Assembly (NCBI GenBank): GCA_963732385.1 | Contig: CAVSZB010000007.1 | Coordinates: 704,001-768,000, forward strand | Source of the DNA: an uncultured bacterium | GTDB lineage: Bacteria; Krumholzibacteriota; Krumholzibacteriia; LZORAL124-64-63 | DNA length: 64,000 bases | Direction of reading: 5' to 3' | Shown: positions 1 through 64,000 of the stretch, piece by piece | Numbering within the stretch: the first letter of the stretch is position 1 | Layout of the letters: each line of letters starts with the position of its first letter | Position numbers and translations under genes: made by a program | The notes under the pieces: generated by a model | Seen by the model: the letters and a program-made list of their open reading frames with translations, nothing else | What the model was told of the DNA's origin: nothing | The model's database searches: none

Positions 1-659
1 AGGGCCCACCCCTCCCGCGGACCGTGAAACGCACGCGCGCGCAGGCTGAAGCTGTCCCAGGAGCGACTGTTGAGAACAGGAAAATCGCCCGGTTCCTGAT
101 AGTCGGTTGACGTTCCGCGCCAATCCCCCGCCAGATCCAGGTAGGTCGTCTCGCCGAGGTCCAGTCGCGCACCCAGACCGACGAGGGTTTCCCGCAGGTC
201 TTCGTCGATTTCGCCATGATAGAACGCTCGGCGGTAGCCCACGACCATGCCCGCCTGGGCATGGGTCCAGGCCTTCCCATACATCAGGACCCGCGCGCCG
301 ACCCCGTCGACCGACTCCTCGTCGCGGAAGAGATACAGCCCAAGCGTGCCATACCGTCGAACGGAATCCAGATCGAACAGCGCGCCGGCCCCCTGTCGCA
401 CCGCCTGCCGGTCCAGGGCGGAATTGCCGGCGCTCGCGTCATACTGCCCCAGTTCCAGCACCGCAGTGTTGGCATACGAGGAGAGACTTCCGTACCAGCG
501 CGGGACGTTCGCAACGTCCTCGAAATAGTCCCCGTCGCCGCCGAGACTGCCAACGCGCGTCTCGGTTGCGGATGCCACGGAGGCCATAACAGCGATCAGG
601 CCGAGGAGCGGCGCGAAGCGCAGAGAACGCAGGGCTACGGAGCAAAGCAGCAGCCGCAT
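1..659 (-). CDS. Putative outer-membrane beta-barrel protein, partial (runs off the window start)
   Basis: Not in the ORF track. Manual translation from ATG 659 (GGAGG upstream) gives MRLLLCSVALRSLRFAPLLGLIAVMASVASA-TETRVGSLGGDGDYFEDVANVPRWYG..., open to position 1. Signal peptide followed by alternating beta-strand-like segments. Confidence 0.7.
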   Translation of the reverse strand, partial: MRLLLCSVALRSLRFAPLLGLIAVMASVASATETRVGSLGGDGDYFEDVANVPRWYGSLSSYANTAVLELGQYDASAGNSALDRQAVRQGAGALFDLDSVRRYGTLGLYLFRDEESVDGVGARVLMYGKAWTHAQAGMVVGYRRAFYHGEIDEDLRETLVGLGARLDLGETTYLDLAGDWRGTSTDYQEPGDFPVLNSRSWDSFSLRARAFHGPREGWA

Positions 660-686
660 CGGGACATCAACCTCCTGGCGCCGGCG

Positions 687-1967
687 CTACAGCGTGCCGC
701 TGGCGACGAGGCGGAAATCGCCCAGGCCGTGGGCATCGTAGAAGGTGAAGACGAGACGCCGGGCGTGATAGTACCAGATCTCCCAGCGCCCCTCGTACCC
801 CAGATCGGCTCCCCGCTCCTCGATCGAGTCCGGCTCGCCGCAGCGGACCCAGATCCGACCGCGATCGGTGAGGGCGCCGCGTCCCAGCCCGCCGAACCGC
901 GCGTCGGCGGCCACGATCCGCAGCAGGTGCTCGCGCTCCAGCTCGGCGGCAGGGACACCGGCGGCGGTGGCCAGCGGCGGCCAGAGCGCCCGCCACGCTT
1001 CTCGCCGCTGTCCGGGCGGCAGCCGCAGCAGTTCGGCGCGTATCCCGGATGGCACGAGCCCCTCCAGCCAGGCCACATGCTGCCGCCACTGCCCGTCCTC
1101 GCGCCAACGCATCGCCAGATTCACAAACGGACGGGGAGGATCAAGGTCGAGTCGCTCCGGCGCGGTCGCATCGCCACTCTCTACCCTGAGCGACAGAACC
1201 AGCCGCCCCAGCGGCAGATCGTCCGCGGCCCAGGCAATCCGGATGACCGCGGGCGCATCCCCCACCGCTGAGGGCGAGATCATCAGCAGCCGCGGAGCCG
1301 GCTTGTCCCCCCGCCCCGGCGGCGCCACGAGCGCGGCAAGGGTGACCCCGTCCGGCGGCCAGTCCGGTACGTTGGGACGCCGGGCCAGGGTCACGCTGAC
1401 CCGCAGTGAATCCTCCTGGGGACCGAGCGCAGCGCCGGTGTTCGGCCCCACCGCCGCGTTCCAGGTGAAATCGGAAAAATAGAGCGGAACCCGCAGACCC
1501 CGTCCGGCGACGTACTCCAGGCGCTCCCGCCACCGGCGGGAGGTGCCTGTCACCAGGATCTCGACTTCCAGCGTGGTGCGGCCGCCGGCGCGCAGTTGCA
1601 GAGGCACGGCGCAGGAAAGTTGCTGATCGCCGCGCGTGGCGGCATAGTCGGCGACCGTGACCGCCGCCTCCCCCACCCCGCCCCCCGCGCGCCGGCCGTC
1701 GTGTTTCGCAATCACGGTCAACCGGATCGACGCACAAAAGGCCGCGCCCTCCCGGGTGAAGACGAGCGCGCCATACGGGACCGACGCCCGCACGAGCGGC
1801 GCTTCAGCACCGGTGGAATCGATGTGGGTAGCGACCGAGATCTGGATGCCGGCCCGGGCGGCCGGCTCCCAGGCCGGCGCCGCGCCCGTCGTCGCGGCGC
1901 CCAACAGCGCCGCGACGACGAGCAGGAGAAAAACGGCGGCAGCCTCGAGAAGCGATCGGGGGCTCAC
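687..1967 (-). CDS. GWxTD domain-containing exported protein
   Basis: Signal peptide; C-terminal ADARFGGLGRGALTDRGRIWVRCGEPD...WEIWYY...FTFYD matches the GWxTDRG-x-I-x3-G-x-PD pattern, with W degenerate. Confidence 0.8.
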   Translation of the reverse strand: MSPRSLLEAAAVFLLLVVAALLGAATTGAAPAWEPAARAGIQISVATHIDSTGAEAPLVRASVPYGALVFTREGAAFCASIRLTVIAKHDGRRAGGGVGEAAVTVADYAATRGDQQLSCAVPLQLRAGGRTTLEVEILVTGTSRRWRERLEYVAGRGLRVPLYFSDFTWNAAVGPNTGAALGPQEDSLRVSVTLARRPNVPDWPPDGVTLAALVAPPGRGDKPAPRLLMISPSAVGDAPAVIRIAWAADDLPLGRLVLSLRVESGDATAPERLDLDPPRPFVNLAMRWREDGQWRQHVAWLEGLVPSGIRAELLRLPPGQRREAWRALWPPLATAAGVPAAELEREHLLRIVAADARFGGLGRGALTDRGRIWVRCGEPDSIEERGADLGYEGRWEIWYYHARRLVFTFYDAHGLGDFRLVASGTL

Positions 1968-1981
1968 GCGCAGCCTTCCGC

Positions 1982-2710
1982 TCAGGCCGGCGACGCGTTA
2001 GCGGCCGCCGGAACGTTCGGCAGGTCGCTGGCCACACGGCCGTCGTGCAGCCGGATGATACGGTGCGTGTGCGCCGCGATATCCGGCTCGTGGGTCACGA
2101 TGATGATCGTGTTGCCATGGCGGTACAGGTCATCCATCAGCCCCATGATTTCAAGGCTGGTGACCGAATCAAGGTTGCCGGTCGGTTCGTCGGCCAAAAT
2201 CAGCGCCGGATTGTTCACCAGCGCCCGCGCAATCGCCACCCGCTGCCTCTGCCCGCCGCTAAGTTCGTTCGGTCGGTGCTCGGCGCGATCGCTCAGACCG
2301 ACCGCCGCCAGCGCCTCGGCCGCCCGCCGCCGTCGCTCGGCCAGCGGCCGGCCCGCGTAGACCAACGGCAACTCGACGTTCTGGAACGCCGTCGCGCGCG
2401 GGAGCAGGTTGAAGGTCTGGAAGACGAAACCGATCTCCCGGTTGCGGATGTGCGCGAGCTGATCGTCGGTGAGCGTGCTCACTTCGGTGCCGTTGAGCAC
2501 GTAGGTTCCGGCGGTCGGCGTGTCGAGGCAGCCGACCAGATTCATGAGGGTCGACTTGCCCGAACCGCTCGGCCCCATGATGGCCACGTACTCGCCGCGT
2601 CTGATCTCGAGATCCACGCCCCGCACGGCCGGCACCTCCACCGTGCCGACCTGGTAGGTCTTGCGCAGATCGCGCATGGCGATCAGGACCTCGTCGTCGC
2701 GGGGGCTCAC
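1982..2710 (-). CDS. ABC transporter ATP-binding protein (MacB/LolD-type)
   Basis: Walker [49 protein letters not shown]. Confidence 0.95.
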
Positions 2711-4167
2711 GACCCGCTCCCCACGTAGCGCACCGCCCGCCCGACGGCACGGTCGAGCTTGGCCGCGTTGATGAGATAGTCGCAGATGGCCTGCACCTCA
2801 TCGGCTCGCGCCTTCGCCAGGTTCACCTGCGCCGTAATCGCATCGAGAGTCGTGCCGGCGCCGACGCGGAAGCGCTCCTGCGCGAGGCGCAACGCCTCCT
2901 CCGCCTGGATGATGGTCTCCCGGCTCAGACTCGACCGCTCCCGCGCCTCGACGAGATTATTGTAGATCTGCCGCACCTCGAGTTGCGCGTCCAGACGGGC
3001 CTGCTCCAGGCCGTACTCGGCCACCCGCTCGCGCGCCTTGGCCTGCCCGCGGCCCGACAGGGTCTGCAGGCGGTCGAAAATGTTCCAGTTCACCCGGTAC
3101 CCGTAGCCGAGGTTGTCCGACTCCTGGGCGCCAAACCGGTAGGGCGACTCGTTCTTCGAGCGTGTGTAACTCAGGAACAGGTCCAGGCTGGGCCAGAACC
3201 CGGCGTTGGCCGACGTCACTTCGCCCCGGCGCGCCTCGAGATCCTGCGCCCGGCCCTGCAGATCCAAGCGGCGCGACAGCGCCTCCGCATAGAGGACATC
3301 GAGGCTTTCCAGGGTGAAGTCGGAGGACATGACCGAACGCTCGATCTCGAACCGCTCGGCGAGCGGGCGGTTCATGGCGTAGGCCAGATTGGCAAACGCC
3401 TGCTCCACGGCGTTTCCGGCCCGCACTACCTCGAGACGAGTCTGTTCGTGCAGGACCTTGGCCTGCAGGACGTCGCTGCGCGCCGCGCTGCCGAGCTTGA
3501 AGTAGACCTCCATCCGCTCCAGCTCGCGTCCCGCGAGGTCCTGGCTCTCCCCGGCGACCTCCAGCAGGCGTTCGTAGCGCAGGAGATTGAAATAGGCCGC
3601 GGCCACGTTCTCGACGACCTGCTGCCGCGCGTAGCCGGCCGACGACTCGACCGCGCGGAGCGAGCTGCGCGCCGATTTCAGCGCCCCATACTTGCGCATC
3701 CCGTCGAAAACATTCAGCGACGCGTCCGCGCCCCAGTCCGAGTAGGTCGTCTTCAGGCTCTGGTCGTAGAGCTCCCCGGTCGGGCGGGAGATCCCGTAGG
3801 GGATGATGTTGCCACCGAGGGTCGCGATCGAATCCGGGATCACGCTGGTGCGCGACACGTCGAAGTCAGTCCGCTCGTTCTTGCTGTACTGCCGGCCCAG
3901 GCTGACGTTCGGCAGGAACGCCCCCCAGGCGCCCTGCACGCCGGCGGCGGCCGCATCGCGCTCCGCGTCCGCGGTGGCGAGGCCGAGACTGCTGCGCAGC
4001 GCGATCTCCACGCACTGCGCCAGATCGAGCGCAGGCCGCGCCGCGGCCGCGCTGTCGCCCGGGGCCGCAGCCGCCAGGGAAGTTTCCGACCGCGCCACCG
4101 CGGCCTCCATGCTCACCAGCACCGACAGCGTCACCATGGCGCCCCGGCAAATGGACCGCACGTTCAT
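2707..4167 (-). CDS. TolC-family outer-membrane efflux protein
   Basis: Two outer-membrane efflux repeats (AFLPNVSL...; FWPSLDL...[14 protein letters not shown]). Start moved to ATG 4167 (AGGAG upstream); stop overlaps the ATPase start. Confidence 0.9.
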
Positions 4168-4383
4168 GAACCTGTCTCCTCCGGGAGGTGGCCGCGAGTC
4201 GCACGAACCGCCCCGCCGCCGAGCCGCGACGGGCGCCCGCGCGCCGATGATAGACAGCACCGGCCAGGAATCCAACGCCTTTCCGCGCTACCCCCGCCAC
4301 CGGCACCAGACAATAGAATACGCATGGGAACGGGCGGGGGTTGCGCCCCGCCCGCCCGAATCGCACCGCGCCCTGTCCGTCGG

Positions 4384-5028
4384 CTAGTGAAGTTTGAACC
4401 GGAAGGGGATGGCCATCCACGCCTTGACCGGGATGTTCCGCTGCTTGCCCGGCTCGAACTTGCACTTCAGCGCCGCCTCGCGCGCCGCCGAATCGAGCAT
4501 CGGGTGCACCGACTGCAGCACCTCCGCCCGCAGGACGCTGCCATCCGGGCCGACCAGCACCTTCACCAGCACCGTCCCCTCCAACCCAGAGGCCCGCGCC
4601 ATCTCCGGGTAGTCCGGCTGCACGAACCGGATCAGCTTCGGCTTCTCCTGCGAGGCGATGAACACATCGCCCCCGCCGTCGCCCATATCGCCGCTGGGCA
4701 CCGGGATGTTCTCGAAATCCTCGAACAGGCTCTCTGCGATATCGATGTCCTCAGTCACCTCGTCGTCCGCCGCGGCCTCGACCGCCGCCTGCGGGCGCGG
4801 CACATCCTCGGGCGGCGGCGGAATATCCACCGCGTCGGGCATGTCGACCACTTCGAGCGTGCTCGAACGGAGCCGGTACGGCTGCGGGATGTAGCGCGGC
4901 GAGAACATGAAGGCCAGCAGGATCATGAGCAGCCCGATGTACGTGGCATTGCGCAGGTACTTCGGGTACTTCGCCTTGAACTGCTCGTTGGCTGACAGGG
5001 CCGCCTGCGCGAAATCTTGCGCGGTCAT
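4384..5028 (-). CDS. tonB: Energy transducer TonB
   Basis: N-terminal TM, Pro/acidic linker, C-terminal PDYPEMARASGLEGTVLVKVLVGPDG...IPFRFKL. Confidence 0.93.
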   Translation of the reverse strand: MTAQDFAQAALSANEQFKAKYPKYLRNATYIGLLMILLAFMFSPRYIPQPYRLRSSTLEVVDMPDAVDIPPPPEDVPRPQAAVEAAADDEVTEDIDIAESLFEDFENIPVPSGDMGDGGGDVFIASQEKPKLIRFVQPDYPEMARASGLEGTVLVKVLVGPDGSVLRAEVLQSVHPMLDSAAREAALKCKFEPGKQRNIPVKAWMAIPFRFKLH

Positions 5029-5041
5029 GCTGCCCCCACTC

Positions 5042-5470
5042 CTAGTACTTGCGGCCGGGGTTGGCGTCGGGCTTGCTGTTGAAGGACACGCGCAAGGCGT
5101 TGACCTCCTTCAACTCCTCCATCACATCGCTGACGACCTTGTACGGGGTCTCCTTGTCGGCCTTGAAGGCGACGATCAGGGCCGGGTTGGCCGCGATCTT
5201 CTGCCCCATCAGCGCCGAAACATCCTGCGGGCGCACGAGCATGTCGTCGACGGAAATCTGCCCCCGCCTGCTGATAAAAATGTTGGCCACCAGGTCCTGC
5301 TTGACCTTCTCGCCCGCCTCCGCGCGCGGCAGATCAACGACCAGACCGGTCTCCTTGATGAAGATCGTGGTCACCATGAAAAAGATCAGGAGCAGGAACG
5401 CGATATCCCCCGTGGAGGCGGTGGGAATCGAACTCCCTCGCGCATTCTTGCGATTGAAATCGAGGGCCAC
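5042..5470 (-). CDS. exbD: ExbD/TolR biopolymer transport protein
   Basis: GDIAFLLLIFFMV TM with the conserved Asp; KADKETPYKVVSDVMEEL. Confidence 0.93.
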   Translation of the reverse strand: MALDFNRKNARGSSIPTASTGDIAFLLLIFFMVTTIFIKETGLVVDLPRAEAGEKVKQDLVANIFISRRGQISVDDMLVRPQDVSALMGQKIAANPALIVAFKADKETPYKVVSDVMEELKEVNALRVSFNSKPDANPGRKY

Positions 5471-5487
5471 GGCTTAAGCTCCCATCC

Positions 5488-5898
5488 CTACTTGGACGTC
5501 TTCAGCGACACCCGACGGGCCTCGGACAGCTTGAGCTCGTCCAGACACGCCACCATCATGCCGTAGTTCGCGTCGGGGTGCGTCTCGAGCACGACGACCA
5601 GTTTCGGCTGCGCCTGGAGGCGCAGTTCCAACGCCGCCTTGATGTGATTGATCTCGATCGAATTCCCGTCTAGCGTGACGCTGTTGTCAGCGTGAACCTT
5701 CAGGGTCGCGATGTTGCTCTGCTTGATCCGGATCGCCTGCTGCACGGTTTCCTTCGCGGGCAGCAGCAGCGGCAGGCCCAGGTCGAGCGCGAACGCCGTC
5801 GACACGATGAAGAAGATCAGCAACAGGAAGGCGACGTCACTGGTCGAAACCAGCTCGATCCCCGCGATCGCCTTCTTCCGCCGCGACTTCATGACCAT
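5488..5898 (-). CDS. exbD: ExbD/TolR biopolymer transport protein (second paralogue)
   Basis: SDVAFLLLIFFIV TM with the conserved Asp; HPDANYGMMVACLDEL. Confidence 0.92.
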   Translation of the reverse strand: MVMKSRRKKAIAGIELVSTSDVAFLLLIFFIVSTAFALDLGLPLLLPAKETVQQAIRIKQSNIATLKVHADNSVTLDGNSIEINHIKAALELRLQAQPKLVVVLETHPDANYGMMVACLDELKLSEARRVSLKTSK

Positions 5899-5948
5899 GA
5901 CCGCTCACCTTCCCGCTCGCGGACGGGCCGCGCCCGCCCCGCTTTCGG

Positions 5949-6827
5949 CTACTTCCGCGCCTGGATCCGGACGACCTCGTCGATCAGCTCGCCGGCGCTC
6001 TCCTCCATCTCGTTCACGAAGCGGTCGTTCACGGCGACGAAGTAGTTGTAACCGGCGGCGCACGGGATGGCGATGATCAGACCGGCGGCGGTGGTGATCA
6101 GAGCCTCGGAAATACCGCTGGCGACCAGCTTCGCGTTGACCTGCTCGGCCGCGGCGATCGCCTCGAAGGCGTGGATCATGCCCGAAACGGTGCCGAGGAA
6201 GCCGATCAGCGGAGCGATGTTGATAACGGTCGTGATCCAGTTGAGGCCGCGCTCGAGGAACGCGAGTTCCAGCGCGCCGGCCGAGCCGCACGCCTTCTCC
6301 ACCGCCGCCGGCCCCTGGTCGATTTTCTGCAGCCCGGCGTTCATGATCGCCGCGATCGGGCCGCGGGTGCGCTGGCAAAGCTGCGAAGCGGCGTCGGCCC
6401 CCTCGGTGCGCAGCGTGGTGATGACGCTGCCGATCAGCTTCCGGGTGTCGGTCCTGGCGCGGTTGAGCGTCCAGAAGCGCTCGATCACATAGGCCGCGCC
6501 AATGATGGCCGACAGCAGCAGCCAGTGCATGAAGTTGCCGCCGCGGACATACAGGTCGCCCACGCCGGTCCGGCCGAGCCGGCTGTTGGCGATCAGGCCC
6601 ATGAACCCGCCCATCTTCTGCTTCACGACCAGGATCTCATCCGTGGAGTCCTGGGCGGTGGAGCCGAAGGCGAGCGAATCGTTCGTCGCCATGATTCCTT
6701 CGATGTTCGGACCGCCGGCGTTGTCCGGCTGCTGGGCGAGGGCGGCATAGGCCATCAGCAGGAGGGCCACCAGACCCACGCCAGCCAGCGCGACCGCAGC
6801 GCGTTTGATCATACCCTGACGAGCCAT
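5949..6827 (-). CDS. exbB: MotA/TolQ/ExbB proton-channel protein with N-terminal signal peptide and extension
   Basis: APLIGFLGTVSGMI and GISEALITTAAGLIIAIP motifs; ATG 6827 with GGGAG upstream. Confidence 0.93.
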   Translation of the reverse strand: MARQGMIKRAAVALAGVGLVALLLMAYAALAQQPDNAGGPNIEGIMATNDSLAFGSTAQDSTDEILVVKQKMGGFMGLIANSRLGRTGVGDLYVRGGNFMHWLLLSAIIGAAYVIERFWTLNRARTDTRKLIGSVITTLRTEGADAASQLCQRTRGPIAAIMNAGLQKIDQGPAAVEKACGSAGALELAFLERGLNWITTVINIAPLIGFLGTVSGMIHAFEAIAAAEQVNAKLVASGISEALITTAAGLIIAIPCAAGYNYFVAVNDRFVNEMEESAGELIDEVVRIQARK

Positions 6828-6976
6828 TGTGCCTGATCTCCCTTTCCAGTATTGAAACCCGCGAGTTGAGAGCACCCGGAGGTCGTAATGGTAGCAGGTG
6901 GGAGCTACCTCGTTGTAGGCGGCCGGCCTCCGGTGGCCTCGCGGCAACCGACGAACCGCCCTGCCGACGCCCAGTT

Positions 6977-7005
6977 AATTTGTGGCAATCGCGCGCCCAA
7001 GTCAA
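6977..7005 (-). promoter_or_regulatory. Candidate sigma-70 promoter for exbB-exbD-exbD-tonB
   Basis: TTGACT-N17-CAAATT on the minus strand; the -10 element is imperfect. Confidence 0.4.
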
Positions 7006-7053
7006 ACGAAATTCGACCGCCACGGCGGCCTGAGCGCGCGCTCAGATGCCCAC

Positions 7054-8655
7054 TCAACCACCTTGATTCAAGGCGTTTGTCGACTCGAGCGACCACAGCC
7101 CGGTGCCGGTCCGATCGACGAACAGGAAGCGCAGGCCCAGATTCTGCCCGCTGTACCGATTGGGAAAGATCTGCGACCCGGCGTGGTTGTACTGCCACAG
7201 CTCGAAACCTCGCTCGAGCCTGATGCCCTGCTGCCGGGCCAGGATCTCCCGCCGCGACTGATGGTTGAGCAGGAGAGGAATGCCGGAGCCCCCTTTGACC
7301 TGCGTCCCCTCGCGCTGTGGAACGTACTGATCGAACACCCGGGCCAGCGCGTCCTCCTGCTCCGACTCGTTGAGGGGCAGCACCTCCTGGGAAATCTCGT
7401 CGGGCGGACCGAGCATCAGGAAGATCGCACCGCGTGGATCGACCGGCCCGGTCCGGGAGAGCCCGCCGAGATACTCCCGGACGTAGGAAACGCGCCGCCG
7501 GAACTCCAGGTACGCCTCGTTGACCGGCGTGGCCGGATCGGGATCGCGCTCCTGCCAGAAACGCTCCAGAATCGCCTCCTTTTCCGCCTGCCCCACGGCC
7601 TCGAATTCGTCCAGTCGGCTGCCGGTCAGGACCGTTCGCCCCTCGCCTTGCAGTTCTTCCGCGAAACGGTTGAGGGAATGGGCACTCCAGACCACATCGA
7701 ATTCGGCCACCCAGGGTCGGCCCCGCCCGCTCGCCGGCGCACATCCGAGTTGATAGGCGCCAGGCGGCAGATCCCTGAGGTTGAGATCGTAGAACACGCC
7801 GGTCGTGCCGCCGCGCGACAGACGAGCGATCTGCGCTTCGTCGAAGGTGATGGTGTCACGCAGGGCGAACGCGAGATCCTTGGCGAGCACCTGAATATGG
7901 ACGCCGTCGCGGGCCGCCGCCGCTCCCCCCTGCGCCGGCGCCTCCACTTCGAAGTACAGTTGCAGATTTTTCTGTTCCAGGCCGTAGCGACGGTTGGGGT
8001 GCAGATAGTCGGTCAGGACGGAGTGTTCCGCCGCGGCGGCCGCCACCCCCTGATCACGCCAGAGTGCGATCGGCGCGCCGGCGAGAAATACCGGATCGCC
8101 GAGCGTGAGACCGTCCGGAGCCCGGAGCGATTCTGCCGCCACCCACTCCCCCACCGCCTCGCTCCGCGCCCAACGGTTGCGCTTGATGCGGCTGATCAGC
8201 CCCGGCCGCTCCCGGCCGCGGTCCGTGATCGTGACGGTCAGGCGCCCACTGCCTGCGCGCACCCCCGGCAATACGAGCGGCAGGATCTGATAGGAGATGG
8301 GTGATTCGGCCAATTCCGGATCATCGCAACGGAGGGCGACCCTCGTCTCCAGGGAGGCGCCATCGCCATCGTACCCTTCCAGTGCGACCGTCACCCCCAC
8401 CTCCCCTTCCAGCCGACCGGCAACGGGGCGGAAGGTCAGTTCGCGGTTCGCCACGCCGATGAGCAGGATGAGGCTGCAGCTCCCGTCCGGTTCGATGCGG
8501 TCGAGGACGTCGACGGTCGTCAGGAAATTACCGGATCCATCGAGCGGTCGCAGCAGCCCGGCGCCCGCCGGGTCTGCGACCAGCAGGGCGAAAAGAGAAC
8601 AGACCAGGCGGGCGGGAAGACAGCGCAGCAGCCAGGCGCGCGGTGAGTACTGCAC
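7054..8655 (-). CDS. GWxTD domain-containing exported protein
   Basis: ERFWQERDPDPATPVNEAYLEFRRRV...GPVDPRGAIFLMLGPPDE...ELWQY...FLFVDRTGTG follows the GWxTD domain layout; GTG 8655 with GAGGAGG upstream. Confidence 0.85.
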   Translation of the reverse strand: MQYSPRAWLLRCLPARLVCSLFALLVADPAGAGLLRPLDGSGNFLTTVDVLDRIEPDGSCSLILLIGVANRELTFRPVAGRLEGEVGVTVALEGYDGDGASLETRVALRCDDPELAESPISYQILPLVLPGVRAGSGRLTVTITDRGRERPGLISRIKRNRWARSEAVGEWVAAESLRAPDGLTLGDPVFLAGAPIALWRDQGVAAAAAEHSVLTDYLHPNRRYGLEQKNLQLYFEVEAPAQGGAAAARDGVHIQVLAKDLAFALRDTITFDEAQIARLSRGGTTGVFYDLNLRDLPPGAYQLGCAPASGRGRPWVAEFDVVWSAHSLNRFAEELQGEGRTVLTGSRLDEFEAVGQAEKEAILERFWQERDPDPATPVNEAYLEFRRRVSYVREYLGGLSRTGPVDPRGAIFLMLGPPDEISQEVLPLNESEQEDALARVFDQYVPQREGTQVKGGSGIPLLLNHQSRREILARQQGIRLERGFELWQYNHAGSQIFPNRYSGQNLGLRFLFVDRTGTGLWSLESTNALNQGG

Positions 8656-8763
8656 GATGGTGACCTCCTCGAATCGCGGCAGAGACGGATGCCGGCGGTC
8701 GGCTTTGGTGAATCTACGGCGACGACGACAGCGCGGCAACGCCGCAGGCTCGGAACCTACGCA

Positions 8764-8798
8764 CGCGGGCCCGCCTCCCCAGGGGAGGCGGGCCCGCG
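8764..8798. repeat. Perfect 17-bp inverted repeat (intercistronic stem-loop)
   Basis: cgcgggcccgcctcccc-a-ggggaggcgggcccgcg just after the PorV-like gene stop; no U-tract. Confidence 0.8.
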
Positions 8799-8817
8799 AA
8801 GCCGGCGACCGCAGACG

Positions 8818-9750
8818 CTAGTAGACGAAAGAGAGCGTGAGGCGATTGACCCAGCCGAGCGCCTGCATGTCGGTGGCGCTGTAATCGAGGCGGGCCTGCG
8901 AGGTCTTGCCGGTATTGAAGGCCACGCCAAAGCCCATGGCCAGAGCGTCCGAATCGAAGTTCAGATTGTAGCCGGCCCGGCCATAGAACAAGTTGTTCAG
9001 ATTGTACTCGATCCCGAGGTTCGCCCGCTCGGCCGCGTCGGCCGGATGCTGAAACTCCGCCGAGGCCAGCAGTTGCTGGCTGCCACGGTTCAGGGCGTTG
9101 AAACTGGCCCCGACCTTGAACGTGGTCGGCAGTTTCGCCTCGCGATCATCGAAGTTCACTTTTCCGCCCAGGTTCTGAATCACCATGCCAAGTTTCAGCC
9201 CCCGCACGCCGATGCGATAGAGAATGCCAAAGTCAGCGCTGGCGGAGTTCACGGCCGCTTCGGCAAGACCCATGTGGAGATAGTTGAGGGTCAGCCCGGA
9301 ACTGAACTTGTCCGTGAAGAAACGGCTGTACGTGAACCCGAAGGCGGTCGAACCGGCATCGAAGGTCTGGCCGTTACCCTCCGGCTGGTAGGCGGTGCGG
9401 ACCAGCATGGGATCAAGCCACAACGACCGGACAGAGATGGCAAACGAGCCCGGGATCTGGCGCGGCTTGAACGCCAAAACGGCCGAGGTCAGCTTGATAT
9501 CCGCCGGCCAATCGACGTGGGAGAGCTGGAACTCGCTGCCACGTACATTCACCAGTCCGGCCGGATTCCAGAAGACCGAGGCTGCGTCGTCAGCCACCGC
9601 GGTATAGGCCGCCCCCATGCCGGCCGCCCGAGCGGTCGTTCCGATCTGCATGAACTGCCCGGCGAAGGTGCCCACCTTCTCGAAGAACGCGGCCGACGCC
9701 ACCGCGGGCAGGACCAGCACCAGCACCGTTAATAACACTAAGCGCTTCAT
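8818..9750 (-). CDS. PorV/PorQ-family (FadL-like) outer-membrane beta-barrel
   Basis: Signal peptide, then KVGTFAGQFMQIGTTARAAGMGAAYTAVADDAASVFWNPAGL; aromatic C-terminus (LTLSFVY); GGAGG before ATG 9750. Confidence 0.88.
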   Translation of the reverse strand: MKRLVLLTVLVLVLPAVASAAFFEKVGTFAGQFMQIGTTARAAGMGAAYTAVADDAASVFWNPAGLVNVRGSEFQLSHVDWPADIKLTSAVLAFKPRQIPGSFAISVRSLWLDPMLVRTAYQPEGNGQTFDAGSTAFGFTYSRFFTDKFSSGLTLNYLHMGLAEAAVNSASADFGILYRIGVRGLKLGMVIQNLGGKVNFDDREAKLPTTFKVGASFNALNRGSQQLLASAEFQHPADAAERANLGIEYNLNNLFYGRAGYNLNFDSDALAMGFGVAFNTGKTSQARLDYSATDMQALGWVNRLTLSFVY

Positions 9751-9791
9751 GGGAACCTCCAGGTCCGACCGCGGACCGGTCACCACACTTC

Positions 9792-12629
9792 TCACCGGAT
9801 AACCACGAATTTGCCGATGAAGTCCTTGAACCGCGAATCGGCCGACTGCACCGCATAGATATAGATCCCGCTGACGATTTCCTGGCCGTTGCGGCTGACC
9901 AGGTTCCAGCTCACCGAGCCGTATCCTGCCGTGCCGTCATGTTCCAGGGTCTGCACCAGATCGCCGTCCTCGGTGAATATTTTGATCGTGTTGCGGGCCT
10001 CCGGCAGGTTGGCGAAAATAACCTGCACCCCCGTGGGGTCGTCCGCATTCGGCAGAAGCTCCATCGGCCTCAGCGCCTCACGCGTGGCTGGGTTCGGGTA
10101 GACATAGATGTTCGCCCCGAGCAGTTCGCGCTGCTCCGCCGTCTGCGCCAAAGCGGCCGGCACCGAATGGCCGAACGCGGAGCCGGGGTCGCCCGACTGC
10201 CCGGGACCCGCAATGACCGGGGGGGCGTCTGGGTTGACATCGAAGCGCAGCGCGTGATCGGCGGCCGAGACGGCGTAGAAACTGATAAACCCGTTGTGCA
10301 CATCGCGATCCATGTACCGGTAGAAATTCATCGCCGTTTTGGCGACGACTCCCGGACTGCCGGGCCGCGACAAAACCCAGAAGAAGGTATCCAACTCCGC
10401 CGGGTAACCTTCCCAGGGAATCAGCCCCAGCAGGTCTTCGCGCGGCAACCCCGAGCGAGTCCGCAGCGCCGGGATTTCCTGCAGCAGGCCGGCCACATCC
10501 TGATCCACGACCGTCCGCATCTCCTGCGGCAGTCCGTGGAAACGCTGGCCCAGGGCCGTATCGGCCAGACAGACCGGATTGTAGCGAATTTCCTCCAGCC
10601 CGGTGTTGGCGCCAAGCGGCAGCGTGTCGGAGAGAATACTGCCGTCGATCAGCACTCGGTTCCGGATGTAGCTGTTATCCAGATCATACTCGGCGATCAG
10701 TTGCCAGAGGGAGTTCGCCGGCCCGTTTTCCAGGGAGGAACCGAATGGCCGTGTCCAGTTGTCCGCACGATAAATGCGGTACGCCTCGAAGTCGATCTTG
10801 TTCGTGCGCACATCCGGCGTGATTTCGCTTTTATCATTCCAGAAAACCGCCACGGCGTTGTCGGTCGGCATCAGACGCATATCCGGAGGCGGCGGCGCCA
10901 TGCCGACCAGCCAGTGCACAACAGATTCATTGCCACTGATCCCGGTGCAGCCGGCCTTCTCCACCGGATTCGTGACGACCGGATCCCAGCAGTTCCAGCG
11001 GCCGTTCGGATTGGGGTTGGTGGGCGTGCAATACTGTCCGTTCTGCCTGAAACACTCGAAACAGTTGTCACTGTTCACGTAGATGCAGCGCTTCCCATAG
11101 GTCGGACTGTTCGGATTCGCGTCCAGAACCAGATCCTCGCTGGTGATCGTGGGCTGAGCGAGTAGGAAATCCTGCGACACGCAACTGACGTCCATGTAAT
11201 CGGGTACGAAGCCGAAAATGGGGTTGGCGCCGCCGCCGACGGACGAGTAATCCTCCTGGCAAATTTTCAAATCGCGGCCATTGACCCCGGTCAACGGGTC
11301 CGAGTCGAGGTTGAGATAGTTGCCGTACCAGGTCAAAGCGGCTTCGGCCGCGTTCGAGAGCATCCCCGCAAAGCCGTTGCCCACAACCATCGCCGCCTGG
11401 AACCGCAAAGTGCGGTCAGCATCCAGGCGCTGGAACGGGCCGGCCGAAACCAGGATGCGGAAATCGGCCTTCTTCTCCGGCGCGACATCCGCGTCGTATT
11501 CCGCCACACTGAGCAATTCATAGCGTTCCGCGTCGTTGGTCGGGTCTCCGCCCTGCTCGAACTGCGCCTGGCCGGCAAAAGACTGGTATGACCGCACCTT
11601 TACCCGCGCAGGTGCCGTCACGCCGGAGGGATCGATGTCGTGGCCCAGGAAGAGGATGCCGAAGTAGCCCGGCGCCTGGCCGTCATCGCCATCGTCGTCA
11701 TACATGAAGCCGATCGAAATCGGCACATAGCTGCCATCCTTCGCCCGCACCGCCCCTTCGAAGTAACCAGCAAGATCGTCCTCCGCGAGCGACTCACGGC
11801 CGCGGGGGCCGATGTCGCAGTCGGCGAAAAAGCCGATGTAGACGTTGAGGAGCGGACTGACGCCGATGTTCTTGATGAAAAACTCGAAACCGACGAAGTC
11901 ATCCACATCGTCGTTTTCCCACGCATAGGCCTGCTGTACGATTTCCACGTTCAGCGGGACATGGTCAGGGTTGAGTTCCTGCGACAGCCGCGTGTTGTCG
12001 ACCATGGTCGTGACAATCATCTGATTGCCGATCTGGCCGAAATCCTCGTCTATCAGGCCGTCACCATCGTCATCGTAGCCGTTGAGCGTCTCCTCGTCGA
12101 TGGCGCCGTCCTCGTCGTCGTCCGGATTCGGCTCCGGCATGCGCCGCCCGCCGGCGTTGTCGTTTCCGACCGGCCGTAACAGCTTGCCCCCTCTTGCCTC
12201 GTAGATCGTATCGCGTATATCGTCGCGGCAACGGATCTCAGACGGCTGGTATTCGCCCGTGGAGGCCAATTTTTCGCCCTGCATCAGGGCGCCAACCCAG
12301 AGCCCCGCCCCCCAGAGATACTCCACGCCCGAACCTGCCGGCCATTGCGCCGAAGGGGCATCGGAGATGGCGCTCACAAACGAATACTGCGAGCCGATCA
12401 GGCCGAAGTTCGTGATGTTGATCTGCAGTTCGCCCGCATTCATCACATAGGAACCGTCCACGACCGGAAATCGGTGCGGATCAAGCCGGTCGCCGTCCAG
12501 CGGATCGGGCAGATCCTTCCAGGCCAGGGCGGGAGCAGCCCCCGCGACCAGCAGGGCGGCAAGGCATGCCCGCCATACGGCCCCGGCCGTCAGCGACCCG
12601 CGGCGGCGGTTCCAGCGGCGTGATGCCAT
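9792..12629 (-). CDS. Large exported protein with a T9SS type-A-like C-terminal sorting domain
   Basis: Signal peptide; DxDxDG Ca-binding-like motifs; Cys-rich insert; FN3-like APPPP...AVFW segment; C-terminus IYVYPNP...IKIFTEDGDLVQTL...WNLVSRNGQEIVSGIYIYAV...GKFVVIR. Confidence 0.85.
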   Translation of the reverse strand: MASRRWNRRRGSLTAGAVWRACLAALLVAGAAPALAWKDLPDPLDGDRLDPHRFPVVDGSYVMNAGELQINITNFGLIGSQYSFVSAISDAPSAQWPAGSGVEYLWGAGLWVGALMQGEKLASTGEYQPSEIRCRDDIRDTIYEARGGKLLRPVGNDNAGGRRMPEPNPDDDEDGAIDEETLNGYDDDGDGLIDEDFGQIGNQMIVTTMVDNTRLSQELNPDHVPLNVEIVQQAYAWENDDVDDFVGFEFFIKNIGVSPLLNVYIGFFADCDIGPRGRESLAEDDLAGYFEGAVRAKDGSYVPISIGFMYDDDGDDGQAPGYFGILFLGHDIDPSGVTAPARVKVRSYQSFAGQAQFEQGGDPTNDAERYELLSVAEYDADVAPEKKADFRILVSAGPFQRLDADRTLRFQAAMVVGNGFAGMLSNAAEAALTWYGNYLNLDSDPLTGVNGRDLKICQEDYSSVGGGANPIFGFVPDYMDVSCVSQDFLLAQPTITSEDLVLDANPNSPTYGKRCIYVNSDNCFECFRQNGQYCTPTNPNPNGRWNCWDPVVTNPVEKAGCTGISGNESVVHWLVGMAPPPPDMRLMPTDNAVAVFWNDKSEITPDVRTNKIDFEAYRIYRADNWTRPFGSSLENGPANSLWQLIAEYDLDNSYIRNRVLIDGSILSDTLPLGANTGLEEIRYNPVCLADTALGQRFHGLPQEMRTVVDQDVAGLLQEIPALRTRSGLPREDLLGLIPWEGYPAELDTFFWVLSRPGSPGVVAKTAMNFYRYMDRDVHNGFISFYAVSAADHALRFDVNPDAPPVIAGPGQSGDPGSAFGHSVPAALAQTAEQRELLGANIYVYPNPATREALRPMELLPNADDPTGVQVIFANLPEARNTIKIFTEDGDLVQTLEHDGTAGYGSVSWNLVSRNGQEIVSGIYIYAVQSADSRFKDFIGKFVVIR

Positions 12630-12691
12630 CGTTTCCGTTCCTTTCCGGCCGCCGGACGGGTGAGGCACCGCCCTCGGCCGCGCTTGCGCGG

Positions 12692-15600
12692 CTAGAATAA
12701 CCAGCCGAGCCCGATGCGGAAGAGGCGGTGATCCTCGAAAATGCGCGGGTCGTTGATCGGGGTAAACTCGTTCAGGCTGTCGCCATTCTTGTCCTGCAGA
12801 TACGCCCCGCCGTAGCGGCCGGTCTCGGTCAGAAAGGATTCGTAGGCCGCGGTGGCGTTGATCATGCCGGGAGTAAGGGTCATACCGATATTCCGCACCA
12901 TGTCCTGGTTGATCAAATTGAACGCCTGCACATACAGGGTGAGCGCCTGCCCGTAGAAGTTGATCTGCCGTTCCCCCTGGAAATCGAGCGAGAACGTGGA
13001 GGGGAGCCGCTCGCTGTTTTCCAACAACGGATTCTGCCGCCTGGCGAAGCGATCATTCGGCGTCCAGGGATAGCCGCTGCCGTAGGATGCGGTAATCGAA
13101 CCGGACCACGATCCCGGCTCGGACAGAAGCAGCGAAAAATTGAAGGTGTGTCGCTGGTCCCAGCTCAGCGACAACTCCTGGTTCGGAAGGTACTGCAGCC
13201 CTTCCGGATTGGCGCCGAAGGTCTGCTCGGACGCCACGCCGTCAGCGAACGCGTAGGTGTAGGTGATGTCGAAGGCGAAATTCTCGGCGAACCGCTTGTT
13301 CAGCGTGAATTCGGCCCCGCGCGATGACGCATACGCCTTGTTGATGTAGCGCGCCAGGACAGTGCCTGTCACCTGGTCGGTCACCGTGGTGGAGGCGATC
13401 AGATCGTAGATATCCTTGCTGTAGACCGCGAAACTGCCGGCCAGGTAATTGTTGAACTGGTGCTTGAGACCGGCCTGATAGCCGACCGTGGTCTCGGACT
13501 TCAGGTTGGGGTTGCCCAGAACTCCCCCCTGGTTGCCGATCGGATCCTGGCTGGAGAACAGCACGTCACGGTCGGGGAACTGGATGAAACGACCGTAGTG
13601 GAAGCTGAAACCGTCGCGCTCGGTGATCGGGAAGGCGAAGCCGAGGCGCGGCGAGAACTGCTGCTTGTACTTGAGAACGTTCTTGTTCACATCATCATTC
13701 TGCAACAGGATCTGCGCCGCCGACCCGGGCGAGAACAGATCCCAGCGGAAACCGTAGTTGACGACCATCCCCTCGTATTCCCAGCGGTCCTGGATGAACC
13801 AGGAGGCCTCCGGGTTGTAGCTGTGGAAGATGTTCGCGTTGCTGCCGAGCGACCAATCGCCCGTGTAACGGTTACGACGCTCGATCGCCGGGTTGAAGAC
13901 CCTGTAACGCTGCAGATCATTGTAGATCAACTGAACGCCGGTCTTGACCAGGTGCCCGCCCCATCGGCTCGAGGTCATGTCCAGCTTCATGATGTACTGG
14001 CGACTGTACTCCTCCGAGTACTGCGGGTTGTCGCCCGTGGTGATGAAGAGCGAGTTGAGCGGGTCGGTGTAGAAGTCACTGAAATACTGGTAGACCGGGG
14101 TCTGACCCTGGAACGCCCCGGGGGAATCGACACCGCCGTGATTGTACTCCCACGGGGATTTGCCGCCGACCGAGTATTTCTTGTCGAACGCCACTCGGCT
14201 CAGCTTGATCGTATAGAAAGTTTCGTCGGTCAGGTTGTGCGTGAGTACGAATTTCGCCTGCTGGCTCAGGTTGATCCACGTGAGGTCGCGATCGGCGGAG
14301 TTGAAGGCGGTGAACGAGGAATCCTCCTGGGCCGTGGCGTAGGTCGACCACGGATAGCGAAAGCCGTCGAACACCGGCTGCGCCATCACCAGGTAGTTGC
14401 GCCCGTCGACTCCGCGCACCTGCAGGATCGGCGAAACCTGCCGGATCTCGCTGGAATTGCGGGCGTCGACCACAATCGCGGGGCGCGCGGTCTGGTTCAT
14501 GCGCTCGAACCACGGGCCGTAATAGACCGGGGCGTAGCGGCCAAAGAAGTTATAGGTCTCCCCGTCGCGCGCACGCTCCACGATCGGCATCAGGATCATC
14601 CGGCGGGCGTAGCCCGAAACGCTCCAGTTCGGGGAGTAGACCTCGTTGGAGGAGTAGGAACTGCTGTACTCGCCGGTCAGCTTGAGATTGGGATTGAAAG
14701 TGTAGGCAAGCTTCACCGCCCCCTTGGCGTTGTTGCTCTGGCGGCGCCTGAACTTGAGCAGGGTCATGTCGCCGACCTGCACCTTGTACTCCGGCCGGTT
14801 GGCGATGGAGGTGTTTTCGCCGTCGGAGAAGGTGAGGTCTCCCGAGAGGAAGTAGGTCAGCTTGTTGACCGGCGTCGGGCCGCCGAAACCGAACTCGAAG
14901 CGGTCGTAGTTCGTGTAGGTCTTGTCCTGGCGACCGAAGTCGTCCGTGAAAAAGCGCAGGCCCCCCTCGAACTGGTCAGAGCCGGAGCGGGTCGTGATGT
15001 TGATGACGCCCGACATCGCGTTGCCATATTCCGGGTCGAGGCCGCCGGTGACGGTGTTGACCGCCTCCACGGAAAGGTTGGACACCGCGATGGCGCGCCC
15101 GCCGAGCGGATCGTCCACCGGCACATCGTCGATGCGCATCGAGACCTCGCCCGAGCGACCGCCACGCACGAACAGGTCGTCGCCGCGCTTGATCACGCCG
15201 GCCTGCTTGGCCACGGCGTCCACGACCGAGTCGATGGCGTATTTCGTCAGGCGCTCGGAGGTGATTTTCTGCTCCTGGACGGCGCTCTTCACCTCGACCA
15301 TGTAGGCGGCCCCCTCGACGTCGTACGCCGCGAGCGTTTCGACGATGACCACCTTCAGGCCGAAGGAGAGCTGGCTGACGTTGCCGGAGCTCACCTGGAC
15401 CGTCTGCTCCTCGACCGCATAGCCGAGATAGAGCACCTGCACGGTGTAGCTGCCGGGCTGCAGACCCTGGAAGTAGAACGCCCCGCCTCCGAGCGACATG
15501 GTGCCCCGCGTGGTCCCCTTGATCAGGACGTTGGCGTAGTCCAGCAGTTCGCCCGACTCCTGATCGCGAACGATGCCCTTGATGGAACCGGGCGCGCTCT

Positions 15601-15703
15601 GGGCGGCGGCCGACCCGGGCAGCGACAGCGCCACCAGCCCCGACAACGCCAGGCAGGTCAGCGCAACATACGCGAGCCAGTCGAACCGGTGACGACGGTG
15701 CAT
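12692..15703 (-). CDS. TonB-dependent receptor
   Basis: N-terminal carboxypeptidase-regulatory-like domain (GSIKGIVRDQESGELLDYANVLIKGT), plug (VRGGRSGE...GGLDPEYGNAMSGVINITT), barrel (SPRLGFAFPI, GNPNLKSE), C-terminal Phe. Confidence 0.95.
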   Translation of the reverse strand: MHRRHRFDWLAYVALTCLALSGLVALSLPGSAAAQSAPGSIKGIVRDQESGELLDYANVLIKGTTRGTMSLGGGAFYFQGLQPGSYTVQVLYLGYAVEEQTVQVSSGNVSQLSFGLKVVIVETLAAYDVEGAAYMVEVKSAVQEQKITSERLTKYAIDSVVDAVAKQAGVIKRGDDLFVRGGRSGEVSMRIDDVPVDDPLGGRAIAVSNLSVEAVNTVTGGLDPEYGNAMSGVINITTRSGSDQFEGGLRFFTDDFGRQDKTYTNYDRFEFGFGGPTPVNKLTYFLSGDLTFSDGENTSIANRPEYKVQVGDMTLLKFRRRQSNNAKGAVKLAYTFNPNLKLTGEYSSSYSSNEVYSPNWSVSGYARRMILMPIVERARDGETYNFFGRYAPVYYGPWFERMNQTARPAIVVDARNSSEIRQVSPILQVRGVDGRNYLVMAQPVFDGFRYPWSTYATAQEDSSFTAFNSADRDLTWINLSQQAKFVLTHNLTDETFYTIKLSRVAFDKKYSVGGKSPWEYNHGGVDSPGAFQGQTPVYQYFSDFYTDPLNSLFITTGDNPQYSEEYSRQYIMKLDMTSSRWGGHLVKTGVQLIYNDLQRYRVFNPAIERRNRYTGDWSLGSNANIFHSYNPEASWFIQDRWEYEGMVVNYGFRWDLFSPGSAAQILLQNDDVNKNVLKYKQQFSPRLGFAFPITERDGFSFHYGRFIQFPDRDVLFSSQDPIGNQGGVLGNPNLKSETTVGYQAGLKHQFNNYLAGSFAVYSKDIYDLIASTTVTDQVTGTVLARYINKAYASSRGAEFTLNKRFAENFAFDITYTYAFADGVASEQTFGANPEGLQYLPNQELSLSWDQRHTFNFSLLLSEPGSWSGSITASYGSGYPWTPNDRFARRQNPLLENSERLPSTFSLDFQGERQINFYGQALTLYVQAFNLINQDMVRNIGMTLTPGMINATAAYESFLTETGRYGGAYLQDKNGDSLNEFTPINDPRIFEDHRLFRIGLGWLF

Positions 15704-15898
15704 GGCACCGCTCCTTTCGCACTTGGCGATTCCGCTCAGGCTTGCAGGTCCACATCGGCCTGCCACCGGGTCACTGCGGCCAGCGGCGCGGCAGCGTGGG
15801 GAGCTTGTATGCAAGTCCGGAACCCACACTTCCTAAACGCCGGCTCCGCGCTGGGGAGGTGGGTCCCGGCAGGTGTCCGAACCGGCAACTCTCGGCTG

Positions 15899-15927
15899 AA
15901 TATAGAGATTGCCCCAAACCGTGTCAA
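15899..15927 (-). promoter_or_regulatory. Near-consensus sigma-70 promoter for the receptor-CTD protein-PorV operon
   Basis: TTGACA-N17-TATATT on the minus strand, in a high-GC background. Confidence 0.8.
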
Positions 15928-15936
15928 CCCGCGCTT

Positions 15937-16932
15937 CTATCCCCTCTGCTGCGCCTGCGGACAGCGCAGGAAGTGCCCCGTCGCGATCTCCACCAGCGGC
16001 GGAATCCGCCGTCGACACACCTCTTCCACCAGCGCGCAGCGCGGGGCGTACGGACACCCGTCGGGGGGATCGAGGAACGAAGGGGGCTCGCCGGGCGACG
16101 GCACGGCCGGCACCTCCCCCGCGGCGACCGCGGCAAGCGCGCCGGCCAGGGTCGGCGCCGCCGCCAGCAGGGCGCGCGTGTAGGGATGGCGCGGCGCCGC
16201 GCCCCCCTCCGCCGACCACACCTCCACCAGCCGGCCGAGGTACATCACCGCCACGCGGTCACACAGCCGCTCCACCAGGCGCGGATCGTGGGCGATCAGC
16301 AGGAGACCGAGGCCGCGCCGCTGCTGCGCCTCGCGCAGCAGATTCAGGACACGCGCCCGCAGCGGAGCGTCGAGCGCGCTGACCGGCTCGTCCGCGATCA
16401 ACACCCGCGGCGCGACCGCCAGCGCCCGCGCGATCGCCACCCGCTGTCGCCCCCCTCCCGACAGTTCGTGCGGCCGCACGGCCGCCGCGCCGGACGGCAG
16501 GCCGACCTCCTCCAGCAGGCGTCGTGTCTCCGCCGCCCCGTCAGGGCCGCCGCCAGCCCGCACCGCCAGCGCCTCGGCCAGCGCGGCGCCCACGGTCTGC
16601 CGCGGGTCGAGCGCGCCACCCGGATCCTGGCAGACGAGTTGCGCCAGCCGCCGCGCCACGCGCAGTTCCGCGCCGCGCAAGGCCGCCAGGTCGCGTCCAT
16701 CCACCCGCACGGAACCGGCTTGCGCCGGCCAGAGTCCGACGGCCGCGCGGGCCAGCGTCGACTTGCCGCAGCCAGATTCTCCCACCAGCCCCACCGTTTC
16801 ACCGACGGCCACGGCGAGACTGACGCCGTCCACCGGCCGGATCCGCGCCGGCCGCCGCCACGGCCCCCGGCGGACCGGCAGTTCGACTGTCAGGTCGCGC
16901 AGTTCCAGGACCGGGGGCTCGGCGTCGGTCAT
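15937..16932 (-). CDS. Oligopeptide/dipeptide ABC transporter ATPase (OppF/DppF-like)
   Basis: [40 protein letters not shown], Cys-rich tail; ATG 16932 overlaps the upstream stop. Confidence 0.92.
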   Translation of the reverse strand: MTDAEPPVLELRDLTVELPVRRGPWRRPARIRPVDGVSLAVAVGETVGLVGESGCGKSTLARAAVGLWPAQAGSVRVDGRDLAALRGAELRVARRLAQLVCQDPGGALDPRQTVGAALAEALAVRAGGGPDGAAETRRLLEEVGLPSGAAAVRPHELSGGGRQRVAIARALAVAPRVLIADEPVSALDAPLRARVLNLLREAQQRRGLGLLLIAHDPRLVERLCDRVAVMYLGRLVEVWSAEGGAAPRHPYTRALLAAAPTLAGALAAVAAGEVPAVPSPGEPPSFLDPPDGCPYAPRCALVEEVCRRRIPPLVEIATGHFLRCPQAQQRG

Positions 16933-17915
16933 GACGGCACCTCGCCACGCGCCAGCGCCCTTGCCACGGCCGGCAGACAGGCGACGCGCCGGTCCGGCCC
17001 CAGCGCCGCCAGGAGGGGGGTTGCGACAACGCAGGCGGCGCGCGTATGCGGACAGCGCGGCGCGAACGCACAGCCGGGCGTCTCGTCGCCCGGCGCGGGG
17101 GGGGCGCCCCGCAATTCCGGCAGCGGACCGCGGACCGGCCACTGCTCCGGCAATGACGCCGTCAGCGCGCGCGTGTACGGATGCGCCGGGGTCGCCAGCA
17201 CGGCCGCGGTCGGCCCCTCCTCCACCAGGCGTCCGGCGTACATGATGGCGACCCGCTCGGTGAGACCGGGCGCCAGAGCCAGATCGTGCGTGATGAACAG
17301 CAGCGACATCCCCCGCGCCCGCACGAGTCCGCGCAGCAGGTCGAGGATCTGGGCCTGCACCGTGACGTCGAGCGAGGCGGTCGGCTCGTCGGCCAGCAGG
17401 CACTCCGGCTCGCACGCCAGTGCGGCGGCCAGCAGCGCGCGCTGGCGCATGCCGCCACTGAGCCGGTGCGGCGCGTCGGCGACCCGCGCCGCGGCATCGG
17501 GCAGCCGGACTTCCGCCAGCAGCCGCACCGCTTCGGCCTGCGCCGCGCGGCGCCCCAGGCCGCGGTGCCAGCGCAACGCCTCCGCGACCTGCTCCCCTAC
17601 GCCCAGCACCGGATTGAGCGCCGCCGCCGGCTCCTGTGGCACCAGTCCGAGCCGCCGTCCGCGAAAGGCGCGCCGCTCCCGCTCCGGCAAAGTCAGCAGT
17701 TCAGTCCCTTCCCAGGTCACCCGTCCGGTGGCGCGCGCGCCGGGCGGCAGCAGCCCGAGCAGCGCGCGGATGGTGAGCGACTTGCCACAGCCCGACTCCC
17801 CCGCCAGCGCCAGCGTTTCCCCCCGCGCCAGCGTGAAGGAGACACCGCGCACGGCGCGGGCGGCGCCGAAGGCGACCTCGAGGTCCTCAACCGCGAGCAG
17901 ACTCGGCACGCTCAA
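16929..17915 (-). CDS. Oligopeptide/dipeptide ABC transporter ATPase (OppD/DppD-like)
   Basis: GESGCGKS, LSGGMRQR, DEPTASLDVTVQAQIL, HPYT, GCAFAPRC. Confidence 0.93.
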   Translation of the reverse strand: MSVPSLLAVEDLEVAFGAARAVRGVSFTLARGETLALAGESGCGKSLTIRALLGLLPPGARATGRVTWEGTELLTLPERERRAFRGRRLGLVPQEPAAALNPVLGVGEQVAEALRWHRGLGRRAAQAEAVRLLAEVRLPDAAARVADAPHRLSGGMRQRALLAAALACEPECLLADEPTASLDVTVQAQILDLLRGLVRARGMSLLFITHDLALAPGLTERVAIMYAGRLVEEGPTAAVLATPAHPYTRALTASLPEQWPVRGPLPELRGAPPAPGDETPGCAFAPRCPHTRAACVVATPLLAALGPDRRVACLPAVARALARGEVPS

Positions 17916-18765
17916 GCTCGCCTCCCCCGGTGACGGCGCGTGGATCGAGCGCCTCCCGCAGGCCGTCGCCCAGCAGATTCCAGCCGACGACCGTGGCCGT
18001 GATCGCCAGCCCCGGGAACGCGGTCAGCCACCAGCCGTCGCGCAGGTGGGCGCGCCCCTGTTCGATCATCGCGCCCCAGCTCACCGCCGGCTCCGGGGCC
18101 CCCAGCCCCAGGAAGCCGAGGAACGTCTCGAGCAGGATCGTGCTGCCGACCCGCAGCGCCGCCGCCACGATGATCGTCGGCAGCAGGTTCGGCAGCACGT
18201 GCCGCCACGCCACCTGCGCGCCGGTCAGGCCGAGACCGCGCGCCGCCGCCACGAAGTCCCGCTCGCGCAGCGACAGCGCCTCGGCCCGCACCAGGCGCGC
18301 CACCCCCATCCAGCCGGTGAGGCCGAGCACCACCACCACCAGCCCCAGCGACGGCGCGGTCAGCGAGACCAGCAGGAGGATGAGGAAGACGCGCGGGAAC
18401 GCCAGCGCCACGTCGGTCACCGCCATCAGCGTCCGGTCGACCGCCGCCGGCGCCAGGCCGGCGATCAGCCCGACGAACGTGCCGCAGCCGACCGCAACCA
18501 CCACGCCGACCAGCCCCACCAGCAGCGACACGCGCGCCCCGTGCAGCAGCCGCGCCAGCACGTCGCGGCCGAGCGGGTCGGTGCCGAGCAGGTGGGTCAG
18601 GGAAGGGGGCTGCAACCGCTCCGTGGCCCCGCCCAGCGCCGCCGGATCGCCCGGCGCCAGCACCGGCGCCAGCAGCGCAGCCAAAAGCGGCAGCGCCGCC
18701 AGGGCCAGTCCGACCCGCGCCGTACCGCCCCGCAGCGCCACCGGCCACGGCCCGACGCCGCTCAC
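17887..18765 (-). CDS. Peptide/nickel ABC transporter permease (OppC-like)
   Basis: HLLGTDPLGRDVLARLLHGARVSL; DFVAAARGLG...RHVLPN; SWGAMI. Confidence 0.93.
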   Translation of the reverse strand: MSGVGPWPVALRGGTARVGLALAALPLLAALLAPVLAPGDPAALGGATERLQPPSLTHLLGTDPLGRDVLARLLHGARVSLLVGLVGVVVAVGCGTFVGLIAGLAPAAVDRTLMAVTDVALAFPRVFLILLLVSLTAPSLGLVVVVLGLTGWMGVARLVRAEALSLRERDFVAAARGLGLTGAQVAWRHVLPNLLPTIIVAAALRVGSTILLETFLGFLGLGAPEPAVSWGAMIEQGRAHLRDGWWLTAFPGLAITATVVGWNLLGDGLREALDPRAVTGGGELERAESARG

Positions 18766-19742
18766 CGGGATCCCCCGCCGTCGAGACGCACGCGCGGATC
18801 GACCATTCCGTACGCGAGGTCGGCCAGCAGATTGCCCAGCACCACGAGCACGGCGGCCAGCGCGCTCGTGGCCATGATCACCGGATAGTCACGGGCGAAG
18901 ATCGCCTCCACCGTGACCCGCCCCATGCCGGGCCAGGCGAAGACCACCTCGGTCACAACCGCCCCCCCGAGCAGGAACGGCACGCTCAGGCCGGCCAGGG
19001 TGACCACCGGCAGCAGGCCGTTGCGCAGCACGTGGCGCCCCATCACCAGCCGCTCCGGCAAGCCGCGCGCGCGCGCCGCCAGCACATAGTCCTGCGCCAT
19101 CACCTCGGCCAGGCCGTTGCGCAGGTAGCGGGCGGTGCCCATCGCCGAGGCGACGCCCAGCAGCGTTACCGGCAGGATCAGGTGGCGCGCCAGGTCGAGC
19201 GCGCGCGCCGGCCACGGCCAGAATGCGGCGTCGCTCGAGAGCATGCCGCTGGCCGGCAACCAGCCGAGCAGACGGCAGAAGACGAGCACCAGCATCTGTC
19301 CGAGCCAGAAGCCCGGCATCGCGTACAGCGCCAGGCCGACCACGCTGGCCGCCCGTTCCCACGGCCGGCCGCGGTGCCGCGCCATCAGGACCCCCAGCGA
19401 GACGGCCACCGCCAGATGCACCAGATAGGAGGTCAGCGTGAGCAGCAGCGTCGGCGGCACCGCCTCGGCCAAAATCTCGCCGACCGGCCGGTGCTGGCGC
19501 AGGCTGCGGCCGAAGTCCCCCCGGGCGACCCCGCCGAGCCACTGCAGGTACTGCGCCGGGAGCGAACGGTCGAGCCCGAGCGCGTGGCGCATCTGCGCGC
19601 GCTCCGCCGCGCCGAGCTCGGGGTCGGCAAAGCGGTCGAGCGGATCACCGGGGGCCGCGCGCACCACGAAGAAGACCACCGTCAACAGCGCCAGCACGAG
19701 GGCAGTCGCGGTGGCCAGGCGGCGCAGCAGGTACGGCAGCAT
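18762..19742 (-). CDS. Peptide/nickel ABC transporter permease (OppB-like)
   Basis: YLLRRL...APGDP, GDFGRS, DYVLAARARGL, EVVFAWPGMG, RDYPVI, DPRVR. Confidence 0.94.
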   Translation of the reverse strand: MLPYLLRRLATATALVLALLTVVFFVVRAAPGDPLDRFADPELGAAERAQMRHALGLDRSLPAQYLQWLGGVARGDFGRSLRQHRPVGEILAEAVPPTLLLTLTSYLVHLAVAVSLGVLMARHRGRPWERAASVVGLALYAMPGFWLGQMLVLVFCRLLGWLPASGMLSSDAAFWPWPARALDLARHLILPVTLLGVASAMGTARYLRNGLAEVMAQDYVLAARARGLPERLVMGRHVLRNGLLPVVTLAGLSVPFLLGGAVVTEVVFAWPGMGRVTVEAIFARDYPVIMATSALAAVLVVLGNLLADLAYGMVDPRVRLDGGGSR

Positions 19743-19790
19743 CGGTCTCGCTTCCGTTGGGAACGACCCGCCCACGAACGGTGACCGCTG

Positions 19791-19820
19791 ATACTAGGGA
19801 GAGCACTGCCGGCCGGTCAA
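19791..19820 (-). promoter_or_regulatory. Candidate sigma-70 promoter for oppBCDF
   Basis: TTGACC-N18-TAGTAT on the minus strand. Confidence 0.5.
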
Positions 19821-20045
19821 GACAACCCCGCCCGGAGTTGCATGCATCGCGCAACGTACCGCCCCCTTTCCCGTCGGATATCGCCCGTCCCGGTCCCTTC
19901 CCCCGGCGGCTCGCCGGGGTTCATGATTCCTCATCGTATCCTGCCGCGCCTTCTGCTGCCGCGCGGCCGCCAGGTACGCCCCTTTCATCCCTTCCGGCCG
20001 GCGACGCATGCTCCGTCACCCACCAAACCGGATCCGGGAGAGCCC

Positions 20046-22094
20046 ATGCCGTCCATCGCCCCCTCGCCGCGCCGCCTCGTCACCGGCCTCGTGCTCGTCG
20101 CCGGGCTGGGCGGCGGCGCCGGATGTGAAATCGCGAAGCCGGAACTGCCGCGATTCACCACGACCCTCACCATGCCGCTCGGCAGCCAGCGCGTCACCGT
20201 CGCCGAGATCGCCGCCGAAGAGTCGTTCCTCGCCGTGGGCGCGGACTCGCTGCTCTCCCTCACCATCTCCGGCGGCAGCGACACGCTGAGCGTGGCGGCC
20301 GAGCTCTATGCCGACCTGCCGGCGACGACGATTGCCGCCACTCTGGGCGACTTCGCCCCCGCCGGCGACGCCCCGGTCGGCTTCGATTTCGCCCTGCGCA
20401 CGATCTTTCCCGCCGCGACGTCCCTCGACGGCGCGACCGTCGCGGTGCCGCCGTTCACGTTCGACCTGGACGGCGCCCCGGCCGACCTGCCCGACATCAT
20501 CGCCGCGCGGGTGTCTTCCGGACGCCTCGAGGTGACCGTGGTCAACGGCCTGCCGGTTCCGGTGTCCGGCGCCGCTGCGCCCGTGCGGGTGGCGGCGGCG
20601 CTGATCGATCCCGCCACCGGCGTTACGCTGACCACCGTCCTGTTCCCGGCGCCGATCGCGGCCGGCGCCACCGCGACCGCAACGGCTGATCTCGCCGGGA
20701 TCACCCTGCCCGACAGCGTCGGCGTGCGGCTGACCGGCGGCTCTTCCGGCGCGGCCACACCGGTCACGATCGACGCCGACGCGCGGCTGCGCCTGTCGGC
20801 CAGCCTGCGCGACCTGCGCGTGGCCGAGGCGACCGCGCTCGTCGGGGCCCAGGCGTTCACCGCCGTCGCCACCCTGGCGCTGCCGGACAGCGTGCGGGTG
20901 GTCGCCGCGGAAATCTCCGAGGGTATGCTGACGCTGACCGTGGAGAACGACCTGGCGATCCCCTGCGTGGCCAGCCTCACCTTCCCCGAGGTGAAGGGAC
21001 CGGACGGGCGGACGCTCACCACGAGCCTCTCCCTGCCGGCGCGTGGCAGTGGCGCCCGCGCGCTCGACCTGGCAGGGGCGAGCCTGGCCGCGCCCGACGC
21101 CGTGCCGCTGGCCGCCCTGCGCCTCGAGGCGCTGGTCACCTCGCCCGGCGGCGGCGACCTGCCGGTCACCCTGACGGCCGACGACGCCCTGCGCGCCTCC
21201 GTGGCGCCGGCGCGGCTGCGGTTCGGCGCGGTCACCGGGGTCATCCCCGAGCGACAATTCGCCATCGCTCCGATCACCGCGAGCCTCGATCTGCCCGCTG
21301 AATTGCGCGGCGTGTCGCTGACCAGCGCCGCCCTGACGCTCGTCGTGGAAAGTTCGATCGACCTGCCGGCGCGCATCTCCGCCACACTGACCGGCCGTTC
21401 AGTCGACGGCGCAGTGGCCACGGTCGAGGTGCTGCGCGACCTCCCCGCCATCTCGCAGCCGGACCCGCTAGGCGGCGAGATCGTGCTCGACGAGGGCAAC
21501 AGCACCATCGTCGACTTCCTCAACAACCTGCCGACCGAGATCACCCTGACCGGCGTGGTGACGGTCGGAGGCGACGGCATCATCGGCACCGTGCGCCCCG
21601 GCGACCGCGCCGTGATCGGCTGGCGGCTCGACGCCCCGCTGCGAGTGATCGTGCTCGGCTCGGTCGTGCGCGGCGACCCGCAGCCGCTCGGGCTCGACGC
21701 CGACGCCCGCGATCGTCTGGCGGGCCATCTGGGCGCGGTACGCGTCGTGACCGACATCGTCAACCACCTGCCGCTCGGCGTGGAGATCCGGATCCTGGTC
21801 GGCGAGGATCCCGCCACCCTGGCCGACGCGCCGCTGCTGGTGGTCGGCCCGCTCACGGCGTCGGCGGGACAACTCGATCCCTACCTGCTCACCGTCCGCG
21901 ACGCCACCCTGACCCGCGGCGAAGTTTCGCTCACCGCCGCGCAGGCGGAGCTCCTCACGCGCGCCGGCCTGCAGATCATCGTGGAAGTGACGGTGCCCGG
22001 ATCGAACGGCCAGGCGGTGGCGCTGCGGGCATCGGACTGGCTGACCGTGACCGGATGCGTGCAAATCGAGCTGGAGGTGTCGGACGATGAGTAG
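20046..22094 (+). CDS. Large beta-rich putative lipoprotein of unknown function
   Basis: ATG 20046 after GGGAGAG; hydrophobic stretch ending GAG-C; recurring 'G-x-L-x-L/V-T-V-x-N-x-L-P/A' strands suggest repeated beta-sandwich domains. Confidence 0.7.
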   Translation: MPSIAPSPRRLVTGLVLVAGLGGGAGCEIAKPELPRFTTTLTMPLGSQRVTVAEIAAEESFLAVGADSLLSLTISGGSDTLSVAAELYADLPATTIAATLGDFAPAGDAPVGFDFALRTIFPAATSLDGATVAVPPFTFDLDGAPADLPDIIAARVSSGRLEVTVVNGLPVPVSGAAAPVRVAAALIDPATGVTLTTVLFPAPIAAGATATATADLAGITLPDSVGVRLTGGSSGAATPVTIDADARLRLSASLRDLRVAEATALVGAQAFTAVATLALPDSVRVVAAEISEGMLTLTVENDLAIPCVASLTFPEVKGPDGRTLTTSLSLPARGSGARALDLAGASLAAPDAVPLAALRLEALVTSPGGGDLPVTLTADDALRASVAPARLRFGAVTGVIPERQFAIAPITASLDLPAELRGVSLTSAALTLVVESSIDLPARISATLTGRSVDGAVATVEVLRDLPAISQPDPLGGEIVLDEGNSTIVDFLNNLPTEITLTGVVTVGGDGIIGTVRPGDRAVIGWRLDAPLRVIVLGSVVRGDPQPLGLDADARDRLAGHLGAVRVVTDIVNHLPLGVEIRILVGEDPATLADAPLLVVGPLTASAGQLDPYLLTVRDATLTRGEVSLTAAQAELLTRAGLQIIVEVTVPGSNGQAVALRASDWLTVTGCVQIELEVSDDE

Positions 22095-23364
22095 GCGTCA
22101 CGAGCAGACCGGAGGCTCGCGGCCGGTCGCCACGCTCGCTCTGCTGGCGGTGATCTGGCTGACGCCCGCGACCGGCACCGTCGCGTTCGCGCAGGGCAGC
22201 GCCCGCGCCTGGGGCATGGGAGGCGCCGCCACCGCCACCGCCCGCGGTCTCGACGCCGTGGACTGGAACCCCGCCAACCTGGCGCTGGCGCGCCCCGGCT
22301 TCAGCCTCGGGCTGGCCTCGCTCGCCGCCGACCTGCACAACAACGCCTTCACGCTGGCGCGTTACAACGAGATCAGCGGCGCCACGCTCACCACAGCCGA
22401 CAAACAGCGGCTCCTGCAGGACATCCCGGCCGACGGTTTCGCCGTGCAGGCCGAGGTGCGCGCCGCCGCCGGAGGCCTCGGTCTGGGCAACGCGGCGCTC
22501 ACCTTCGCGGTCCTCGGCGGCGGCAGCGGTCGTGTCGCGAAAGACTTCTTCGACCTTGTCCTGATGGGCAACCCGATCGATCGCGCCTTCACCTTCGACG
22601 GCACCGGCGGCGAGGGCTACGCCATCGGCGCGGCCACCCTGTCGGCCGGCGTGCCGCTGTCGACCGGGTTTCGCACGCGCCTGTGCGCGGGGGCGAACCT
22701 GCGCTACCTGCGCGGCCTCTACGAGCTGCACTTCGAGGAGGCGACCGGCAGCCTGGTCACGACCATCGACGGCATCGCCGGCGACGCCCGCGCCAGCTAC
22801 GTCACCGCCAGCGACGGCGTCGGCTGGGCGGTGGACCTCGGTCTGACCCTGCAGGCGCCGCGCGGCTGGACGCTCGGCCTCGCCTGCGACAACGTCCGCA
22901 GCGTCATGGACTGGGACGGCGATCCGGAGCGCCGCACCTGGACCGCCCACGCCGACTCGCTCAACGCCTCGCAGGAGGATCTCGACGCGCTCGTCGACGA
23001 CAGTGACACCACCGTCGCCGTGGCCCCCTACCGCACCACCCTGCCGCGCCGGCTGCGACTCGGCGCGAGCAACCGGTGCGGACCGCTGCTGGTGGCGTTC
23101 GACGTGGCGCAGGGACTCGAGGACCGCGCCGGCACCACGACCCGCACCGAATTCCGGACCGGCGTCGAATGGCGACCCTGCGGCTGGCTGCTGCCGCGCG
23201 CCGGCGCCGCGCTCGGCGGCGAGGCGCGACGTGGCGCGTCGGCCGGGCTCGGACTGCGGGTGGGGCCGTGGCGGCTGGACGTGGCGGCCGTCAACCGGGG
23301 CCGCTTCTGGCCCAGCGATACGAAAGGGTTGGGAGTCGCAGCGCAGACCCGCCTGGAGTTCTGA
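22087..23364 (+). CDS. Outer-membrane beta-barrel (FadL/PorV/DUF5723-like)
   Basis: Signal peptide; SARAWGMGGAATATARGLDAVDWNPANL; LPRRLRLG; terminal Phe (TRLEF). Confidence 0.8.
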   Translation: MSRRHEQTGGSRPVATLALLAVIWLTPATGTVAFAQGSARAWGMGGAATATARGLDAVDWNPANLALARPGFSLGLASLAADLHNNAFTLARYNEISGATLTTADKQRLLQDIPADGFAVQAEVRAAAGGLGLGNAALTFAVLGGGSGRVAKDFFDLVLMGNPIDRAFTFDGTGGEGYAIGAATLSAGVPLSTGFRTRLCAGANLRYLRGLYELHFEEATGSLVTTIDGIAGDARASYVTASDGVGWAVDLGLTLQAPRGWTLGLACDNVRSVMDWDGDPERRTWTAHADSLNASQEDLDALVDDSDTTVAVAPYRTTLPRRLRLGASNRCGPLLVAFDVAQGLEDRAGTTTRTEFRTGVEWRPCGWLLPRAGAALGGEARRGASAGLGLRVGPWRLDVAAVNRGRFWPSDTKGLGVAAQTRLEF

Positions 23365-23433
23365 CCCGCGCCCGGTCGGCAGCGCGTCGCGCCGCCGCGC
23401 CGACGCGACGGCCCGCGCACGACCGGCCCGGTC

Positions 23434-24198
23434 TCAGTCGGCGTCCGGCAGCGTGGGCGACGACTCCCAGACCGGCGCCAACGCGAGGGCCGCGCAGAAG
23501 GCGGCGGCGAGCCGGCGCCCCAGCGCCGCCAGCTCCGGTTCCGGCAGCGGACGTCCGAGCAGCGCCCCGAGATCGGTCGTGGCCGCGCGCACCCCGGCCG
23601 CGGTTTGTCCGCCACGGCGCGCCGGCGCCAGCAGATCCACCAGTTCGGCATGCCGGGGGCCGGCCAGGATCGAACCGTGCTGCAGGAACGCCGTTTCGCC
23701 GCGGCGCTGCGCCGAGCCGGCCAGTTTGCGGCCGTCTACCGTCAACTCGTGCTCGCCGGCGGACTGGAAGCAGACCGGGCCGCGCGCCTGCGCGCGCGTC
23801 TCCCCCCCGGAGACGTCCGGACTCAGCCCGAGTTCGCGCAGGAAGCGCAGCAGCGCCGAGTTGATCACGGTGTAGGTCTCGTGCAGCGTGCTCCCGAACA
23901 GCGGGCAGGGGCAGTCGCCGACCACCGCGTAGGTCAGCTCCTCGGCGTGCAGGATCGCGCGCCCGCCGGTCGGCCGGCGCGTCAGACCGAAGCCGCGCGC
24001 CGCGATGGCCGCGGCGTCGAAATCCGCTGCGCTCTGGTGGAAGCCGAACGACACCGCCGGGGGGTCCCAGCGGTAGAGCCGCAGCACCGGCGGTTCCCCC
24101 GCCCGGTGCGCGGCGAGCAGCGCGGCGTCGCGCCGCATGTTGACGGCCCCCGCGAGGGGGCCGTCGTCGAAGATGCGCAGGCAGGTCGGGCGGACCAT
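23434..24198 (-). CDS. Lipoate-protein ligase A / LipM-type octanoyltransferase
   Basis: NMRRDAALL, LRLYRW, RRPTGGRAILH, KLAGSAQ, LQHGSI; TGATG overlap with gcvPB. Confidence 0.9.
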   Translation of the reverse strand: MVRPTCLRIFDDGPLAGAVNMRRDAALLAAHRAGEPPVLRLYRWDPPAVSFGFHQSAADFDAAAIAARGFGLTRRPTGGRAILHAEELTYAVVGDCPCPLFGSTLHETYTVINSALLRFLRELGLSPDVSGGETRAQARGPVCFQSAGEHELTVDGRKLAGSAQRRGETAFLQHGSILAGPRHAELVDLLAPARRGGQTAAGVRAATTDLGALLGRPLPEPELAALGRRLAAAFCAALALAPVWESSPTLPDAD

Positions 24199-25712
24199 CA
24201 CCCGCAGTCGCACGGACCGAGGTACGCCAGGTCGGGCTGACGCGCCGCGCGCGCCTCGTCGAGCCGGCTGACCGGCGTCGTGTGGGGCGCGGCGTGCAGC
24301 AGGTCGGGGTCGGTCTGCGCCTCGTGCAGGATCCGCCGGAGCGCCGCCACGAAGGCATCGAGGCTCTCCTTCGGCTCCGACTCCGTCGGCTCGATCATCA
24401 GCGCCTCGTCGACGATCTGCGGGAAGTAGACCGTCGGCGCGTGCACGCCGAAGTCGAGCAGCCGCTTCGCCACGTCGAGGGCGCGGATGCCGTACTTCTC
24501 CTTCCACTCCGTCGCCGAGGCGACGAACTCGTGCAACGTCCCCTCGCCGTGCGGCACCGGCAGCACGTCGCGCACGCAGGCGCGCACATAGTTGGCGTTG
24601 AGCACCGCCAACTCGGCGACCCGCGTCAGCCCGTCGCCGCCGTTGACCAGGATGTAGGTGAGCGCGCGCAGACAGATGCCGACATTGCCGAAATAGGAAT
24701 GCACCGACGGCGTGCAGACCGCGACCGGCGCCACCAGGCGCCAGACACCGTCGCGCCTGGCGACCAGCGGACCGGGCAGAAACGGCGCCAGTTCCGCCGT
24801 GACGCAGATCGGCCCGGCGCCGGGACCGCCACCGCCGTGCGGGGTGGAGAACGTCTTGTGCAGATTGATGTGCACCACGTCGAAACCCATGTCGGCGGGG
24901 CGCGCCTTGCCCAGGATGGCGTTGAAATTGGCGCCGTCCATGTAGAGACGCCCGCCGGCGGCGTGCACGACCCGCGCGATCTCGGCGATGTCCGTCTCGA
25001 ACAGCCCGAGCGTGTTCGGATTCGTGATCATGATGCCGGCGGTGCGCGGGCCGACGGCGCCGCGCAGCGCCTCGAGGTCCACGCAACCGTCCGCCCGGGA
25101 GGCGATCGTGACCGGCTTCAGGCCGACCATCGTCACCGAGGCCGGATTGGTGCCATGCGCGGAGTCGGGGATCAGGATCTCCACGCGGTCGCGGTCGCCC
25201 CGCTCGAGATGGAAGGCGCGGATCACCTGCATGCCGAGAAACTCACCGTGCGCGCCAGCGGCCGGATGGAGGCTGCAGGCGGCGAACCCGGTGAGACGGC
25301 ACAGGAAGTCCTCCAGCATGCCCAGCGCCTCGAGCAGACCCTGCGCGTCGGCGTCGTCCTGCTCCGGGTGCAGCGAGGCGAAGCCGGGCAGCGCGGCGAT
25401 CTCCTCGTTCAGACGCGGGTTGTACTTCATCGTGCAGCTGCCAAGCGGGTACATGCCGCGCTCGATGTTGTGGTTGAGCAGGGAAAGGCGGGTGAAGTGC
25501 CGCATCACTTCCGGCTCGGAGAGCGACGGCAGATCGCACGGCGCGGCGCGGCGCGCCGCGGTCGGCAGGGCGACGTCGACCGACGCTCCGTCCCACGGCG
25601 GCATCCGCAGCGCACGCCGGCCCGGGCGCCCCTTCGTGAAGAGCGAGTCCACGAGCCCCCCGCCCCAGGCCACTGTCGCCACGTCCCCGATCGTCCCGTG
25701 CCCCTGTTCCAT
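24198..25712 (-). CDS. gcvPB: Glycine dehydrogenase (decarboxylating) subunit 2
   Basis: YPLGSCTMKYNP, SAHGTNPAS, NLHKTFSTPHGGGGPG, EPTESE. Confidence 0.96.
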   Translation of the reverse strand: MEQGHGTIGDVATVAWGGGLVDSLFTKGRPGRRALRMPPWDGASVDVALPTAARRAAPCDLPSLSEPEVMRHFTRLSLLNHNIERGMYPLGSCTMKYNPRLNEEIAALPGFASLHPEQDDADAQGLLEALGMLEDFLCRLTGFAACSLHPAAGAHGEFLGMQVIRAFHLERGDRDRVEILIPDSAHGTNPASVTMVGLKPVTIASRADGCVDLEALRGAVGPRTAGIMITNPNTLGLFETDIAEIARVVHAAGGRLYMDGANFNAILGKARPADMGFDVVHINLHKTFSTPHGGGGPGAGPICVTAELAPFLPGPLVARRDGVWRLVAPVAVCTPSVHSYFGNVGICLRALTYILVNGGDGLTRVAELAVLNANYVRACVRDVLPVPHGEGTLHEFVASATEWKEKYGIRALDVAKRLLDFGVHAPTVYFPQIVDEALMIEPTESEPKESLDAFVAALRRILHEAQTDPDLLHAAPHTTPVSRLDEARAARQPDLAYLGPCDCG

Positions 25713-25732
25713 CCCCGCTCGTCCTTTCGGCC

Positions 25733-27079
25733 TCAGGCGGCCAGCCAAGCGCGCAGCGTTTGCGCGAAGAGCTCGATGTCCGCGGCGGTCCGCTTCTCCG
25801 TCACCGCCACCAGCAGGTCCCCCTCGCCGCAGCCGGCGAAGCCGGTCAGCGGGATGCCGGCCAGCAGCCCCCGCTCCCGCGCGAACGCGCGGAAGGCGCG
25901 CGCCGGTTTCGGCAGCCGCACGACGAATTCGTTGAACACCGGCCCCGGAAACGGCAGCTTCACGCCCGGCACCCCGCGCACGGCGTCCCGCAGCGCCGCG
26001 GCCCGCACGCGGTTCGCCTCGCCCAGTTCCCGCAGACCCGCGGCGCCCAGCAGCGCCAGGTAGACCGTCGCGCGCAGAGCCATCAGGCCCTGGTTCGAGC
26101 AGATGTTCGAAGTCGCCTTCTCGCGACGGATGTGCTGTTCGCGGGTCTGCAGGGTCAGCACGTAGGCCGGCCGCTGGTGATGATCCACCGTGCGTCCGAC
26201 CACGCGACCGGGCAGCAGCCGCTTCAACTCGTCCGCGCAGGCGAGGAAACCGAGCAGCGGTCCGCCGAAGGAGCAAGGCAGGCCGAACGGCTGCGCCTCG
26301 CCCACCGCGATGTGCGCCCCATACTCGCCGGGCGCCTTCAGCAGTGAAAGCGAGACCGGATTCACGCTCGCCACCACGCAGGCGCCGCCCGCGGCGGCGG
26401 CCAGCCCGGCAACCGGCTCGATCAGACCGAGGTGGTTGGGATTCTGGATGACGACCGCCCCGATATCGCCGGCCGCCGTCAAAGTGCGCAGCGCCTCGGG
26501 GTCGGTCAGGCCGTCGGCGCCACGCGGCGCCTCGACGATCGTGACGTCCTCGCCCGCGAGCGTCGTGGCCATTACGCGACGGTAACGCGGATTGAGGGTC
26601 GCCGGCACGACGACCCGCGGCCGCCGCCGCCAGGCCACGCCCATCCGCACCGCTTCAGTGAGCGCGGTGGCGCCGTCGTACATGCTGGCGTTGCTGACCG
26701 GCAGGCCGGTGAGCCGGCAGACGTAGGTCTGCCACTCGTAGATGACCTGCAGCGTGCCCTGCGACACCTCCGCCTGGTACGGCGTGTAGGCGGTCATGAA
26801 CTCGCTGCGCGAGGAGATGGCGCTGATGGCCGCGGGAATAATGCTGTCGTAGACGCCGCCACCAAGGAAGGAGACGAGATCCTCCTGACCGCGGTTCGCC
26901 GCGGCCAGCCGCTTCATGACGCGGCGGACCTCCTCCTCCGTGCGGCCCGGCGGCAGATCGAGTCCGCCCTCGAGACGCACGTTCGCCGGTATGGCCTTGA
27001 ACAGCTCGGCCACGGAGGAGACACCGATGCGTCCCAGCATGGCGGCGATATCCGCCGCGGTGTGCGGGGTATACGGCAT
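25733..27079 (-). CDS. gcvPA: Glycine dehydrogenase (decarboxylating) subunit 1
   Basis: TAYTPYQAEVSQGTLQ, NASMYDGATA, TREQHIRREKATSNICSNQ. Confidence 0.97.
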   Translation of the reverse strand: MPYTPHTAADIAAMLGRIGVSSVAELFKAIPANVRLEGGLDLPPGRTEEEVRRVMKRLAAANRGQEDLVSFLGGGVYDSIIPAAISAISSRSEFMTAYTPYQAEVSQGTLQVIYEWQTYVCRLTGLPVSNASMYDGATALTEAVRMGVAWRRRPRVVVPATLNPRYRRVMATTLAGEDVTIVEAPRGADGLTDPEALRTLTAAGDIGAVVIQNPNHLGLIEPVAGLAAAAGGACVVASVNPVSLSLLKAPGEYGAHIAVGEAQPFGLPCSFGGPLLGFLACADELKRLLPGRVVGRTVDHHQRPAYVLTLQTREQHIRREKATSNICSNQGLMALRATVYLALLGAAGLRELGEANRVRAAALRDAVRGVPGVKLPFPGPVFNEFVVRLPKPARAFRAFARERGLLAGIPLTGFAGCGEGDLLVAVTEKRTAADIELFAQTLRAWLAA

Positions 27080-27086
27080 GTCGGAC

Positions 27087-27464
27087 TCAGCCTCCCAGCA
27101 GCGTCTCGTACTCCGCCGCGGACAGCAGGTCGTCCAGTTCGCTCCGTCCGGCCAGACGCACCTTCATCAGCCAGCCGGCCTCGAGCGGATCGTTGTTGAC
27201 GAGTTCCGGCGTTTCGACCACGGCTTCGTTGACCTCCAGCACTTCGCCCGACACCGGCGAGTAGAGATCCTCCACCGCCTTGACGGTCTCGATGGTGCCG
27301 ATCGGCTCGCCGTGGCTGATCTCGCTGCCCGGCTCCGGCAGGTCGAGGAACACGACGTCCCCCAACTCGGCCGCGGCATATTCCGTCACGCCCACCGTCG
27401 CGACATCGCCCTCCACCATGACCCACTCGTGGCTCTTGGTGTACTTCCGGTCATCCGCAACCAT
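27087..27464 (-). CDS. gcvH: Glycine cleavage system H protein
   Basis: YTKSHEWV, LGDVVF, lipoyl-Lys motif IETVKAVED, PVSGEV. Confidence 0.97.
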   Translation of the reverse strand: MVADDRKYTKSHEWVMVEGDVATVGVTEYAAAELGDVVFLDLPEPGSEISHGEPIGTIETVKAVEDLYSPVSGEVLEVNEAVVETPELVNNDPLEAGWLMKVRLAGRSELDDLLSAAEYETLLGG

Positions 27465-27490
27465 GCGTCAGGCCTCCTGTCCGGGATCAG

Positions 27491-28642
27491 TCAAGAGCGG
27501 GCGGCCCGCGGGTCCCCTTTGACCCTGGCCGCCAGGAATGGATACGGGGTCGACGTGAGCGGGAAACGTTTCCCGCGCACGTCCACTTCGAGCGGACCGC
27601 CGACGGCGGCAGTGTCCACCAGAGCCAGCGCCAGCGCGCGCTGGAGGGTCGGGCTGAAGGTGCCGCTGGTGACGGCGCCCACCGGACGCCCTCCGCCCAG
27701 CACCGTCGCCCCCTGCCGCGCGATCGCCCGCCCGGCGATCGACACGCCGACCAGCCGCCGCGTCACGCCGGCATCCCGCTGCCGGATCAGCGCCTCGCGG
27801 CCGACGAACGCCGGCTTGTCCAGCTTCACGGCCCACCCGATGCCGGCCTCGAGCGGTGTGACATCCTCGCCCAGTTCGTGTCCGTAGAGGCAATAGGCCA
27901 TTTCGAAACGCAGCGTGTCGCGCGCGGCCAGTCCGATCGGTGCCACTCCGAGGTCGCGCCCGAAATGGAGCAGTTCCTCCCACAGCGCCAGCGCGTCGCC
28001 ATTGGGCACGTAGATCTCGTAGCCGCGCTCGCCGGTGTAGCCGGTGCGCGAGACGACCCACGTCGATCCGCCGAGCTTCAGTTCGACGGCGGTGTAGAAT
28101 TCGAGCGCCTCCACGGCGGCGCGGTGCGGCTGCAGCGCCGTGATCCGGGCGGTCAGATCCCAGGCCGCCGGGCCCTGCACGGCGATCAGAGCGGTGCGTT
28201 CGCTGGCGTCATCGAGCGTCACGCCGGCGACGCCACGCCCGCGCTCGGTCAGCCAGGCCGCGATCTTGTCATGGTTGGAGGCGTTGCAGACGACCAGCCA
28301 GCGCGCGGGGGCGAGGCGGTAGATCAGCATGTCGTCGAGCACGCCGCCGTCGTCCCGGCACATCGCGTTGTAGACGACCTTGCCGACCGGGATGCCGGCC
28401 ACGCGGTTGGTGACCAGGCCGTCGAGCCACGTCTCGGCTCCGGGACCGTCCACGTGGATCTCACCCATGTGCGTGATGTCGAACAGCCCCACCCGCTCCC
28501 GCACCGCGGCGTGCTCCGCCAGGACCCCTTCGTACTGGACCGGCATGGCGTAGCCGGCGAACGGCACCATTTTGCCACCGTGTGCAACATGCCAGTCGGT
28601 GAGAGGCGTACGCTTGAGATCGGCAGGAAGATCGGCAGCCAC
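27491..28642 (-). CDS. gcvT: Glycine cleavage system aminomethyltransferase T
   Basis: FAGYAMPVQY, LFDITHMG, SRTGYTGERGYE, GLAARDTLRFE. Confidence 0.97.
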   Translation of the reverse strand: MAADLPADLKRTPLTDWHVAHGGKMVPFAGYAMPVQYEGVLAEHAAVRERVGLFDITHMGEIHVDGPGAETWLDGLVTNRVAGIPVGKVVYNAMCRDDGGVLDDMLIYRLAPARWLVVCNASNHDKIAAWLTERGRGVAGVTLDDASERTALIAVQGPAAWDLTARITALQPHRAAVEALEFYTAVELKLGGSTWVVSRTGYTGERGYEIYVPNGDALALWEELLHFGRDLGVAPIGLAARDTLRFEMAYCLYGHELGEDVTPLEAGIGWAVKLDKPAFVGREALIRQRDAGVTRRLVGVSIAGRAIARQGATVLGGGRPVGAVTSGTFSPTLQRALALALVDTAAVGGPLEVDVRGKRFPLTSTPYPFLAARVKGDPRAARS

Positions 28643-28730
28643 GGCGGGGCTCCTTTCGCACGGGAAGCCGGGCGCAGTCCGTCACATCCGCGGCGGCGAG
28701 CGCCGGCCTGGCAACTGTCCGGCGCGCCCC

Positions 28731-28759
28731 AATCTAAGCGGGAGCCCCACAGGAGCCAA
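28731..28759 (-). promoter_or_regulatory. Candidate sigma-70 promoter for the gcv operon
   Basis: TTGGCT-N17-TAGATT on the minus strand. Confidence 0.55.
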
Positions 28760-28813
28760 GGCGATTCTCGCCGCGGAGCCGAGGCATCGCGGCCGCCGCC
28801 GGTCGGCGCCGCC

Positions 28814-31690
28814 TCAGGGGGCGCCGAGGAACTCCCTCAACATGGCGCCGGTGTACGAGGCGGGGGCCTTCAGGAGATCGGCGAGACTCCCCTGCGCGAC
28901 GATGCGTCCCCCGCCGCCCCCCCCCTCCGGCCCGATGTCGATCACCCGGTCGGCGCACCGGATGATCTCCGGATGGTGCTCGATGACCACCACGGTGTGC
29001 CCGCGGCCGACCAGCCGCGCCAGCACGTCGAGCAGCCGGTCAACGTCGCAGACGTGCAGGCCGGTGGTCGGCTCGTCGAGGATGTAGAGCGTCCGGCCCT
29101 GTCCGCCGCGCGACAGTTCGCGCGCCAGCTTGAGACGCTGCGCCTCCCCGCCCGACAGTGTCGCGCCCGGCTGTCCGAGGCGCAGGTACCCGAGCCCCAC
29201 GCCGTCGAGCACCTCGAGGATCGCGCGGCAGGCCGGCACCGGTTCGAGCAGGACGCGCGCCGCCTCGACCGGCAGCGCGAGCAGCTCGGCCACGTTCAGC
29301 CCCTTGTAGCGGACCTCCAGGGTCTCGCGGCCGTAGCGGGCGCCGCCGCACTCCTCGCACACCACCTCCACATCGGGCAGGAAATCCATCGTCAGCCGCC
29401 GCACTCCCGCCCCTTCGCACACGGGGCAGCGTCCGCCCGTGGTGTTGAAGCTGAAGTGCCCCGCCCCCCAGCCGCGCATGCGCGCCAGTTCGGTGGCGGC
29501 AAAGAGGGTGCGCACAGGGCTGAACAGTCCGGTGTAGGTGGCGGGGGTGGAGCGCGGGGTGCGCCCGATCGGCGACTGGTCGACCAGCACGACGGAGCGC
29601 AGCTGGTCCTCACCCTCCAGGGAGACGAACGGCTCGGCGCGGGTCCCCGCGCGGTGCAGCCGCCGGGCCAGTTCGAGGTAGAGCGTGTCGTGCACGGCGG
29701 TGCTCTTGCCCGACCCCGATACGCCGGTCACCACGGTCAGCTGTCCGAGCGGGATCTCCAGATCGATCCCCTGCAGATTGCGTCCGGTCAGGCCGCGCAT
29801 CGTGAGCCATCCCGCCGGCGCCGCGCCTGCGCACAGCGGCGTCGCCAGGCGGGGCCGGTCGTCCCCCGCGAGGTAGGCGCCGGTCAGGCTGTCGGGGGTG
29901 GCGGCCACCTCGCGCCAGGTCCCCTGCGCGACGATCCGTCCTCCGTGCTCGCCGGCGCCGGGGCCGAGATCGAGCACATGATCGGCGGCGAGCATGATGT
30001 CGCGGTCGTGCTCCACGACGACCACCGTGTTGCCCCGATCGCGCAGGGCCCGCAGCGTGGCGATGAGCCGCCGGATATCGCGGTGGTGCAGTCCGATGCT
30101 CGGTTCGTCCAGAATGTAGAGGACGCCGGTGAGGCGGGAGCCGACCTGCGTGGCGAGCCGCACCCGTTGCCCCTCGCCGCCCGACAGGGTGGAGGCACCG
30201 CGATCGAGCGACAGGTAGTCCAGCCCCACCTGCGCGAGGAACTGCGCGCGCGACGTCACCTGTTCGAGCACCGGTCCCGCCACGGCGCGCCGCGGCCCGG
30301 GCGGGAACTCCAGGCCGCGCGCCCAGACCAGCAGTTCGTTCACCGGCAGGGCGCCCACCTCGCCGATGTGCAGCCCCCCCACCCGCACCGCCAGCGCTTC
30401 GGGACGCAGCCGGTGCCCGTGGCAGGCGGGACAGGTCTCCTCGGCCATCAGCTTCTCGATGGTGCCGCGCACGCGGTCCGACTTCGTTTCGCGATGGCGC
30501 CGCACCAGTTCGGTCACCAGTCCCGTCCACCCCTGCAAAAACGCCTGATAATGGAGATGGGACTGCAGCCGCTTGTCGAGCGCCGGCGTGAGTCCGTGCA
30601 ACACGACCTGACGGGCCTCGGCCGGCAGGTCCCGCCACGGCGTGTCCAGCCCGCAGCCGAGCGCCCCCGCCAGCGCTTCGATCTGGGTGTAGAGCCAGCC
30701 CGACTCCTTGCCCTTGAGAAAGGCCACTGCGCCGCCCGACAGCGACAGCGCGGGATCGGGCACGAGAGCGTCCCCCCGCACCGTGCGCAGGGAACCCAGG
30801 CCATGACACTCCGGGCAGGAGCCTCGCGGAGAGTTGAAGGAGAACAGCCGCCAGTCCAGTTCGGGAAACGCGCGGGCGCAGCCGGGGCAGGAACTGCGCC
30901 GGCTGTACAATTCGCGCGTCCCCCCTTCACGCTGGACAGTGACCGTGCCGTCGCCCAGCTCCGCGGCGCGGTCGAGCGACGCGCCCAGCCGCGCCTCGAG
31001 GCCTTCACGCACCGTCATCCCGTCCACGACGACCTCGATGTCGTGCCGCTGCGTCGCCGCGAGGGCCGGCACCGCCTCGAGCTCGTGCATCTCGCCGTCG
31101 ATCAGCGCCCGCAGGTGACCCTGCCGCCGCAGATCGTCGAGCAGCTTCTTGTGCGCTCCCTTGCGCCCGCGCACCACCGGCGCCAGGAGCCAGAAGCGGG
31201 TCCCCTCCGGCAGCGCCAGAATGGCGTCGCGGATCTCGGCCAGCGGACGGCTCGCCGCCTCGACGCCGCAGTCGGGGCAGACGACCGTCCCGCAGCGCGC
31301 GTACAGCAGCCGCAGGAAATTGGAGATCTCGGTGATCGTGCCGATGGTCGAGCGCACAGAGGCGCCGAGCCCCTTCTGGTCGATGGCCAGCGCCGGCGAC
31401 AGCCCCTCGATGCGATCCACATCCGGTTTGGGAAGCTGGTCGAGGAACTGGTGCGCGAAACTGGAGAGACTTTCCAGGTAGCGCCGCTGCCCCTCGGCGT
31501 AGAGCGTGTCGAAGGCGAGCGACGACTTGCCCGATCCGCTCGGCCCGGTGATCACGATCAGCCGGCGCCGCGGCAGGACGACATCGATGTTCTTCAGATT
31601 GTGGACGCGGACCCCGCGGGCCGTGATGCGGCCGGCGTCCACGGCGGGGGGCTGATCCTCGTCGTCGTCCCCGTGGGGCAGGGTTGGCAT
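28814..31690 (-). CDS. uvrA: Excinuclease ABC subunit UvrA
   Basis: [48 protein letters not shown], second Walker [21 protein letters not shown], Zn fingers. Confidence 0.96.
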
Positions 31691-31920
31691 GCGCGCTCCC
31701 GGCGGCACGGCGCAACGGACAATCTGCCGCCCCGCCGCCGATGGTGTATGGATAGAGGCCCACGTCGGGCGCGGCAGGACGCGCGCGCCCGCGGACAGAA
31801 CCGCTACACGTACCGCGAAACGCCGGCCCCGTCAATACGGCGGCCGCGCCGCGCGCGGTTGCCCGTGCCTCGCGGCGGCGCCGGCGGCGGGACTCCCGAC
31901 CGCCGATCGTCGCCTCAGTT

Positions 31921-31937
31921 CTGGCACGACGGTTGCG
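31921..31937 (+). promoter_or_regulatory. Sigma-54 (-24/-12) promoter upstream of the SPFH operon
   Basis: CTGGCACGACGGTTGCG = TGGCAC-N5-TTGC consensus, about 100 nt before ATG 32040. Confidence 0.75.
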
Positions 31938-32039
31938 TTCTCCCCCGCCGCGACCGTGCGACCGCCGCGACTCCCGCGACGGTCGACCCTATTCTGGCGA
32001 TCCGCAACGCGCGCCAGGCGCCCACCGGGAGTGAGAGTA

Positions 32040-33047
32040 ATGTCCGAATTCATGGAGATCATCGAGTGGTTCGACGAGAGCGGCGAAGGCATGGCCCACC
32101 GCTTCCCCCAGGACGGATCGGGGGCCCTCAAGATGGGCGCGCAGTTGATCGTGCGCGAGAGCCAGGAAGCGGTGTTCTTCAAGGACGGACACGCTCTGGA
32201 CCGCTTCGTCGCCGGTCGCTGGACCCTCAGCACCGCCAACCTGCCTCTGATCACCTCGGCCCTTTCGCTGCCGTGGGGCTTCCGTTCCCCCTTCCGGGCG
32301 GAGGTCGTGTTCGTCAACCGCAAGACCTTCACCGACCTGCGTTGGGGCACCTCCGAGCCGGTCATTTTCCGCGATCGCGAACTCGGCCACGTGCGGCTGC
32401 GCGCCTTCGGAAATTGCACGCTGCGGGTGGACGACAGCGTCGCGTTCGTCAATCGTCTGGTGGGCACCACCGGGCATTTTGCAACGCCGCAACTGTCCGA
32501 ACTGCTGCGCGACATCATCGTCGCCCGCCTGAACGACTATCTGGGGGAAACACTCGACAGCGTGCTCTCGCTCCCGTCCATCTACGACGAGACCGCCGCC
32601 GCCGTGACCGTGCGGCTGGCGCCCGACCTGGCGCGCTTCGGGCTGGTCCTCGACGGCTTCTGGATCCAGGCGATCACCCCGCCCGATGAAGTGCAGCAGA
32701 TGGTCGATCGTCAGGGCGGTCTCGCCCTCGTGCATGACATGCCGGCCTACCTCCAGTATCAGATGGCGACGGCCATCGGGCGTGAGCAACCGGCCGGCGC
32801 GGGCGACCAGTTGATCAACGCCGGTCTGGGGGTCGGTGTCGGCATGCTGGTGCCCGGAATGGTTCGCGAAGCGATGCACGGCGGCGCGGCCGGCGGCGCC
32901 GCCGCAACGGCCACCGCCCCCGCGACCGGCGCGGCCGGCGACGCCTCAGCCGGCGGTCCGTTCTGCGCCGCCTGCGGGGGAACCCTGCCGGCGGCGGCCC
33001 GCTTCTGCCCCCTCTGCGGCCGCGCCCAGGGCGGTCCGGCGGCATGA
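32040..33047 (+). CDS. SPFH-domain protein (YdjI-like) with C-terminal Zn ribbon
   Basis: GAQLIVRESQEAVFFKDG, LSTANLP, SPFRAEVVF, WGT-x2-P, RAFG; C-terminal CAACG...FCPLCG. Confidence 0.9.
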   Translation: MSEFMEIIEWFDESGEGMAHRFPQDGSGALKMGAQLIVRESQEAVFFKDGHALDRFVAGRWTLSTANLPLITSALSLPWGFRSPFRAEVVFVNRKTFTDLRWGTSEPVIFRDRELGHVRLRAFGNCTLRVDDSVAFVNRLVGTTGHFATPQLSELLRDIIVARLNDYLGETLDSVLSLPSIYDETAAAVTVRLAPDLARFGLVLDGFWIQAITPPDEVQQMVDRQGGLALVHDMPAYLQYQMATAIGREQPAGAGDQLINAGLGVGVGMLVPGMVREAMHGGAAGGAAATATAPATGAAGDASAGGPFCAACGGTLPAAARFCPLCGRAQGGPAA

Positions 33048-33856
33048 TCCCCGCCCCCCCCGGCGCCTGCCCCGCGTGCGGGGCGCCGCTGCCGGCGCCG
33101 GTGGGAGGCGCGCGCGTGCGGTGCGGCTGGTGCGGCGCCGACACGCAGCTCGGCGCTCCGCCGGCGACGCGCCGGCTGCTGCTCGCCGACGAGGGGGACC
33201 AGGCCGAAGCGGCGGCGCTTTTGGCCCAGCACCTCGCCGCCCGGTTCCGCGCCCCCGCCACCGTGCGCGGAGGCGGCTCAACCCGCTGGGCGCCATTCTG
33301 GTCGGTGGTGACAGCCGACGGCGAACTGCTCACCGGCCCCGCCACACGCGAGGAGAACGCGCTGCTGCGCCGGGTGTCCGTGCCGGCGCTGCCGGCCCGC
33401 CCGCTCGCCGACACGGAGTCCTCCCCCAACGGCGGCTGCCCGCAGGATCTCCCGCTCGACGAGTTCCTCGCCACGCTCCGCGCGCGGACGACCACCGCTC
33501 CGTTGGCGCTTGAACGAGCCTGGCTGGTCTGGGTGCCGGTGCGCTTCTGGCAGGTGCGCATCGGAACGCGCGGCACGCGCGCCGTCACCGTGGCCGACCT
33601 GACGCAGCCGGTGCTCGCCCCGCTACCGGAGACGGAGCCGCCGGCGCGCCTGCGTTGGGCGGTCCTGGCGCCGCTGGCCGCCTGGACCGCCTGTCTGGTG
33701 CTGCTCGGACGCCTGCTGCCGCTGGCGCTTCACCTGCCGGCGACGGCGCTGCTGTTCGTTCTGGCGCTCTGGGCATGGCGCGGACCGGTCTCACCGCCGG
33801 CGGGCGCGGGAATGGGCCACCGCACGGCGCCGGTCGATCGGGGGCGGCAGCCATGA
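33044..33856 (+). CDS. Zn-ribbon membrane protein (YdjG-like paralogue 1)
   Basis: CPACG...CGWCG, WAPFW, LVWVPV, two C-terminal hydrophobic segments; ATGA overlap with the SPFH gene. Confidence 0.7.
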   Translation: MIPAPPGACPACGAPLPAPVGGARVRCGWCGADTQLGAPPATRRLLLADEGDQAEAAALLAQHLAARFRAPATVRGGGSTRWAPFWSVVTADGELLTGPATREENALLRRVSVPALPARPLADTESSPNGGCPQDLPLDEFLATLRARTTTAPLALERAWLVWVPVRFWQVRIGTRGTRAVTVADLTQPVLAPLPETEPPARLRWAVLAPLAAWTACLVLLGRLLPLALHLPATALLFVLALWAWRGPVSPPAGAGMGHRTAPVDRGRQP

Positions 33857-34965
33857 CCCCGGCGCTGCCCGAACCGACCGGCCTGCCCACTCTGGGCTGC
33901 CCCAGTTGCGGCGGCCAGACGCGGCCCGGCCCCGGCGGGCGCTTCGACTGCGTCTACTGCGGCGGCCGCTTCCTCGCGGCGGGCGACCCCGGCGTGCCGA
34001 CGCTCACGCCACGACGCCACCTCGGCGCGGCCACCGCCTTCCACGCGGCCCGGACCTGGCTGCGCGAACAGGAGATCCTGGCCGACCAGCCGCCGCGTCC
34101 CGGGGCGATCAACCTGTTGTTCGTGCCGTACTGGCGATACGCGGCCCTGCTGAGCGGCTGGGCGCTGACCCGTCCGGCGCGCGAGAAGAGGGTCGCGGCA
34201 GCCCACGACCACGTCAACAGCACCTCCCGAGGCAATGGCGATGCCGCGCCACTGGCCGCCCTGCTCGGGCGCGCCGGACGCCGCGAAGAGGAGGCTCGTC
34301 TGGCGGCCTTTCTGGCCACGCCCCGCGCCATCGCGGCCGTCGCCGCGGAGACGACCGCGGCGACGCACCCGGAGCCGTACACGAGCGCCCTGCTCAAGCC
34401 GGTCGCCTGGAGCGGTCCCGCCTGCGACGTGCGGGAGTTCGGTCTGGTCGGCGTGCACCAACTGGTGGACGAAGCGCAGCTGGTGCCGTTCGATTTCGCG
34501 GCGGCGGAGCGGACCGGCGCGGTCTGCCAGGTGCATGGCAACATCGCCGCCGTCCGGAGACAGGCGGAGAGGGCGGTGCTCAACCAGCTGGTCGGCAGCC
34601 ACCGCGTGCTGCGCCGCCGCGCCAGCTTCGTGCGGGAACAGGTGGCGCTGATCTACTACCCGTTGCACATCTTCAAGTACGCGGCGCACGGCCTGCGCTG
34701 CCGGCTCGTGCTCGACGGCGTGCGCGGTCACGTGCTGGCCGGGACGCGCCCGGCGGCCACCGGCGACGGCGCCTGGCGACTGCTCGGCGGCCTGTCGCTC
34801 TGGAGTTGTCTCTGGGCGGCCAGCCCGACCGGGGGGCTCGGCAGCCTGCCGCTGCTCTGGATGCTCGATGCCCGCGCGCGCGCCACTGTCGCCTCGCCCC
34901 GCGCGCTGGCGTTGCGCGCGCAGGAGACCCTGGCGCCCCCGCGCCGGATCGTGGAGTCGTTCTGA
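33853..34965 (+). CDS. Zn-ribbon protein (YdjG-like paralogue 2)
   Basis: CPSCGG...CVYCG, LLFVPYWRY, LIYYPLHIFKY...LVLDGVRGHV, C-terminal hydrophobic segment; ATGA overlap. Confidence 0.75.
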   Translation: MTPALPEPTGLPTLGCPSCGGQTRPGPGGRFDCVYCGGRFLAAGDPGVPTLTPRRHLGAATAFHAARTWLREQEILADQPPRPGAINLLFVPYWRYAALLSGWALTRPAREKRVAAAHDHVNSTSRGNGDAAPLAALLGRAGRREEEARLAAFLATPRAIAAVAAETTAATHPEPYTSALLKPVAWSGPACDVREFGLVGVHQLVDEAQLVPFDFAAAERTGAVCQVHGNIAAVRRQAERAVLNQLVGSHRVLRRRASFVREQVALIYYPLHIFKYAAHGLRCRLVLDGVRGHVLAGTRPAATGDGAWRLLGGLSLWSCLWAASPTGGLGSLPLLWMLDARARATVASPRALALRAQETLAPPRRIVESF

Positions 34966-34980
34966 CGGAAGGAACCGGCC

Positions 34981-35760
34981 GTGCCGCTCGTGCGTCTGGC
35001 ATGCTCCCACTGCGGCGGCGATCTGCCCGCCACCCCCGACGCCGTGCTGTTCGCCTGCCCCGTCTGCGGGAGAGCCAGCGCGCTGGCGAACGGCCGACTG
35101 GCCCCCGCGCCGACCGCCAGCGTGCCGATCCGGCTGCCGACCTCCATGGGCGCCACCGGGCACTACCCCTGCTGGATCTTTCCGGTCACGTGGGCCGAGA
35201 CGCCGTTCGGAGTTCCGACATCCGGCGGAGCAGCCTCCTGGCGCCGGCCGGACCGGATCGTCGTGCCGTCGCTGGCGCCCGAGACTGGCGGCGCCTACCT
35301 GCGGCTGGCGCGCGCGCTGTCGTTGTCCGCCAGCAGCTGGTCGCCCGTGAACACACCGCTGCGTGACGCGACGGGAGGACAGATCGGCGAGGCGGAGGCG
35401 GCGCGCATGCTGGTGACCGTGGCCCTCGCCTGCGTGCCGTCGGCGTTGCGCCGGAAGCTGCTGGAAGCGGACACGCCCCCCCTGAGCGCCGGACCGGCCA
35501 CCCTCGCCTGGCTGCCGTTCGCCCACGCCGGCGGACGCCTGCTCGACCTCGTCGCGGGAATCGAAGTGACCGACCGTCTGCTGGGCGCGACGCCGCCGGT
35601 GACTGCGAACGCCCCTGCTTCACACTCCGCGCCACCCGCCCGCGACACGCGCGTCCCCTCCCCCGGCACCAACGCGACGGCGCCGGTCTCCAGGGGGAAA
35701 ACCGGCGCCGCCACGGCGCCGCGCGAGTTGGAACCGGTCGGTCCCTCCCGCGCGCGGTGA
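34981..35760 (+). CDS. Zn-ribbon protein (YdjG-like paralogue 3)
   Basis: CSHCGG...CPVCG, HYPCWIF, LAWLPF...LLDLVAG; GGAAGG upstream. Confidence 0.7.
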   Translation: MPLVRLACSHCGGDLPATPDAVLFACPVCGRASALANGRLAPAPTASVPIRLPTSMGATGHYPCWIFPVTWAETPFGVPTSGGAASWRRPDRIVVPSLAPETGGAYLRLARALSLSASSWSPVNTPLRDATGGQIGEAEAARMLVTVALACVPSALRRKLLEADTPPLSAGPATLAWLPFAHAGGRLLDLVAGIEVTDRLLGATPPVTANAPASHSAPPARDTRVPSPGTNATAPVSRGKTGAATAPRELEPVGPSRAR

Positions 35761-35772
35761 TGCAGCGGGCTC

Positions 35773-36603
35773 TCAGCCGCCCGCTTTACCCGCCGCGACC
35801 CACGCCGCCTGCTCCGCGGCCGTCAACCCGGCCGTGCCGGTCACGATCGTCATTTTCCTGATGTGGCAGGGCCGCACGGGACTGCTGGGCGCGCCGCACT
35901 CGGCATTGACGATCCGGTCAACGACCGGCATCCCGATCACGACCCGCCCGAAGATCGTGTACTGCTTGTCCAGGTACGCAGCATCGTCCACACAGATGAA
36001 GAACTGGCTGCCGGCGGTGTCGGGGTTGTTCGTGCGCGCCATCGACAGGGTGCCGCGCACGTGGCGGGCGGTCGGTGAAAACTCCGCCTTCAGGAAGGCC
36101 GACTCCGGCCGCAGCCAGACATAGCCCTTCTTCGCGAGCAGCTTGTCGGCGGCCGCCACCTTCTGCCGGGACGCCGCCGAGGTGTCGGCGCCCGCGCCGC
36201 GCAGCGGGCGGGCCGCATCCACCACCGCCAGATCCTCCTTCGTCAGCACGTCGGCCCAGGTCGGGCCGCCCATGCCATCGTCACCGCGCTCGGCATTGCG
36301 GGTGTTGGGATCCCCGCCCTGGATCATGAAGCCGGGAATCACCCGGTGGAAATAGCAGCCATCGTAAAAGCCCTTGCGCGCCAGGTGCGTGAAGTTGGCC
36401 ACGTGGTGCGGCGCCTGCTCCGGCTGCAGCACGAGCAGGATGCTGCCCGAATCGGTGTCGCAGCGGGCGAACAGCGGCTCGGCGGCGACGGCCGGGGCGA
36501 CCGCCGCCAGCAGGGCCAGCACGCACGCCGTCAGCGCGGCGCGCCCCGCGCGCGTCCGCAGGGCGGGGGAAGGTTCCGGCAGGGTTGGCTGAAAAACACG
36601 CAT
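35773..36603 (-). CDS. Exported cyclophilin-type peptidyl-prolyl isomerase
   Basis: FYDGCYFHRVIPGFMIQGGDP, GTLSMAR, AGSQFFI, YTIFGRV; signal peptide; insertion after GGP. Confidence 0.93.
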   Translation of the reverse strand: MRVFQPTLPEPSPALRTRAGRAALTACVLALLAAVAPAVAAEPLFARCDTDSGSILLVLQPEQAPHHVANFTHLARKGFYDGCYFHRVIPGFMIQGGDPNTRNAERGDDGMGGPTWADVLTKEDLAVVDAARPLRGAGADTSAASRQKVAAADKLLAKKGYVWLRPESAFLKAEFSPTARHVRGTLSMARTNNPDTAGSQFFICVDDAAYLDKQYTIFGRVVIGMPVVDRIVNAECGAPSSPVRPCHIRKMTIVTGTAGLTAAEQAAWVAAGKAGG

Positions 36604-36657
36604 GATCTTCCTCCGATTTGACTCGTGAACGCGGCGGCCCCGCCGCCGACCCTGCGC

Positions 36658-36686
36658 ATGCTAGCCGCGACGCGCGCCGCCCGCAA
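36658..36686 (-). promoter_or_regulatory. Candidate sigma-70 promoter for the cyclophilin gene
   Basis: TTGCGG-N17-TAGCAT on the minus strand. Confidence 0.45.
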
Positions 36687-36767
36687 GCGCCGGCCGTCTC
36701 CGCGCGTTGACTCGGCTAGAAAAGGACTTCTTTCGTCGTCGCTCCCGCGGCGCCCGCCGCTCGACCC

Positions 36768-36796
36768 TTGCCCGCGCGACCGGCAAAACGCATACT
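36768..36796 (+). promoter_or_regulatory. Candidate sigma-70 promoter for the desulfurase gene
   Basis: TTGCCC-N17-CATACT. Confidence 0.5.
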
Positions 36797-36845
36797 GAGC
36801 GCGAGCGGAAACTCGACTGTCACACCGGCCGCGCAAGGAGACGTG

Positions 36846-38030
36846 ATGCCCGAGATCCACTACCTCGACAATGCCGCCACGGTCTTCCCCAAGCCGGACA
36901 GCGTCTGCGAAGCGATGACCTCCTTCTACCGCCGGCTCGGCGTGAACCCCGGGCGTTCCGGCTACGATCTGGCCGTCGAGGCGGGGCTCGTCGTCGATGC
37001 CGCACGGCGCGCGCTCGACGGATTCTTCCACAATCCGGCGCGCGACCACAACCGCCTGATCTTCGCGGCCAACGCCTCGGACGCGCTCAACATCCTCATC
37101 CAGGGACTCGTGCGGCCCGGCGACCACGTCGTTTCCACGCGGCTCGAGCACAATTCCGTGCTGCGCCCCCTGTACGTGCTGGAAGACGACGGCGTCATCA
37201 CCCACGATCTCGTGCCGTTCGACGGCAACGGCTTCGTCGACCCCGACGAGATCGCGCGGCACATCCGCACCGAGACCCGTCTCGTGATCGTCAACCACGG
37301 TTCGAACGTGCTCGGCACGGTGCAGCCGGTGGCCGAGATCGGGCGGATCTGCCGCGAACGCGGCGTGCTGTTCGCGATCGACTCCGCCCAGACGGCCGGC
37401 CTCGTGCCGATCGACATGGAGTCGATGCAGATCGACGTGGTGGCGTTCACCGGGCACAAGTCGCTGCTCGGACCGACCGGCATCGGCGGCCTCGCCGTCG
37501 GCCCGGACGTGCCGATCCGCAGCACGCGCTGGGGCGGCACCGGCGTCAGGTCGGCGGTGCGCCGCCACCTCGACGAGTTCCCCTACCGCTGCGAGGTCGG
37601 CACCCTCAACACGATCGGCATCGCCGGACTGCTGGCGGGACACGACTGGCTGGCCGAGCGCGGCCTCGCGACGATCCGCACGCATGAGATGGAACTGACG
37701 CGCCTGCTGGCCGAGGGGTTGCTCGCGCTCGACGGGGTGCGCGTCTACTGCGCCGGGTGGGACGAGCGGCACCTGCCGGTCGTGCTCTGCAACATCGACA
37801 ATCTGGAAGCGGGCGAGGCCGGCACGATCCTCGACGTGCAGTACGACATCGCGGTGCGCTCCGGCCTGCACTGCGCCCCGCTGGCGCATGAGGGGATCGG
37901 CACGGCGCCGCTGGGGGCCGTGCGTTTCAGCGTCGGTCCGTTCAATGTCCGCGCGGACATCGACGCTGCGCTCGCGGCGATGCGGGAAATCACGGTCACT
38001 TTCGCGGCGAAAGGCCGGCGCAAGGCGTAA
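36846..38030 (+). CDS. Cysteine desulfurase-like class V PLP aminotransferase
   Basis: YLDNAATVFPKP, LEHNSVLRP, DSAQTAG, TGHKSLLGP, VRSGLHCAPLAH. Confidence 0.92.
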   Translation: MPEIHYLDNAATVFPKPDSVCEAMTSFYRRLGVNPGRSGYDLAVEAGLVVDAARRALDGFFHNPARDHNRLIFAANASDALNILIQGLVRPGDHVVSTRLEHNSVLRPLYVLEDDGVITHDLVPFDGNGFVDPDEIARHIRTETRLVIVNHGSNVLGTVQPVAEIGRICRERGVLFAIDSAQTAGLVPIDMESMQIDVVAFTGHKSLLGPTGIGGLAVGPDVPIRSTRWGGTGVRSAVRRHLDEFPYRCEVGTLNTIGIAGLLAGHDWLAERGLATIRTHEMELTRLLAEGLLALDGVRVYCAGWDERHLPVVLCNIDNLEAGEAGTILDVQYDIAVRSGLHCAPLAHEGIGTAPLGAVRFSVGPFNVRADIDAALAAMREITVTFAAKGRRKA

Positions 38031-38058
38031 CCGGCGCCCCGCGCACCGGCGCGCGGCG

Positions 38059-38100
38059 AAAAAACGCGGGGCCGCCCCGGAAGGCGGCCCCGCTTCGCTT
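38059..38100. terminator. Intrinsic terminator between convergent genes
   Basis: 11-bp stem gcggggccgcc/ggcggccccgc (38066-38093) with an A6 run on the left, i.e. a U-tract on the minus strand. Confidence 0.8.
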
Positions 38101-38118
38101 TGCCCGCAGCAGCGTGCG

Positions 38119-38769
38119 CTACCGGTTCGGCTTGTGCATGACGATCTGCACGAAGCGGTTGTTGGCGCGCCCGGCGTCGGTGTCGTTGCTGTCCACCGGC
38201 CGATACGGGCCATAGCTGACCGCGGCGAAACGCTTCGGGTCGAGCTTGAGCACTTCGGTCAGGTGGCGCACCACGGAGCAGGCGCGGTAGGAACCGAGTT
38301 CCCAGTTGCTCCCCCAACGCTCGAGGTAGTCGTTCTTGATCAGCTTGGTGTCGGTATATCCCTCGACGTAGACGTCCCAATCGGCATGCTGACCGATGGC
38401 GCCGGCGATGGCCTCCAGGGTCGGCTTCATCTCGCTGCGGATCTTGTCGGAGCCGGACTTGAACACCAGCCGGTCGGGCAGGCGGATCATCACGGTCTCG
38501 TTCATCTGCTCGACCAGGACCGCCTTGTCAGCCTCGCACTTCTTCAGGCCGGCCCGGACCTCGTCGGCCAGCCTCTGGCAGTCGCTGACCGCGGTTTCCC
38601 GGCTGCTCAACTGGGTCTGCAGGTCGGCCACCTGGGCGTCGAGTTCGAGGACGCGCGCCTTGAACTCCTTGCAGGAACTGCAGCCCGCGAGCCCGGTCAC
38701 CGCGAACACAAGCGCGCAGATGGCACCGGCTCTGCCGACCGCGAGGAGGGTACGTTTCGAATCGTTCAT
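38119..38769 (-). CDS. OmpA/MotB-family peptidoglycan-binding lipoprotein
   Basis: Lipobox LAG-C, coiled coil, LVFKSGS, VEGYTD, SNWELGSYRA, NNRFVQI. Confidence 0.88.
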   Translation of the reverse strand: MNDSKRTLLAVGRAGAICALVFAVTGLAGCSSCKEFKARVLELDAQVADLQTQLSSRETAVSDCQRLADEVRAGLKKCEADKAVLVEQMNETVMIRLPDRLVFKSGSDKIRSEMKPTLEAIAGAIGQHADWDVYVEGYTDTKLIKNDYLERWGSNWELGSYRACSVVRHLTEVLKLDPKRFAAVSYGPYRPVDSNDTDAGRANNRFVQIVMHKPNR

Positions 38770-38972
38770 GATCCTCTCCTTTTCACCCCTGGCGCCAGCA
38801 CCAGGGCCACCAATGGCTCCAGCCGCCGCCATGCTTTGATACCTGTCTTCGCATTCATATCGGCACCGGCGACCCGGACTGAAGCGGGTCTCCGGAGCGG
38901 GGGAAATGCAAAAATAGCGGAACGGCCCGGGCTGGCAAGACATATTCATCGCAACACGACAACAGTAATCCC

Positions 38973-39635
38973 TTATGCCAGATAGCGCGCCAGCACTTCG
39001 TCCGGTCCGATCACGTCGATGCGGTCGCCGGCGTGCAGCCGGATGTCCCCGTGCGGCACCGGCACCAGCTCCGGTTCGTGCGCGCCGGTCCGCGCCCGCA
39101 CGACCTGCACGAGATTGAGCTTCTCGATGCGCAGGAGCGACAGTTCCGACAGTGTCCGGCCGGCCCACTGCGGCTGGACCGCGATCCTCCGCAGGGAGAA
39201 ACCGCGCGGCAGCTCGACATAGTCGACGACCGACTCGTGCACGAGCTCCTCCGCCAGCCGGGTGCCCATCTCCTCCTCCGGCATGACGACCCGGTCGGCC
39301 CCGATGCTCAACAGCACCTGTCTCCGCAGCGGGTTGAGCGCCTTGACGACGATCAGCGGCACCCCCATCTGCTTGACCTGCACCGTCACCAGCACCGTGG
39401 CCTCGAAATTGGTGCCGATGGCCACGACGACGGCGTCCATGTTCGGCACGTCGTAGGCGAGCAGGTTCTCGCGGATGCTCGAATCGAAAGCCACCGCCAC
39501 CGTCACCTCGTCCTGGATCCCCTCCACCAGGCGCAGGTCGCGGTCCACGGCGAGCACTTCGATTCCCTCCTTGTAGAGACGCCGCGCCACGCTCGCGCCG
39601 AACTGGCCGAGGCCGAAAACCGCCACTCTTCGCAT
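38973..39635 (-). CDS. ktrA: TrkA/KtrA potassium-uptake regulatory subunit
   Basis: VAVFGLGQFG, VVVAIG, IGADRVVMPEEEMG. Confidence 0.93.
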   Translation of the reverse strand: MRRVAVFGLGQFGASVARRLYKEGIEVLAVDRDLRLVEGIQDEVTVAVAFDSSIRENLLAYDVPNMDAVVVAIGTNFEATVLVTVQVKQMGVPLIVVKALNPLRRQVLLSIGADRVVMPEEEMGTRLAEELVHESVVDYVELPRGFSLRRIAVQPQWAGRTLSELSLLRIEKLNLVQVVRARTGAHEPELVPVPHGDIRLHAGDRIDVIGPDEVLARYLA

Positions 39636-39684
39636 GGATGCGCTCCTTTTCGCGCGTCGCCGCGGCCCCGGCCGCGGCCGCGAC

Positions 39685-41448
39685 TCAACCGATCATGATG
39701 CGCGAGGCCGGCAGCCGCACGCCTCGCTCGCGCGTCGGGCGGACGATGCCATAGGCCACCGCCAGCGGTCCGACGCGTCCGAAGAACATGACCATGATGA
39801 TGATCAGCTTCCCCGCGTCTGTCAGTCCCGGCGTCAGTCCGAGCGACAGCCCCACGGTCCCCAGCGCGGAATACACTTCGTACGCCGAAGCCAGCGCCGG
39901 CCGGCCGTCGGTCAGCAACAGCAGGAACGTGCCGACGGTCCCCGCGAACAGGTTGGCCAGGAAGACGAACGTGGCCTGCCGCCCGACCTGCTGGCTGATC
40001 TCCCGGTCATGCAGTCGCGCCTGCGGGTGGCCGGTGGCGATCGCGCGCAGGTTCGCCCAGATCACGGCCAGCGTCGTCACCTTGATGCCGCCGCCGGTCG
40101 AGGCGGACGAGGCGCCGATGAACATCAGGACGATGTGCAGCAGAATCGACGCCTCGGACAGCCGTGTGAGGTCGATCGTGTTGAAGCCGGCCGTGCGCGG
40201 CGTGGCGGCCTGGAAGAACGCCAGTCCCAGCTTCTCGTACAACGGCCGGCCGGCGAACGCGCCGTTCCATTCCAGCAGCGCGATCAGGAGCGTGCCCCCG
40301 GCCAGCAGCAGGCCGGTCATGCGCAGCACGACCCGGGTCTGCACCGTGAGCCGCCGCGGATGCCCGCCCGGCTGCGCCAGGGCCCGTCCCCGCCTGAACG
40401 CCAGCACGTTGGCAGCCACCGGGAAGCCGATGCCTCCGACGATCAACAGCCCCGCCACAGTCAGGTAGACGAGCGGCGAGGCGGCGAACGAACAGAGGTT
40501 GTCGGGAAACGTGCTGAATCCGGCGTTGCAAAAGGCCGACACGGAGTGGAACAGAGCCGTGAAGGCGCGGGTCGCCGGATGAGGTGTCGCCGCCTGGAAC
40601 CCGATGAAAAGCAGCCCGGCCCCGAGCAGCTCCGTGCCGATCGTGAACAGGGCGATGAACCGCATGTTGCGCCCGACCTGCTCCATGAAATCGACCTGGA
40701 AGATCTCGCGCAGCAGGCTCCCCTCCCGCAGCCCCAGGCCGCGCCCGAGCAGCAGCGCCATCGCCGCGGTCACCGACATGATGCCGAGACCGCCGAGCTG
40801 GATGAGCAGGAGGATGGTCCACTGTCCGAAGCGGGTCCACTCGGTGCCGGTGTCGCGCACCACGAGCCCCGTCACGCAGACCGCGGAGGTGCTGGTGAAC
40901 GCGGCGTCGAGGAACCGGGCCTGCCCCCCCGGCGGCGCCGCGCGCGGGAGCGTCAGCAGGCCGCCGCCGACCAGGATGGCGAGAGCGAAGGCGGTGAGGA
41001 ACAGCACCATCGGCCGCACCCGCCGACCCGCCACGCGGGCGCTCACGCGGGGCAGGCCGGCGAGCAGATTGCCGACGATGAACAGCTGCAGCAACACCAC
41101 GTACGCCTGGGCCGCGGTGCGGATCGAGAAGAAATGCAGGAACGGCGCCAGCCACTGCTCGCCGCCCGCCGTGATAACGGTCAGTTCGAACAGCAGCAGA
41201 CCGGTCAGCACCAGCAGCGGCCACCGGGTGGCGAAAAAATCGCGCCAGGGGCGGATGGTCAGCGCCGCCAGCGCGCCTTCGAGCAGGAAGCCGCCCACGG
41301 CCAGGCCGCGCAGCAGCGCCAGCCAGTCGGCCAGACGCGCCGCCTCGTAGGTGCCGTATTCGATCAGGAACCCGAGCAGACCGGCCACACCGGCCACGAC
41401 CAGCAGCCAGCGCCGCACCGCTGTCCAGGTCGCCTCCGTGCCGATCAC
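39685..41448 (-). CDS. ktrB: TrkH/KtrB potassium-uptake membrane subunit with N-terminal TM extension
   Basis: Four pore motifs: SAVCVTGL, SAFCNAGF, PRTAGFN, SALGTVGLS; GGIKVTT; MFFGRVGP. Confidence 0.93.
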   Translation of the reverse strand: MIGTEATWTAVRRWLLVVAGVAGLLGFLIEYGTYEAARLADWLALLRGLAVGGFLLEGALAALTIRPWRDFFATRWPLLVLTGLLLFELTVITAGGEQWLAPFLHFFSIRTAAQAYVVLLQLFIVGNLLAGLPRVSARVAGRRVRPMVLFLTAFALAILVGGGLLTLPRAAPPGGQARFLDAAFTSTSAVCVTGLVVRDTGTEWTRFGQWTILLLIQLGGLGIMSVTAAMALLLGRGLGLREGSLLREIFQVDFMEQVGRNMRFIALFTIGTELLGAGLLFIGFQAATPHPATRAFTALFHSVSAFCNAGFSTFPDNLCSFAASPLVYLTVAGLLIVGGIGFPVAANVLAFRRGRALAQPGGHPRRLTVQTRVVLRMTGLLLAGGTLLIALLEWNGAFAGRPLYEKLGLAFFQAATPRTAGFNTIDLTRLSEASILLHIVLMFIGASSASTGGGIKVTTLAVIWANLRAIATGHPQARLHDREISQQVGRQATFVFLANLFAGTVGTFLLLLTDGRPALASAYEVYSALGTVGLSLGLTPGLTDAGKLIIIMVMFFGRVGPLAVAYGIVRPTRERGVRLPASRIMIG

Positions 41449-41451
41449 CGC

Positions 41452-43827
41452 CTACTCCTCCGGGATATCCCCGAATCCACGCTCGCCGTCCCGGCCGGCG
41501 GTCGCGTCATCGGGGAGGCGGTATTCGTTCACGACGGCCGCGCCGATCGAGGCGGTGTTCGACACGATCCGGCGCAGGTCACTGATGAGATGGATGTGGA
41601 TGGAACTCGTCTGCTCCGCCTCCGGGATGCCCTTGCCGAAGCGGTCCAGATGCTCGAAGTGCAGATTGCGCGCGCGTCGCGCCATGTCGGCCTTCATGGC
41701 CACCACCTCGCGTGCCATGGCCTGGTCGTTGGTGGCGAACGCCGCCAGCGCCTTCTCGAGCATCGCGATCACATCGAGATAGTAGGCCGACCACTCGCGG
41801 GTCCCCTCCTCGGAGAAGCGCAGATCGTCCTGCAGCACCTTGTCGGCCAGACCCATCAGGTTCTTCGAGAGCAGATCGCCGATCGTTTCGAGATGGTGGA
41901 CCATATAGAGCAGCGAGGCAGCCTTCGCCGACTGGGCCTGGCCCAGCTCCTGCCGTCCGAGACGCGTCAGGTAACGGCGCAGCGCCTCGTCGAGCGTGTC
42001 GACCTTGTCGTCGAGCAGCCGGACCAGCCGCGCCTTCTCCTCGCTGCGGTCGCGGAACACCTCGAAGCCGACGCGCAGCTGGTTGAGCACCGCGTCGCCC
42101 ATGCGCATGATCTCGCGCTGCACCTGCGCCAGCGCCAGCACCGGCACCTCGAGGATCCGCTCGTCGATGTACTTCGGGCTCCAGGTCTTCTCGCTCTCGC
42201 CCGCCTTCTCCGGCATCAGCCGGCGCAGGAACCCCTCCGCCCACTTGAGCGTCGGCAGGAAGAGCAGCGCGGCGGTCACGTTGAACAGGGTGTGCGCGTT
42301 GGCGATCTGGCGCGGCAGGTCGGGCGAGGTGCGCGCCACCAGCGCGGCGAACGGCCCCATGAACGGCAGGAACACCAGCGCCGCCGCCACCTTGAAGAAG
42401 ATGTGCGCCACCGCCGTGCGCTGCGCCTCGCGCCGGGTGCCGAACGCCGCCATCACCGCGGTGATGCAGGTGCCGATGTTGGCCCCCAGGATGACCGGGA
42501 TGGCGGTCGACAGGCCGATCAGCCCCTGGAACGCGAGCGTGAGCGCGATGCCGATCGTGGCCGCGCTGTTGTGGATCAGCGCCGTGAAGATCATCGCCGC
42601 CAGCAGCGCCAGCAGCGGCTGCTCCGCGCTGCCCAGCAGCACCTGACGGAACGCCGGCAGGTCCTGCAGCGGCGTCATCGCCTTGTTCATCAGCGCCATG
42701 CCGTAGAAGATCAGGCCGACGCCGACCACGAACTGCCCGCTCGACCGGTAGCGCCGCCGCGGCAGGGCCGACAGCACGAACCCCGCGAACACGATCAGCA
42801 GCGAATAGTCCTTCAGCGAGAAGGCGAGCAACTGGACGGTCAGCGTCGTGCCGACGTCGGCCCCGAGGATGATCGCCAGCGTCTGCCCCAGGCTCATCAG
42901 CCCGGCATTCGTGAAGCTGACCACCATCACCGTGGTGGCGCTGCTGCTCTGGACGAGGGCCGTCACCACGATCCCGGTGACCAGCCCCAGCAGCCGGTTG
43001 TCCGTGACCCGGCCGAGGATGGCGCGCAACCGATTGCCCGCCATCTGTTCCAGTCCGGTGCTGGTCATCCGCATGCCGGTGAGGAACAGCGCGAGTCCGC
43101 CGAGCAGCCCCGACCACAGCAGCAGCGTCCATTTCGGGTCGATCACCCGCAGCGAGAACCGCAGCGCTTCCCCCACCGGTCGGTCCGGCAGGGAGGCAGA
43201 CACCTGGACCGTCTCCACGCGCCCGGCGGGGAAGTAGTAGACGCCCGCGTACCCCTGGACATCGCTGGTGACCGTCAGGCGGGGGCGGGCATCTTTCAGC
43301 GTGGCTCCGACCGGCCGGGGCGCGTAGCCGCCCGACCCGCGCAGAGTGAGCGGATGCAGGCCGCCGTTGGTGTAGGAAAGGCCGTCGGCATCGAACTCCG
43401 GTTCCACGCTGAAAACGACCGGCTCGCCGGCCACCGGCGCGCCGCGACCGTCGCGCACCTGCACCAGCAGCGGTTGCGAGCCGGACGCGAACGGCTTGAG
43501 CGCCTGACGGTTCCCCGAAAGATCGCGTCCGAGCATGTCGGAAGCGCGGGTGAGGCGCCGCGACCCGAGGGGGGCGAAGTCAGGGCCGGCGCCATTGGTC
43601 GGCGTCGTTCCCGCTTCGCCTTCGGCGACGTCGGCCGGCGCCGCGACCGGGCCTCTCCCGCCCGGCCGGGGCGCCAGCAGGAGCGCCCCGCAGAGGACGG
43701 CGGCCAGCCAGGGGCCTCGCGCGCGGCCCGGCAGGCGCAGGCGCAGGCCGGCGCGCACCCCGGCCACGCGGCCAAAGCGGCGGGCGGGAGCGACGGCGGC
43801 GTCTGTCGGCACAATCATTGCGACCAT
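41452..43827 (-). CDS. Na/Pi cotransporter family protein with PhoU-like C-terminus and extra N-terminal domain
   Basis: GGLALFLTGM, QSSSATT, GADVGTT, HNSAAT, GANIGTC, IANAHTLFN, HLETIGD; start codon uncertain. Confidence 0.9.
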   Translation of the reverse strand: MVAMIVPTDAAVAPARRFGRVAGVRAGLRLRLPGRARGPWLAAVLCGALLLAPRPGGRGPVAAPADVAEGEAGTTPTNGAGPDFAPLGSRRLTRASDMLGRDLSGNRQALKPFASGSQPLLVQVRDGRGAPVAGEPVVFSVEPEFDADGLSYTNGGLHPLTLRGSGGYAPRPVGATLKDARPRLTVTSDVQGYAGVYYFPAGRVETVQVSASLPDRPVGEALRFSLRVIDPKWTLLLWSGLLGGLALFLTGMRMTSTGLEQMAGNRLRAILGRVTDNRLLGLVTGIVVTALVQSSSATTVMVVSFTNAGLMSLGQTLAIILGADVGTTLTVQLLAFSLKDYSLLIVFAGFVLSALPRRRYRSSGQFVVGVGLIFYGMALMNKAMTPLQDLPAFRQVLLGSAEQPLLALLAAMIFTALIHNSAATIGIALTLAFQGLIGLSTAIPVILGANIGTCITAVMAAFGTRREAQRTAVAHIFFKVAAALVFLPFMGPFAALVARTSPDLPRQIANAHTLFNVTAALLFLPTLKWAEGFLRRLMPEKAGESEKTWSPKYIDERILEVPVLALAQVQREIMRMGDAVLNQLRVGFEVFRDRSEEKARLVRLLDDKVDTLDEALRRYLTRLGRQELGQAQSAKAASLLYMVHHLETIGDLLSKNLMGLADKVLQDDLRFSEEGTREWSAYYLDVIAMLEKALAAFATNDQAMAREVVAMKADMARRARNLHFEHLDRFGKGIPEAEQTSSIHIHLISDLRRIVSNTASIGAAVVNEYRLPDDATAGRDGERGFGDIPEE

Positions 43828-43966
43828 ACGAAATCACGGTCCCGCACGGGGAAGGACGTGGCGTTTTGCCACCTCACACGGCTTCCGGAGCGCTGTCGGG
43901 AAACCCGGCCGCCCGGCGACATATCCGGGCATCCTAGGACCTTCGACGATGAGGAACAACAGCGGA

Positions 43967-46090
43967 ATGTACAATGAGGGCTACGGAACCGAAAGCCGGC
44001 AGAAACTGCCGCGCGGGCGAAATGCCCGCCTGCGGCTCGCCTGGCTGACAACCGTGGGCCTGCTGGCGATGGCCACGGCCACCGCTGCCGCCCCGTGGGA
44101 GGCGCCGCTCGATACCCTGGAAAACGTCGACGCGCCGCCCCCCTGGGTGCCGCGGGACATCCAGATCTCCCGCAACATCCTGCCCGCGATCGCCGGGACG
44201 GCGCTGCCTGCCACGACACCGCCGGCCCGCCCGCCCCGGCTCGACGACCCGCTCCTGGCGGCGCTGCGCTTCCAACAGGCCCGTAGCGCCCAGGCTGCCG
44301 GCCGGACCGACGAGGCTCAGATCGCGGTCCTCCAGGCCGCCGAGCGCGATCCGGCCCGCGCCGCCTACGCCTGGTGGCGCACCTGGCACGGCCTGCGGCA
44401 ACTGGACTTCGATTTCCTCAACGCCCTGCCGCGCGCCTTGCGGGCCACGCATTCGGACCTGGCCGCCTGGAAACGGCTCATCCTGCTCGGCCACCAGGCA
44501 GCCGTGCTCTGGATCGCCCTGTTCTGGACCCTGCTGGTGGCGGCCGGGCTCTTCCGCTACGGGGACCGGATCGCGCACGACCTGTCCGCACTCCTGCTGA
44601 GGGGAAAGCGGCACTCCGCGCCCCTCTGGCTGCTGCCGCTGTCCGTGGCGGCGCTGCTCTGGCTGCGACCTGGCTGGTTCGTGCTGCTCGCCGTCCTCTC
44701 CGCACCGCTATATCTGCACGCCAGCGGCCGCGCCCGCGCCCTGCTGATCGGCACCTGGATCGCCGCCACCGCGGTGCTCTATCCCGGCTGGCCGGCCGTG
44801 CGCGCCGCGCTGCCGGCCGTCGATCCCGGCAGCGAAACCGTCCTCCTCGCGCGCGCCACCCGGCTGCCCCCCTCGCCCGGTCTCGTGCAGCAGTTGGAAA
44901 CCCGGATCGCGGCGGCGCGCGGCGACGCGCCGCGCACCTCCCGGCTGCGTCTGGCCCTCGGCGTGCTGGCGGCGCGGGGCGGCGACTACGACGCCAGCAG
45001 CCGTCTGCTCGGCGCGATCGTGACGCAGGACCCGACCAACGTGGCGGCCCTCGTGAACTTCGCGAACAACGACTACTACCAGGGCCACTACGACGCCGCC
45101 GTCCGCGCCTACCAGACCGCGACGCGCGCGTCCCCCGACCGTGCGGAGATCCACTACAACCTGGCTCAGGCCTTCGCGAAGAAACTGTTCTTCAAGGAGA
45201 GCTCGGAAGGACTGGCCCGGGCCAACGCCCTCGGTTTCGTGCCGGCGCCGTTCGAGGACCGCGCCGGCACCGCCAACGGGTTCGCGCCGGTGGTCTATCT
45301 CGGCCATGACCGGGAGGATCTCGCGGCGAGCGCGAAATGGGAGAGCGGCCGCTATCCCCCGCTGGCGCACCTGTCGGCCTGGGCCCCCTGGCTCGGCGAG
45401 CGGATGGCGGCGCTGTTCTGGATCCTCGGCGGGCTGTTCGTTCTGACGATCGTCGGGAGCCTGCGCCTGCCGGCGACCTCCCGGACCCGTCCGTGCGCCA
45501 ACTGCAACACGGCGGTCTGCCCGGCCTGCGGGCAATGGCGGGAGGACGAGCTGCTCTGCCCGGTCTGTCACAGCACCGCCGAGCGCGCACGCTCCGAACT
45601 GGTGATGGCCACCCTGCAGAAGAACCGCAGCCGCGATCTGGAAATGGCCTTCATCGCGCGCGCGCAGCGGTTCAATCGCATCCTGCCGGGCGGAAGCAAT
45701 CTCGTCGCCGGCCAGCCGCTGGTCGGACTGGCGCGCCTTGGGCTGCTGACCACCGCCCTGCTGCTGCTGCTGTTCGGCTGGTCGTTCAATCTCATGGCGA
45801 CCTGGGATCTGCCGGGCCTCCTGTTGCCAGAGGAGACCCTCCAGCCCCTGCTGCTGCCGCTGCCGGCCTACGCCTGGACCGGCCCGCGCGGCTGGTCGTT
45901 CGTGGCGGGACTCCTGCTCGCCGGGACGCTGTACTTATCCGCCTGGCTCGGGCACGACAAGTTCCGGCGCAGCCGTCCGGCGCGCCTGCCGAAGCAGATC
46001 CTCAAGCCGGCCGGCTGGGGGCCGGCGGCGCCGGGTGCCGGCGCGGGCGCGAGTACGGGCACCAACGGCAAACGCCGCGACAGCGCCTGA
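43967..46090 (+). CDS. TPR-containing polytopic membrane protein with Cys-rich Zn finger
   Basis: TM block; TPRs (AALVNFANNDYYQGHYDAAVRAYQTA, AEIHYNLAQAF); CANC-x4-CPAC-x9-CPVCH; start uncertain. Confidence 0.8.
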   Translation: MYNEGYGTESRQKLPRGRNARLRLAWLTTVGLLAMATATAAAPWEAPLDTLENVDAPPPWVPRDIQISRNILPAIAGTALPATTPPARPPRLDDPLLAALRFQQARSAQAAGRTDEAQIAVLQAAERDPARAAYAWWRTWHGLRQLDFDFLNALPRALRATHSDLAAWKRLILLGHQAAVLWIALFWTLLVAAGLFRYGDRIAHDLSALLLRGKRHSAPLWLLPLSVAALLWLRPGWFVLLAVLSAPLYLHASGRARALLIGTWIAATAVLYPGWPAVRAALPAVDPGSETVLLARATRLPPSPGLVQQLETRIAAARGDAPRTSRLRLALGVLAARGGDYDASSRLLGAIVTQDPTNVAALVNFANNDYYQGHYDAAVRAYQTATRASPDRAEIHYNLAQAFAKKLFFKESSEGLARANALGFVPAPFEDRAGTANGFAPVVYLGHDREDLAASAKWESGRYPPLAHLSAWAPWLGERMAALFWILGGLFVLTIVGSLRLPATSRTRPCANCNTAVCPACGQWREDELLCPVCHSTAERARSELVMATLQKNRSRDLEMAFIARAQRFNRILPGGSNLVAGQPLVGLARLGLLTTALLLLLFGWSFNLMATWDLPGLLLPEETLQPLLLPLPAYAWTGPRGWSFVAGLLLAGTLYLSAWLGHDKFRRSRPARLPKQILKPAGWGPAAPGAGAGASTGTNGKRRDSA

Positions 46091-46136
46091 GCGCGGGTCC
46101 GCGGGCCGATACACCCGCGGGCCGGAAAGGTCGGGC

Positions 46137-47240
46137 ATGGCCCTGGAAGGAAATCTCAGCGACTTCGGTCTGGAGGAGATCCTCCAGCTGATCGCGGTGC
46201 AGCAGAAGTCCGGTTTCCTGATCCTGAAGCAGGATCAGGAGATGGTGTTCTACTTCGGCCGCGGCATGCTCGTCTCCACGCGCGACCGCCGCGCTCCCGG
46301 CAACGACCCGCTCGTCGTCTATCTGCGTCGCTACGGCTTCTTCACGCCGGAACAGTGGAAGCATCTGGACTACGTGCTGTCCCACGCCACGCTCGATCTG
46401 ACCGAGGTGCTGCTCTCCGAGAACCTGCTCGACGAACCGACGCTGAACAACGTCCTGCAGTCGGTGGCCCAGGAGCAGATCCACCAGGGCATGAAGTTCA
46501 AGCGGGGCAGCTACCACTTCACGGCCACCAACGAGATGGCCTCGGGCATCCGCGGCCGTATCAACATGGACATCCAGGGCCTGCTGATGGAAGGGGCCCG
46601 TCGCTGTGACGAGGAGCCGCGCCTGCTCGAACAACTCAACTCGCTCTCGCTCAACTTCGCGCGCGGCGCCCGGGCGCCCCAGGCGGGGGAACTGGGCGAG
46701 ACGGGCAGCCGTCTGCTGCGGCTCGCGCTGGCCGGCAGGACGCTCGGCGAAATCATCCAGAGCGCCCGCGCCAGCGCCTTCACCACGCGCGAGTTGCTGG
46801 CCAACCTCTGCCAGACCGGCGCCCTCACAGTGGTCCAGCCGGAACTGGGCCAGGTCATCCCGCTGCCGGAGAGCCGCGCGCGCGGCGCGCGCCGGGGGCT
46901 GGCCCTGCGCCACCCGGCGCTGACCGCCGGCCTGGCCCTGCTGGTGCTGGCCGGCGGCGCCTGGCGCTGGCTGCCGGTGCTCCCCGCGGCCGGCGGGGCG
47001 CCGAAGATTTCCGCCGGCGCGGATGCGTCCGCGGCGGCCCCGCTCCGTCTGGCGCAGCTCGGCGACGACATCGAGCAGGCGATCACCCTGTTCCACGCCG
47101 AGCACGGCAGGTACCCGGCCGACCTGTCGCTCCTGGTGAACGAACGGTTCGTCGAGCCGTCGGCCGTGGCCGTCCTGCAGGGACGCGGCTGGAGCTACCG
47201 GGTGGTCGACCAGGGACGCAGCTACGCGTTCGGACCCTGA
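46137..47240 (+). CDS. DUF4388 (PatA-N-like) domain membrane protein
   Basis: MALEGNLSDFGLEEILQLIAVQQKSGFL; GSYHF...LLMEGARRCDE; one TM; pseudopilin-like C-terminus. Confidence 0.85.
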   Translation: MALEGNLSDFGLEEILQLIAVQQKSGFLILKQDQEMVFYFGRGMLVSTRDRRAPGNDPLVVYLRRYGFFTPEQWKHLDYVLSHATLDLTEVLLSENLLDEPTLNNVLQSVAQEQIHQGMKFKRGSYHFTATNEMASGIRGRINMDIQGLLMEGARRCDEEPRLLEQLNSLSLNFARGARAPQAGELGETGSRLLRLALAGRTLGEIIQSARASAFTTRELLANLCQTGALTVVQPELGQVIPLPESRARGARRGLALRHPALTAGLALLVLAGGAWRWLPVLPAAGGAPKISAGADASAAAPLRLAQLGDDIEQAITLFHAEHGRYPADLSLLVNERFVEPSAVAVLQGRGWSYRVVDQGRSYAFGP

Positions 47241-47265
47241 GACCGCCAGGCGGGTCACGACGCCC

Positions 47266-47293
47266 TTGACCAATCCGCCCCTCTGACTACGTT
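47266..47293 (+). promoter_or_regulatory. Candidate sigma-70 promoter for the aminotransferase gene
   Basis: TTGACC-N16-TACGTT. Confidence 0.45.
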
Positions 47294-47362
47294 TCGGCAC
47301 GACCCGCCGTCGGCGGGCCGGCGCCCGCGCGCCTTCCCGTCACCCGTTCCGAGGTGCCCGCC

Positions 47363-48571
47363 ATGACCGACGCCGCCCCCCGCTTCGTGCCTGCCGACCG
47401 GATCCGCAACCTCCCTCCCTACGTCTTCGCCCGGGTCTTCGCTCTGCGTGACGAGGCGCTGGCGCGCGGCCAGCGGGTCTTCGACATGGGGGTGGGCAAT
47501 CCCGACGGTCGTCCGCCGGAGCACGTCGTGGCGGCGCTGGTCGACGCGGTCCGCAGTCCGCAGAACAACGTGCACCGCTACTCCACCTTCAACGGCTCGC
47601 CGGCCCTGCGCCGCTCGATCGCCGGGTGGTACGCGCGGCGGTTCGGCGTCACCCTCGACCCGGACACGCAGACGCTGCCGCTCATCGGCTCGAAAGAGGG
47701 GCTCGCCAACCTGATGCGGACCTGCCTGAACGTCGGCGACACGATCATCATCCCCAGCCCCTGCTACCCGGCCTATTTCGGCGCCGCGCGGCTGTGCGAG
47801 GCGCGCATCTGGGAGCTGGAACTGCGCGCGGACCGGGGCTACCAGCCCGACTTCGGCGCCATCCCCGCCGAGGTGGCAAAAGCCGCCCGGATGATGCTGT
47901 TGAACTACCCGAACAACCCCACCGGCGGCGTCTGCGGGCTCCCCCTGCTGGAGGAGGCGCTGGCGTTCTGCGACCGTCACGACATCCTGCTCGTCTCCGA
48001 CATCGCCTACAGCGAGCTGAGCCTCGATCCGGCCTGCGTCCCGCCGAGCGTGCTGCAGTTGCCGGGCGGGCCGGAGCGCGCGGTGGAATTCCAGTCGCTC
48101 AGCAAGAGCCACAACATGGCGGGCTGGCGCGTCGGCTTCGCCGCCGGCAGCGCCGAGGTCATCGCCGCGCTCGGCAAGACCAAGAGCAACGTCGACTTCT
48201 CCCTGTTCGGCGGCATCCAGAGCGCCGCCTGCGCCGCTCTCGACGGCCCCCAGGATATCTGCGCCGCCAACGCCGACCTCTACCGCCGCCGGCGCGACCT
48301 GGTGCTCGACACCTGGCACGCCCTCGGCTGGCGCCTGGAAGCGCCCCGCGCCACGATGTACGTCTGGGGAAAGATCCCGCGCGCCTGCGGCACCGACGAC
48401 CTGGCGTTCGTGGTCGATCTCCTGCGCCAGACCGGCGTGCTGCTCTCCCCCGGCTCGGGCTTCGGGGTCTACGGCGCCGGCTGCGTGCGCGCCTCGCTCG
48501 GGATCGACGAAGCGGAGCTGACGGCGGCCATGGCCGCCTGCCGGTCGGCCGACATCGACTGGCGATCGTAG
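47363..48571 (+). CDS. Class I/II PLP aminotransferase (LL-diaminopimelate aminotransferase / AlaC-like)
   Basis: LPPYVF, GVGNPD, IGSKEGLA, LNYPNNPTG, DIAYSE, SLSKSHNMAGWRVG, PGSGFG. Confidence 0.9.
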   Translation: MTDAAPRFVPADRIRNLPPYVFARVFALRDEALARGQRVFDMGVGNPDGRPPEHVVAALVDAVRSPQNNVHRYSTFNGSPALRRSIAGWYARRFGVTLDPDTQTLPLIGSKEGLANLMRTCLNVGDTIIIPSPCYPAYFGAARLCEARIWELELRADRGYQPDFGAIPAEVAKAARMMLLNYPNNPTGGVCGLPLLEEALAFCDRHDILLVSDIAYSELSLDPACVPPSVLQLPGGPERAVEFQSLSKSHNMAGWRVGFAAGSAEVIAALGKTKSNVDFSLFGGIQSAACAALDGPQDICAANADLYRRRRDLVLDTWHALGWRLEAPRATMYVWGKIPRACGTDDLAFVVDLLRQTGVLLSPGSGFGVYGAGCVRASLGIDEAELTAAMAACRSADIDWRS

Positions 48572-48632
48572 CGGTTGGTGCGCCACGGTCTCGTGACGCG
48601 GTTCGGCGGCGGCGTGGCGACCGGGCAGGTCG

Positions 48633-49931
48633 TCACTCCGGCCGGTGCGTGGCCACCGTGAGATGGTCGGGATGGAAGTAGGCGCTGGCGCAGCGGACGA
48701 TCACGTCGCGATCGATCGCGTCGAGCCGCGCCACCAGTTCCGTGACCGGTATGAAGCGATCGTGGGTGATCTCGTTCTTGGCCGCGCGGCTCATCTGGCC
48801 CATCACGCCCTCGAGCCCGAAGATGATCTGCGACTTCATCTGCGCGCGATTCGCCTCCAGTTCCCCTTCGCCCGGCCCCTCCGCCAGCAGCTTGCGGTAC
48901 TCGTCCCGCACGACCGCCTCGAGGCGGGCCGCCTTGCTCGGCGTGCAGGAGCCGGCGCAGCTCACCAGGCCGGTGTCGCGCCCCAGGTCGCTGTAGGTGA
49001 AGACGGAGTAGGCGAGCCCTTCGCGCTCCCGCACCGCCTGGAACACCCGGCTCGACATGCCCCCGCCGAGCAGGTTCGCCAGCAGGTACAGCGGGATCCA
49101 GTCAGGGTGCCGGTACGAAACCGCCAGGTTGCCGATCTCGAAGTAGGTCTGGACGATGCCCGAGCGCAGTTCGAGCCGCTGCGGATCCGCGTCGTCCGCC
49201 GCCGGCGCGGCGTCGGCTGCGCCGATCCCGCCGCCACCGCTGCCGGTCCCGGGCGCGCACTCCGCCGCCGCGCCCCACAGCCGCGGGCCGAAAGCCGCCA
49301 CCACCGCCTCAGCCAGCCGCGGGTCGTCCGGCCCCGACAGCGACAGCACCAGATTCGGTCCGGCGAAGATCGTCGCGTGCTGGTCGCGCAGCAGATCGGC
49401 GCGCAGCCCCATCACCGACTCGCGCGTGCCCAGGATCGGCAGCGCGCGCGGATGCGCTCCGTAGACGCGCGCGGCGAACGCGTCATGCAGCCAGTCTTCC
49501 GGCGTGTCGCGCGCCTCCTGGATCTCCTCGCAGACGACCTCCTGCTCGAGCGCGATCATCTCCGGATCGAAGGCCGGGCGCAGCGTCATGTCGGCGAGCA
49601 GCTCCGCCGCCGGCGCCAGGTACTCCGGCAGCACCCGCAGCGTGAAACCGACATGGTCCTTGGTCGTGAAGGCGTCGACCGAAGCGCCCAGGGCGTCGAA
49701 CCCCCGCGCCAGGTCGAGGGCGGAGTACCGGGCCGAGCCCTTGAATACGATGTGCTCCAGGAAATGGCTCACTCCGCCCAGGCCGGCCGGCTCGTCCTGC
49801 GTGCCCCGCCGCACCCAGATGCCGAGCGCCGACGACTGCGCCCCCGGCAGGGGCGCGCTCAGCAGGACGGCGCCTCCGGGCAGGATCTCCCGCGACGGCG
49901 GCGTTTCGTCCCGATACGACGCGTTGTCCAT
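48633..49931 (-). CDS. M16-family (pitrilysin-like) zinc peptidase
   Basis: HFLEH inverted zincin motif, LGGGMSSRVFQAVREREGLAYSV; conserved position after pnp. Confidence 0.93.
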   Translation of the reverse strand: MDNASYRDETPPSREILPGGAVLLSAPLPGAQSSALGIWVRRGTQDEPAGLGGVSHFLEHIVFKGSARYSALDLARGFDALGASVDAFTTKDHVGFTLRVLPEYLAPAAELLADMTLRPAFDPEMIALEQEVVCEEIQEARDTPEDWLHDAFAARVYGAHPRALPILGTRESVMGLRADLLRDQHATIFAGPNLVLSLSGPDDPRLAEAVVAAFGPRLWGAAAECAPGTGSGGGGIGAADAAPAADDADPQRLELRSGIVQTYFEIGNLAVSYRHPDWIPLYLLANLLGGGMSSRVFQAVREREGLAYSVFTYSDLGRDTGLVSCAGSCTPSKAARLEAVVRDEYRKLLAEGPGEGELEANRAQMKSQIIFGLEGVMGQMSRAAKNEITHDRFIPVTELVARLDAIDRDVIVRCASAYFHPDHLTVATHRPE

Positions 49932-50060
49932 GGGCTCCCCATGCGCGTTGGCCACGCCGGCTGAAGACGAGCGCGGCCCGGTTGCCACCGGGCCGTCGCT
50001 CCTGAGCGGCCGCGCGGGGCGACGTCACAGTAGACGGCGCCCCCCGCGGAACTGTCTGAC

Positions 50061-50082
50061 CGGCCCGCCGCGCGGCGGGCCG
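50061..50082. repeat. Perfect 22-bp palindrome just after the pnp stop
   Basis: cggcccgccgcgcggcgggccg; no U-tract. Confidence 0.65.
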
Positions 50083-50087
50083 CACAA

Positions 50088-52286
50088 CTAGCGCCGGGGG
50101 CCGCCGCGTCCGCCGCGTCCGCCACGGTCGCCGCCGCGATCGCCGCCACCGCCCCCGAAGCTGGGGCGCGAGCCGGCGTTGGGATCGACCCCTTCAGGCA
50201 CCGGCAGCAGCGCCTTGCGACTCAGACGCACCTTGCCGGTGCGCCCGTCGATCTCGACCAGCTTGACGTCGACCTCTTCGTTCATCTGAAGCACGTCTTC
50301 CACGTTGCCGACGCGGAAATGCTCGAGCTCGGAGATGTGCAGCAACCCCTCCTTGCCGGGCAGGTACTCCACGAAGGCGCCGAACTCGACGATGCTCTTC
50401 ACCTTGCCATGGTAAACGGTCCCGATCACCGGCTCGGTCATCATCCCCTTGATGATATCGATCGCGGCCTGGCCGCTCGCCTGGTCGATGGAGGAGACGT
50501 ACACGATACCCTGGTCGTCGACCTCGATCGTGGCCCCGGTCTGCTCCTGGATGCGCTTGATGACCTTGCCCCCGGGGCCGATGAGCTCGCCGATCTTCGA
50601 CACCGGGATCGTGATCGACACGATCTTCGGCGCGTACGGCGACATCTCGGCGCGCGGTTCCGGCAGCGCGGCGGTCATCTTGTCGAGGATGTGCAGACGG
50701 GCGCGACGCGCGTCGTCGAGCGCGCGGGTCATGATCTCACGGCTGATGCCGCCGATCTTGGTATCCATCTGGAAGGCGGTGATGCCCTCGCGCGTGCCGG
50801 TGACCTTGAAGTCCATGTCGCCGAGGTGGTCCTCAACGCCCAGGATGTCGGTCAGGACCGCCACGCGGTCACCCTCCTTCACCAGGCCCATCGCCACGCC
50901 GGCCACCGGACGCTTGATCGGCACGCCGGCGTCCATCAGCGAGAGGATGCCGGAGCAGACGCTCGCCATCGAGCTCGAGCCGTTCGACTCGAGGATGTCC
51001 GACACGATGCGGATCGTGTAGGGGAACTCCTCGACCGTGGGCAGCACCGGGCGGATGGCCCGCTCGGCCAGCTTGCCATGCCCGATCTCGCGGCGCCCCG
51101 TGCCGGAGTAGCGGCCGACCTCGCCCACCGAGAACGGGGGGAAATTGTAATGGAGGTAGTACTTGTTCCAGAACTCGGTCTCGAGGCCCTCGATCTTCTG
51201 CTCGTCGCGCTTGGTGCCGAGCGTCGTCGTGCCGAGCGACTGGGTCTCGCCGCGGGTGAACAGGCACGAACCGTGCGTGCGCGGCAGCACGCCCAGGTCG
51301 ATCGTGATCGGCCGGACCGTGGTCAGGTCGCGGCCGTCGGCGCGACGACCCTCGGCGAGGATCATCTCGCGCATCGCCTTCTTCTCGAGGTCGTGGAGCA
51401 CGGCTCCGGCCTCGGCGCGCGGCGCGCCCGCCTCATCCTTGAAGGTCTCGGCGACTTTGGTCCCAAGCGCCTCCACGGCCTCCTGCCGCTCCATCTTGCC
51501 GGGAATACGCACGGCCGCCGTCAGGTCGGCGCCCACGAGCTTCTCCACCTCCGCAGCCAGGGCGGTGTCGCGCTCGGCCACCTTGACGGGGAACTTCGGC
51601 TTGGCCCCGGCCTGCGCGACCAGCTCGCGCTGCAGGGCGTTCAGCTTGCGGATCCAGCCGTGCGCGAAATCGATCGCGTCGAGCAGTTTCTCCTCCGGCA
51701 CTTCGCGGCACTCGCCCTCGATCATCACGATGATGTCGTCGCTGCCCGCGACCACCAGGTCCATGGTGGCGGTCTCGCGCTGCGCGAAGCTCGGATTGCA
51801 GACGAACTCGCCCTCCACCTCGGCCACGCGCACGCCCGACACCACGCCGGGGAACGGAATGTCCGACAGGTTCAGCGCGGCGGAGGCGGCGGTTATGCTC
51901 AGCACGTCGGCGTCGAAGTCCGTGTCCGCGCTGATGATGAAAGACACGACCTGCGTCTCGTGGCGGTAGTCGTCGGGGAACAGCGGGCGCAGCGGACGGT
52001 CGATCAGCCGCGCACTCAGTGTTTCGCGCTCCGACGGACGCGCTTCGCGCTTGAAGAATCCGCCCGGGATCTTGCCGGCCGCGTAGGTCTTGTTCCGATA
52101 CTCCACGAACAGGGGCAGGAAGTCCCGGTTCGAAGGCTTCTTTTCCGCCACCGCGCACACCAGCGCCATGGTGTCGCCCTGACGGACAACGACCGAGCCG
52201 CTCGCCTGCCGCGCCATCCGCCCCGTCTCCAGGGAAAAGGTGACGCCGTTCATCTCGAGTTCCACACGTTTCATCTTCTGCTCCAT
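50088..52286 (-). CDS. pnp: Polyribonucleotide nucleotidyltransferase
   Basis: [55 protein letters not shown] and S1 domains, RGG tail. Confidence 0.98.
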
Positions 52287-52481
52287 TTCAGCTTCTCCTA
52301 CACTTTCTCCCACCTGCTTTTTTTCGGCTTCCGCGGGCGCCGCCACGCGGCGCGTACGACCGCCGGAGAATCCCCTCAACCAACCGCGCGCAGCGCGCAC
52401 AAAAACACGCTGCCGCGACCGGTTTCACGGAGATCTCCCCACACTTCGACTTTGCCCTGTCGGGATCGCCAGCCAGAGGCG

Positions 52482-52751
52482 TCAGCCCCGGATGCCGAGT
52501 TCCTTGATGAGGGCTCGATAGCTGTCAAGGTCCTTCTTCTTCAGATAGTTCAGAAGTCGTTTGCGCTGACCAACCATCTTCAGCAGCCCGCGGCGGGAGT
52601 GGTGGTCTTTCGCATGGACCTTGAAGTGACCCGAAAGCAGCTTGATCCTCGCAGTCAGCAGTCCGATCTGCACCTCCGGCGACCCGCTGTCGCTTTCGTG
52701 CTTCTTGTGATGTTCGATAACCTGCTGCTTCGCCTCTTTAGACAGCGCCAT
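52482..52751 (-). CDS. rpsO: 30S ribosomal protein S15
   Basis: [42 protein letters not shown] upstream. Confidence 0.98.
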
Positions 52752-52932
52752 CGTCATGAACCTCCTGGTGACGACACGATGGCCGCAGGTCGGGCCCCTT
52801 CCCACGGACGCCGACCGAAGTCGGTGCGTGCTCGCGGAAGGCGGCGCGGGCGCCGTACAGGCCGACCCGCTGCGGATAATTGGCATCACAAAAACGCAGG
52901 GGATCACCCTGTGTCTCGCGATGGCCGCCCGC

Positions 52933-52961
52933 AATATAGGCCAGAGCGCCTCCGCCGGCAA
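52933..52961 (-). promoter_or_regulatory. Sigma-70 promoter for rpsO-pnp
   Basis: TTGCCG-N17-TATATT on the minus strand. Confidence 0.65.
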
Positions 52962-53038
52962 GCGGAATCGCCAAGCCTGAATCGGCCGAACGTGTGAAAT
53001 CTTGAGGAATTACGGGTATCGAGTATACGTGATCGGGA

Positions 53039-55051
53039 TCAGGCCGAACGCTCGGCCGCGGCAATTTCCTGATCCCGGTCGCACGGTCCGGCCTCGAAGC
53101 CGGGCGCCATCCCCTCGGGCCGCTCTCCCTGGAAGGTCGGCACGAGGGCGAGCAGTTCCGTCCAGCACGCCTCGAGTTCGCCCAGCTCGGCGGCCCCGAG
53201 CAGGCGCCCCACGCGAGCCTCGAGATCGGTCACCTGGAAACCGTTCCGCGGCGCCACCATGATGCCGGGGTGCTCGGTCGGTCCGGGGATCTCGTGGCAG
53301 GTCCAGAGCTCCTCGCTCAGCTTCTCCCCCGGCCGCAGACCGCTGTAGACGATCGGCACGTCGACGTCCGGCACCAGGCCCGAGAGCTGGATCATCTGCC
53401 GCGCGAGCTGGTCGATGAGCACCGGCTCGCCCATGTCGAGGATGAAGGTCTCGCCGCCGCGGGTCATGGCGCCGGCGAACAGCACGAGTTGCACCGCTTC
53501 GGCGATGGTCATGAAGTACCGCTCCATGCGCGGGTCGGTCACCGTGACCGGCCGCCCCTCACGGATCTGTTTGAGGAACAACTCCACCACGCTGCCGTTG
53601 GAGCCGAGCACGTTGCCGAAGCGGATCGCGCAGAACCGGGTGGCGCTGAGGCGGCTTTGCGCCCGCACCAGATGCTCGGCCACCCGCTTGGTGGCCCCCA
53701 TCACGCTGGTCGGATTGACCGCCTTGTCGGTGCTGATGAGCACGAACGTGCCGACTCCGTGCGCCTCGGACAGCTCGACGAGGTTGCGCGTGCCGCCGAC
53801 GTTGTTGCGCACCGCTTCTGTCGGGTGGTATTGCAGCACCGGCACATGCTTGTAGGCGGCGGCGTGGAAGATCACTTCCGGCTCATGGGTTTCGAACAGC
53901 TCCGCCATGCGGCGCCGGTCGCGCACATCGCCCAGGAAGAAGTCGAGGCGCACCGTGTCGCCCACGCGCCCCCGCAACTCCTGTTCGAGCCGGAACAGCC
54001 CGTTCTCGTCGCGGTCCAGGCAGACCAGCGCCGCCACCGACTGATCGGCGATCTGCCGACACAGCTCGGAACCGATGCTGCCCGCCGCGCCGGTCACGAG
54101 CACGCGGCGTCCACTCAGGAACGCGCGCAGACGGGGCGCATCGATTTGGAGCGGGCGCCGGTTGAGCAGGTCCTCGGTCCGGAAATCGGTCAGGCTGGCC
54201 ACCGAGCGGGTGCCGGCCAGGATCTGCGCCAGGTCCGGCACGGTCTTGAGCGGCAGCCCCACGGCGCGACAGTGCCGCACGATCCGGTACAGATCCGACG
54301 AGCGCACCCCCGGCACCGCCAGCACGATCGCCTCGGCGCCGCTGCGCCGCGCGGCGTCGCCCACCAGCGCCACCGGCCCCTCCACCGGCACGCCCAGGAT
54401 GGTGGTGTCCTGCTTGAGCGGGTCGTCGTCGAGGATCAGGACCGGCCAGTACTCGCCCTGGCGCTGCTCGAGCATGGCCCGGATGGTCAGGCGTCCGGCC
54501 GCCCCGGCCCCGATCACGATCACCTTGCACCGCTGCGACGCCCCGAGCAGGACGATCAGTTCGTGGCCCAGACGCAGGGAGTAGCGCGCCCCGACCATCA
54601 GGAACAGCGCGATGCCCAGGTCGATGATCAGCACGCTGCGCTGCAGCGGCCCGGCGTCGAGCACGATGGTGGCCGTCGCGATCAGCAGGGAACCGACGAC
54701 CACCGCCCCCGTCACCGGCAGCAGGTCACGCACCCCGGCATGTCGCCAGGAACCGCGGTGCAGCCCGAACCACAGGCACGGCACCAGCCGCAACGGCACC
54801 ACCAGGGCGAGCGAACCGAGCCACCAGGTGGTCCAGACATAGTGCTGGGTGATCACCGACAGATCGAAGCGGACCACGCACGCCGCCGTCCAGGAGAGAA
54901 CGGCCGCCAGCGCGCAGATGATCATGGTGACGACCAGACGATGCGAGCGCAGGAAGCGGCTGACCGGTTGACGTTCGCCCAGGAGACGATCGAACGCGGC
55001 GTGCAGACGGGACAGACAACGGACCTTCAGGCGGCGGGGCTCCATCCTCAT
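53039..55051 (-). CDS. Membrane-bound nucleotide-sugar 4,6-dehydratase (CapD/WbpM/PglF family)
   Basis: Four N-terminal TMs, IGAGAAG, VTGAAGSIGSEL, FHAAAYKHVP, STDKAVNPTSVMGATKR, RFGNVLGSNGSV, GLRPGEKL. Confidence 0.95.
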   Translation of the reverse strand: MRMEPRRLKVRCLSRLHAAFDRLLGERQPVSRFLRSHRLVVTMIICALAAVLSWTAACVVRFDLSVITQHYVWTTWWLGSLALVVPLRLVPCLWFGLHRGSWRHAGVRDLLPVTGAVVVGSLLIATATIVLDAGPLQRSVLIIDLGIALFLMVGARYSLRLGHELIVLLGASQRCKVIVIGAGAAGRLTIRAMLEQRQGEYWPVLILDDDPLKQDTTILGVPVEGPVALVGDAARRSGAEAIVLAVPGVRSSDLYRIVRHCRAVGLPLKTVPDLAQILAGTRSVASLTDFRTEDLLNRRPLQIDAPRLRAFLSGRRVLVTGAAGSIGSELCRQIADQSVAALVCLDRDENGLFRLEQELRGRVGDTVRLDFFLGDVRDRRRMAELFETHEPEVIFHAAAYKHVPVLQYHPTEAVRNNVGGTRNLVELSEAHGVGTFVLISTDKAVNPTSVMGATKRVAEHLVRAQSRLSATRFCAIRFGNVLGSNGSVVELFLKQIREGRPVTVTDPRMERYFMTIAEAVQLVLFAGAMTRGGETFILDMGEPVLIDQLARQMIQLSGLVPDVDVPIVYSGLRPGEKLSEELWTCHEIPGPTEHPGIMVAPRNGFQVTDLEARVGRLLGAAELGELEACWTELLALVPTFQGERPEGMAPGFEAGPCDRDQEIAAAERSA

Positions 55052-55085
55052 GCCTTCCGGTTGACGGTGACCGGGCGCAGGTCAC

Positions 55086-55100
55086 GCATGAGTCATGCCA
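55086..55100 (-). promoter_or_regulatory. Candidate sigma-54 promoter for the capD-like gene
   Basis: TGGCAT-GACTC-ATGC on the minus strand, 35 nt before the ATG; contains the palindrome GCATGA-G-TCATGC. Confidence 0.45.
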
Positions 55101-55243
55101 CCGGCCGCGGCCGGCGACAGGGGGCGAGGCTGTCCTTTCCTGGCGTCATTCCAAGATGATAAGCTGTTGTTTCTGTGGCGTTTATGGCTGCCGATCCATC
55201 GGCAGGTCCGTCGACGCCGGGTGCGCCGGGCCTCCGCCGGCGG

Positions 55244-55867
55244 TCACTGCTTACCCACGGGGGGGATGATTCCTTTCGTCTCGAGAAGATTGAGCAACTG
55301 CCCGACGCAGGCCTCAGCGTCGAGCGTGTCGGTATCGAGAATGAGTTCGGCCTTCAGCGGCTCCTCGTACGGCGCGCTGATGCCGGTGAACTCGGGAATC
55401 TGCCCCGCGCGCGCCTTCTTGTAGAGCCCCTTCGGATCGCGCCGCTCGCACTCCTCGATGGCGCAGCGGCACCAGACCTCGATGAACTCCCCGTCCGGCA
55501 GCAGCGCCCGGTTCTTGTCGCGATCGGCGCGATAGGGCGAGATGAACGCCGTCAGCGCGATCACCCCGGCATCGGTGAACAGCTTCGCCACCTCGCCGAT
55601 CCGCCGGATGTTCTCCTCGCGGTCGGCCGGACTGAACCCCAGATCACGGTTCAGACCATGCCGGACATTGTCCCCGTCCAGGATGTAGGACCGACACCCG
55701 CGCGCGAACAGCGCCTGCTCCAGCCGCTGCGCCAGCGTCGACTTCCCGGAGCTCGACAGCCCCGTGAACCAGATCACCGCCGCGCGATGCCCCTGCTTCC
55801 CCTCACGCTCGGCGCGACTGACCACGCTGTCCGACCAGGTGATGTTGCGACTCTTCGGGGTGTCCAC
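55244..55867 (-). CDS. cysC: Adenylyl-sulfate kinase
   Basis: [61 protein letters not shown]. Confidence 0.96.
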
Positions 55868-55930
55868 GACGCGCCTCTCCTTCTTCCCGACCGCCCTCGC
55901 GACCGCCGGGCCCACCAAAGGCAGGATGTT

Positions 55931-56206
55931 CTAGAGGTAACCCAGTTCCTTGAGCTTCTGCTTGATGCGCTCGAGCTGCTCGCCCGAGAATTCGCCGGAT
56001 GCCTCCACCGCCTTGCCGACAGCTGACCTGCCCCTGGCCGCAACTTTCGCCGCATCCGCAGCCGGCACCCGCCCTTCGTAGACGATGTCCCGCAGCACGA
56101 ACACCACGAAATCGGTGACAGAGTTGAAGCCCGATCCCTCGATGAGGCGCGCAATGTGGTCGTAGAGCGGTTTGGGGATCTTCAGGGTGACTTTGGGGTT
56201 GGGCAT
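55931..56206 (-). CDS. Ribbon-helix-helix (CopG-like) protein
   Basis: KVTLKIPKPLYDHI...GFNSVTDFVVFVLR; C-terminal IKQKLKELGYL. Confidence 0.8.
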   Translation of the reverse strand: MPNPKVTLKIPKPLYDHIARLIEGSGFNSVTDFVVFVLRDIVYEGRVPAADAAKVAARGRSAVGKAVEASGEFSGEQLERIKQKLKELGYL

Positions 56207-56275
56207 GGATCCCTGGCTCCCGCCGGAAGTGGCTCCCTTGACGCTCCGCAGGCACTCCTGTGGGAGCGTCAGCCG

Positions 56276-56304
56276 AGAATAGCGGAACGCGGTTGGAAAG
56301 TCAA
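56276..56304 (-). promoter_or_regulatory. Sigma-70 promoter for RHH gene-cysC
   Basis: TTGACT-N17-TATTCT on the minus strand. Confidence 0.65.
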
Positions 56305-56325
56305 ATCAAGGGGGGCGCAGCAGGC

Positions 56326-57030
56326 TCAGCTATGCACCGCTTCGGCGGCCTCCGGCCTCTTCCCCGGCCGAATCGGGACCTCCGAGTGCCCTGCCACCCC
56401 CGGATCGACGACCGCAGGGCGAGCCACAACCGGCTCCGACCTCACTCCACGCGCCACGCGCAGGACCGTCTCGACGATCGTGCGTACGTCGTCCACCAGA
56501 CCGGCGTGGTCCAGATGCTGCCGGTAGAGACGCAGCTTGTGCGGCATGATGTGTTCGATGTAGCACTTCTCCGGATCGGCCGCCCTCGCGAGCATGGCCT
56601 CCTCGTTGCGGAAGACGATGGACGCGCGGTGCGTGATCCCCGGCCGGACCGCCAGGATCGGCCCGAATTCGTCGAGGAAGAGGTCCACGAACTCCGGCAC
56701 CTCGGGCCGGGGCCCCACCAGCGACATCTCCCCGCGCAATACGTTGATGAGCTGCGGCAACTCATCGAGCTTCGTGCGGCGCAACAGGCGCCCCACGTTG
56801 GTGATCCGTTGGTCACCGCCAACGGTGATGAGCGCCCCCTTGCCGGACTGCTGGACCATTGTGCGAAACTTGTAGATGTGGAAACGCCGACCGAACCGCC
56901 CCACGCGCTTCTGACGGAAAAAAACGGGACCCGGAGAACCCAAACGGATCGCCAACCCGATCAACGCGAACAACGGCGCCAACAGCAAAAGCCCGACGCT
57001 GGCGGCAACGAAATCGAAGATCCGCTTCAA
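56326..57030 (-). CDS. Priming phosphoglycosyl transferase (bacterial sugar transferase, PglC-type)
   Basis: KRIFD, KFRTM, LDELPQLINVLRGEMSLVGPRPE, RPGIT; TTG 57030 after GGGGAGGGAG. Confidence 0.92.
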   Translation of the reverse strand: MKRIFDFVAASVGLLLLAPLFALIGLAIRLGSPGPVFFRQKRVGRFGRRFHIYKFRTMVQQSGKGALITVGGDQRITNVGRLLRRTKLDELPQLINVLRGEMSLVGPRPEVPEFVDLFLDEFGPILAVRPGITHRASIVFRNEEAMLARAADPEKCYIEHIMPHKLRLYRQHLDHAGLVDDVRTIVETVLRVARGVRSEPVVARPAVVDPGVAGHSEVPIRPGKRPEAAEAVHS

Positions 57031-57387
57031 TCCGGCTCCCTCCCCGACTGGTCCATCCCTGGACAACCCAAATGTAACAACTGTCGCAATTTGGTCCAGC
57101 ACGCAGTGCAAAAGCACCCGAATCGCCCAAGCAAAGTACAGCCGACATTTCGGAGAGCGTTGAACCCAAGATGCGTGCCATGTTGCTCGGCTCCCCTGAA
57201 TCCGGCTCTCGTGCGCTTCCCTGAAAGCCCTTTCGCCCACGTCTGATGAAGCACACCCTCCCCGACCTAATCGCGCAACGTCCTCCATCAGCTCTCATTT
57301 CAAGTGCGCAGTCGCAAAAGAAACTCGCAGTGTCACACTCGGACCGCATGCCTGTCTCACGGCGATCCACTTCCAACCGGCGCCCTA

Positions 57388-58458
57388 TCACCGGGACAGA
57401 TCATTTGCAAACGTTCGCCACTTCCGGCTGCGCCAGCTCAGAATGCCCCACATGAATCCCATCCCATAGGCAAAGTGAAAACAGCCGATGACCGCCGGCA
57501 ACAACGGCGCAAGATCCCAGCCCCTCCGAATTGCAATGCAAAATGATCCTGCGAAAATGAAAACGCAATACATTAGCACCTCTGCTATAAGCACGAAGCG
57601 CGCAGCCTGCAGGCGTAACGGCGACATCGCCAAAAGCAGAACAAGACTCGCCACCAAGGCAGCGGGACAATGTGGCGCCAGGATGCCGGGAGCCTGTGCT
57701 TTCGAATAACAGCCACCTTCCAGAATCCGTACTGAAAATACTGCCTGAAGAGATGCCCAAGACTCCGACGCGGCCGATACCACGAAATAATTGAAGGCGA
57801 TTGCCACACCAACCCACCACTCCGAACAATGCGAAGATTCAATTCATCATCCTGATTGCGCACAAACTCAACATCGAACAGACCTAGGCGGATCAGGTTA
57901 TCACGCCGCCAACAGCCGTAGGTCACAGTGTCGACAGCCCCTTCGTAATCGGGAAAGTGGAACCGCGCTCCACCTACTGCGAAAGCAGAGCCGTAAGCCG
58001 CCGCAATCGCACGCGGCACCCATTCCGTGGCTTCAGTCCGAGCGGCTCCGCCTACATTGGTCGCACCAGTACTGCGAATCACCTCTAAACAGCGCACGAT
58101 ATAGTCGTCCGCGTAACGCGTATGAACATCCATACGAACGATATACTCGCCATTCGCAGCGAGAATGGCCCGATTCAAACCAGTCGGCGCAATGCGCTCC
58201 GGGTTCTCTATGACTCGTACGGATGGGTGCATCTGCGCATATCGTTGCAGGATATCCCTGGTCCCGTCGTCGCTCTATTCCGTCCGCGATCACAAACTCC
58301 CATGGTGACGCCGTGCGAATCTGTCGCTCGATATTATGAAGGAACGACAAGATGAAGCCCGCCTCATTTCGGCACGGAACAATTACCGAGCACTCCACTT
58401 GAATTGTAACCGAGCCTCCCACTGCCTCATGAGACAAGCGCTTGCGATTATCAGACAT
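57388..58458 (-). pseudogene. GT2 glycosyltransferase (ExoA-like), split by two frameshifts (real or assembly error)
   Basis: Three frames join into SVIVPCRNE...VIADG / SDDGTRDIL...RMDVH...RNQDDELN...QYFQYGFWK...RHIVP / AALVASLVL...; shifts at about 58276 and 57665. Confidence 0.85.
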
Positions 58459-59182
58459 GGGCGACGCCCTTTCGCATCACACCTAGATAATGTGAACACA
58501 ATGGCGGCAGCGACTCCAGGCATCGATAGAGAAACAGGGACCGAGGGGCGATCACCCGACCTAGTGGCGGCAACAACGTTGTTCGTTTGAAACTGCACTC
58601 GCAGTTGCGAAACAGCTCCAATATGCGCGCCTTGCTCACGCCTTTCACATCACGATTGCGCGGACTGTCGAGACACAGGTCGTACCATAGGACAAGTCCA
58701 CCAGGTCGTAGAACGCGAATGATCTCGTTGGCGATATCCACCTGGACTGTCCCATCAACCACGGAACTGAACACCGTGCCCTGTATGACAAGATCAAAAC
58801 AGTCATTATCGAACGACATGCGAGAAGCATCACCGACCTGCAGATGAACGCCCACAGGGAGCCGCTTCCGAGCCTGCTGGATACGATCTTCCGCCAAGTC
58901 TATCCCATGCAGCCGTTCTGGCTCCGCTCCCCAAGCGACGAGATCGTGAAGCCATTGACCTGGCCCACAGCCGATATCCAAAACCTCCAACTTATCCAAG
59001 CTGTCTACTCCAGCGCGTCGCAAAGCCCGCAGGGTCAAAACTTCCCGAGTCTGGAGCAACTGCAAGTGCGCTGCATTAAAAACAGAATAACGATCAGCCA
59101 AGCTACAGCGACGCTCATAGACGGCACGAATCCTTGCGGCCTCACTTTCCTGGCGCTCAACATTCGATGACTTGTCGGTCAT
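58451..59182 (-). CDS. Class I SAM-dependent methyltransferase
   Basis: VLDIGCGPG, GIDL, GDAS, FDLV, RVLRPGG. Confidence 0.9.
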   Translation of the reverse strand: MTDKSSNVERQESEAARIRAVYERRCSLADRYSVFNAAHLQLLQTREVLTLRALRRAGVDSLDKLEVLDIGCGPGQWLHDLVAWGAEPERLHGIDLAEDRIQQARKRLPVGVHLQVGDASRMSFDNDCFDLVIQGTVFSSVVDGTVQVDIANEIIRVLRPGGLVLWYDLCLDSPRNRDVKGVSKARILELFRNCECSFKRTTLLPPLGRVIAPRSLFLYRCLESLPPLCSHYLGVMRKGVAHV

Positions 59183-59205
59183 TGTGCCCCGTTTCGAACT
59201 TCGTC

Positions 59206-60003
59206 CTAACGCATCGTTCTGGCACACCACCGGCGTCGCAGCAAGAGGTACAAGCGCCCACCGATAACTTTGACAACTTTCTTGCCTTCCCAAATGGCCC
59301 GCTGCCGCGCCCGCGCCAGTGTGCGATCATCAACGAGGCTTGCGACATCGTCAGCGCTCGTCGTACGACGAACAGCATATCGGCCCAAAACCGCACATTC
59401 CTCGATGATCATACTATGCACAACCGGCTCGGATGTGAAAAGCCAACGGATTCCTGCGCGGGACGCTGCCTCAGCTACCTCCGTCGAATAGTATCCGCCT
59501 GGCACAGATGCCGCCACTACACGCTCCTCCAGAATCTCACTCAGCCGAGCAACGCTTACTGACCACTCGCGCAGTAAATCGGATTTCGCAAGCCGAGACA
59601 TCCGCGCAGGATGAGAACACGAATGGGAACCAACAACATGCCCGGAACGCCGAAGGTTTCGGATCTGTTCCTCCTGCATGAACCCAGCGTGTCCGATGTA
59701 ATCCGTAGACACGAAGAAATGGCCTCGCCATCCGTAGCTAGAAAGCAATGGCGCAATGGTGCTCGCCGAACTTACACCACCGTCATCGAACGTCAGGAGA
59801 ACTGGCTCGCGCCGCCGATGCCAAGTGGACATGTCCTCGATGGTACGGCGCCGCTCCGACGCGACACTCTTTAGCCTAGTCAAATGCGCACAGAAGTCGC
59901 TACTCCTTAACTTGTACATATCGGCAGTTAACGTGCAGAAACCAGAGGCCTCTACGGATCCTTCCGACTCAACATCGTGATAGATAAGCCCGAACGCTTT
60001 CAT
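59206..60003 (-). CDS. Polysaccharide deacetylase (NodB/CE4-like)
   Basis: LIYHDV, LLTFDDG, GSHSCSH, SVPGG; ATGA overlap with the upstream gene. Confidence 0.88.
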   Translation of the reverse strand: MKAFGLIYHDVESEGSVEASGFCTLTADMYKLRSSDFCAHLTRLKSVASERRRTIEDMSTWHRRREPVLLTFDDGGVSSASTIAPLLSSYGWRGHFFVSTDYIGHAGFMQEEQIRNLRRSGHVVGSHSCSHPARMSRLAKSDLLREWSVSVARLSEILEERVVAASVPGGYYSTEVAEAASRAGIRWLFTSEPVVHSMIIEECAVLGRYAVRRTTSADDVASLVDDRTLARARQRAIWEGKKVVKVIGGRLYLLLRRRWCARTMR

Positions 60004-60788
60004 CCCATTCTCCGCCTGGCACGCCACCGATACGCCCAATAGACGCTCAGCCAAGGCTGCCCCCATGTCGCCGAATCAACGTTGCCGGGATCTATCGGCT
60101 GAGCCGTGCCTGCGTGAATTTCCTGCAACCGCTCGCGCAGCCTGTCCAGATTAGCAAAGACAACGCGCTGCTGGATCCTGAAGGGCGACTCAACGCGCTC
60201 ATCATAGTCATACGAATAGTAACCATAGATTGGCCCCGTATCTATACCCGAATCGACCCGCAAAAGTGTCATGCCTACATGCGCGCGATCGCCGCGTGCC
60301 AGCGCCCAAAAGCATCCATGGGCATTCCGATACTGAGGGCAAATACCAGGATGGAAAACATACGATCCGTAACGCGGCAAGGAGAAGATTCTTGGCGCCA
60401 GCAACTGTTTGCACCGCAGAATCAAGATGTCCGGCGAGCAGCCGCGGATAAATTCTTCGGCTACGCTGCTGTTGATATTCGCGCATCGTAAAATCGGCAC
60501 GTCGGCCGGCGCTGCCGCAAAACGTCTTTTCAGCCGCTCAAGCTCGCTAGCCACCCACATGCGATCGCGTTTTGCAAATAGCAGCCGTTCCCACAGCCGA
60601 TAGGCTAGCACATCGGCCATCCGGAGCAATCCGATGCGTCGCACTTCTCGCATAATCCGCTTCCAGCGCCGCCCACTACCCTCTTCGAGAATAACCACAC
60701 CGCTAAGCTCCGAGAACGACGCCAGCCACCGCGATAGACCGACCTCATTGAGCGGTGTGTTAGAATGGCAGACGAGAAGTGACTTCAT
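60000..60788 (-). CDS. Formyltransferase-family protein
   Basis: NINS...PDILIL, HPGICPQYRNAHGCFWAL, GMTLLRVDSGIDTGPI; TGATG overlap. Confidence 0.85.
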   Translation of the reverse strand: MKSLLVCHSNTPLNEVGLSRWLASFSELSGVVILEEGSGRRWKRIMREVRRIGLLRMADVLAYRLWERLLFAKRDRMWVASELERLKRRFAAAPADVPILRCANINSSVAEEFIRGCSPDILILRCKQLLAPRIFSLPRYGSYVFHPGICPQYRNAHGCFWALARGDRAHVGMTLLRVDSGIDTGPIYGYYSYDYDERVESPFRIQQRVVFANLDRLRERLQEIHAGTAQPIDPGNVDSATWGQPWLSVYWAYRWRARRRMG

Positions 60789-62060
60789 CACATGCAGCCC
60801 CAATGGCTGCGCTTGCCGCCCCTGCAAGAAACAGCCCGATAGTCCGCAATATGAGCTTTAACCAATTCGACCAACCGCGCCGCATTGCGCCGGCTGTCGA
60901 AGTCGGCCATGACACGCTGCCTCGCCCGGCTGCCAATCTCCTCAGAATTTATCCTGCCTGTAAGCACCGACTCCATGGCAGTCGCCAACGCGCCCGCATC
61001 CCCCTCGGCGACAAGAATGCCCGATATATTCGCCGTAACGTAATTCCGGCATCCCAGATATCGGAGTGGTAATCACTAATGTCTCCATGGCCATGGCCTC
61101 CATAAGAGAGACAGGAATTCCGTCGCGGTCTCCATCGGCAGCATGAACGCACGGAAGCACGAACGCTGAGGCCGCGCCAAGCAGTGAACGCACCTGCGCC
61201 GGAGGCCGGGGGCCAATAAGCCGCAAGCGCCCTTCCAGATGCCGACTCTCTATGAAGGCTTCCAGTTCTGCACGCTGTGGCCCCTCGCCAACAATCACAC
61301 ATTCAGCACGAATGCCCTTATCCGAAAGCATACCGATGGCTTCTGCCAGTATTAGAAATCCCTTCTTCGGCACCAAGCGACCAATTGCAATGAATGGGCC
61401 TCCGCCAGCTCCAGACGGCACAAACTCCTCAGTGTCGACACCGCAATGCACTACTGTCACCTTTGCTGCACATATATCAGATAGCTGGTCCTGGTAGTAT
61501 TCGTGATTGCGCCGAGATATCGTCAGCACAAACTCACTAGCGGATGTCAATGTCTCAAGACTGTCACGGTCACGCTGATAGAGATCGAAGGCATGAGATG
61601 TGTAGCTAAATCCGACACCGACAAGAGCAGCCACAAAACGTGCAGCCGCAGCCGGGATATTGGCGAAATGCGCATGTACATGTTCCGCGCCCCACGCGTC
61701 TGCATCGCCCGCAATCCCGCAGAGCATAGGTATAATGCTGATCCCCTTAATGCGCGATCGCATGCCACGCGGACAACTGCCCAAATATCCGCGAACTGCC
61801 GCTCCGAAATCCACTGGCCGCGCACAAGCGACGCGCAACATAGCCCATACATTGCCCATTGCATATCCGCGCCCGAAACGAAGCACTTTCTGCGACACGC
61901 CCCCATCATCCAAGTTGTCGATCACCCAAGCTGTATCCTGCGGCCCGCGTAGGGGATAGACGCGGATATCTATTCCCGCAGCAATATGCGCCTGCAACTC
62001 CACTTTAATAAACGTTTCAGTAAGAACTGGGTAACGGGACAGAACATACGCAAGCTTCAT
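60788..62060 (-). pseudogene. GT4 glycosyltransferase (WcaL-like), frameshifted near the C-terminus (real or assembly error)
   Basis: YPVLTETFI, HVHAHFA, GRLVPKKG, DRDGIPVSLMEAMA; after GMPEL an extra base (about 61040) puts VTANISGILVAEGDAGALA in another frame. Confidence 0.85.
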
Positions 62061-63184
62061 CGCACGGCCCTCGACATTGTCGCTTCAATGCGCTGCAAAA
62101 TATTCCGTGCATTGTCCTCCCACGAGTGAGACCCGGCTGAACGCCTCCCTGCCTCGCCGATCCGATCACGCGTCTCTCGCGATACGGCAAGACTCAGACA
62201 TGCATCCGCCAGCGCAGACACATCGCCGGGCGGCACAAGCACTCCGTTTTCCCCGTGCCGCAGAATATCCGCGATCTGACCAATGCGCGAAGCCACAATG
62301 GCTCGTCCGCTTGCCAAGTACTCGAAAAGCTTCAGAGGCGAAAAGTAGAAGGGATCAATCGCAGGATATGGCGCAAGCAACACATCCATGCGCCCCAAGA
62401 ATTCCGGCACCTCTTGAGGCGTAAGTGAGCCACGCCACAGAATGCGCTCTCCCCAGCCTCCATCCCGAAGATATTTCCGAAGCCATTGCTCCCGAGGTCC
62501 TGCGCCAGCAATCTCCAAGCACACGCACTCATTTTGAGCCAGAACACGCTCGAACGCCTGCAAAAGAATGTCCAAGCCGTGCCAGACCTGCAGCGAGCCA
62601 AGAAAGCCAAAGCGTATCTTGCCATCAGCCGGTCTCCGCGCGACAGTAAAGCGGGCGAGATCGACGCCGTTTGGCACCACAACCACCCGTTCGCCATCCG
62701 TGCCTTGCGCGACAAGAATAGATTTCAATTGCTCGGACACCACGAATATTGCCCGCGCGTCCCGCCTATTCCGCGCTTCAATACTTTTTCCGATCGCAGT
62801 CAACCGGCCCCCATGATATTGGACGTGTTCCTCCGGGAAAGGCGCGTTAACTTCATAATACAGTGGCACATCCAAGTAAGCTGCGACATCCCGCCCGTAT
62901 CTCATGAAGGGCGCTCCTCGAAAATAGACCACATCCGGCCTCCATTCGCAGGCGGCGGCCACAGCCACCCTCGAGTATGACCGATTGCGCGTTACGTATA
63001 CCAAGTCTTTCAGGATCTGCGGCACATTCAACCGAACGTGCCGCCCACTCACATGAATCGACTCAACCGCCTGTCCCACCACACGCACGCTCGCACCCAG
63101 ACTATTCGCAGCGCGGCAGAACTCACCCAGGTGTACGTTAGCACCCGACCCCCTGGATATGGAGTGAAGCACCATGATTCTCAT
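62057..63184 (-). CDS. GT4 glycosyltransferase
   Basis: VVPNGVD, GFLGSLQVWHG, SPLKLFEYLASG, GVLVPPGD. Confidence 0.93.
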   Translation of the reverse strand: MRIMVLHSISRGSGANVHLGEFCRAANSLGASVRVVGQAVESIHVSGRHVRLNVPQILKDLVYVTRNRSYSRVAVAAACEWRPDVVYFRGAPFMRYGRDVAAYLDVPLYYEVNAPFPEEHVQYHGGRLTAIGKSIEARNRRDARAIFVVSEQLKSILVAQGTDGERVVVVPNGVDLARFTVARRPADGKIRFGFLGSLQVWHGLDILLQAFERVLAQNECVCLEIAGAGPREQWLRKYLRDGGWGERILWRGSLTPQEVPEFLGRMDVLLAPYPAIDPFYFSPLKLFEYLASGRAIVASRIGQIADILRHGENGVLVPPGDVSALADACLSLAVSRETRDRIGEAGRRSAGSHSWEDNARNILQRIEATMSRAVR

Positions 63185-64000
63185 GACTGCAGTTCCAAAG
63201 TGAACGCAATCGCATCGCTTGGGCCACGCGCATCAACATAAACAGGGCGCACCAAACCACCGGGCCCGCGGAATATTTCGCCATACCGCAGACCCTCATT
63301 CAACCCCTCGGTAAAGACAAGACGGGCAAGAGGGCGATCGTCCACTCCGGTTATCGTGTAAACAGTCCCATCCGAATGGTACAGCCTGCAGGAGTCAGGA
63401 AGGGCCCAGTTGAATATTCGCCGGACACAAAAGTCTCCGGAAGCTACCAGGCTATCGCGAAACGCCAGAGTGCCCGAACCGACATCAATCTGTCGAACAA
63501 TGCGACATTGGCTCTTTGCGATTGAAATTCCCAGGCGCGATCCCACTAGCGTCATCCGCCCGGATGCGAAATGAGGTAGCGAGGCGCCGTTATTCCAAAC
63601 AGCAAGCGGCGAAAAGACGTTTTCCAAAAGCCGATCGGAGCCATATCGGCTGCCGTAACGGCTGCGGTGCGGACCACCGGGCGCCGAGAACACGTACCAC
63701 GCCGCCCGCCCAGATGGCACAATGTAACACCAGTATCCGCGAGATATGTCGGCTCTCCTGCAGCTATCGCCAATGTCCAATCACCTCGATGCGCAATGTA
63801 CATCCCGGAGTCTTCAAAATATCGCTCATTGGATACGTGAGGTGAACCGATCGGGCTGTCCGTCCCACGCACGTGTTGTGCGTGACTTACGGCGAGGGCA
63901 CGCCATGCAAGGTCGAATGCGTTGTACACAACAAGATAATGATAATCGTAGTGCGCACCCATGCGCTTTCCCTGTGGATCCGTTCGCACGAGAGCCAGCA
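63181..64000 (-). CDS. Hypothetical polysaccharide-locus protein, partial, probably frameshifted near 63700
   Basis: ORF 63552-63989 looks protein-like up to TGVTLCHL and ORF 63181-63780 from about YVFSAPGG; ATGA overlap with the next GT. Confidence 0.5.

Follow-up and report, generated by a model that had tools for sequence, protein, structure and literature searches.

In the SusCD and RagAB systems, a TonB-dependent transporter (TBDT) operates with a surface partner and is supplied with Ton energy. For type IX secretion (T9SS), earlier reports describe PorZ as retaining its C-terminal secretion domain (CTD) and being anchored by PorQ (PMC10947112), cognate PorP-like barrels as anchoring type B cargo (PMC9143113), and substrate release from the translocon as needing energy (PMC10994853). 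A TBDT combined with a T9SS-exported partner on its own small barrel was not found in the literature searched, which likewise yielded no report on type IX secretion in Krumholzibacteriota.

Here we describe a candidate for this arrangement in a 64,000-nucleotide stretch of DNA from an uncultured bacterium of the Krumholzibacteriota (the window). The initial annotation had read the run of envelope genes as one system; comparison across genomes resolves it into three separable modules, not one 11-gene machine. Judging from gene content and conservation, the first four genes on balance probably form a conserved, near single-copy outer-membrane module for nutrient capture and import, with the CTD protein in a SusD-like role.

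Organization of the locus

All genes of the run lie on the minus strand in the order originally given, and the near-consensus promoter claimed ahead of them is present (Table 1). In 13 of 17 Krumholzibacteriota loci the same promoter sequence precedes the orthologous TBDT, the other four having close variants, and exact copies of the site occur only four times in the 3.8 Mb genome; it was not found in 10 leaders from a second phylum. The hairpin that follows porV is a palindrome repeated in the genome, with 51 matches to one arm at ≤2 mismatches, and possibly marks a module boundary; since z ≤ −2.7 was reached in only 9 of 19 relatives, it is not universal. No Rfam RNA or riboswitch was detected at the gathering threshold in three related loci, and a single Rfam match within positions 1–20000 of the window was taken as chance.

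Table 1. Features of the locus, listed in the direction of transcription from the promoter; upstream context last
Feature	Module	Coordinates	Strand	Details
sigma-70-type promoter		15899..15927	-	TTGACA-17-TATATT; 11/12 match
TBDT with CarboxypepD_reg N-terminal extension	core	12692..15703	-	1003 aa
CTD protein	core	9792..12629	-	945 aa; signal peptide, PorZ/PorU-like C-terminal secretion domain
PorV/PorQ-family barrel, PorQ-like	core	8818..9750	-	NF033709, 179.8 bits
perfect GC-rich hairpin directly after porV		8764..8798	-	-43.2 kcal/mol, 45-nt window
GWxTD-A	core	7054..8655	-	533 aa; TIGR04514
weak internal promoter-like site upstream of exbB		6977..7005	-	relaxed pattern
exbB with N-terminal extension	Ton	5949..6827	-	PF01618, E 6.5e-33
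exbD-1	Ton	5488..5898	-	PF02472
exbD-2	Ton	5042..5470	-	PF02472
tonB	Ton	4384..5028	-	PF03544, E 1.2e-20
TolC-family channel	exporter	2707..4167	-	PF02321, TIGR01844
MacB/LolD-type ABC ATPase	exporter	1982..2710	-	family matches
GWxTD-B, second of the usual GWxTD pair		687..1967	-	426 aa; TIGR04514
weakly PopA-like porin gene, runs off the window		1..659	-	NF053618, E 3.3e-5
dpp/opp-type ABC genes (two permeases, two ATPases), upstream, co-oriented	context	15937..19742	-

The surroundings consist of housekeeping clusters (mreBCD-rodA, gcv, dpp). The porin gene, which follows GWxTD-B in 3 of 20 related loci, is a lineage-specific neighbour. In public RNA data, three runs from one study matched 5–7% of words; contigs from a relative about 92% alike cover parts of most genes, one of them spanning 5217–7863, and because these matches are contigs of a relative, they do not demonstrate transcription.

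Conservation across genomes

The neighbourhood comparison that the initial annotation had called for revealed a gene order conserved far beyond chance. Of 81 Krumholzibacteriota genomes, 80 have an orthologue of the barrel, which is near single copy in the phylum, and 80 have one of exbB; among the 79 with both, 75 have the two genes co-oriented, the barrel lying at most 7 kb upstream; in two of the four unlinked genomes (G012, G060) the contig ends there with the core intact. TBDT orthologues in related loci share 40–74% identity (the TBDT of locus L014 was left out of the counts). Adjacency of the genes for TBDT, CTD protein, PorV-family barrel and GWxTD-A extends to 11 of 11 loci in the second phylum, whose barrels group with that of the window (96/91 in the tree), and a second, separate barrel clade (100/98; Ignavibacteria, Eisenbacteria) also adjoins GWxTD genes. 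The triple of TBDT, CTD protein and PorV-family barrel recurs in non-orthologous cassettes of other phyla and again in the genome studied here. Related genomes may keep a gene order even without shared function, and the two phyla, both little studied, are kin.

The CTD gene lies outside the operon in 4 of 20 related loci and is parted from TBDT and barrel in two families. Where it lies outside, a full-length orthologue was located elsewhere in four of five genomes tested; none was found in G029.

The outer-membrane core

Family matches of the CTD protein are confined to its tail, the best being the PorZ model (E 1.9e-6). The match of the tail to the PorU structure 6za2 is weak (E 0.045), TIGR04183 gives 16.3 bits, below its cut-off of 23, and the protein scores below every curated CTD cut-off. 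The T9SS-type CTD proposed at the outset stands as a member of an atypical class, as found adjoining PorV-family genes: when 86 tails were ranked by likeness to the common type, all five scored ones that precede a PorV-family gene fell within the bottom 17 (hypergeometric p ≈ 2e-4, with seeds picked by eye). The body carries an acidic Asp-rich motif and gave no family match, Atlas returning unnamed clusters only, and a paralogue of this body stands alone with a common-type CTD. SusD was not matched by any of 13 orthologues.

The barrel clears the PorV/PorQ-family cut-off of 90 bits and falls below both the PorV and PorQ equivalog cut-offs. It looks like a dedicated, PorQ-like anchor (PorQ 84.9, PorV 75.7), while the porU-adjacent paralogue in the same genome scores 114 for PorV and 66.8 for PorQ. 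Complex prediction of the barrel with GWxTD-A scored 0.00 both times it was run, where the mark was 0.32, and gives no answer either way.

In the TBDT, the CarboxypepD_reg domain is matched at E 7.9e-15 and plug and TBDT-barrel domains weakly; its best PDB relative by profile is 9gbc, a 'TonB-linked outer membrane receptor' (E 4.9e-18, N-terminal part). The SusC/RagA model is absent among the 13 NCBIfam families matched at E ≤ 0.1, and the claimed lack of SusD and glycosidases was upheld among the 13 proteins scanned at the locus. Genes of dpp/opp type precede the TBDT in 14 of 20 related loci, and a family-5 binding protein follows GWxTD-B in several. Since dpp/opp-type ABC genes flank the operon, peptides are the leading candidate for the substrate, a tentative assignment.

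Type IX secretion genes outside the operon

SprA is encoded elsewhere in the genome (C4:162089-168616; 451.6 bits, cut-off 200), as is a PorU-like protein, near full length and just short of its cut-off (416.8 bits; 420 required), with a PorV-family gene after it. Together, SprA, the PorU-like protein and this general PorV would explain how the CTD protein and about 80 others are exported, which speaks against the operon as one system. The genome check suggested initially found sprA, a porU-like gene and the general PorV, and did not find gldL, gldM or gldN. GldM was detected neither in this genome (95.8% complete, E ≤ 1) nor in 77 others; the search passed its cut-off in 10 of 41 Bacteroidota, earlier positive-control attempts having given no match. 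GldL and GldN searches of this genome returned nothing, the two models lacking a positive control.

The Ton and exporter modules

The ExbB, ExbD and TonB_C domains all pass their Pfam cut-offs, identifying the genes as a Ton system, and apart from the ExbB-ExbD2-TonB unit no exbBD operon of the genome has a detected tonB. The Ton genes separate from the core on two counts: 8 of 17 exbB leaders, that of the window included, have their own promoter-like site (relaxed pattern, without shuffle control), and 3 of 11 second-phylum loci have lost the ExbB-ExbD-ExbD-TonB unit but kept the core. With tonB present in 15 of 20 related loci and missing from five, and exbB missing from those three second-phylum loci, the energy link need not be present at the locus.

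The tolC and ATPase genes encode parts of another machine, an exporter of the MacAB/YknWXYZ type. All of its components (TolC, adaptor, MacB-type ATPase, permease) are present in the genome, distributed over two loci: YknW, adaptor and permease partners lie 650 kb away (C7:1364428-1369081). The exporter that is split here is whole in relatives, with tolC, adaptor and permeases forming one contiguous run in 9 of 20 related loci, and GWxTD-B usually comes after it.

GWxTD proteins

GWxTD-A and GWxTD-B score 51.8 and 49.5 bits against TIGR04514 (cut-off 28), the motif itself being degenerate in both. GWxTD-A comprises a signal peptide, two Ig-like domains (Ig/FnIII matches, Z 8–9.6) and the GWxTD domain; its model and that of the GWxTD-B domain each have a pLDDT of 87.5. 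The GWxTD domain has no sequence relative in the PDB, and its fold had no Foldseek match at E ≤ 0.001, the best Z being 5.3. The C-terminal subdomain aligns with OsmE (4dm5) at Z 4.8 and rmsd 2.2 over 50 residues, tied with unrelated propeller blades; these searches demonstrate neither a new fold nor a relation to BamE.

Every one of the 81 Krumholzibacteriota genomes sampled encodes proteins of this family, as do 49 of the 61 sampled from Bacteroidia. The GWxTD pair occurs in many Bacteroidia, and a GWxTD-linked cassette built to the same design is found in cultured Ignavibacteria. One relative, G025, has lost GWxTD-A from the operon. In other lineages the genes occupy unrelated neighbourhoods, again at odds with a single system: 20 Bacteroidia loci have rmuC-rlmB, glycosyltransferases or lipid A acyltransferase nearby, and lptFG adjoins GWxTD in 13 selected Krumholzibacteriota loci. 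A linkage to sprA was rejected, as 13 loci chosen for proximity have lptF-lptG in between and no GWxTD gene occurs at five further Krumholzibacteriota sprA loci or at two outside the phylum. GWxTD-A probably serves such cassettes as a periplasmic accessory with Ig domains, recruited from a general envelope family. No literature on GWxTD was found in a search that left aside supplementary files and most subscription papers.

Possible mechanisms

The import reading builds on the observed gene identities, order, orthology and promoter and on SprA, a PorU-like protein and a general PorV encoded elsewhere. The CTD protein would leave the cell through the SprA translocon, its uncleaved tail would be held on the PorQ-like barrel by analogy with PorZ–PorQ, and it would contact and serve the TBDT as SusD does in Bacteroidota, with import energised by the downstream ExbB-ExbD2-TonB unit. 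The same genes may have stayed together without physical coupling: the CTD protein and barrel would form a single unit on the surface, and the genes for TBDT, Ton motor, exporter and GWxTD pair would be independent housekeeping genes co-kept by inheritance and shared high expression. Each sub-block does detach somewhere, the run sits amid housekeeping clusters, GWxTD genes adjoin unrelated envelope or housekeeping genes, and hairpins and an internal promoter-like site lie between modules. However, the non-orthologous recurrence of the TBDT/CTD/barrel triple cannot be explained by inheritance of one operon, and we regard uncoupled co-retention as unlikely. Alternatively, the TBDT-like barrel itself might not import nutrients and might be a device that serves the CTD protein in signalling, assembly or export, akin to PorF, a TBDT-like T9SS accessory, or to Myxococcus Oar. 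A strong conserved promoter and retention as a single copy in nearly all genomes are not usual features of substrate-specific transporters, the leader has no Rfam regulatory RNA and the NCBIfam matches include no SusC/RagA model, but the plug, C-terminal barrel and N-terminal extension match importers and SprA already provides an export route, making such a device very improbable.

The distribution of T9SS genes raises a further option, in which ExbB-ExbD2-TonB with GWxTD adaptors powers extraction of carrier-bound cargo from SprA, replacing the GldLM motor and GldKN hub. Of 77 GWxTD-bearing genomes, 72 have SprA and none has GldM, although the GldM search works; in the 41 Bacteroidota, all 23 genomes with SprA and no over-cut-off GldM have GWxTD, whereas the eight without SprA and the 10 that are GldM-positive all lack it; and release of substrate from the translocon needs energy (PMC10994853). 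This perfect exclusion was refuted as a general rule by Bacteroidia, where five of five GWxTD-positive genomes tested have GldM, and three Acidobacteriota have GWxTD without SprA. Moreover, outside Krumholzibacteriota exbB is matched (E ≤ 1e-38) in only 21 of 52 genomes and, in the four Ignavibacteria-type loci read (L128-L130, L132), has no T9SS genes linked to it, the TBDT of the same operon is an ordinary TonB client, and the lineages are not independent samples. Replacement of GldLM is therefore quite unlikely, and the import reading is the one we retain.

Implications and comparison with known systems

If import by the core is correct, SusD is not the sole means of giving a TBDT a surface partner, type IX secretion supplying and anchoring one here in a module retained by almost every genome of the phylum, and GWxTD proteins gain their first context. 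The question of how cargo is released from SprA in the many genomes without detected GldM becomes sharper, and parts can be tested now on the Ignavibacteria cassette in culture and the GWxTD pair of many Bacteroidia. More speculatively, and with considerable doubt, an FCB branch with SprA and without GldLM may equip essential TBDTs with T9SS-exported lids on dedicated PorQ-like barrels, periplasmic GWxTD proteins coupling these complexes, and possibly the translocon, to the ExbBD-TonB motor.

The locus resembles SusCD/RagAB in having a large CarboxypepD_reg TBDT, followed by the gene for a large, likely surface-exposed partner, and in its predicted use of Ton energy. It differs in that the partner, in place of a lipid anchor, has a tail of the T9SS type and a barrel gene of its own, and in being near single copy in the phylum, with no SusD or SusC/RagA match and no adjacent glycosidases. 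With PorZ–PorQ and PorU–PorV of the P. gingivalis T9SS attachment complex (PMC10947112) it shares the PorV/PorQ-family barrel and a tail closest to those of PorZ and PorU, whose CTDs stay uncleaved, whereas the body is neither PorZ nor PorU and the pair comes with a TBDT and a GWxTD gene. Compared with the T9SS of Bacteroidota (PMC10994853), the genome encodes SprA, PorV, a PorU-like protein and some 80 proteins with a CTD, but these T9SS genes lie outside the operon, and searches for GldL, GldM and GldN gave no match. Unlike TonB-ExbB-ExbD, the Ton module has two exbD paralogues and an N-terminally extended ExbB, and in several phyla is repeatedly followed by a TolC-MacAB-type exporter. This exporter corresponds to MacAB-TolC/YknWXYZ in its TolC, MacA-like adaptor, MacB-type ATPase, two permeases and YknW-like protein, yet it is divided between two loci and often has GWxTD genes after it.

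Conservation of the gene run and its promoter

The eleven genes and their promoter lie where the initial annotation had placed them, on the minus strand throughout (see table). As the named homologues of the proteins are from Ca. Krumholzibacteriia, the source genome (3.8 Mb, completeness 95.8%) is taken to be a member of Krumholzibacteriota. It contains the exact promoter site four times. Upstream of the orthologous TonB-dependent transporter (TBDT) gene, 13 of 17 loci of the phylum carry an identical site and the remaining 4 close variants; together, these counts place the promoter beyond chance. A search of 10 leaders from a second phylum did not find it.

Positions of the features discussed, in the window or on the named contigs (C3, C4, C7, C8) of the source genome
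Feature	Position	Strand	Remarks
Promoter	15927-15899	-	TTGACA-17-TATATT
TBDT	12692-15703	-	core
CTD protein	9792-12629	-	core
PorQ-like barrel	8818-9750	-	core
GWxTD-A	7054-8655	-	core
exbB	5949-6827	-	Ton module
tolC	2707-4167	-	exporter module
MacB/LolD-type ATPase	1982-2710	-	exporter module
GWxTD-B	687-1967	-	
Palindrome	8764-8798		perfect, GC-rich
Two-gene unit	20046-23364	+	682-aa lipoprotein-like and 425-aa barrel-like proteins; divergent from dpp genes
Low-G+C stretch	56000-64000		G+C drops from about 70% to 56-60%
Exporter partner genes	C7:1364428-1369081		YknW-like protein, MacA-like adaptor, two MacB-type permeases
CTD-protein body paralogue (L161)	C3:237565-239409		
Second cassette (L159)	C3:443513-450994		CTD protein, 499-aa lipoprotein-like gene, TBDT, PorQ-like barrel
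CTD-PorV pair (L162)	C8:354895-368683		2677-aa CTD protein, directly followed by 649-aa PorV-family fusion protein
Split PorV-family gene	C8:113170-114080		two ORFs, downstream of 778-aa CTD protein
Five CTD proteins	C3:187265, C3:192592, C3:196562, C4:87467, C7:172849		950-1000 aa, near-identical CTD ends

Gene order was compared across 20 loci from 8 families, selected by GWxTD matches: the barrel, GWxTD-A, exbB and tolC were present in all of them, the TBDT was called in 19, GWxTD-B in 18 and tonB in 15, the CTD gene sat between TBDT and barrel in 16, and an adaptor and two permeases followed tolC in 9. In an unselected test, orthologues of the barrel and of exbB were each found in 80 of 81 genomes of the phylum, as single matches except for two barrel matches in one genome (G017), and the two genes were co-oriented and no more than 7 kb apart in 75 of the 79 genomes having both. 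The second phylum has the barrel orthologue in 17 of 18 genomes, with TBDT, CTD, barrel and GWxTD-A genes adjacent in all 11 loci read; exbBDD-tonB comes next in 7 of these, 1 stops at a contig end, and 3 retain an exbD remnant alone, without exbB on that contig. These counts bear out the proposed conservation of gene order in relatives and mark the first four genes as its firmest part; the run is real, conserved and modular. One record (L035), labelled a Patescibacteria-group bacterium, bears a Krumholzibacteriota-type run from exbB to GWxTD-B, and its title is probably wrong.

The genome contains 51 near matches to one arm of the palindrome, indicating a repeated element. The two-gene unit matched no NCBIfam family, and its barrel-like protein has a weak N-terminal PorV-family match. 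A sugar-transferase-like gene at the start of the low-G+C stretch suggests a polysaccharide locus.

Exporter and Ton modules

TolC and the ATPase, which the initial annotation had listed in the run, are not part of the core: their partner genes occupy a separate locus of the source genome, and the exporter is free-standing in Zixibacteria-type loci, ordered tolC-adaptor-ATPase-permeases-GWxTD-GWxTD with TBDT and Ton genes absent nearby. In relatives, the YknW-like, adaptor and permease genes lie between tolC and GWxTD-B. A promoter-like site of their own precedes the Ton genes in 8 of 17 leaders, as counted with a relaxed pattern and no shuffle control. In 20 exbB loci from other phyla, the gene group following the Ton genes is a TolC exporter in 5 and a TBDT-CTD cassette in 1, and in those of Ignavibacteria type the Ton genes are unlinked. 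The window's Ton unit is the sole exbBD operon of the source genome with a detected tonB, the remaining exbBD-type loci being a tol-pal cluster, one exbB-exbD pair and motAB.

Pairing of a Ton motor with an exporter is recurrent outside Krumholzibacteriota, where five loci (L122-L126) carry exbB-exbD-exbD-(tonB) and then (YknW)-tolC, with MacAB-type genes next in 4. A differing GWxTD-Ton arrangement is seen at L125/L041, which join a GWxTD pair, two NHL-repeat proteins, a CTD protein and exbBDD-tonB-tolC in a single run.

T9SS components and the CTD protein

A search of the source genome for sprA, porU and the motor genes recovered SprA and a PorU-like protein, whose gene has a PorV-family gene next in order, but not GldL, GldM or GldN. 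The case of a complete canonical T9SS elsewhere, raised earlier as an argument against the proposed system, therefore holds by half: an outer-membrane T9SS would account for export of the CTD protein, but the canonical motor is missing. GldM was likewise found in none of 77 GWxTD-bearing genomes, of which 72 have SprA; as a control, 10 of 41 Bacteroidota genomes gave a GldM match above cut-off.

In the source genome, 86 protein tails match a CTD-type profile, although a few are probably something else. The five scored tails that precede a PorV-family gene all rank among the 17 of 86 that differ most from the common type (p about 2e-4), a statistic that omits a sixth neighbour, whose barrel has no family match; a seventh tail gave no score. 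The window barrel scores higher for PorQ than for PorV, and its porU-adjacent paralogue the reverse. Of 5 tested genomes in which the CTD gene is gone from the operon, 4 have a full-length orthologue at another site. Two articles describe P. gingivalis PorZ, whose CTD is retained and whose anchor is PorQ (PMC10947112), and type B cargo anchored by cognate PorP-like barrels (PMC9143113); from these parallels we infer that the window CTD protein may be bound by its barrel.

The body paralogue of the CTD protein has a common-type tail and no adjoining barrel, and its body is a secreted domain outside known families. The second cassette is without GWxTD or Ton genes, and no exbBD adjoins the CTD-PorV pair. 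The PorV-family gene divided between two ORFs suggests a frameshift or assembly error. Judging by their near-identical ends, the five CTD proteins belong to one secreted family that has expanded recently.

GWxTD proteins

GWxTD-A and GWxTD-B are the only GWxTD genes of the source genome. Inspection by eye shows a signal peptide in each protein, and lipoprotein-like signals occur in some homologues. The GWxTD-A model (pLDDT 87.5) comprises two Ig-like domains, whose matches are generic, and a helical plus four-stranded domain.

Outside the phylum, the neighbours of GWxTD genes vary. A second barrel clade (support 100/98) of four Ignavibacteria loci and one Eisenbacteria locus also lies beside GWxTD genes, in cassettes not orthologous to that of the window, which speaks for a genuine link of GWxTD to such cassettes. 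Against a specific link stand 20 Bacteroidia loci, where GWxTD genes neighbour either rmuC and rlmB or glycosyltransferase and lipid A acyltransferase genes, and a third GWxTD type placed after lptF-lptG. In 41 Bacteroidota genomes, GWxTD is present in exactly the 23 that have SprA but no GldM match above cut-off, and never without SprA; three Acidobacteriota have GWxTD without SprA. A general mutual exclusion of GWxTD and GldM, exact in that sample, is contradicted in Bacteroidia, where 49 of 61 genomes have GWxTD and all 5 of these tested also have GldM. Considering this co-occurrence and the varied neighbourhoods, the best reading of GWxTD is a general family of the periplasmic envelope whose members usually occur in pairs.

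Loci L102-L114 (Krumholzibacteriota families f4, f5, f7, f8 and f9) carry one to three extra GWxTD genes after lptF-lptG, which is divergent from sprA; in one checked, the domain is near the N-terminus. Such lptF-lptG-linked genes are absent from the source genome and from 5 loci of other families.

Proposed mechanism and its rivals

With moderate confidence, we propose as the most likely mechanism that the CTD protein would be exported by SprA, retained by the PorQ-like barrel, and would offer substrate to the TBDT; the adjacent Ton motor would open the TBDT, with GWxTD-A assisting from the periplasmic side. A strong conserved promoter and near-universal retention in single copy suggest that the substrate is a housekeeping one. 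Our best guess is peptides, owing to dpp/opp-type genes upstream (14 of 20 loci, the link missing from families f4 and f7) and to a gene for a family-5 binding protein that lies downstream at several loci.

A gene cluster without coupling appears unlikely. A barrel that imports nothing, for which PorF, a TBDT-like T9SS accessory, and Oar of Myxococcus offer comparisons, seems very improbable. The Ton unit could instead power the T9SS in place of its motor, which would suit the finding that substrate extraction from the translocon requires energy (PMC10994853); we rate this as quite unlikely, somewhat below mere clustering and above the non-importing barrel. The favoured account remains substrate transfer from the CTD protein to the TBDT.

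Comparison with known systems

Literature searches, covering the main text of articles, found neither the word GWxTD, nor text joining Krumholzibacteri and type IX secretion, nor, among the articles listed, such a cassette, on which the available part of PMC11495043 is also silent. Against the background of the role of SusD in SusCD, the core is proposed to work in the same way as SusCD, but both sequence tests of SusCD membership were negative; its anchoring logic would be borrowed from PorZ-PorQ.

Follow-up and report, generated by a model that had tools for sequence, protein, structure and literature searches.

A TonB-dependent receptor, a large secreted protein (the cargo) and a barrel of the PorV/PorQ family form one cassette on the minus strand of the window, the whole 64,000-nucleotide stretch of DNA analyzed here, and we propose with moderate confidence that the cargo is exported by the type IX system (T9SS), is seated by its tail, likely uncleaved, in the barrel and captures substrate for the receptor. 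The receptor (1003 aa; 12692..15703, minus strand), cargo (945 aa; 9792..12629, minus strand) and barrel (310 aa; 8818..9750, minus strand) are separated by gaps of only 62 nt and 41 nt, respectively. A preliminary description of this DNA had spoken of a three-gene cassette, and all three genes are indeed present, but the operon runs on so that the gene order after a conserved promoter is receptor, cargo, barrel, GWxTD, exbB, exbD, exbD, and tonB.

The promoter-like site is of the sigma-70 type (TTGACA-17-TATATT, 11/12 consensus; 15899..15927, minus strand) and lies ca. 200 nt before the receptor start. Of 29 related loci, 25 have a site with at least 10/12 consensus positions ahead of the receptor gene, compared to none of 29 intragenic controls. 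Downstream of the barrel, all on the minus strand, follow genes for a GWxTD-domain protein of 533 aa (7054..8655; TIGR04514 score of 51.8 at a cut-off of 28), an ExbB/TolQ-family proton channel (5949..6812; PF01618), 2 copies of ExbD (5488..5898 and 5042..5470; both PF02472), and TonB (4384..5028; PF03544). The 34 cassette loci include 32 with the GWxTD gene and 30 with exbB (in 3 of the other 4, the gap is at a locus end), and no paper on GWxTD was found in the largely open-access literature that we searched. Genes for a TolC-like protein, an ABC ATPase, and a second GWxTD protein (687..4137, minus strand) probably form the tail of the operon, and TolC comes next in most cassette loci. Upstream of the promoter lie syntenic genes for dppBCDF-like peptide ABC permeases and ATPases (15937..19742, minus strand), but a peptide substrate guessed from these neighbors was not adopted because the promoter separates them from the receptor, their GC content differs (0.73–0.77 versus 0.61–0.67 in the cassette), they are missing upstream in several families of related cassettes, and both family-5 binding proteins are encoded elsewhere. 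The leader RNA offers no riboswitch clue to the substrate either, given that an Rfam search gave no match up to E 5 and that conservation of the leader ends at the promoter. RNA data (2 runs of one study, containing 5–6% of operon words) and contigs of relatives covering parts of the operon are not evidence of expression.

The receptor is composed of a carboxypeptidase-regulatory-like N-terminal domain, a plug (26.2; cut-off 23.9), and a barrel (PF00593, 88.6 bits; cut-off 27), and TonB and ExbBD are encoded in its operon as expected for a TonB-dependent receptor. Its AF2 model (pLDDT 84.6) resembles solved TonB receptors, with generic receptors of 9–15% identity as Foldseek matches, and the SusC model TIGR04056 is absent among the 13 families listed for it at E≤0.1. 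SusD is found in only 1 of 121 genomes of the phylum (in a search with a positive control), and we found no SusD match in the own genome. Across related genomes and loci, which are kin and not independent, linkage was counted from homology on all open reading frames. Of 63 loci retrieved by their cargo homologue, 34 show the cassette arrangement, which speaks for more than a chance order of genes. Loci selected by their barrel and reaching at least 6 kb upstream invariably contain a receptor (26/26 metagenome and 20/20 Zixibacteria-group loci; 46/46 together), so linkage to the receptor is tighter for the barrel than for the cargo. In all 3 genomes of one family, receptor, barrel, and GWxTD gene even form a cluster that lacks the cargo. 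The own genome encodes 7 barrels and 10 receptors, of which 2 each are linked in this way, and related cassettes are present as several diverged paralogues per genome. Lipoproteins other than SusD are also encoded in these related cassettes and could be candidates for a lid. Gene order is thus the basis on which a functional link of receptor and cargo–barrel unit is suggested, and to this extent the previously claimed surface unit beside the transporter is supported. No true gene fusion came out of a search among longer proteins (75 matches, none to the receptor profile), and the sole candidate fusion, P0243 with cargo and GWxTD parts, was rejected as an artefact of frameshift read-through.

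The cargo has a cleavable signal that ends in A-L-A before W37 and no lipobox (its single early Cys lies outside any such motif), confirming that the gene after the receptor does not encode a lipoprotein. A lipobox-like regular expression matches 9 of 112 Met-starting homologues, and all 9 continue to a signal-peptidase-I-type site. The cargo model is also mainly beta, so this protein does not qualify as a SusD-family lipoprotein. Among 7996 candidates scored, 802 cargo homologues were detected at E≤0.001, but there is no Pfam match, the cargo profile gave 0 hits among PDB sequences, and an atlas search with a cargo homologue returned unnamed clusters only. In the structure model, an N-terminal beta-supersandwich covers roughly mature residues 20–400 (11322..12464, minus strand). 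Its best match is the N-domain of glucodextranase (1ULV; Z 20.5, rmsd 3.0, 238 aligned residues), though many N-domains of GH15/65/94/116 proteins are tied with or near this match and the top rows share 6–14% identity. The same supersandwich is also found on a protein that has an ordinary tail and no receptor.

At the other end of the cargo, the C-terminal domain (CTD; 9792..10118, minus strand) is modeled as a seven-strand Ig-like fold with a conserved insert loop and ends in GKFVVIR. The PorZ tail is its best NCBIfam match (E 1.9e-6), and the model aligns to PorZ (5M11) over 112 columns with 31% identity. The earlier claim of a cargo of about 945 aa ending in a CTD therefore holds, and the objection anticipated back then, that the C-terminus might not fold as an Ig-like CTD, falls away. 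Of 33 tails, 90% or more keep a terminal Lys. Together with the seven-strand fold and the Sec signal, this Lys fits a type A cargo, yet the tail scores below the curated cut-offs of TIGR04183 (16.3 versus 23) and FlgD_ig (16.4 versus 27). No type B CTD model is listed for it at E≤0.1. In place of a variable linker, the tail follows a conserved helix in which Q793, R798, and G802 are invariant. Among 93 C-terminal matches in the own genome, the 6 encoded directly upstream of a barrel score 27–76 bits on the general profile compared to a median of 126 bits for 86 other tails (p 6e-5; one FlgD-like match left out), and judged by these sequence scores the cassette tails are a class distinct from the ordinary tails of this genome. 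In loci L096–L195, cassette-type tails account for 73 of 78 barrel-upstream tails and 1 of 37 others, a count that is partly circular because the tail profiles were built from this cassette.

The barrel encoded 41 nt after the cargo stop is PorV-like as first described, with 179.8 bits for the PorV/PorQ family (NF033709; cut-off 90), 32.8 for Pfam PorV (cut-off 27), and PorV 6H3I as its sole PDB sequence match. It remains below the equivalog cut-offs of PorV (75.7 versus 250; a PorU-linked paralogue scores higher with 114) and PorQ (84.9 versus 220) as well as below that of PorP (18.8 versus 90.55), and we predict it to be the cognate carrier or anchor of the cargo. Modeling the cargo tail with the barrel, as had been proposed, gave an ipSAE of 0.94 compared to 0.00 for the best of 3 controls, though such a high score may reflect likeness to PorV–CTD complexes that are already solved. 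Among solved complexes, 116 of 157 attain the ipSAE mark, and among mismatched pairs 2 of 215 do. Runs of the complex share at least 98% of contacts with a partner pLDDT of at least 86. The tail is predicted to sit on the barrel loops, and its terminal Lys contacts barrel residues 63 and 65 in the model, resembling the Lys–PorV contact described in PMC10994853. Residues of the predicted interface are more conserved than the rest in the barrel (0.78 versus 0.67, p 0.004) and marginally so in the tail (0.75 versus 0.69, p 0.09). Coevolution, the other check envisaged, did not add to this: Covariation of barrel and tail (MI-APC; underpowered with 71 pairs and Neff 38) placed 3 interface pairs among the top 200 where 14 were expected, and the observed co-divergence (11 of 16 nearest neighbors agree; rho 0.72 versus 0.67 for barrel and receptor) is uninformative because co-inheritance of the operon gives the same pattern. 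Docking of the CTD is hence favored by the predicted complex, the distinct tail class, and known precedents, but the barrel is not strictly the cargo's "own" since the pairing is not one-to-one and many cargo paralogues lack a barrel of their own. Across 40 genomes, 41 barrels (nearly single-copy) face 82 matching tails of which many are unlinked, suggesting one dock common to several cargoes.

The host encodes SprA (452; cut-off 200) and a PorU/PorV pair in which the PorU-like gene scores just under its cut-off (416.8 versus 420) and is directly followed by its own PorV. Judging from its signal, the cargo would be exported by Sec and would then pass SprA, before its tail docks on the loops of its cognate barrel. 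The tail could be cut if the PorU-like sortase is functional, but we infer by analogy to PorZ–PorQ that the special tail class would escape PorU and stay bound and uncleaved. The barrel would act beside the receptor, as suggested by a linkage that outlasts loss of the cargo gene, and the beta-supersandwich, going by its fold, may bind a polymer or oligomer and hand it to the receptor, which would be powered by the ExbB–ExbD–TonB of the operon. The cargo would thus act like a SusD/SusE partner made of other parts, and its unlinked paralogues likely use the one barrel.

Other readings of the same unit can be weighed against these data. It is hardly credible that the barrel conducts lipids as a FadL-like channel and has no relation to the cargo tail, the grouping that had been named as speaking against the proposal: The weak match to FadL (PF03349; 25.3 bits) is below the cut-off of 29.7, whereas the PorV/PorQ score is far above its own, and both the sole PDB match (PorV) and the score of the tail–barrel complex speak against it. 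Alternatively, the barrel could be a mere shuttle from SprA, with PorU cutting the tail, the cargo released or LPS-linked, and the receptor only co-regulated. The PorU-like gene and the sharing of one barrel by several unlinked cargoes, which fits the shuttle behavior described in PMC12618676, are in line with this scenario, but it seems improbable given that a separate PorU-linked PorV exists for ordinary tails, that the barrel remains with the receptor after the cargo leaves, and that the tail is preceded by the conserved helix instead of a variable linker.

Even less probable is that the receptor serves as a force transducer through which TonB–ExbBD act on the barrel, to free barrel and cargo from SprA or to hold an adhesin, in replacement of a missing GldLM motor. 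SprA is found in 40 of 41 relatives while GldM (0/121 genomes), GldL (0/41), and GldN (0/1) are not, albeit in searches without a working positive control, and an operon that is almost single-copy, brings its own motor, and has a conserved promoter close to consensus would suit such a role. Conversely, plug and barrel of the receptor are ordinary, other barrels of the genome have no receptor, and the related cassettes are several diverged paralogues per genome. Somewhat more serious, though still unlikely, is that the anchored cargo is a SusG-like surface enzyme that cuts polymer beside the receptor and not a binding lid, because lower-ranking supersandwich matches include catalytic ones (PL26 lyase, GH174, and mutarotases; Z 12–15) and the cargo carries many invariant Asp, Glu, His, and Tyr residues. 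However, many of the invariant Asp sit in a DDDxDG-type loop of the supersandwich that we take, from its motif, to be probably Ca-binding, and the top-ranking matches of the fold are N-domains of GH15/94/116 proteins, which are non-catalytic. Only the beta domain of the cargo aligns to GH15/GH94/GH116, and its model has too few helices for a catalytic barrel and shows none after the supersandwich (parts of residues 540–790 are of low confidence); the missing Pfam and PDB sequence matches also speak against an enzyme.

If the favored reading of a tail-anchored capture protein is true, it shows how TonB-receptor lineages almost without SusD place such a protein beside the importer, joins two well-studied outer-membrane machines by reuse of the type IX tail-and-carrier device, and offers many unannotated "PorV/PorQ family" barrels a role that can be tested. 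More tentatively, the near single-copy receptor and its barrel might be a fixed socket for which dispersed T9SS-secreted proteins with fitting tails and divergent binding domains are interchangeable lids. If so, one transporter would change its substrate by changing its lid, an alternative to one-SusC-one-SusD across non-Bacteroidota FCB lineages.

Several features of the cassette have parallels in known systems. The beta-supersandwich is shared with GH15/GH65/GH94/GH116 and mutarotase-like proteins, but unlike the GH proteins the cargo has no helical catalytic barrel downstream of it. Anchoring by a cognate barrel is already known: In P. gingivalis, a type-A-like tail is retained on the cognate PorV-family barrel in PorZ–PorQ and PorU–PorV (PMC10202324 and PMC12365241), and PorZ is the best profile and structure match of the cargo tail. 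However, the cargo is neither PorU nor PorZ, the barrel stays below both equivalog cut-offs, and a TonB receptor with its motor is encoded alongside the pair. For type B cargo of F. johnsoniae, PMC12618676 describes a cognate PorP/SprF shuttle gene directly after the cargo, surface anchoring, and orphan cargoes sharing one shuttle. Our cassette similarly has a cargo gene followed by a cognate 14-strand-type barrel, predicted surface anchoring, and orphan cargoes, but its tail is seven-stranded, its barrel belongs to the PorV/PorQ family, and its partners are the receptor and ExbBD–TonB instead of PorE or gliding parts. Like SusC/SusD (RagA/RagB) and the utilisomes of Bacteroidota, where SusD is a pedal-bin lid on SusC (PMC13543919), a receptor gene is followed by one for a surface partner with a probable role in capture. 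Here, though, SusC match and lipoprotein anchor are lacking, a beta-supersandwich replaces the SusD fold, a third gene and the T9SS are needed, paralogues of the partner are dispersed, and the lid role is putative. Tail–barrel anchoring coupled to a TonB receptor, or such a cassette, was not found in the largely open-access literature searched. What is new compared to these systems is that the barrel keeps a closer linkage to the receptor than the cargo does and is near single-copy while the tails are more numerous.

The three minus-strand genes follow one another as the preliminary description had stated, with a TonB receptor of 1003 aa (12692-15703), a 945-aa secreted protein with a cleavable signal (the cargo; 9792-12629) and a 310-aa barrel of the PorV/PorQ family (8818-9750), separated by 62 nt (receptor-cargo) and 41 nt (cargo-barrel). 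The receptor matches plug and barrel profiles above the Pfam cut-offs, the structural matches of its model (pLDDT 84.6) are generic TonB receptors, and no SusC model is among the profile matches listed for it. With 179.8 on NF033709 (cut-off 90), the barrel scores as PorV/PorQ family; it has PorV as its sole PDB sequence match and stays under the FadL, PorP, PorV-equivalog and PorQ-equivalog cut-offs. The sources named for close homologues suggest Candidatus Krumholzibacteria.

A near-consensus promoter-like site (15927-15899, minus strand) lies upstream of the receptor; 25 of 29 related loci have a match to it ahead of their receptor, against 0 of 29 controls. The dpp genes further upstream are syntenic, but lie beyond this site and differ in GC. 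Downstream, the unit continues past the barrel with GWxTD, exbB, exbD, exbD, tonB and tolC. The 63 loci around the strongest cargo matches, some of which may be one DNA reached twice, comprise 34 cassettes (GWxTD in 32, ExbB in 30), 23 orphans, i.e., cargo paralogues without an adjacent barrel of their own, and 6 orphans at contig edges. Two GWxTD proteins are encoded in one operon (7054-8655 and 687-1967), and our literature search on GWxTD found no paper. A lipoate-ligase-like gene (23434-24198 in the window, the one copy whose family Pfam confirmed) often lies just 5' of the receptor (also in loci L074, L075, L084, L126, L176, L179, L181 and L189), in some loci beside glycine-cleavage genes; its position is probably ancestral synteny. 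At 20046-23364 (plus strand), an unannotated probable lipoprotein of 682 aa precedes a DUF5723 barrel with a weakly PorV-family N-terminus.

The cargo has a cleavable signal and, lacking a lipobox, is indeed no lipoprotein; a loose lipobox pattern occurs in 9 of 112 homologues, all of which continue to a normal cleavage site. Four parts can be told apart in its AF2 model (118 sequences, pLDDT 79.9, pTM 0.67): an N-terminal beta-supersandwich, an insert rich in Cys, a middle region that is modelled poorly, and a tail of seven strands. This tail aligns to PorZ (31% identity over 112 columns), in line with the proposed Ig-like CTD; it scores under the type A profile cut-off. The supersandwich resembles N-terminal domains found in GH15/65/94/116 enzymes (best match: Z 20.5, rmsd 3.0, 238 aligned), but their catalytic barrel is missing, and we consider it unlikely that the cargo is a surface enzyme. 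The supersandwich recurs at 48% identity in a protein of 614 aa (L006:9566-11410) that has an ordinary tail and is not accompanied by a receptor.

The genome of the window encodes SprA, which is near-universal among it and its relatives. The genome also has a PorU-like gene (416.8/420), accompanied by a PorV of its own, and 93 hits to C-terminal profiles; GldL/GldM/GldN were not found in this group, in searches where no positive control gave a signal. The six tails directly upstream of barrels form a class apart, with 27-76 bits on the general profile where 86 others have a median of 126 (a FlgD-like hit was excluded). Across loci L096-L195, 73 of 78 barrel-upstream tails vs 1 of 37 others are cassette-type, a partly circular count. 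In L191-L195, a barrel subfamily, cargoes extend shortly past the usual tail end. At L092:3136-8186, an 862-aa probable lipoprotein precedes a protein of 796 aa whose tail is cassette-like; no barrel adjoins the latter, which is a candidate for an orphan or for a protein like PorZ.

Modelling the tail with the barrel, as had been suggested, predicted a complex scoring 0.94 (best control 0.00), a mark reached by 116 of 157 solved complexes and 2 of 215 mismatched pairs. Because similar complexes have already been solved, this modelled score shows likeness rather than binding. Runs share at least 98% of contacts (partner pLDDT at least 86), and the modelled terminal Lys of the cargo contacts barrel residues 63 and 65, resembling a Lys-PorV contact in PMC10994853. 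In the barrel, conservation is higher at the interface than elsewhere (0.78 vs 0.67, p 0.004); in the tail, the difference is just marginal (p 0.09), and an underpowered test for barrel-tail covariation was null. Altogether, the cargo tail very probably docks in the barrel and, judging from known systems, is probably retained there.

The barrel belongs with the receptor. When loci were selected by the barrel only, an upstream stretch of at least 6 kb was available in 26 of 80 metagenome loci, and these encode a receptor in 26/26 and a tail-bearing gene in 25/26 cases; a receptor is likewise present in 20/20 Zixibacteria-group regions (drawn from 33 matches). Such pairing involves just 2 of the 7 barrels and 2 of the 10 receptors in the genome of the window. 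All 3 genomes of one family show the order receptor-barrel-GWxTD with the cargo elsewhere, and 5 of the 20 Zixibacteria-group regions show receptor-barrel-lipoprotein, their genomes encoding 2 to 9 full-length cargo paralogues each away from the barrels listed. The second cassette of the window's genome (L001:6800-16146) encodes an 884-aa cargo with a cassette-type tail, a 499-aa probable lipoprotein, a receptor, a PorV-family barrel and a 375-aa NHL probable lipoprotein. Three further cargo-barrel pairs lack a receptor; their cargoes are an M6-like/FG-GAP protein (L003:7034-10759), a DUF11 protein of 2694 aa, paired with a barrel-TPR fusion (L005:9010-19040), and a lamin-tail protein, whose barrel is PorP-like (L007:5823-9081). 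At L203:2216-5831, the gene directly after that of a 720-aa TonB receptor encodes 463 aa ending in an ordinary FlgD-type tail; this product has no barrel of its own and may be a further tail-tagged partner of a receptor.

The cognate barrel occurs in 40 of 41 genomes (41 copies scoring at least 414 bits, one with internal stops; 21 weaker paralogue rows left out), which encode 82 matching tails (at least 157 bits; one weak row left out). Tails outnumber barrels in 24 of the 40, which suggests that one dock may serve several cargoes; in the genome of the window there is a single barrel and a single such tail. In orphans the tail is preserved (mean identity 0.59-0.62, against 0.70 for operon copies), while the supersandwich core has diverged further (0.44 vs 0.62; 24 vs 24 sequences). 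Tandem duplications (L179, L180, L008, L043, L196, L061), in which identical copies could be assembly artefacts, affect cargo-barrel pairs or just the cargo; others have put two receptors ahead of a single barrel or lined up four successive orphan cargoes. That the barrel acts as a shuttle only seems quite improbable to us.

The preliminary description had suggested that the tethered cargo may replace SusD as the receptor's lid. SusD was found in 0 of 1 genomes for the window's own and in 1 of 121 genomes of the phylum, in searches whose control gave its signal; this scarcity fits replacement without showing a lid. Non-SusD lipoproteins, present in the second cassette and several Zixibacteria-group cassettes, could fill that role, and no true gene fusion was found. 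We lean slightly towards the whole mechanism of capture for import and regard a literal swappable lid as doubtful; that the receptor instead serves as a force transducer appears very unlikely.

Coupling of such anchoring to a TonB receptor was not found in the literature searched; the anchoring principle itself is already known. The tails of PorU and PorZ are retained on their cognate barrels PorV and PorQ, and PMC10202324 hypothesises that cognate barrels shield tails from cleavage. According to PMC11285876, T9SS may exist in other FCB phyla (PMC12611786 and PMC13543919 give contextual background). A published parallel to one barrel with several cargoes is the type B system, where orphan type B cargoes share one shuttle (PMC12618676).
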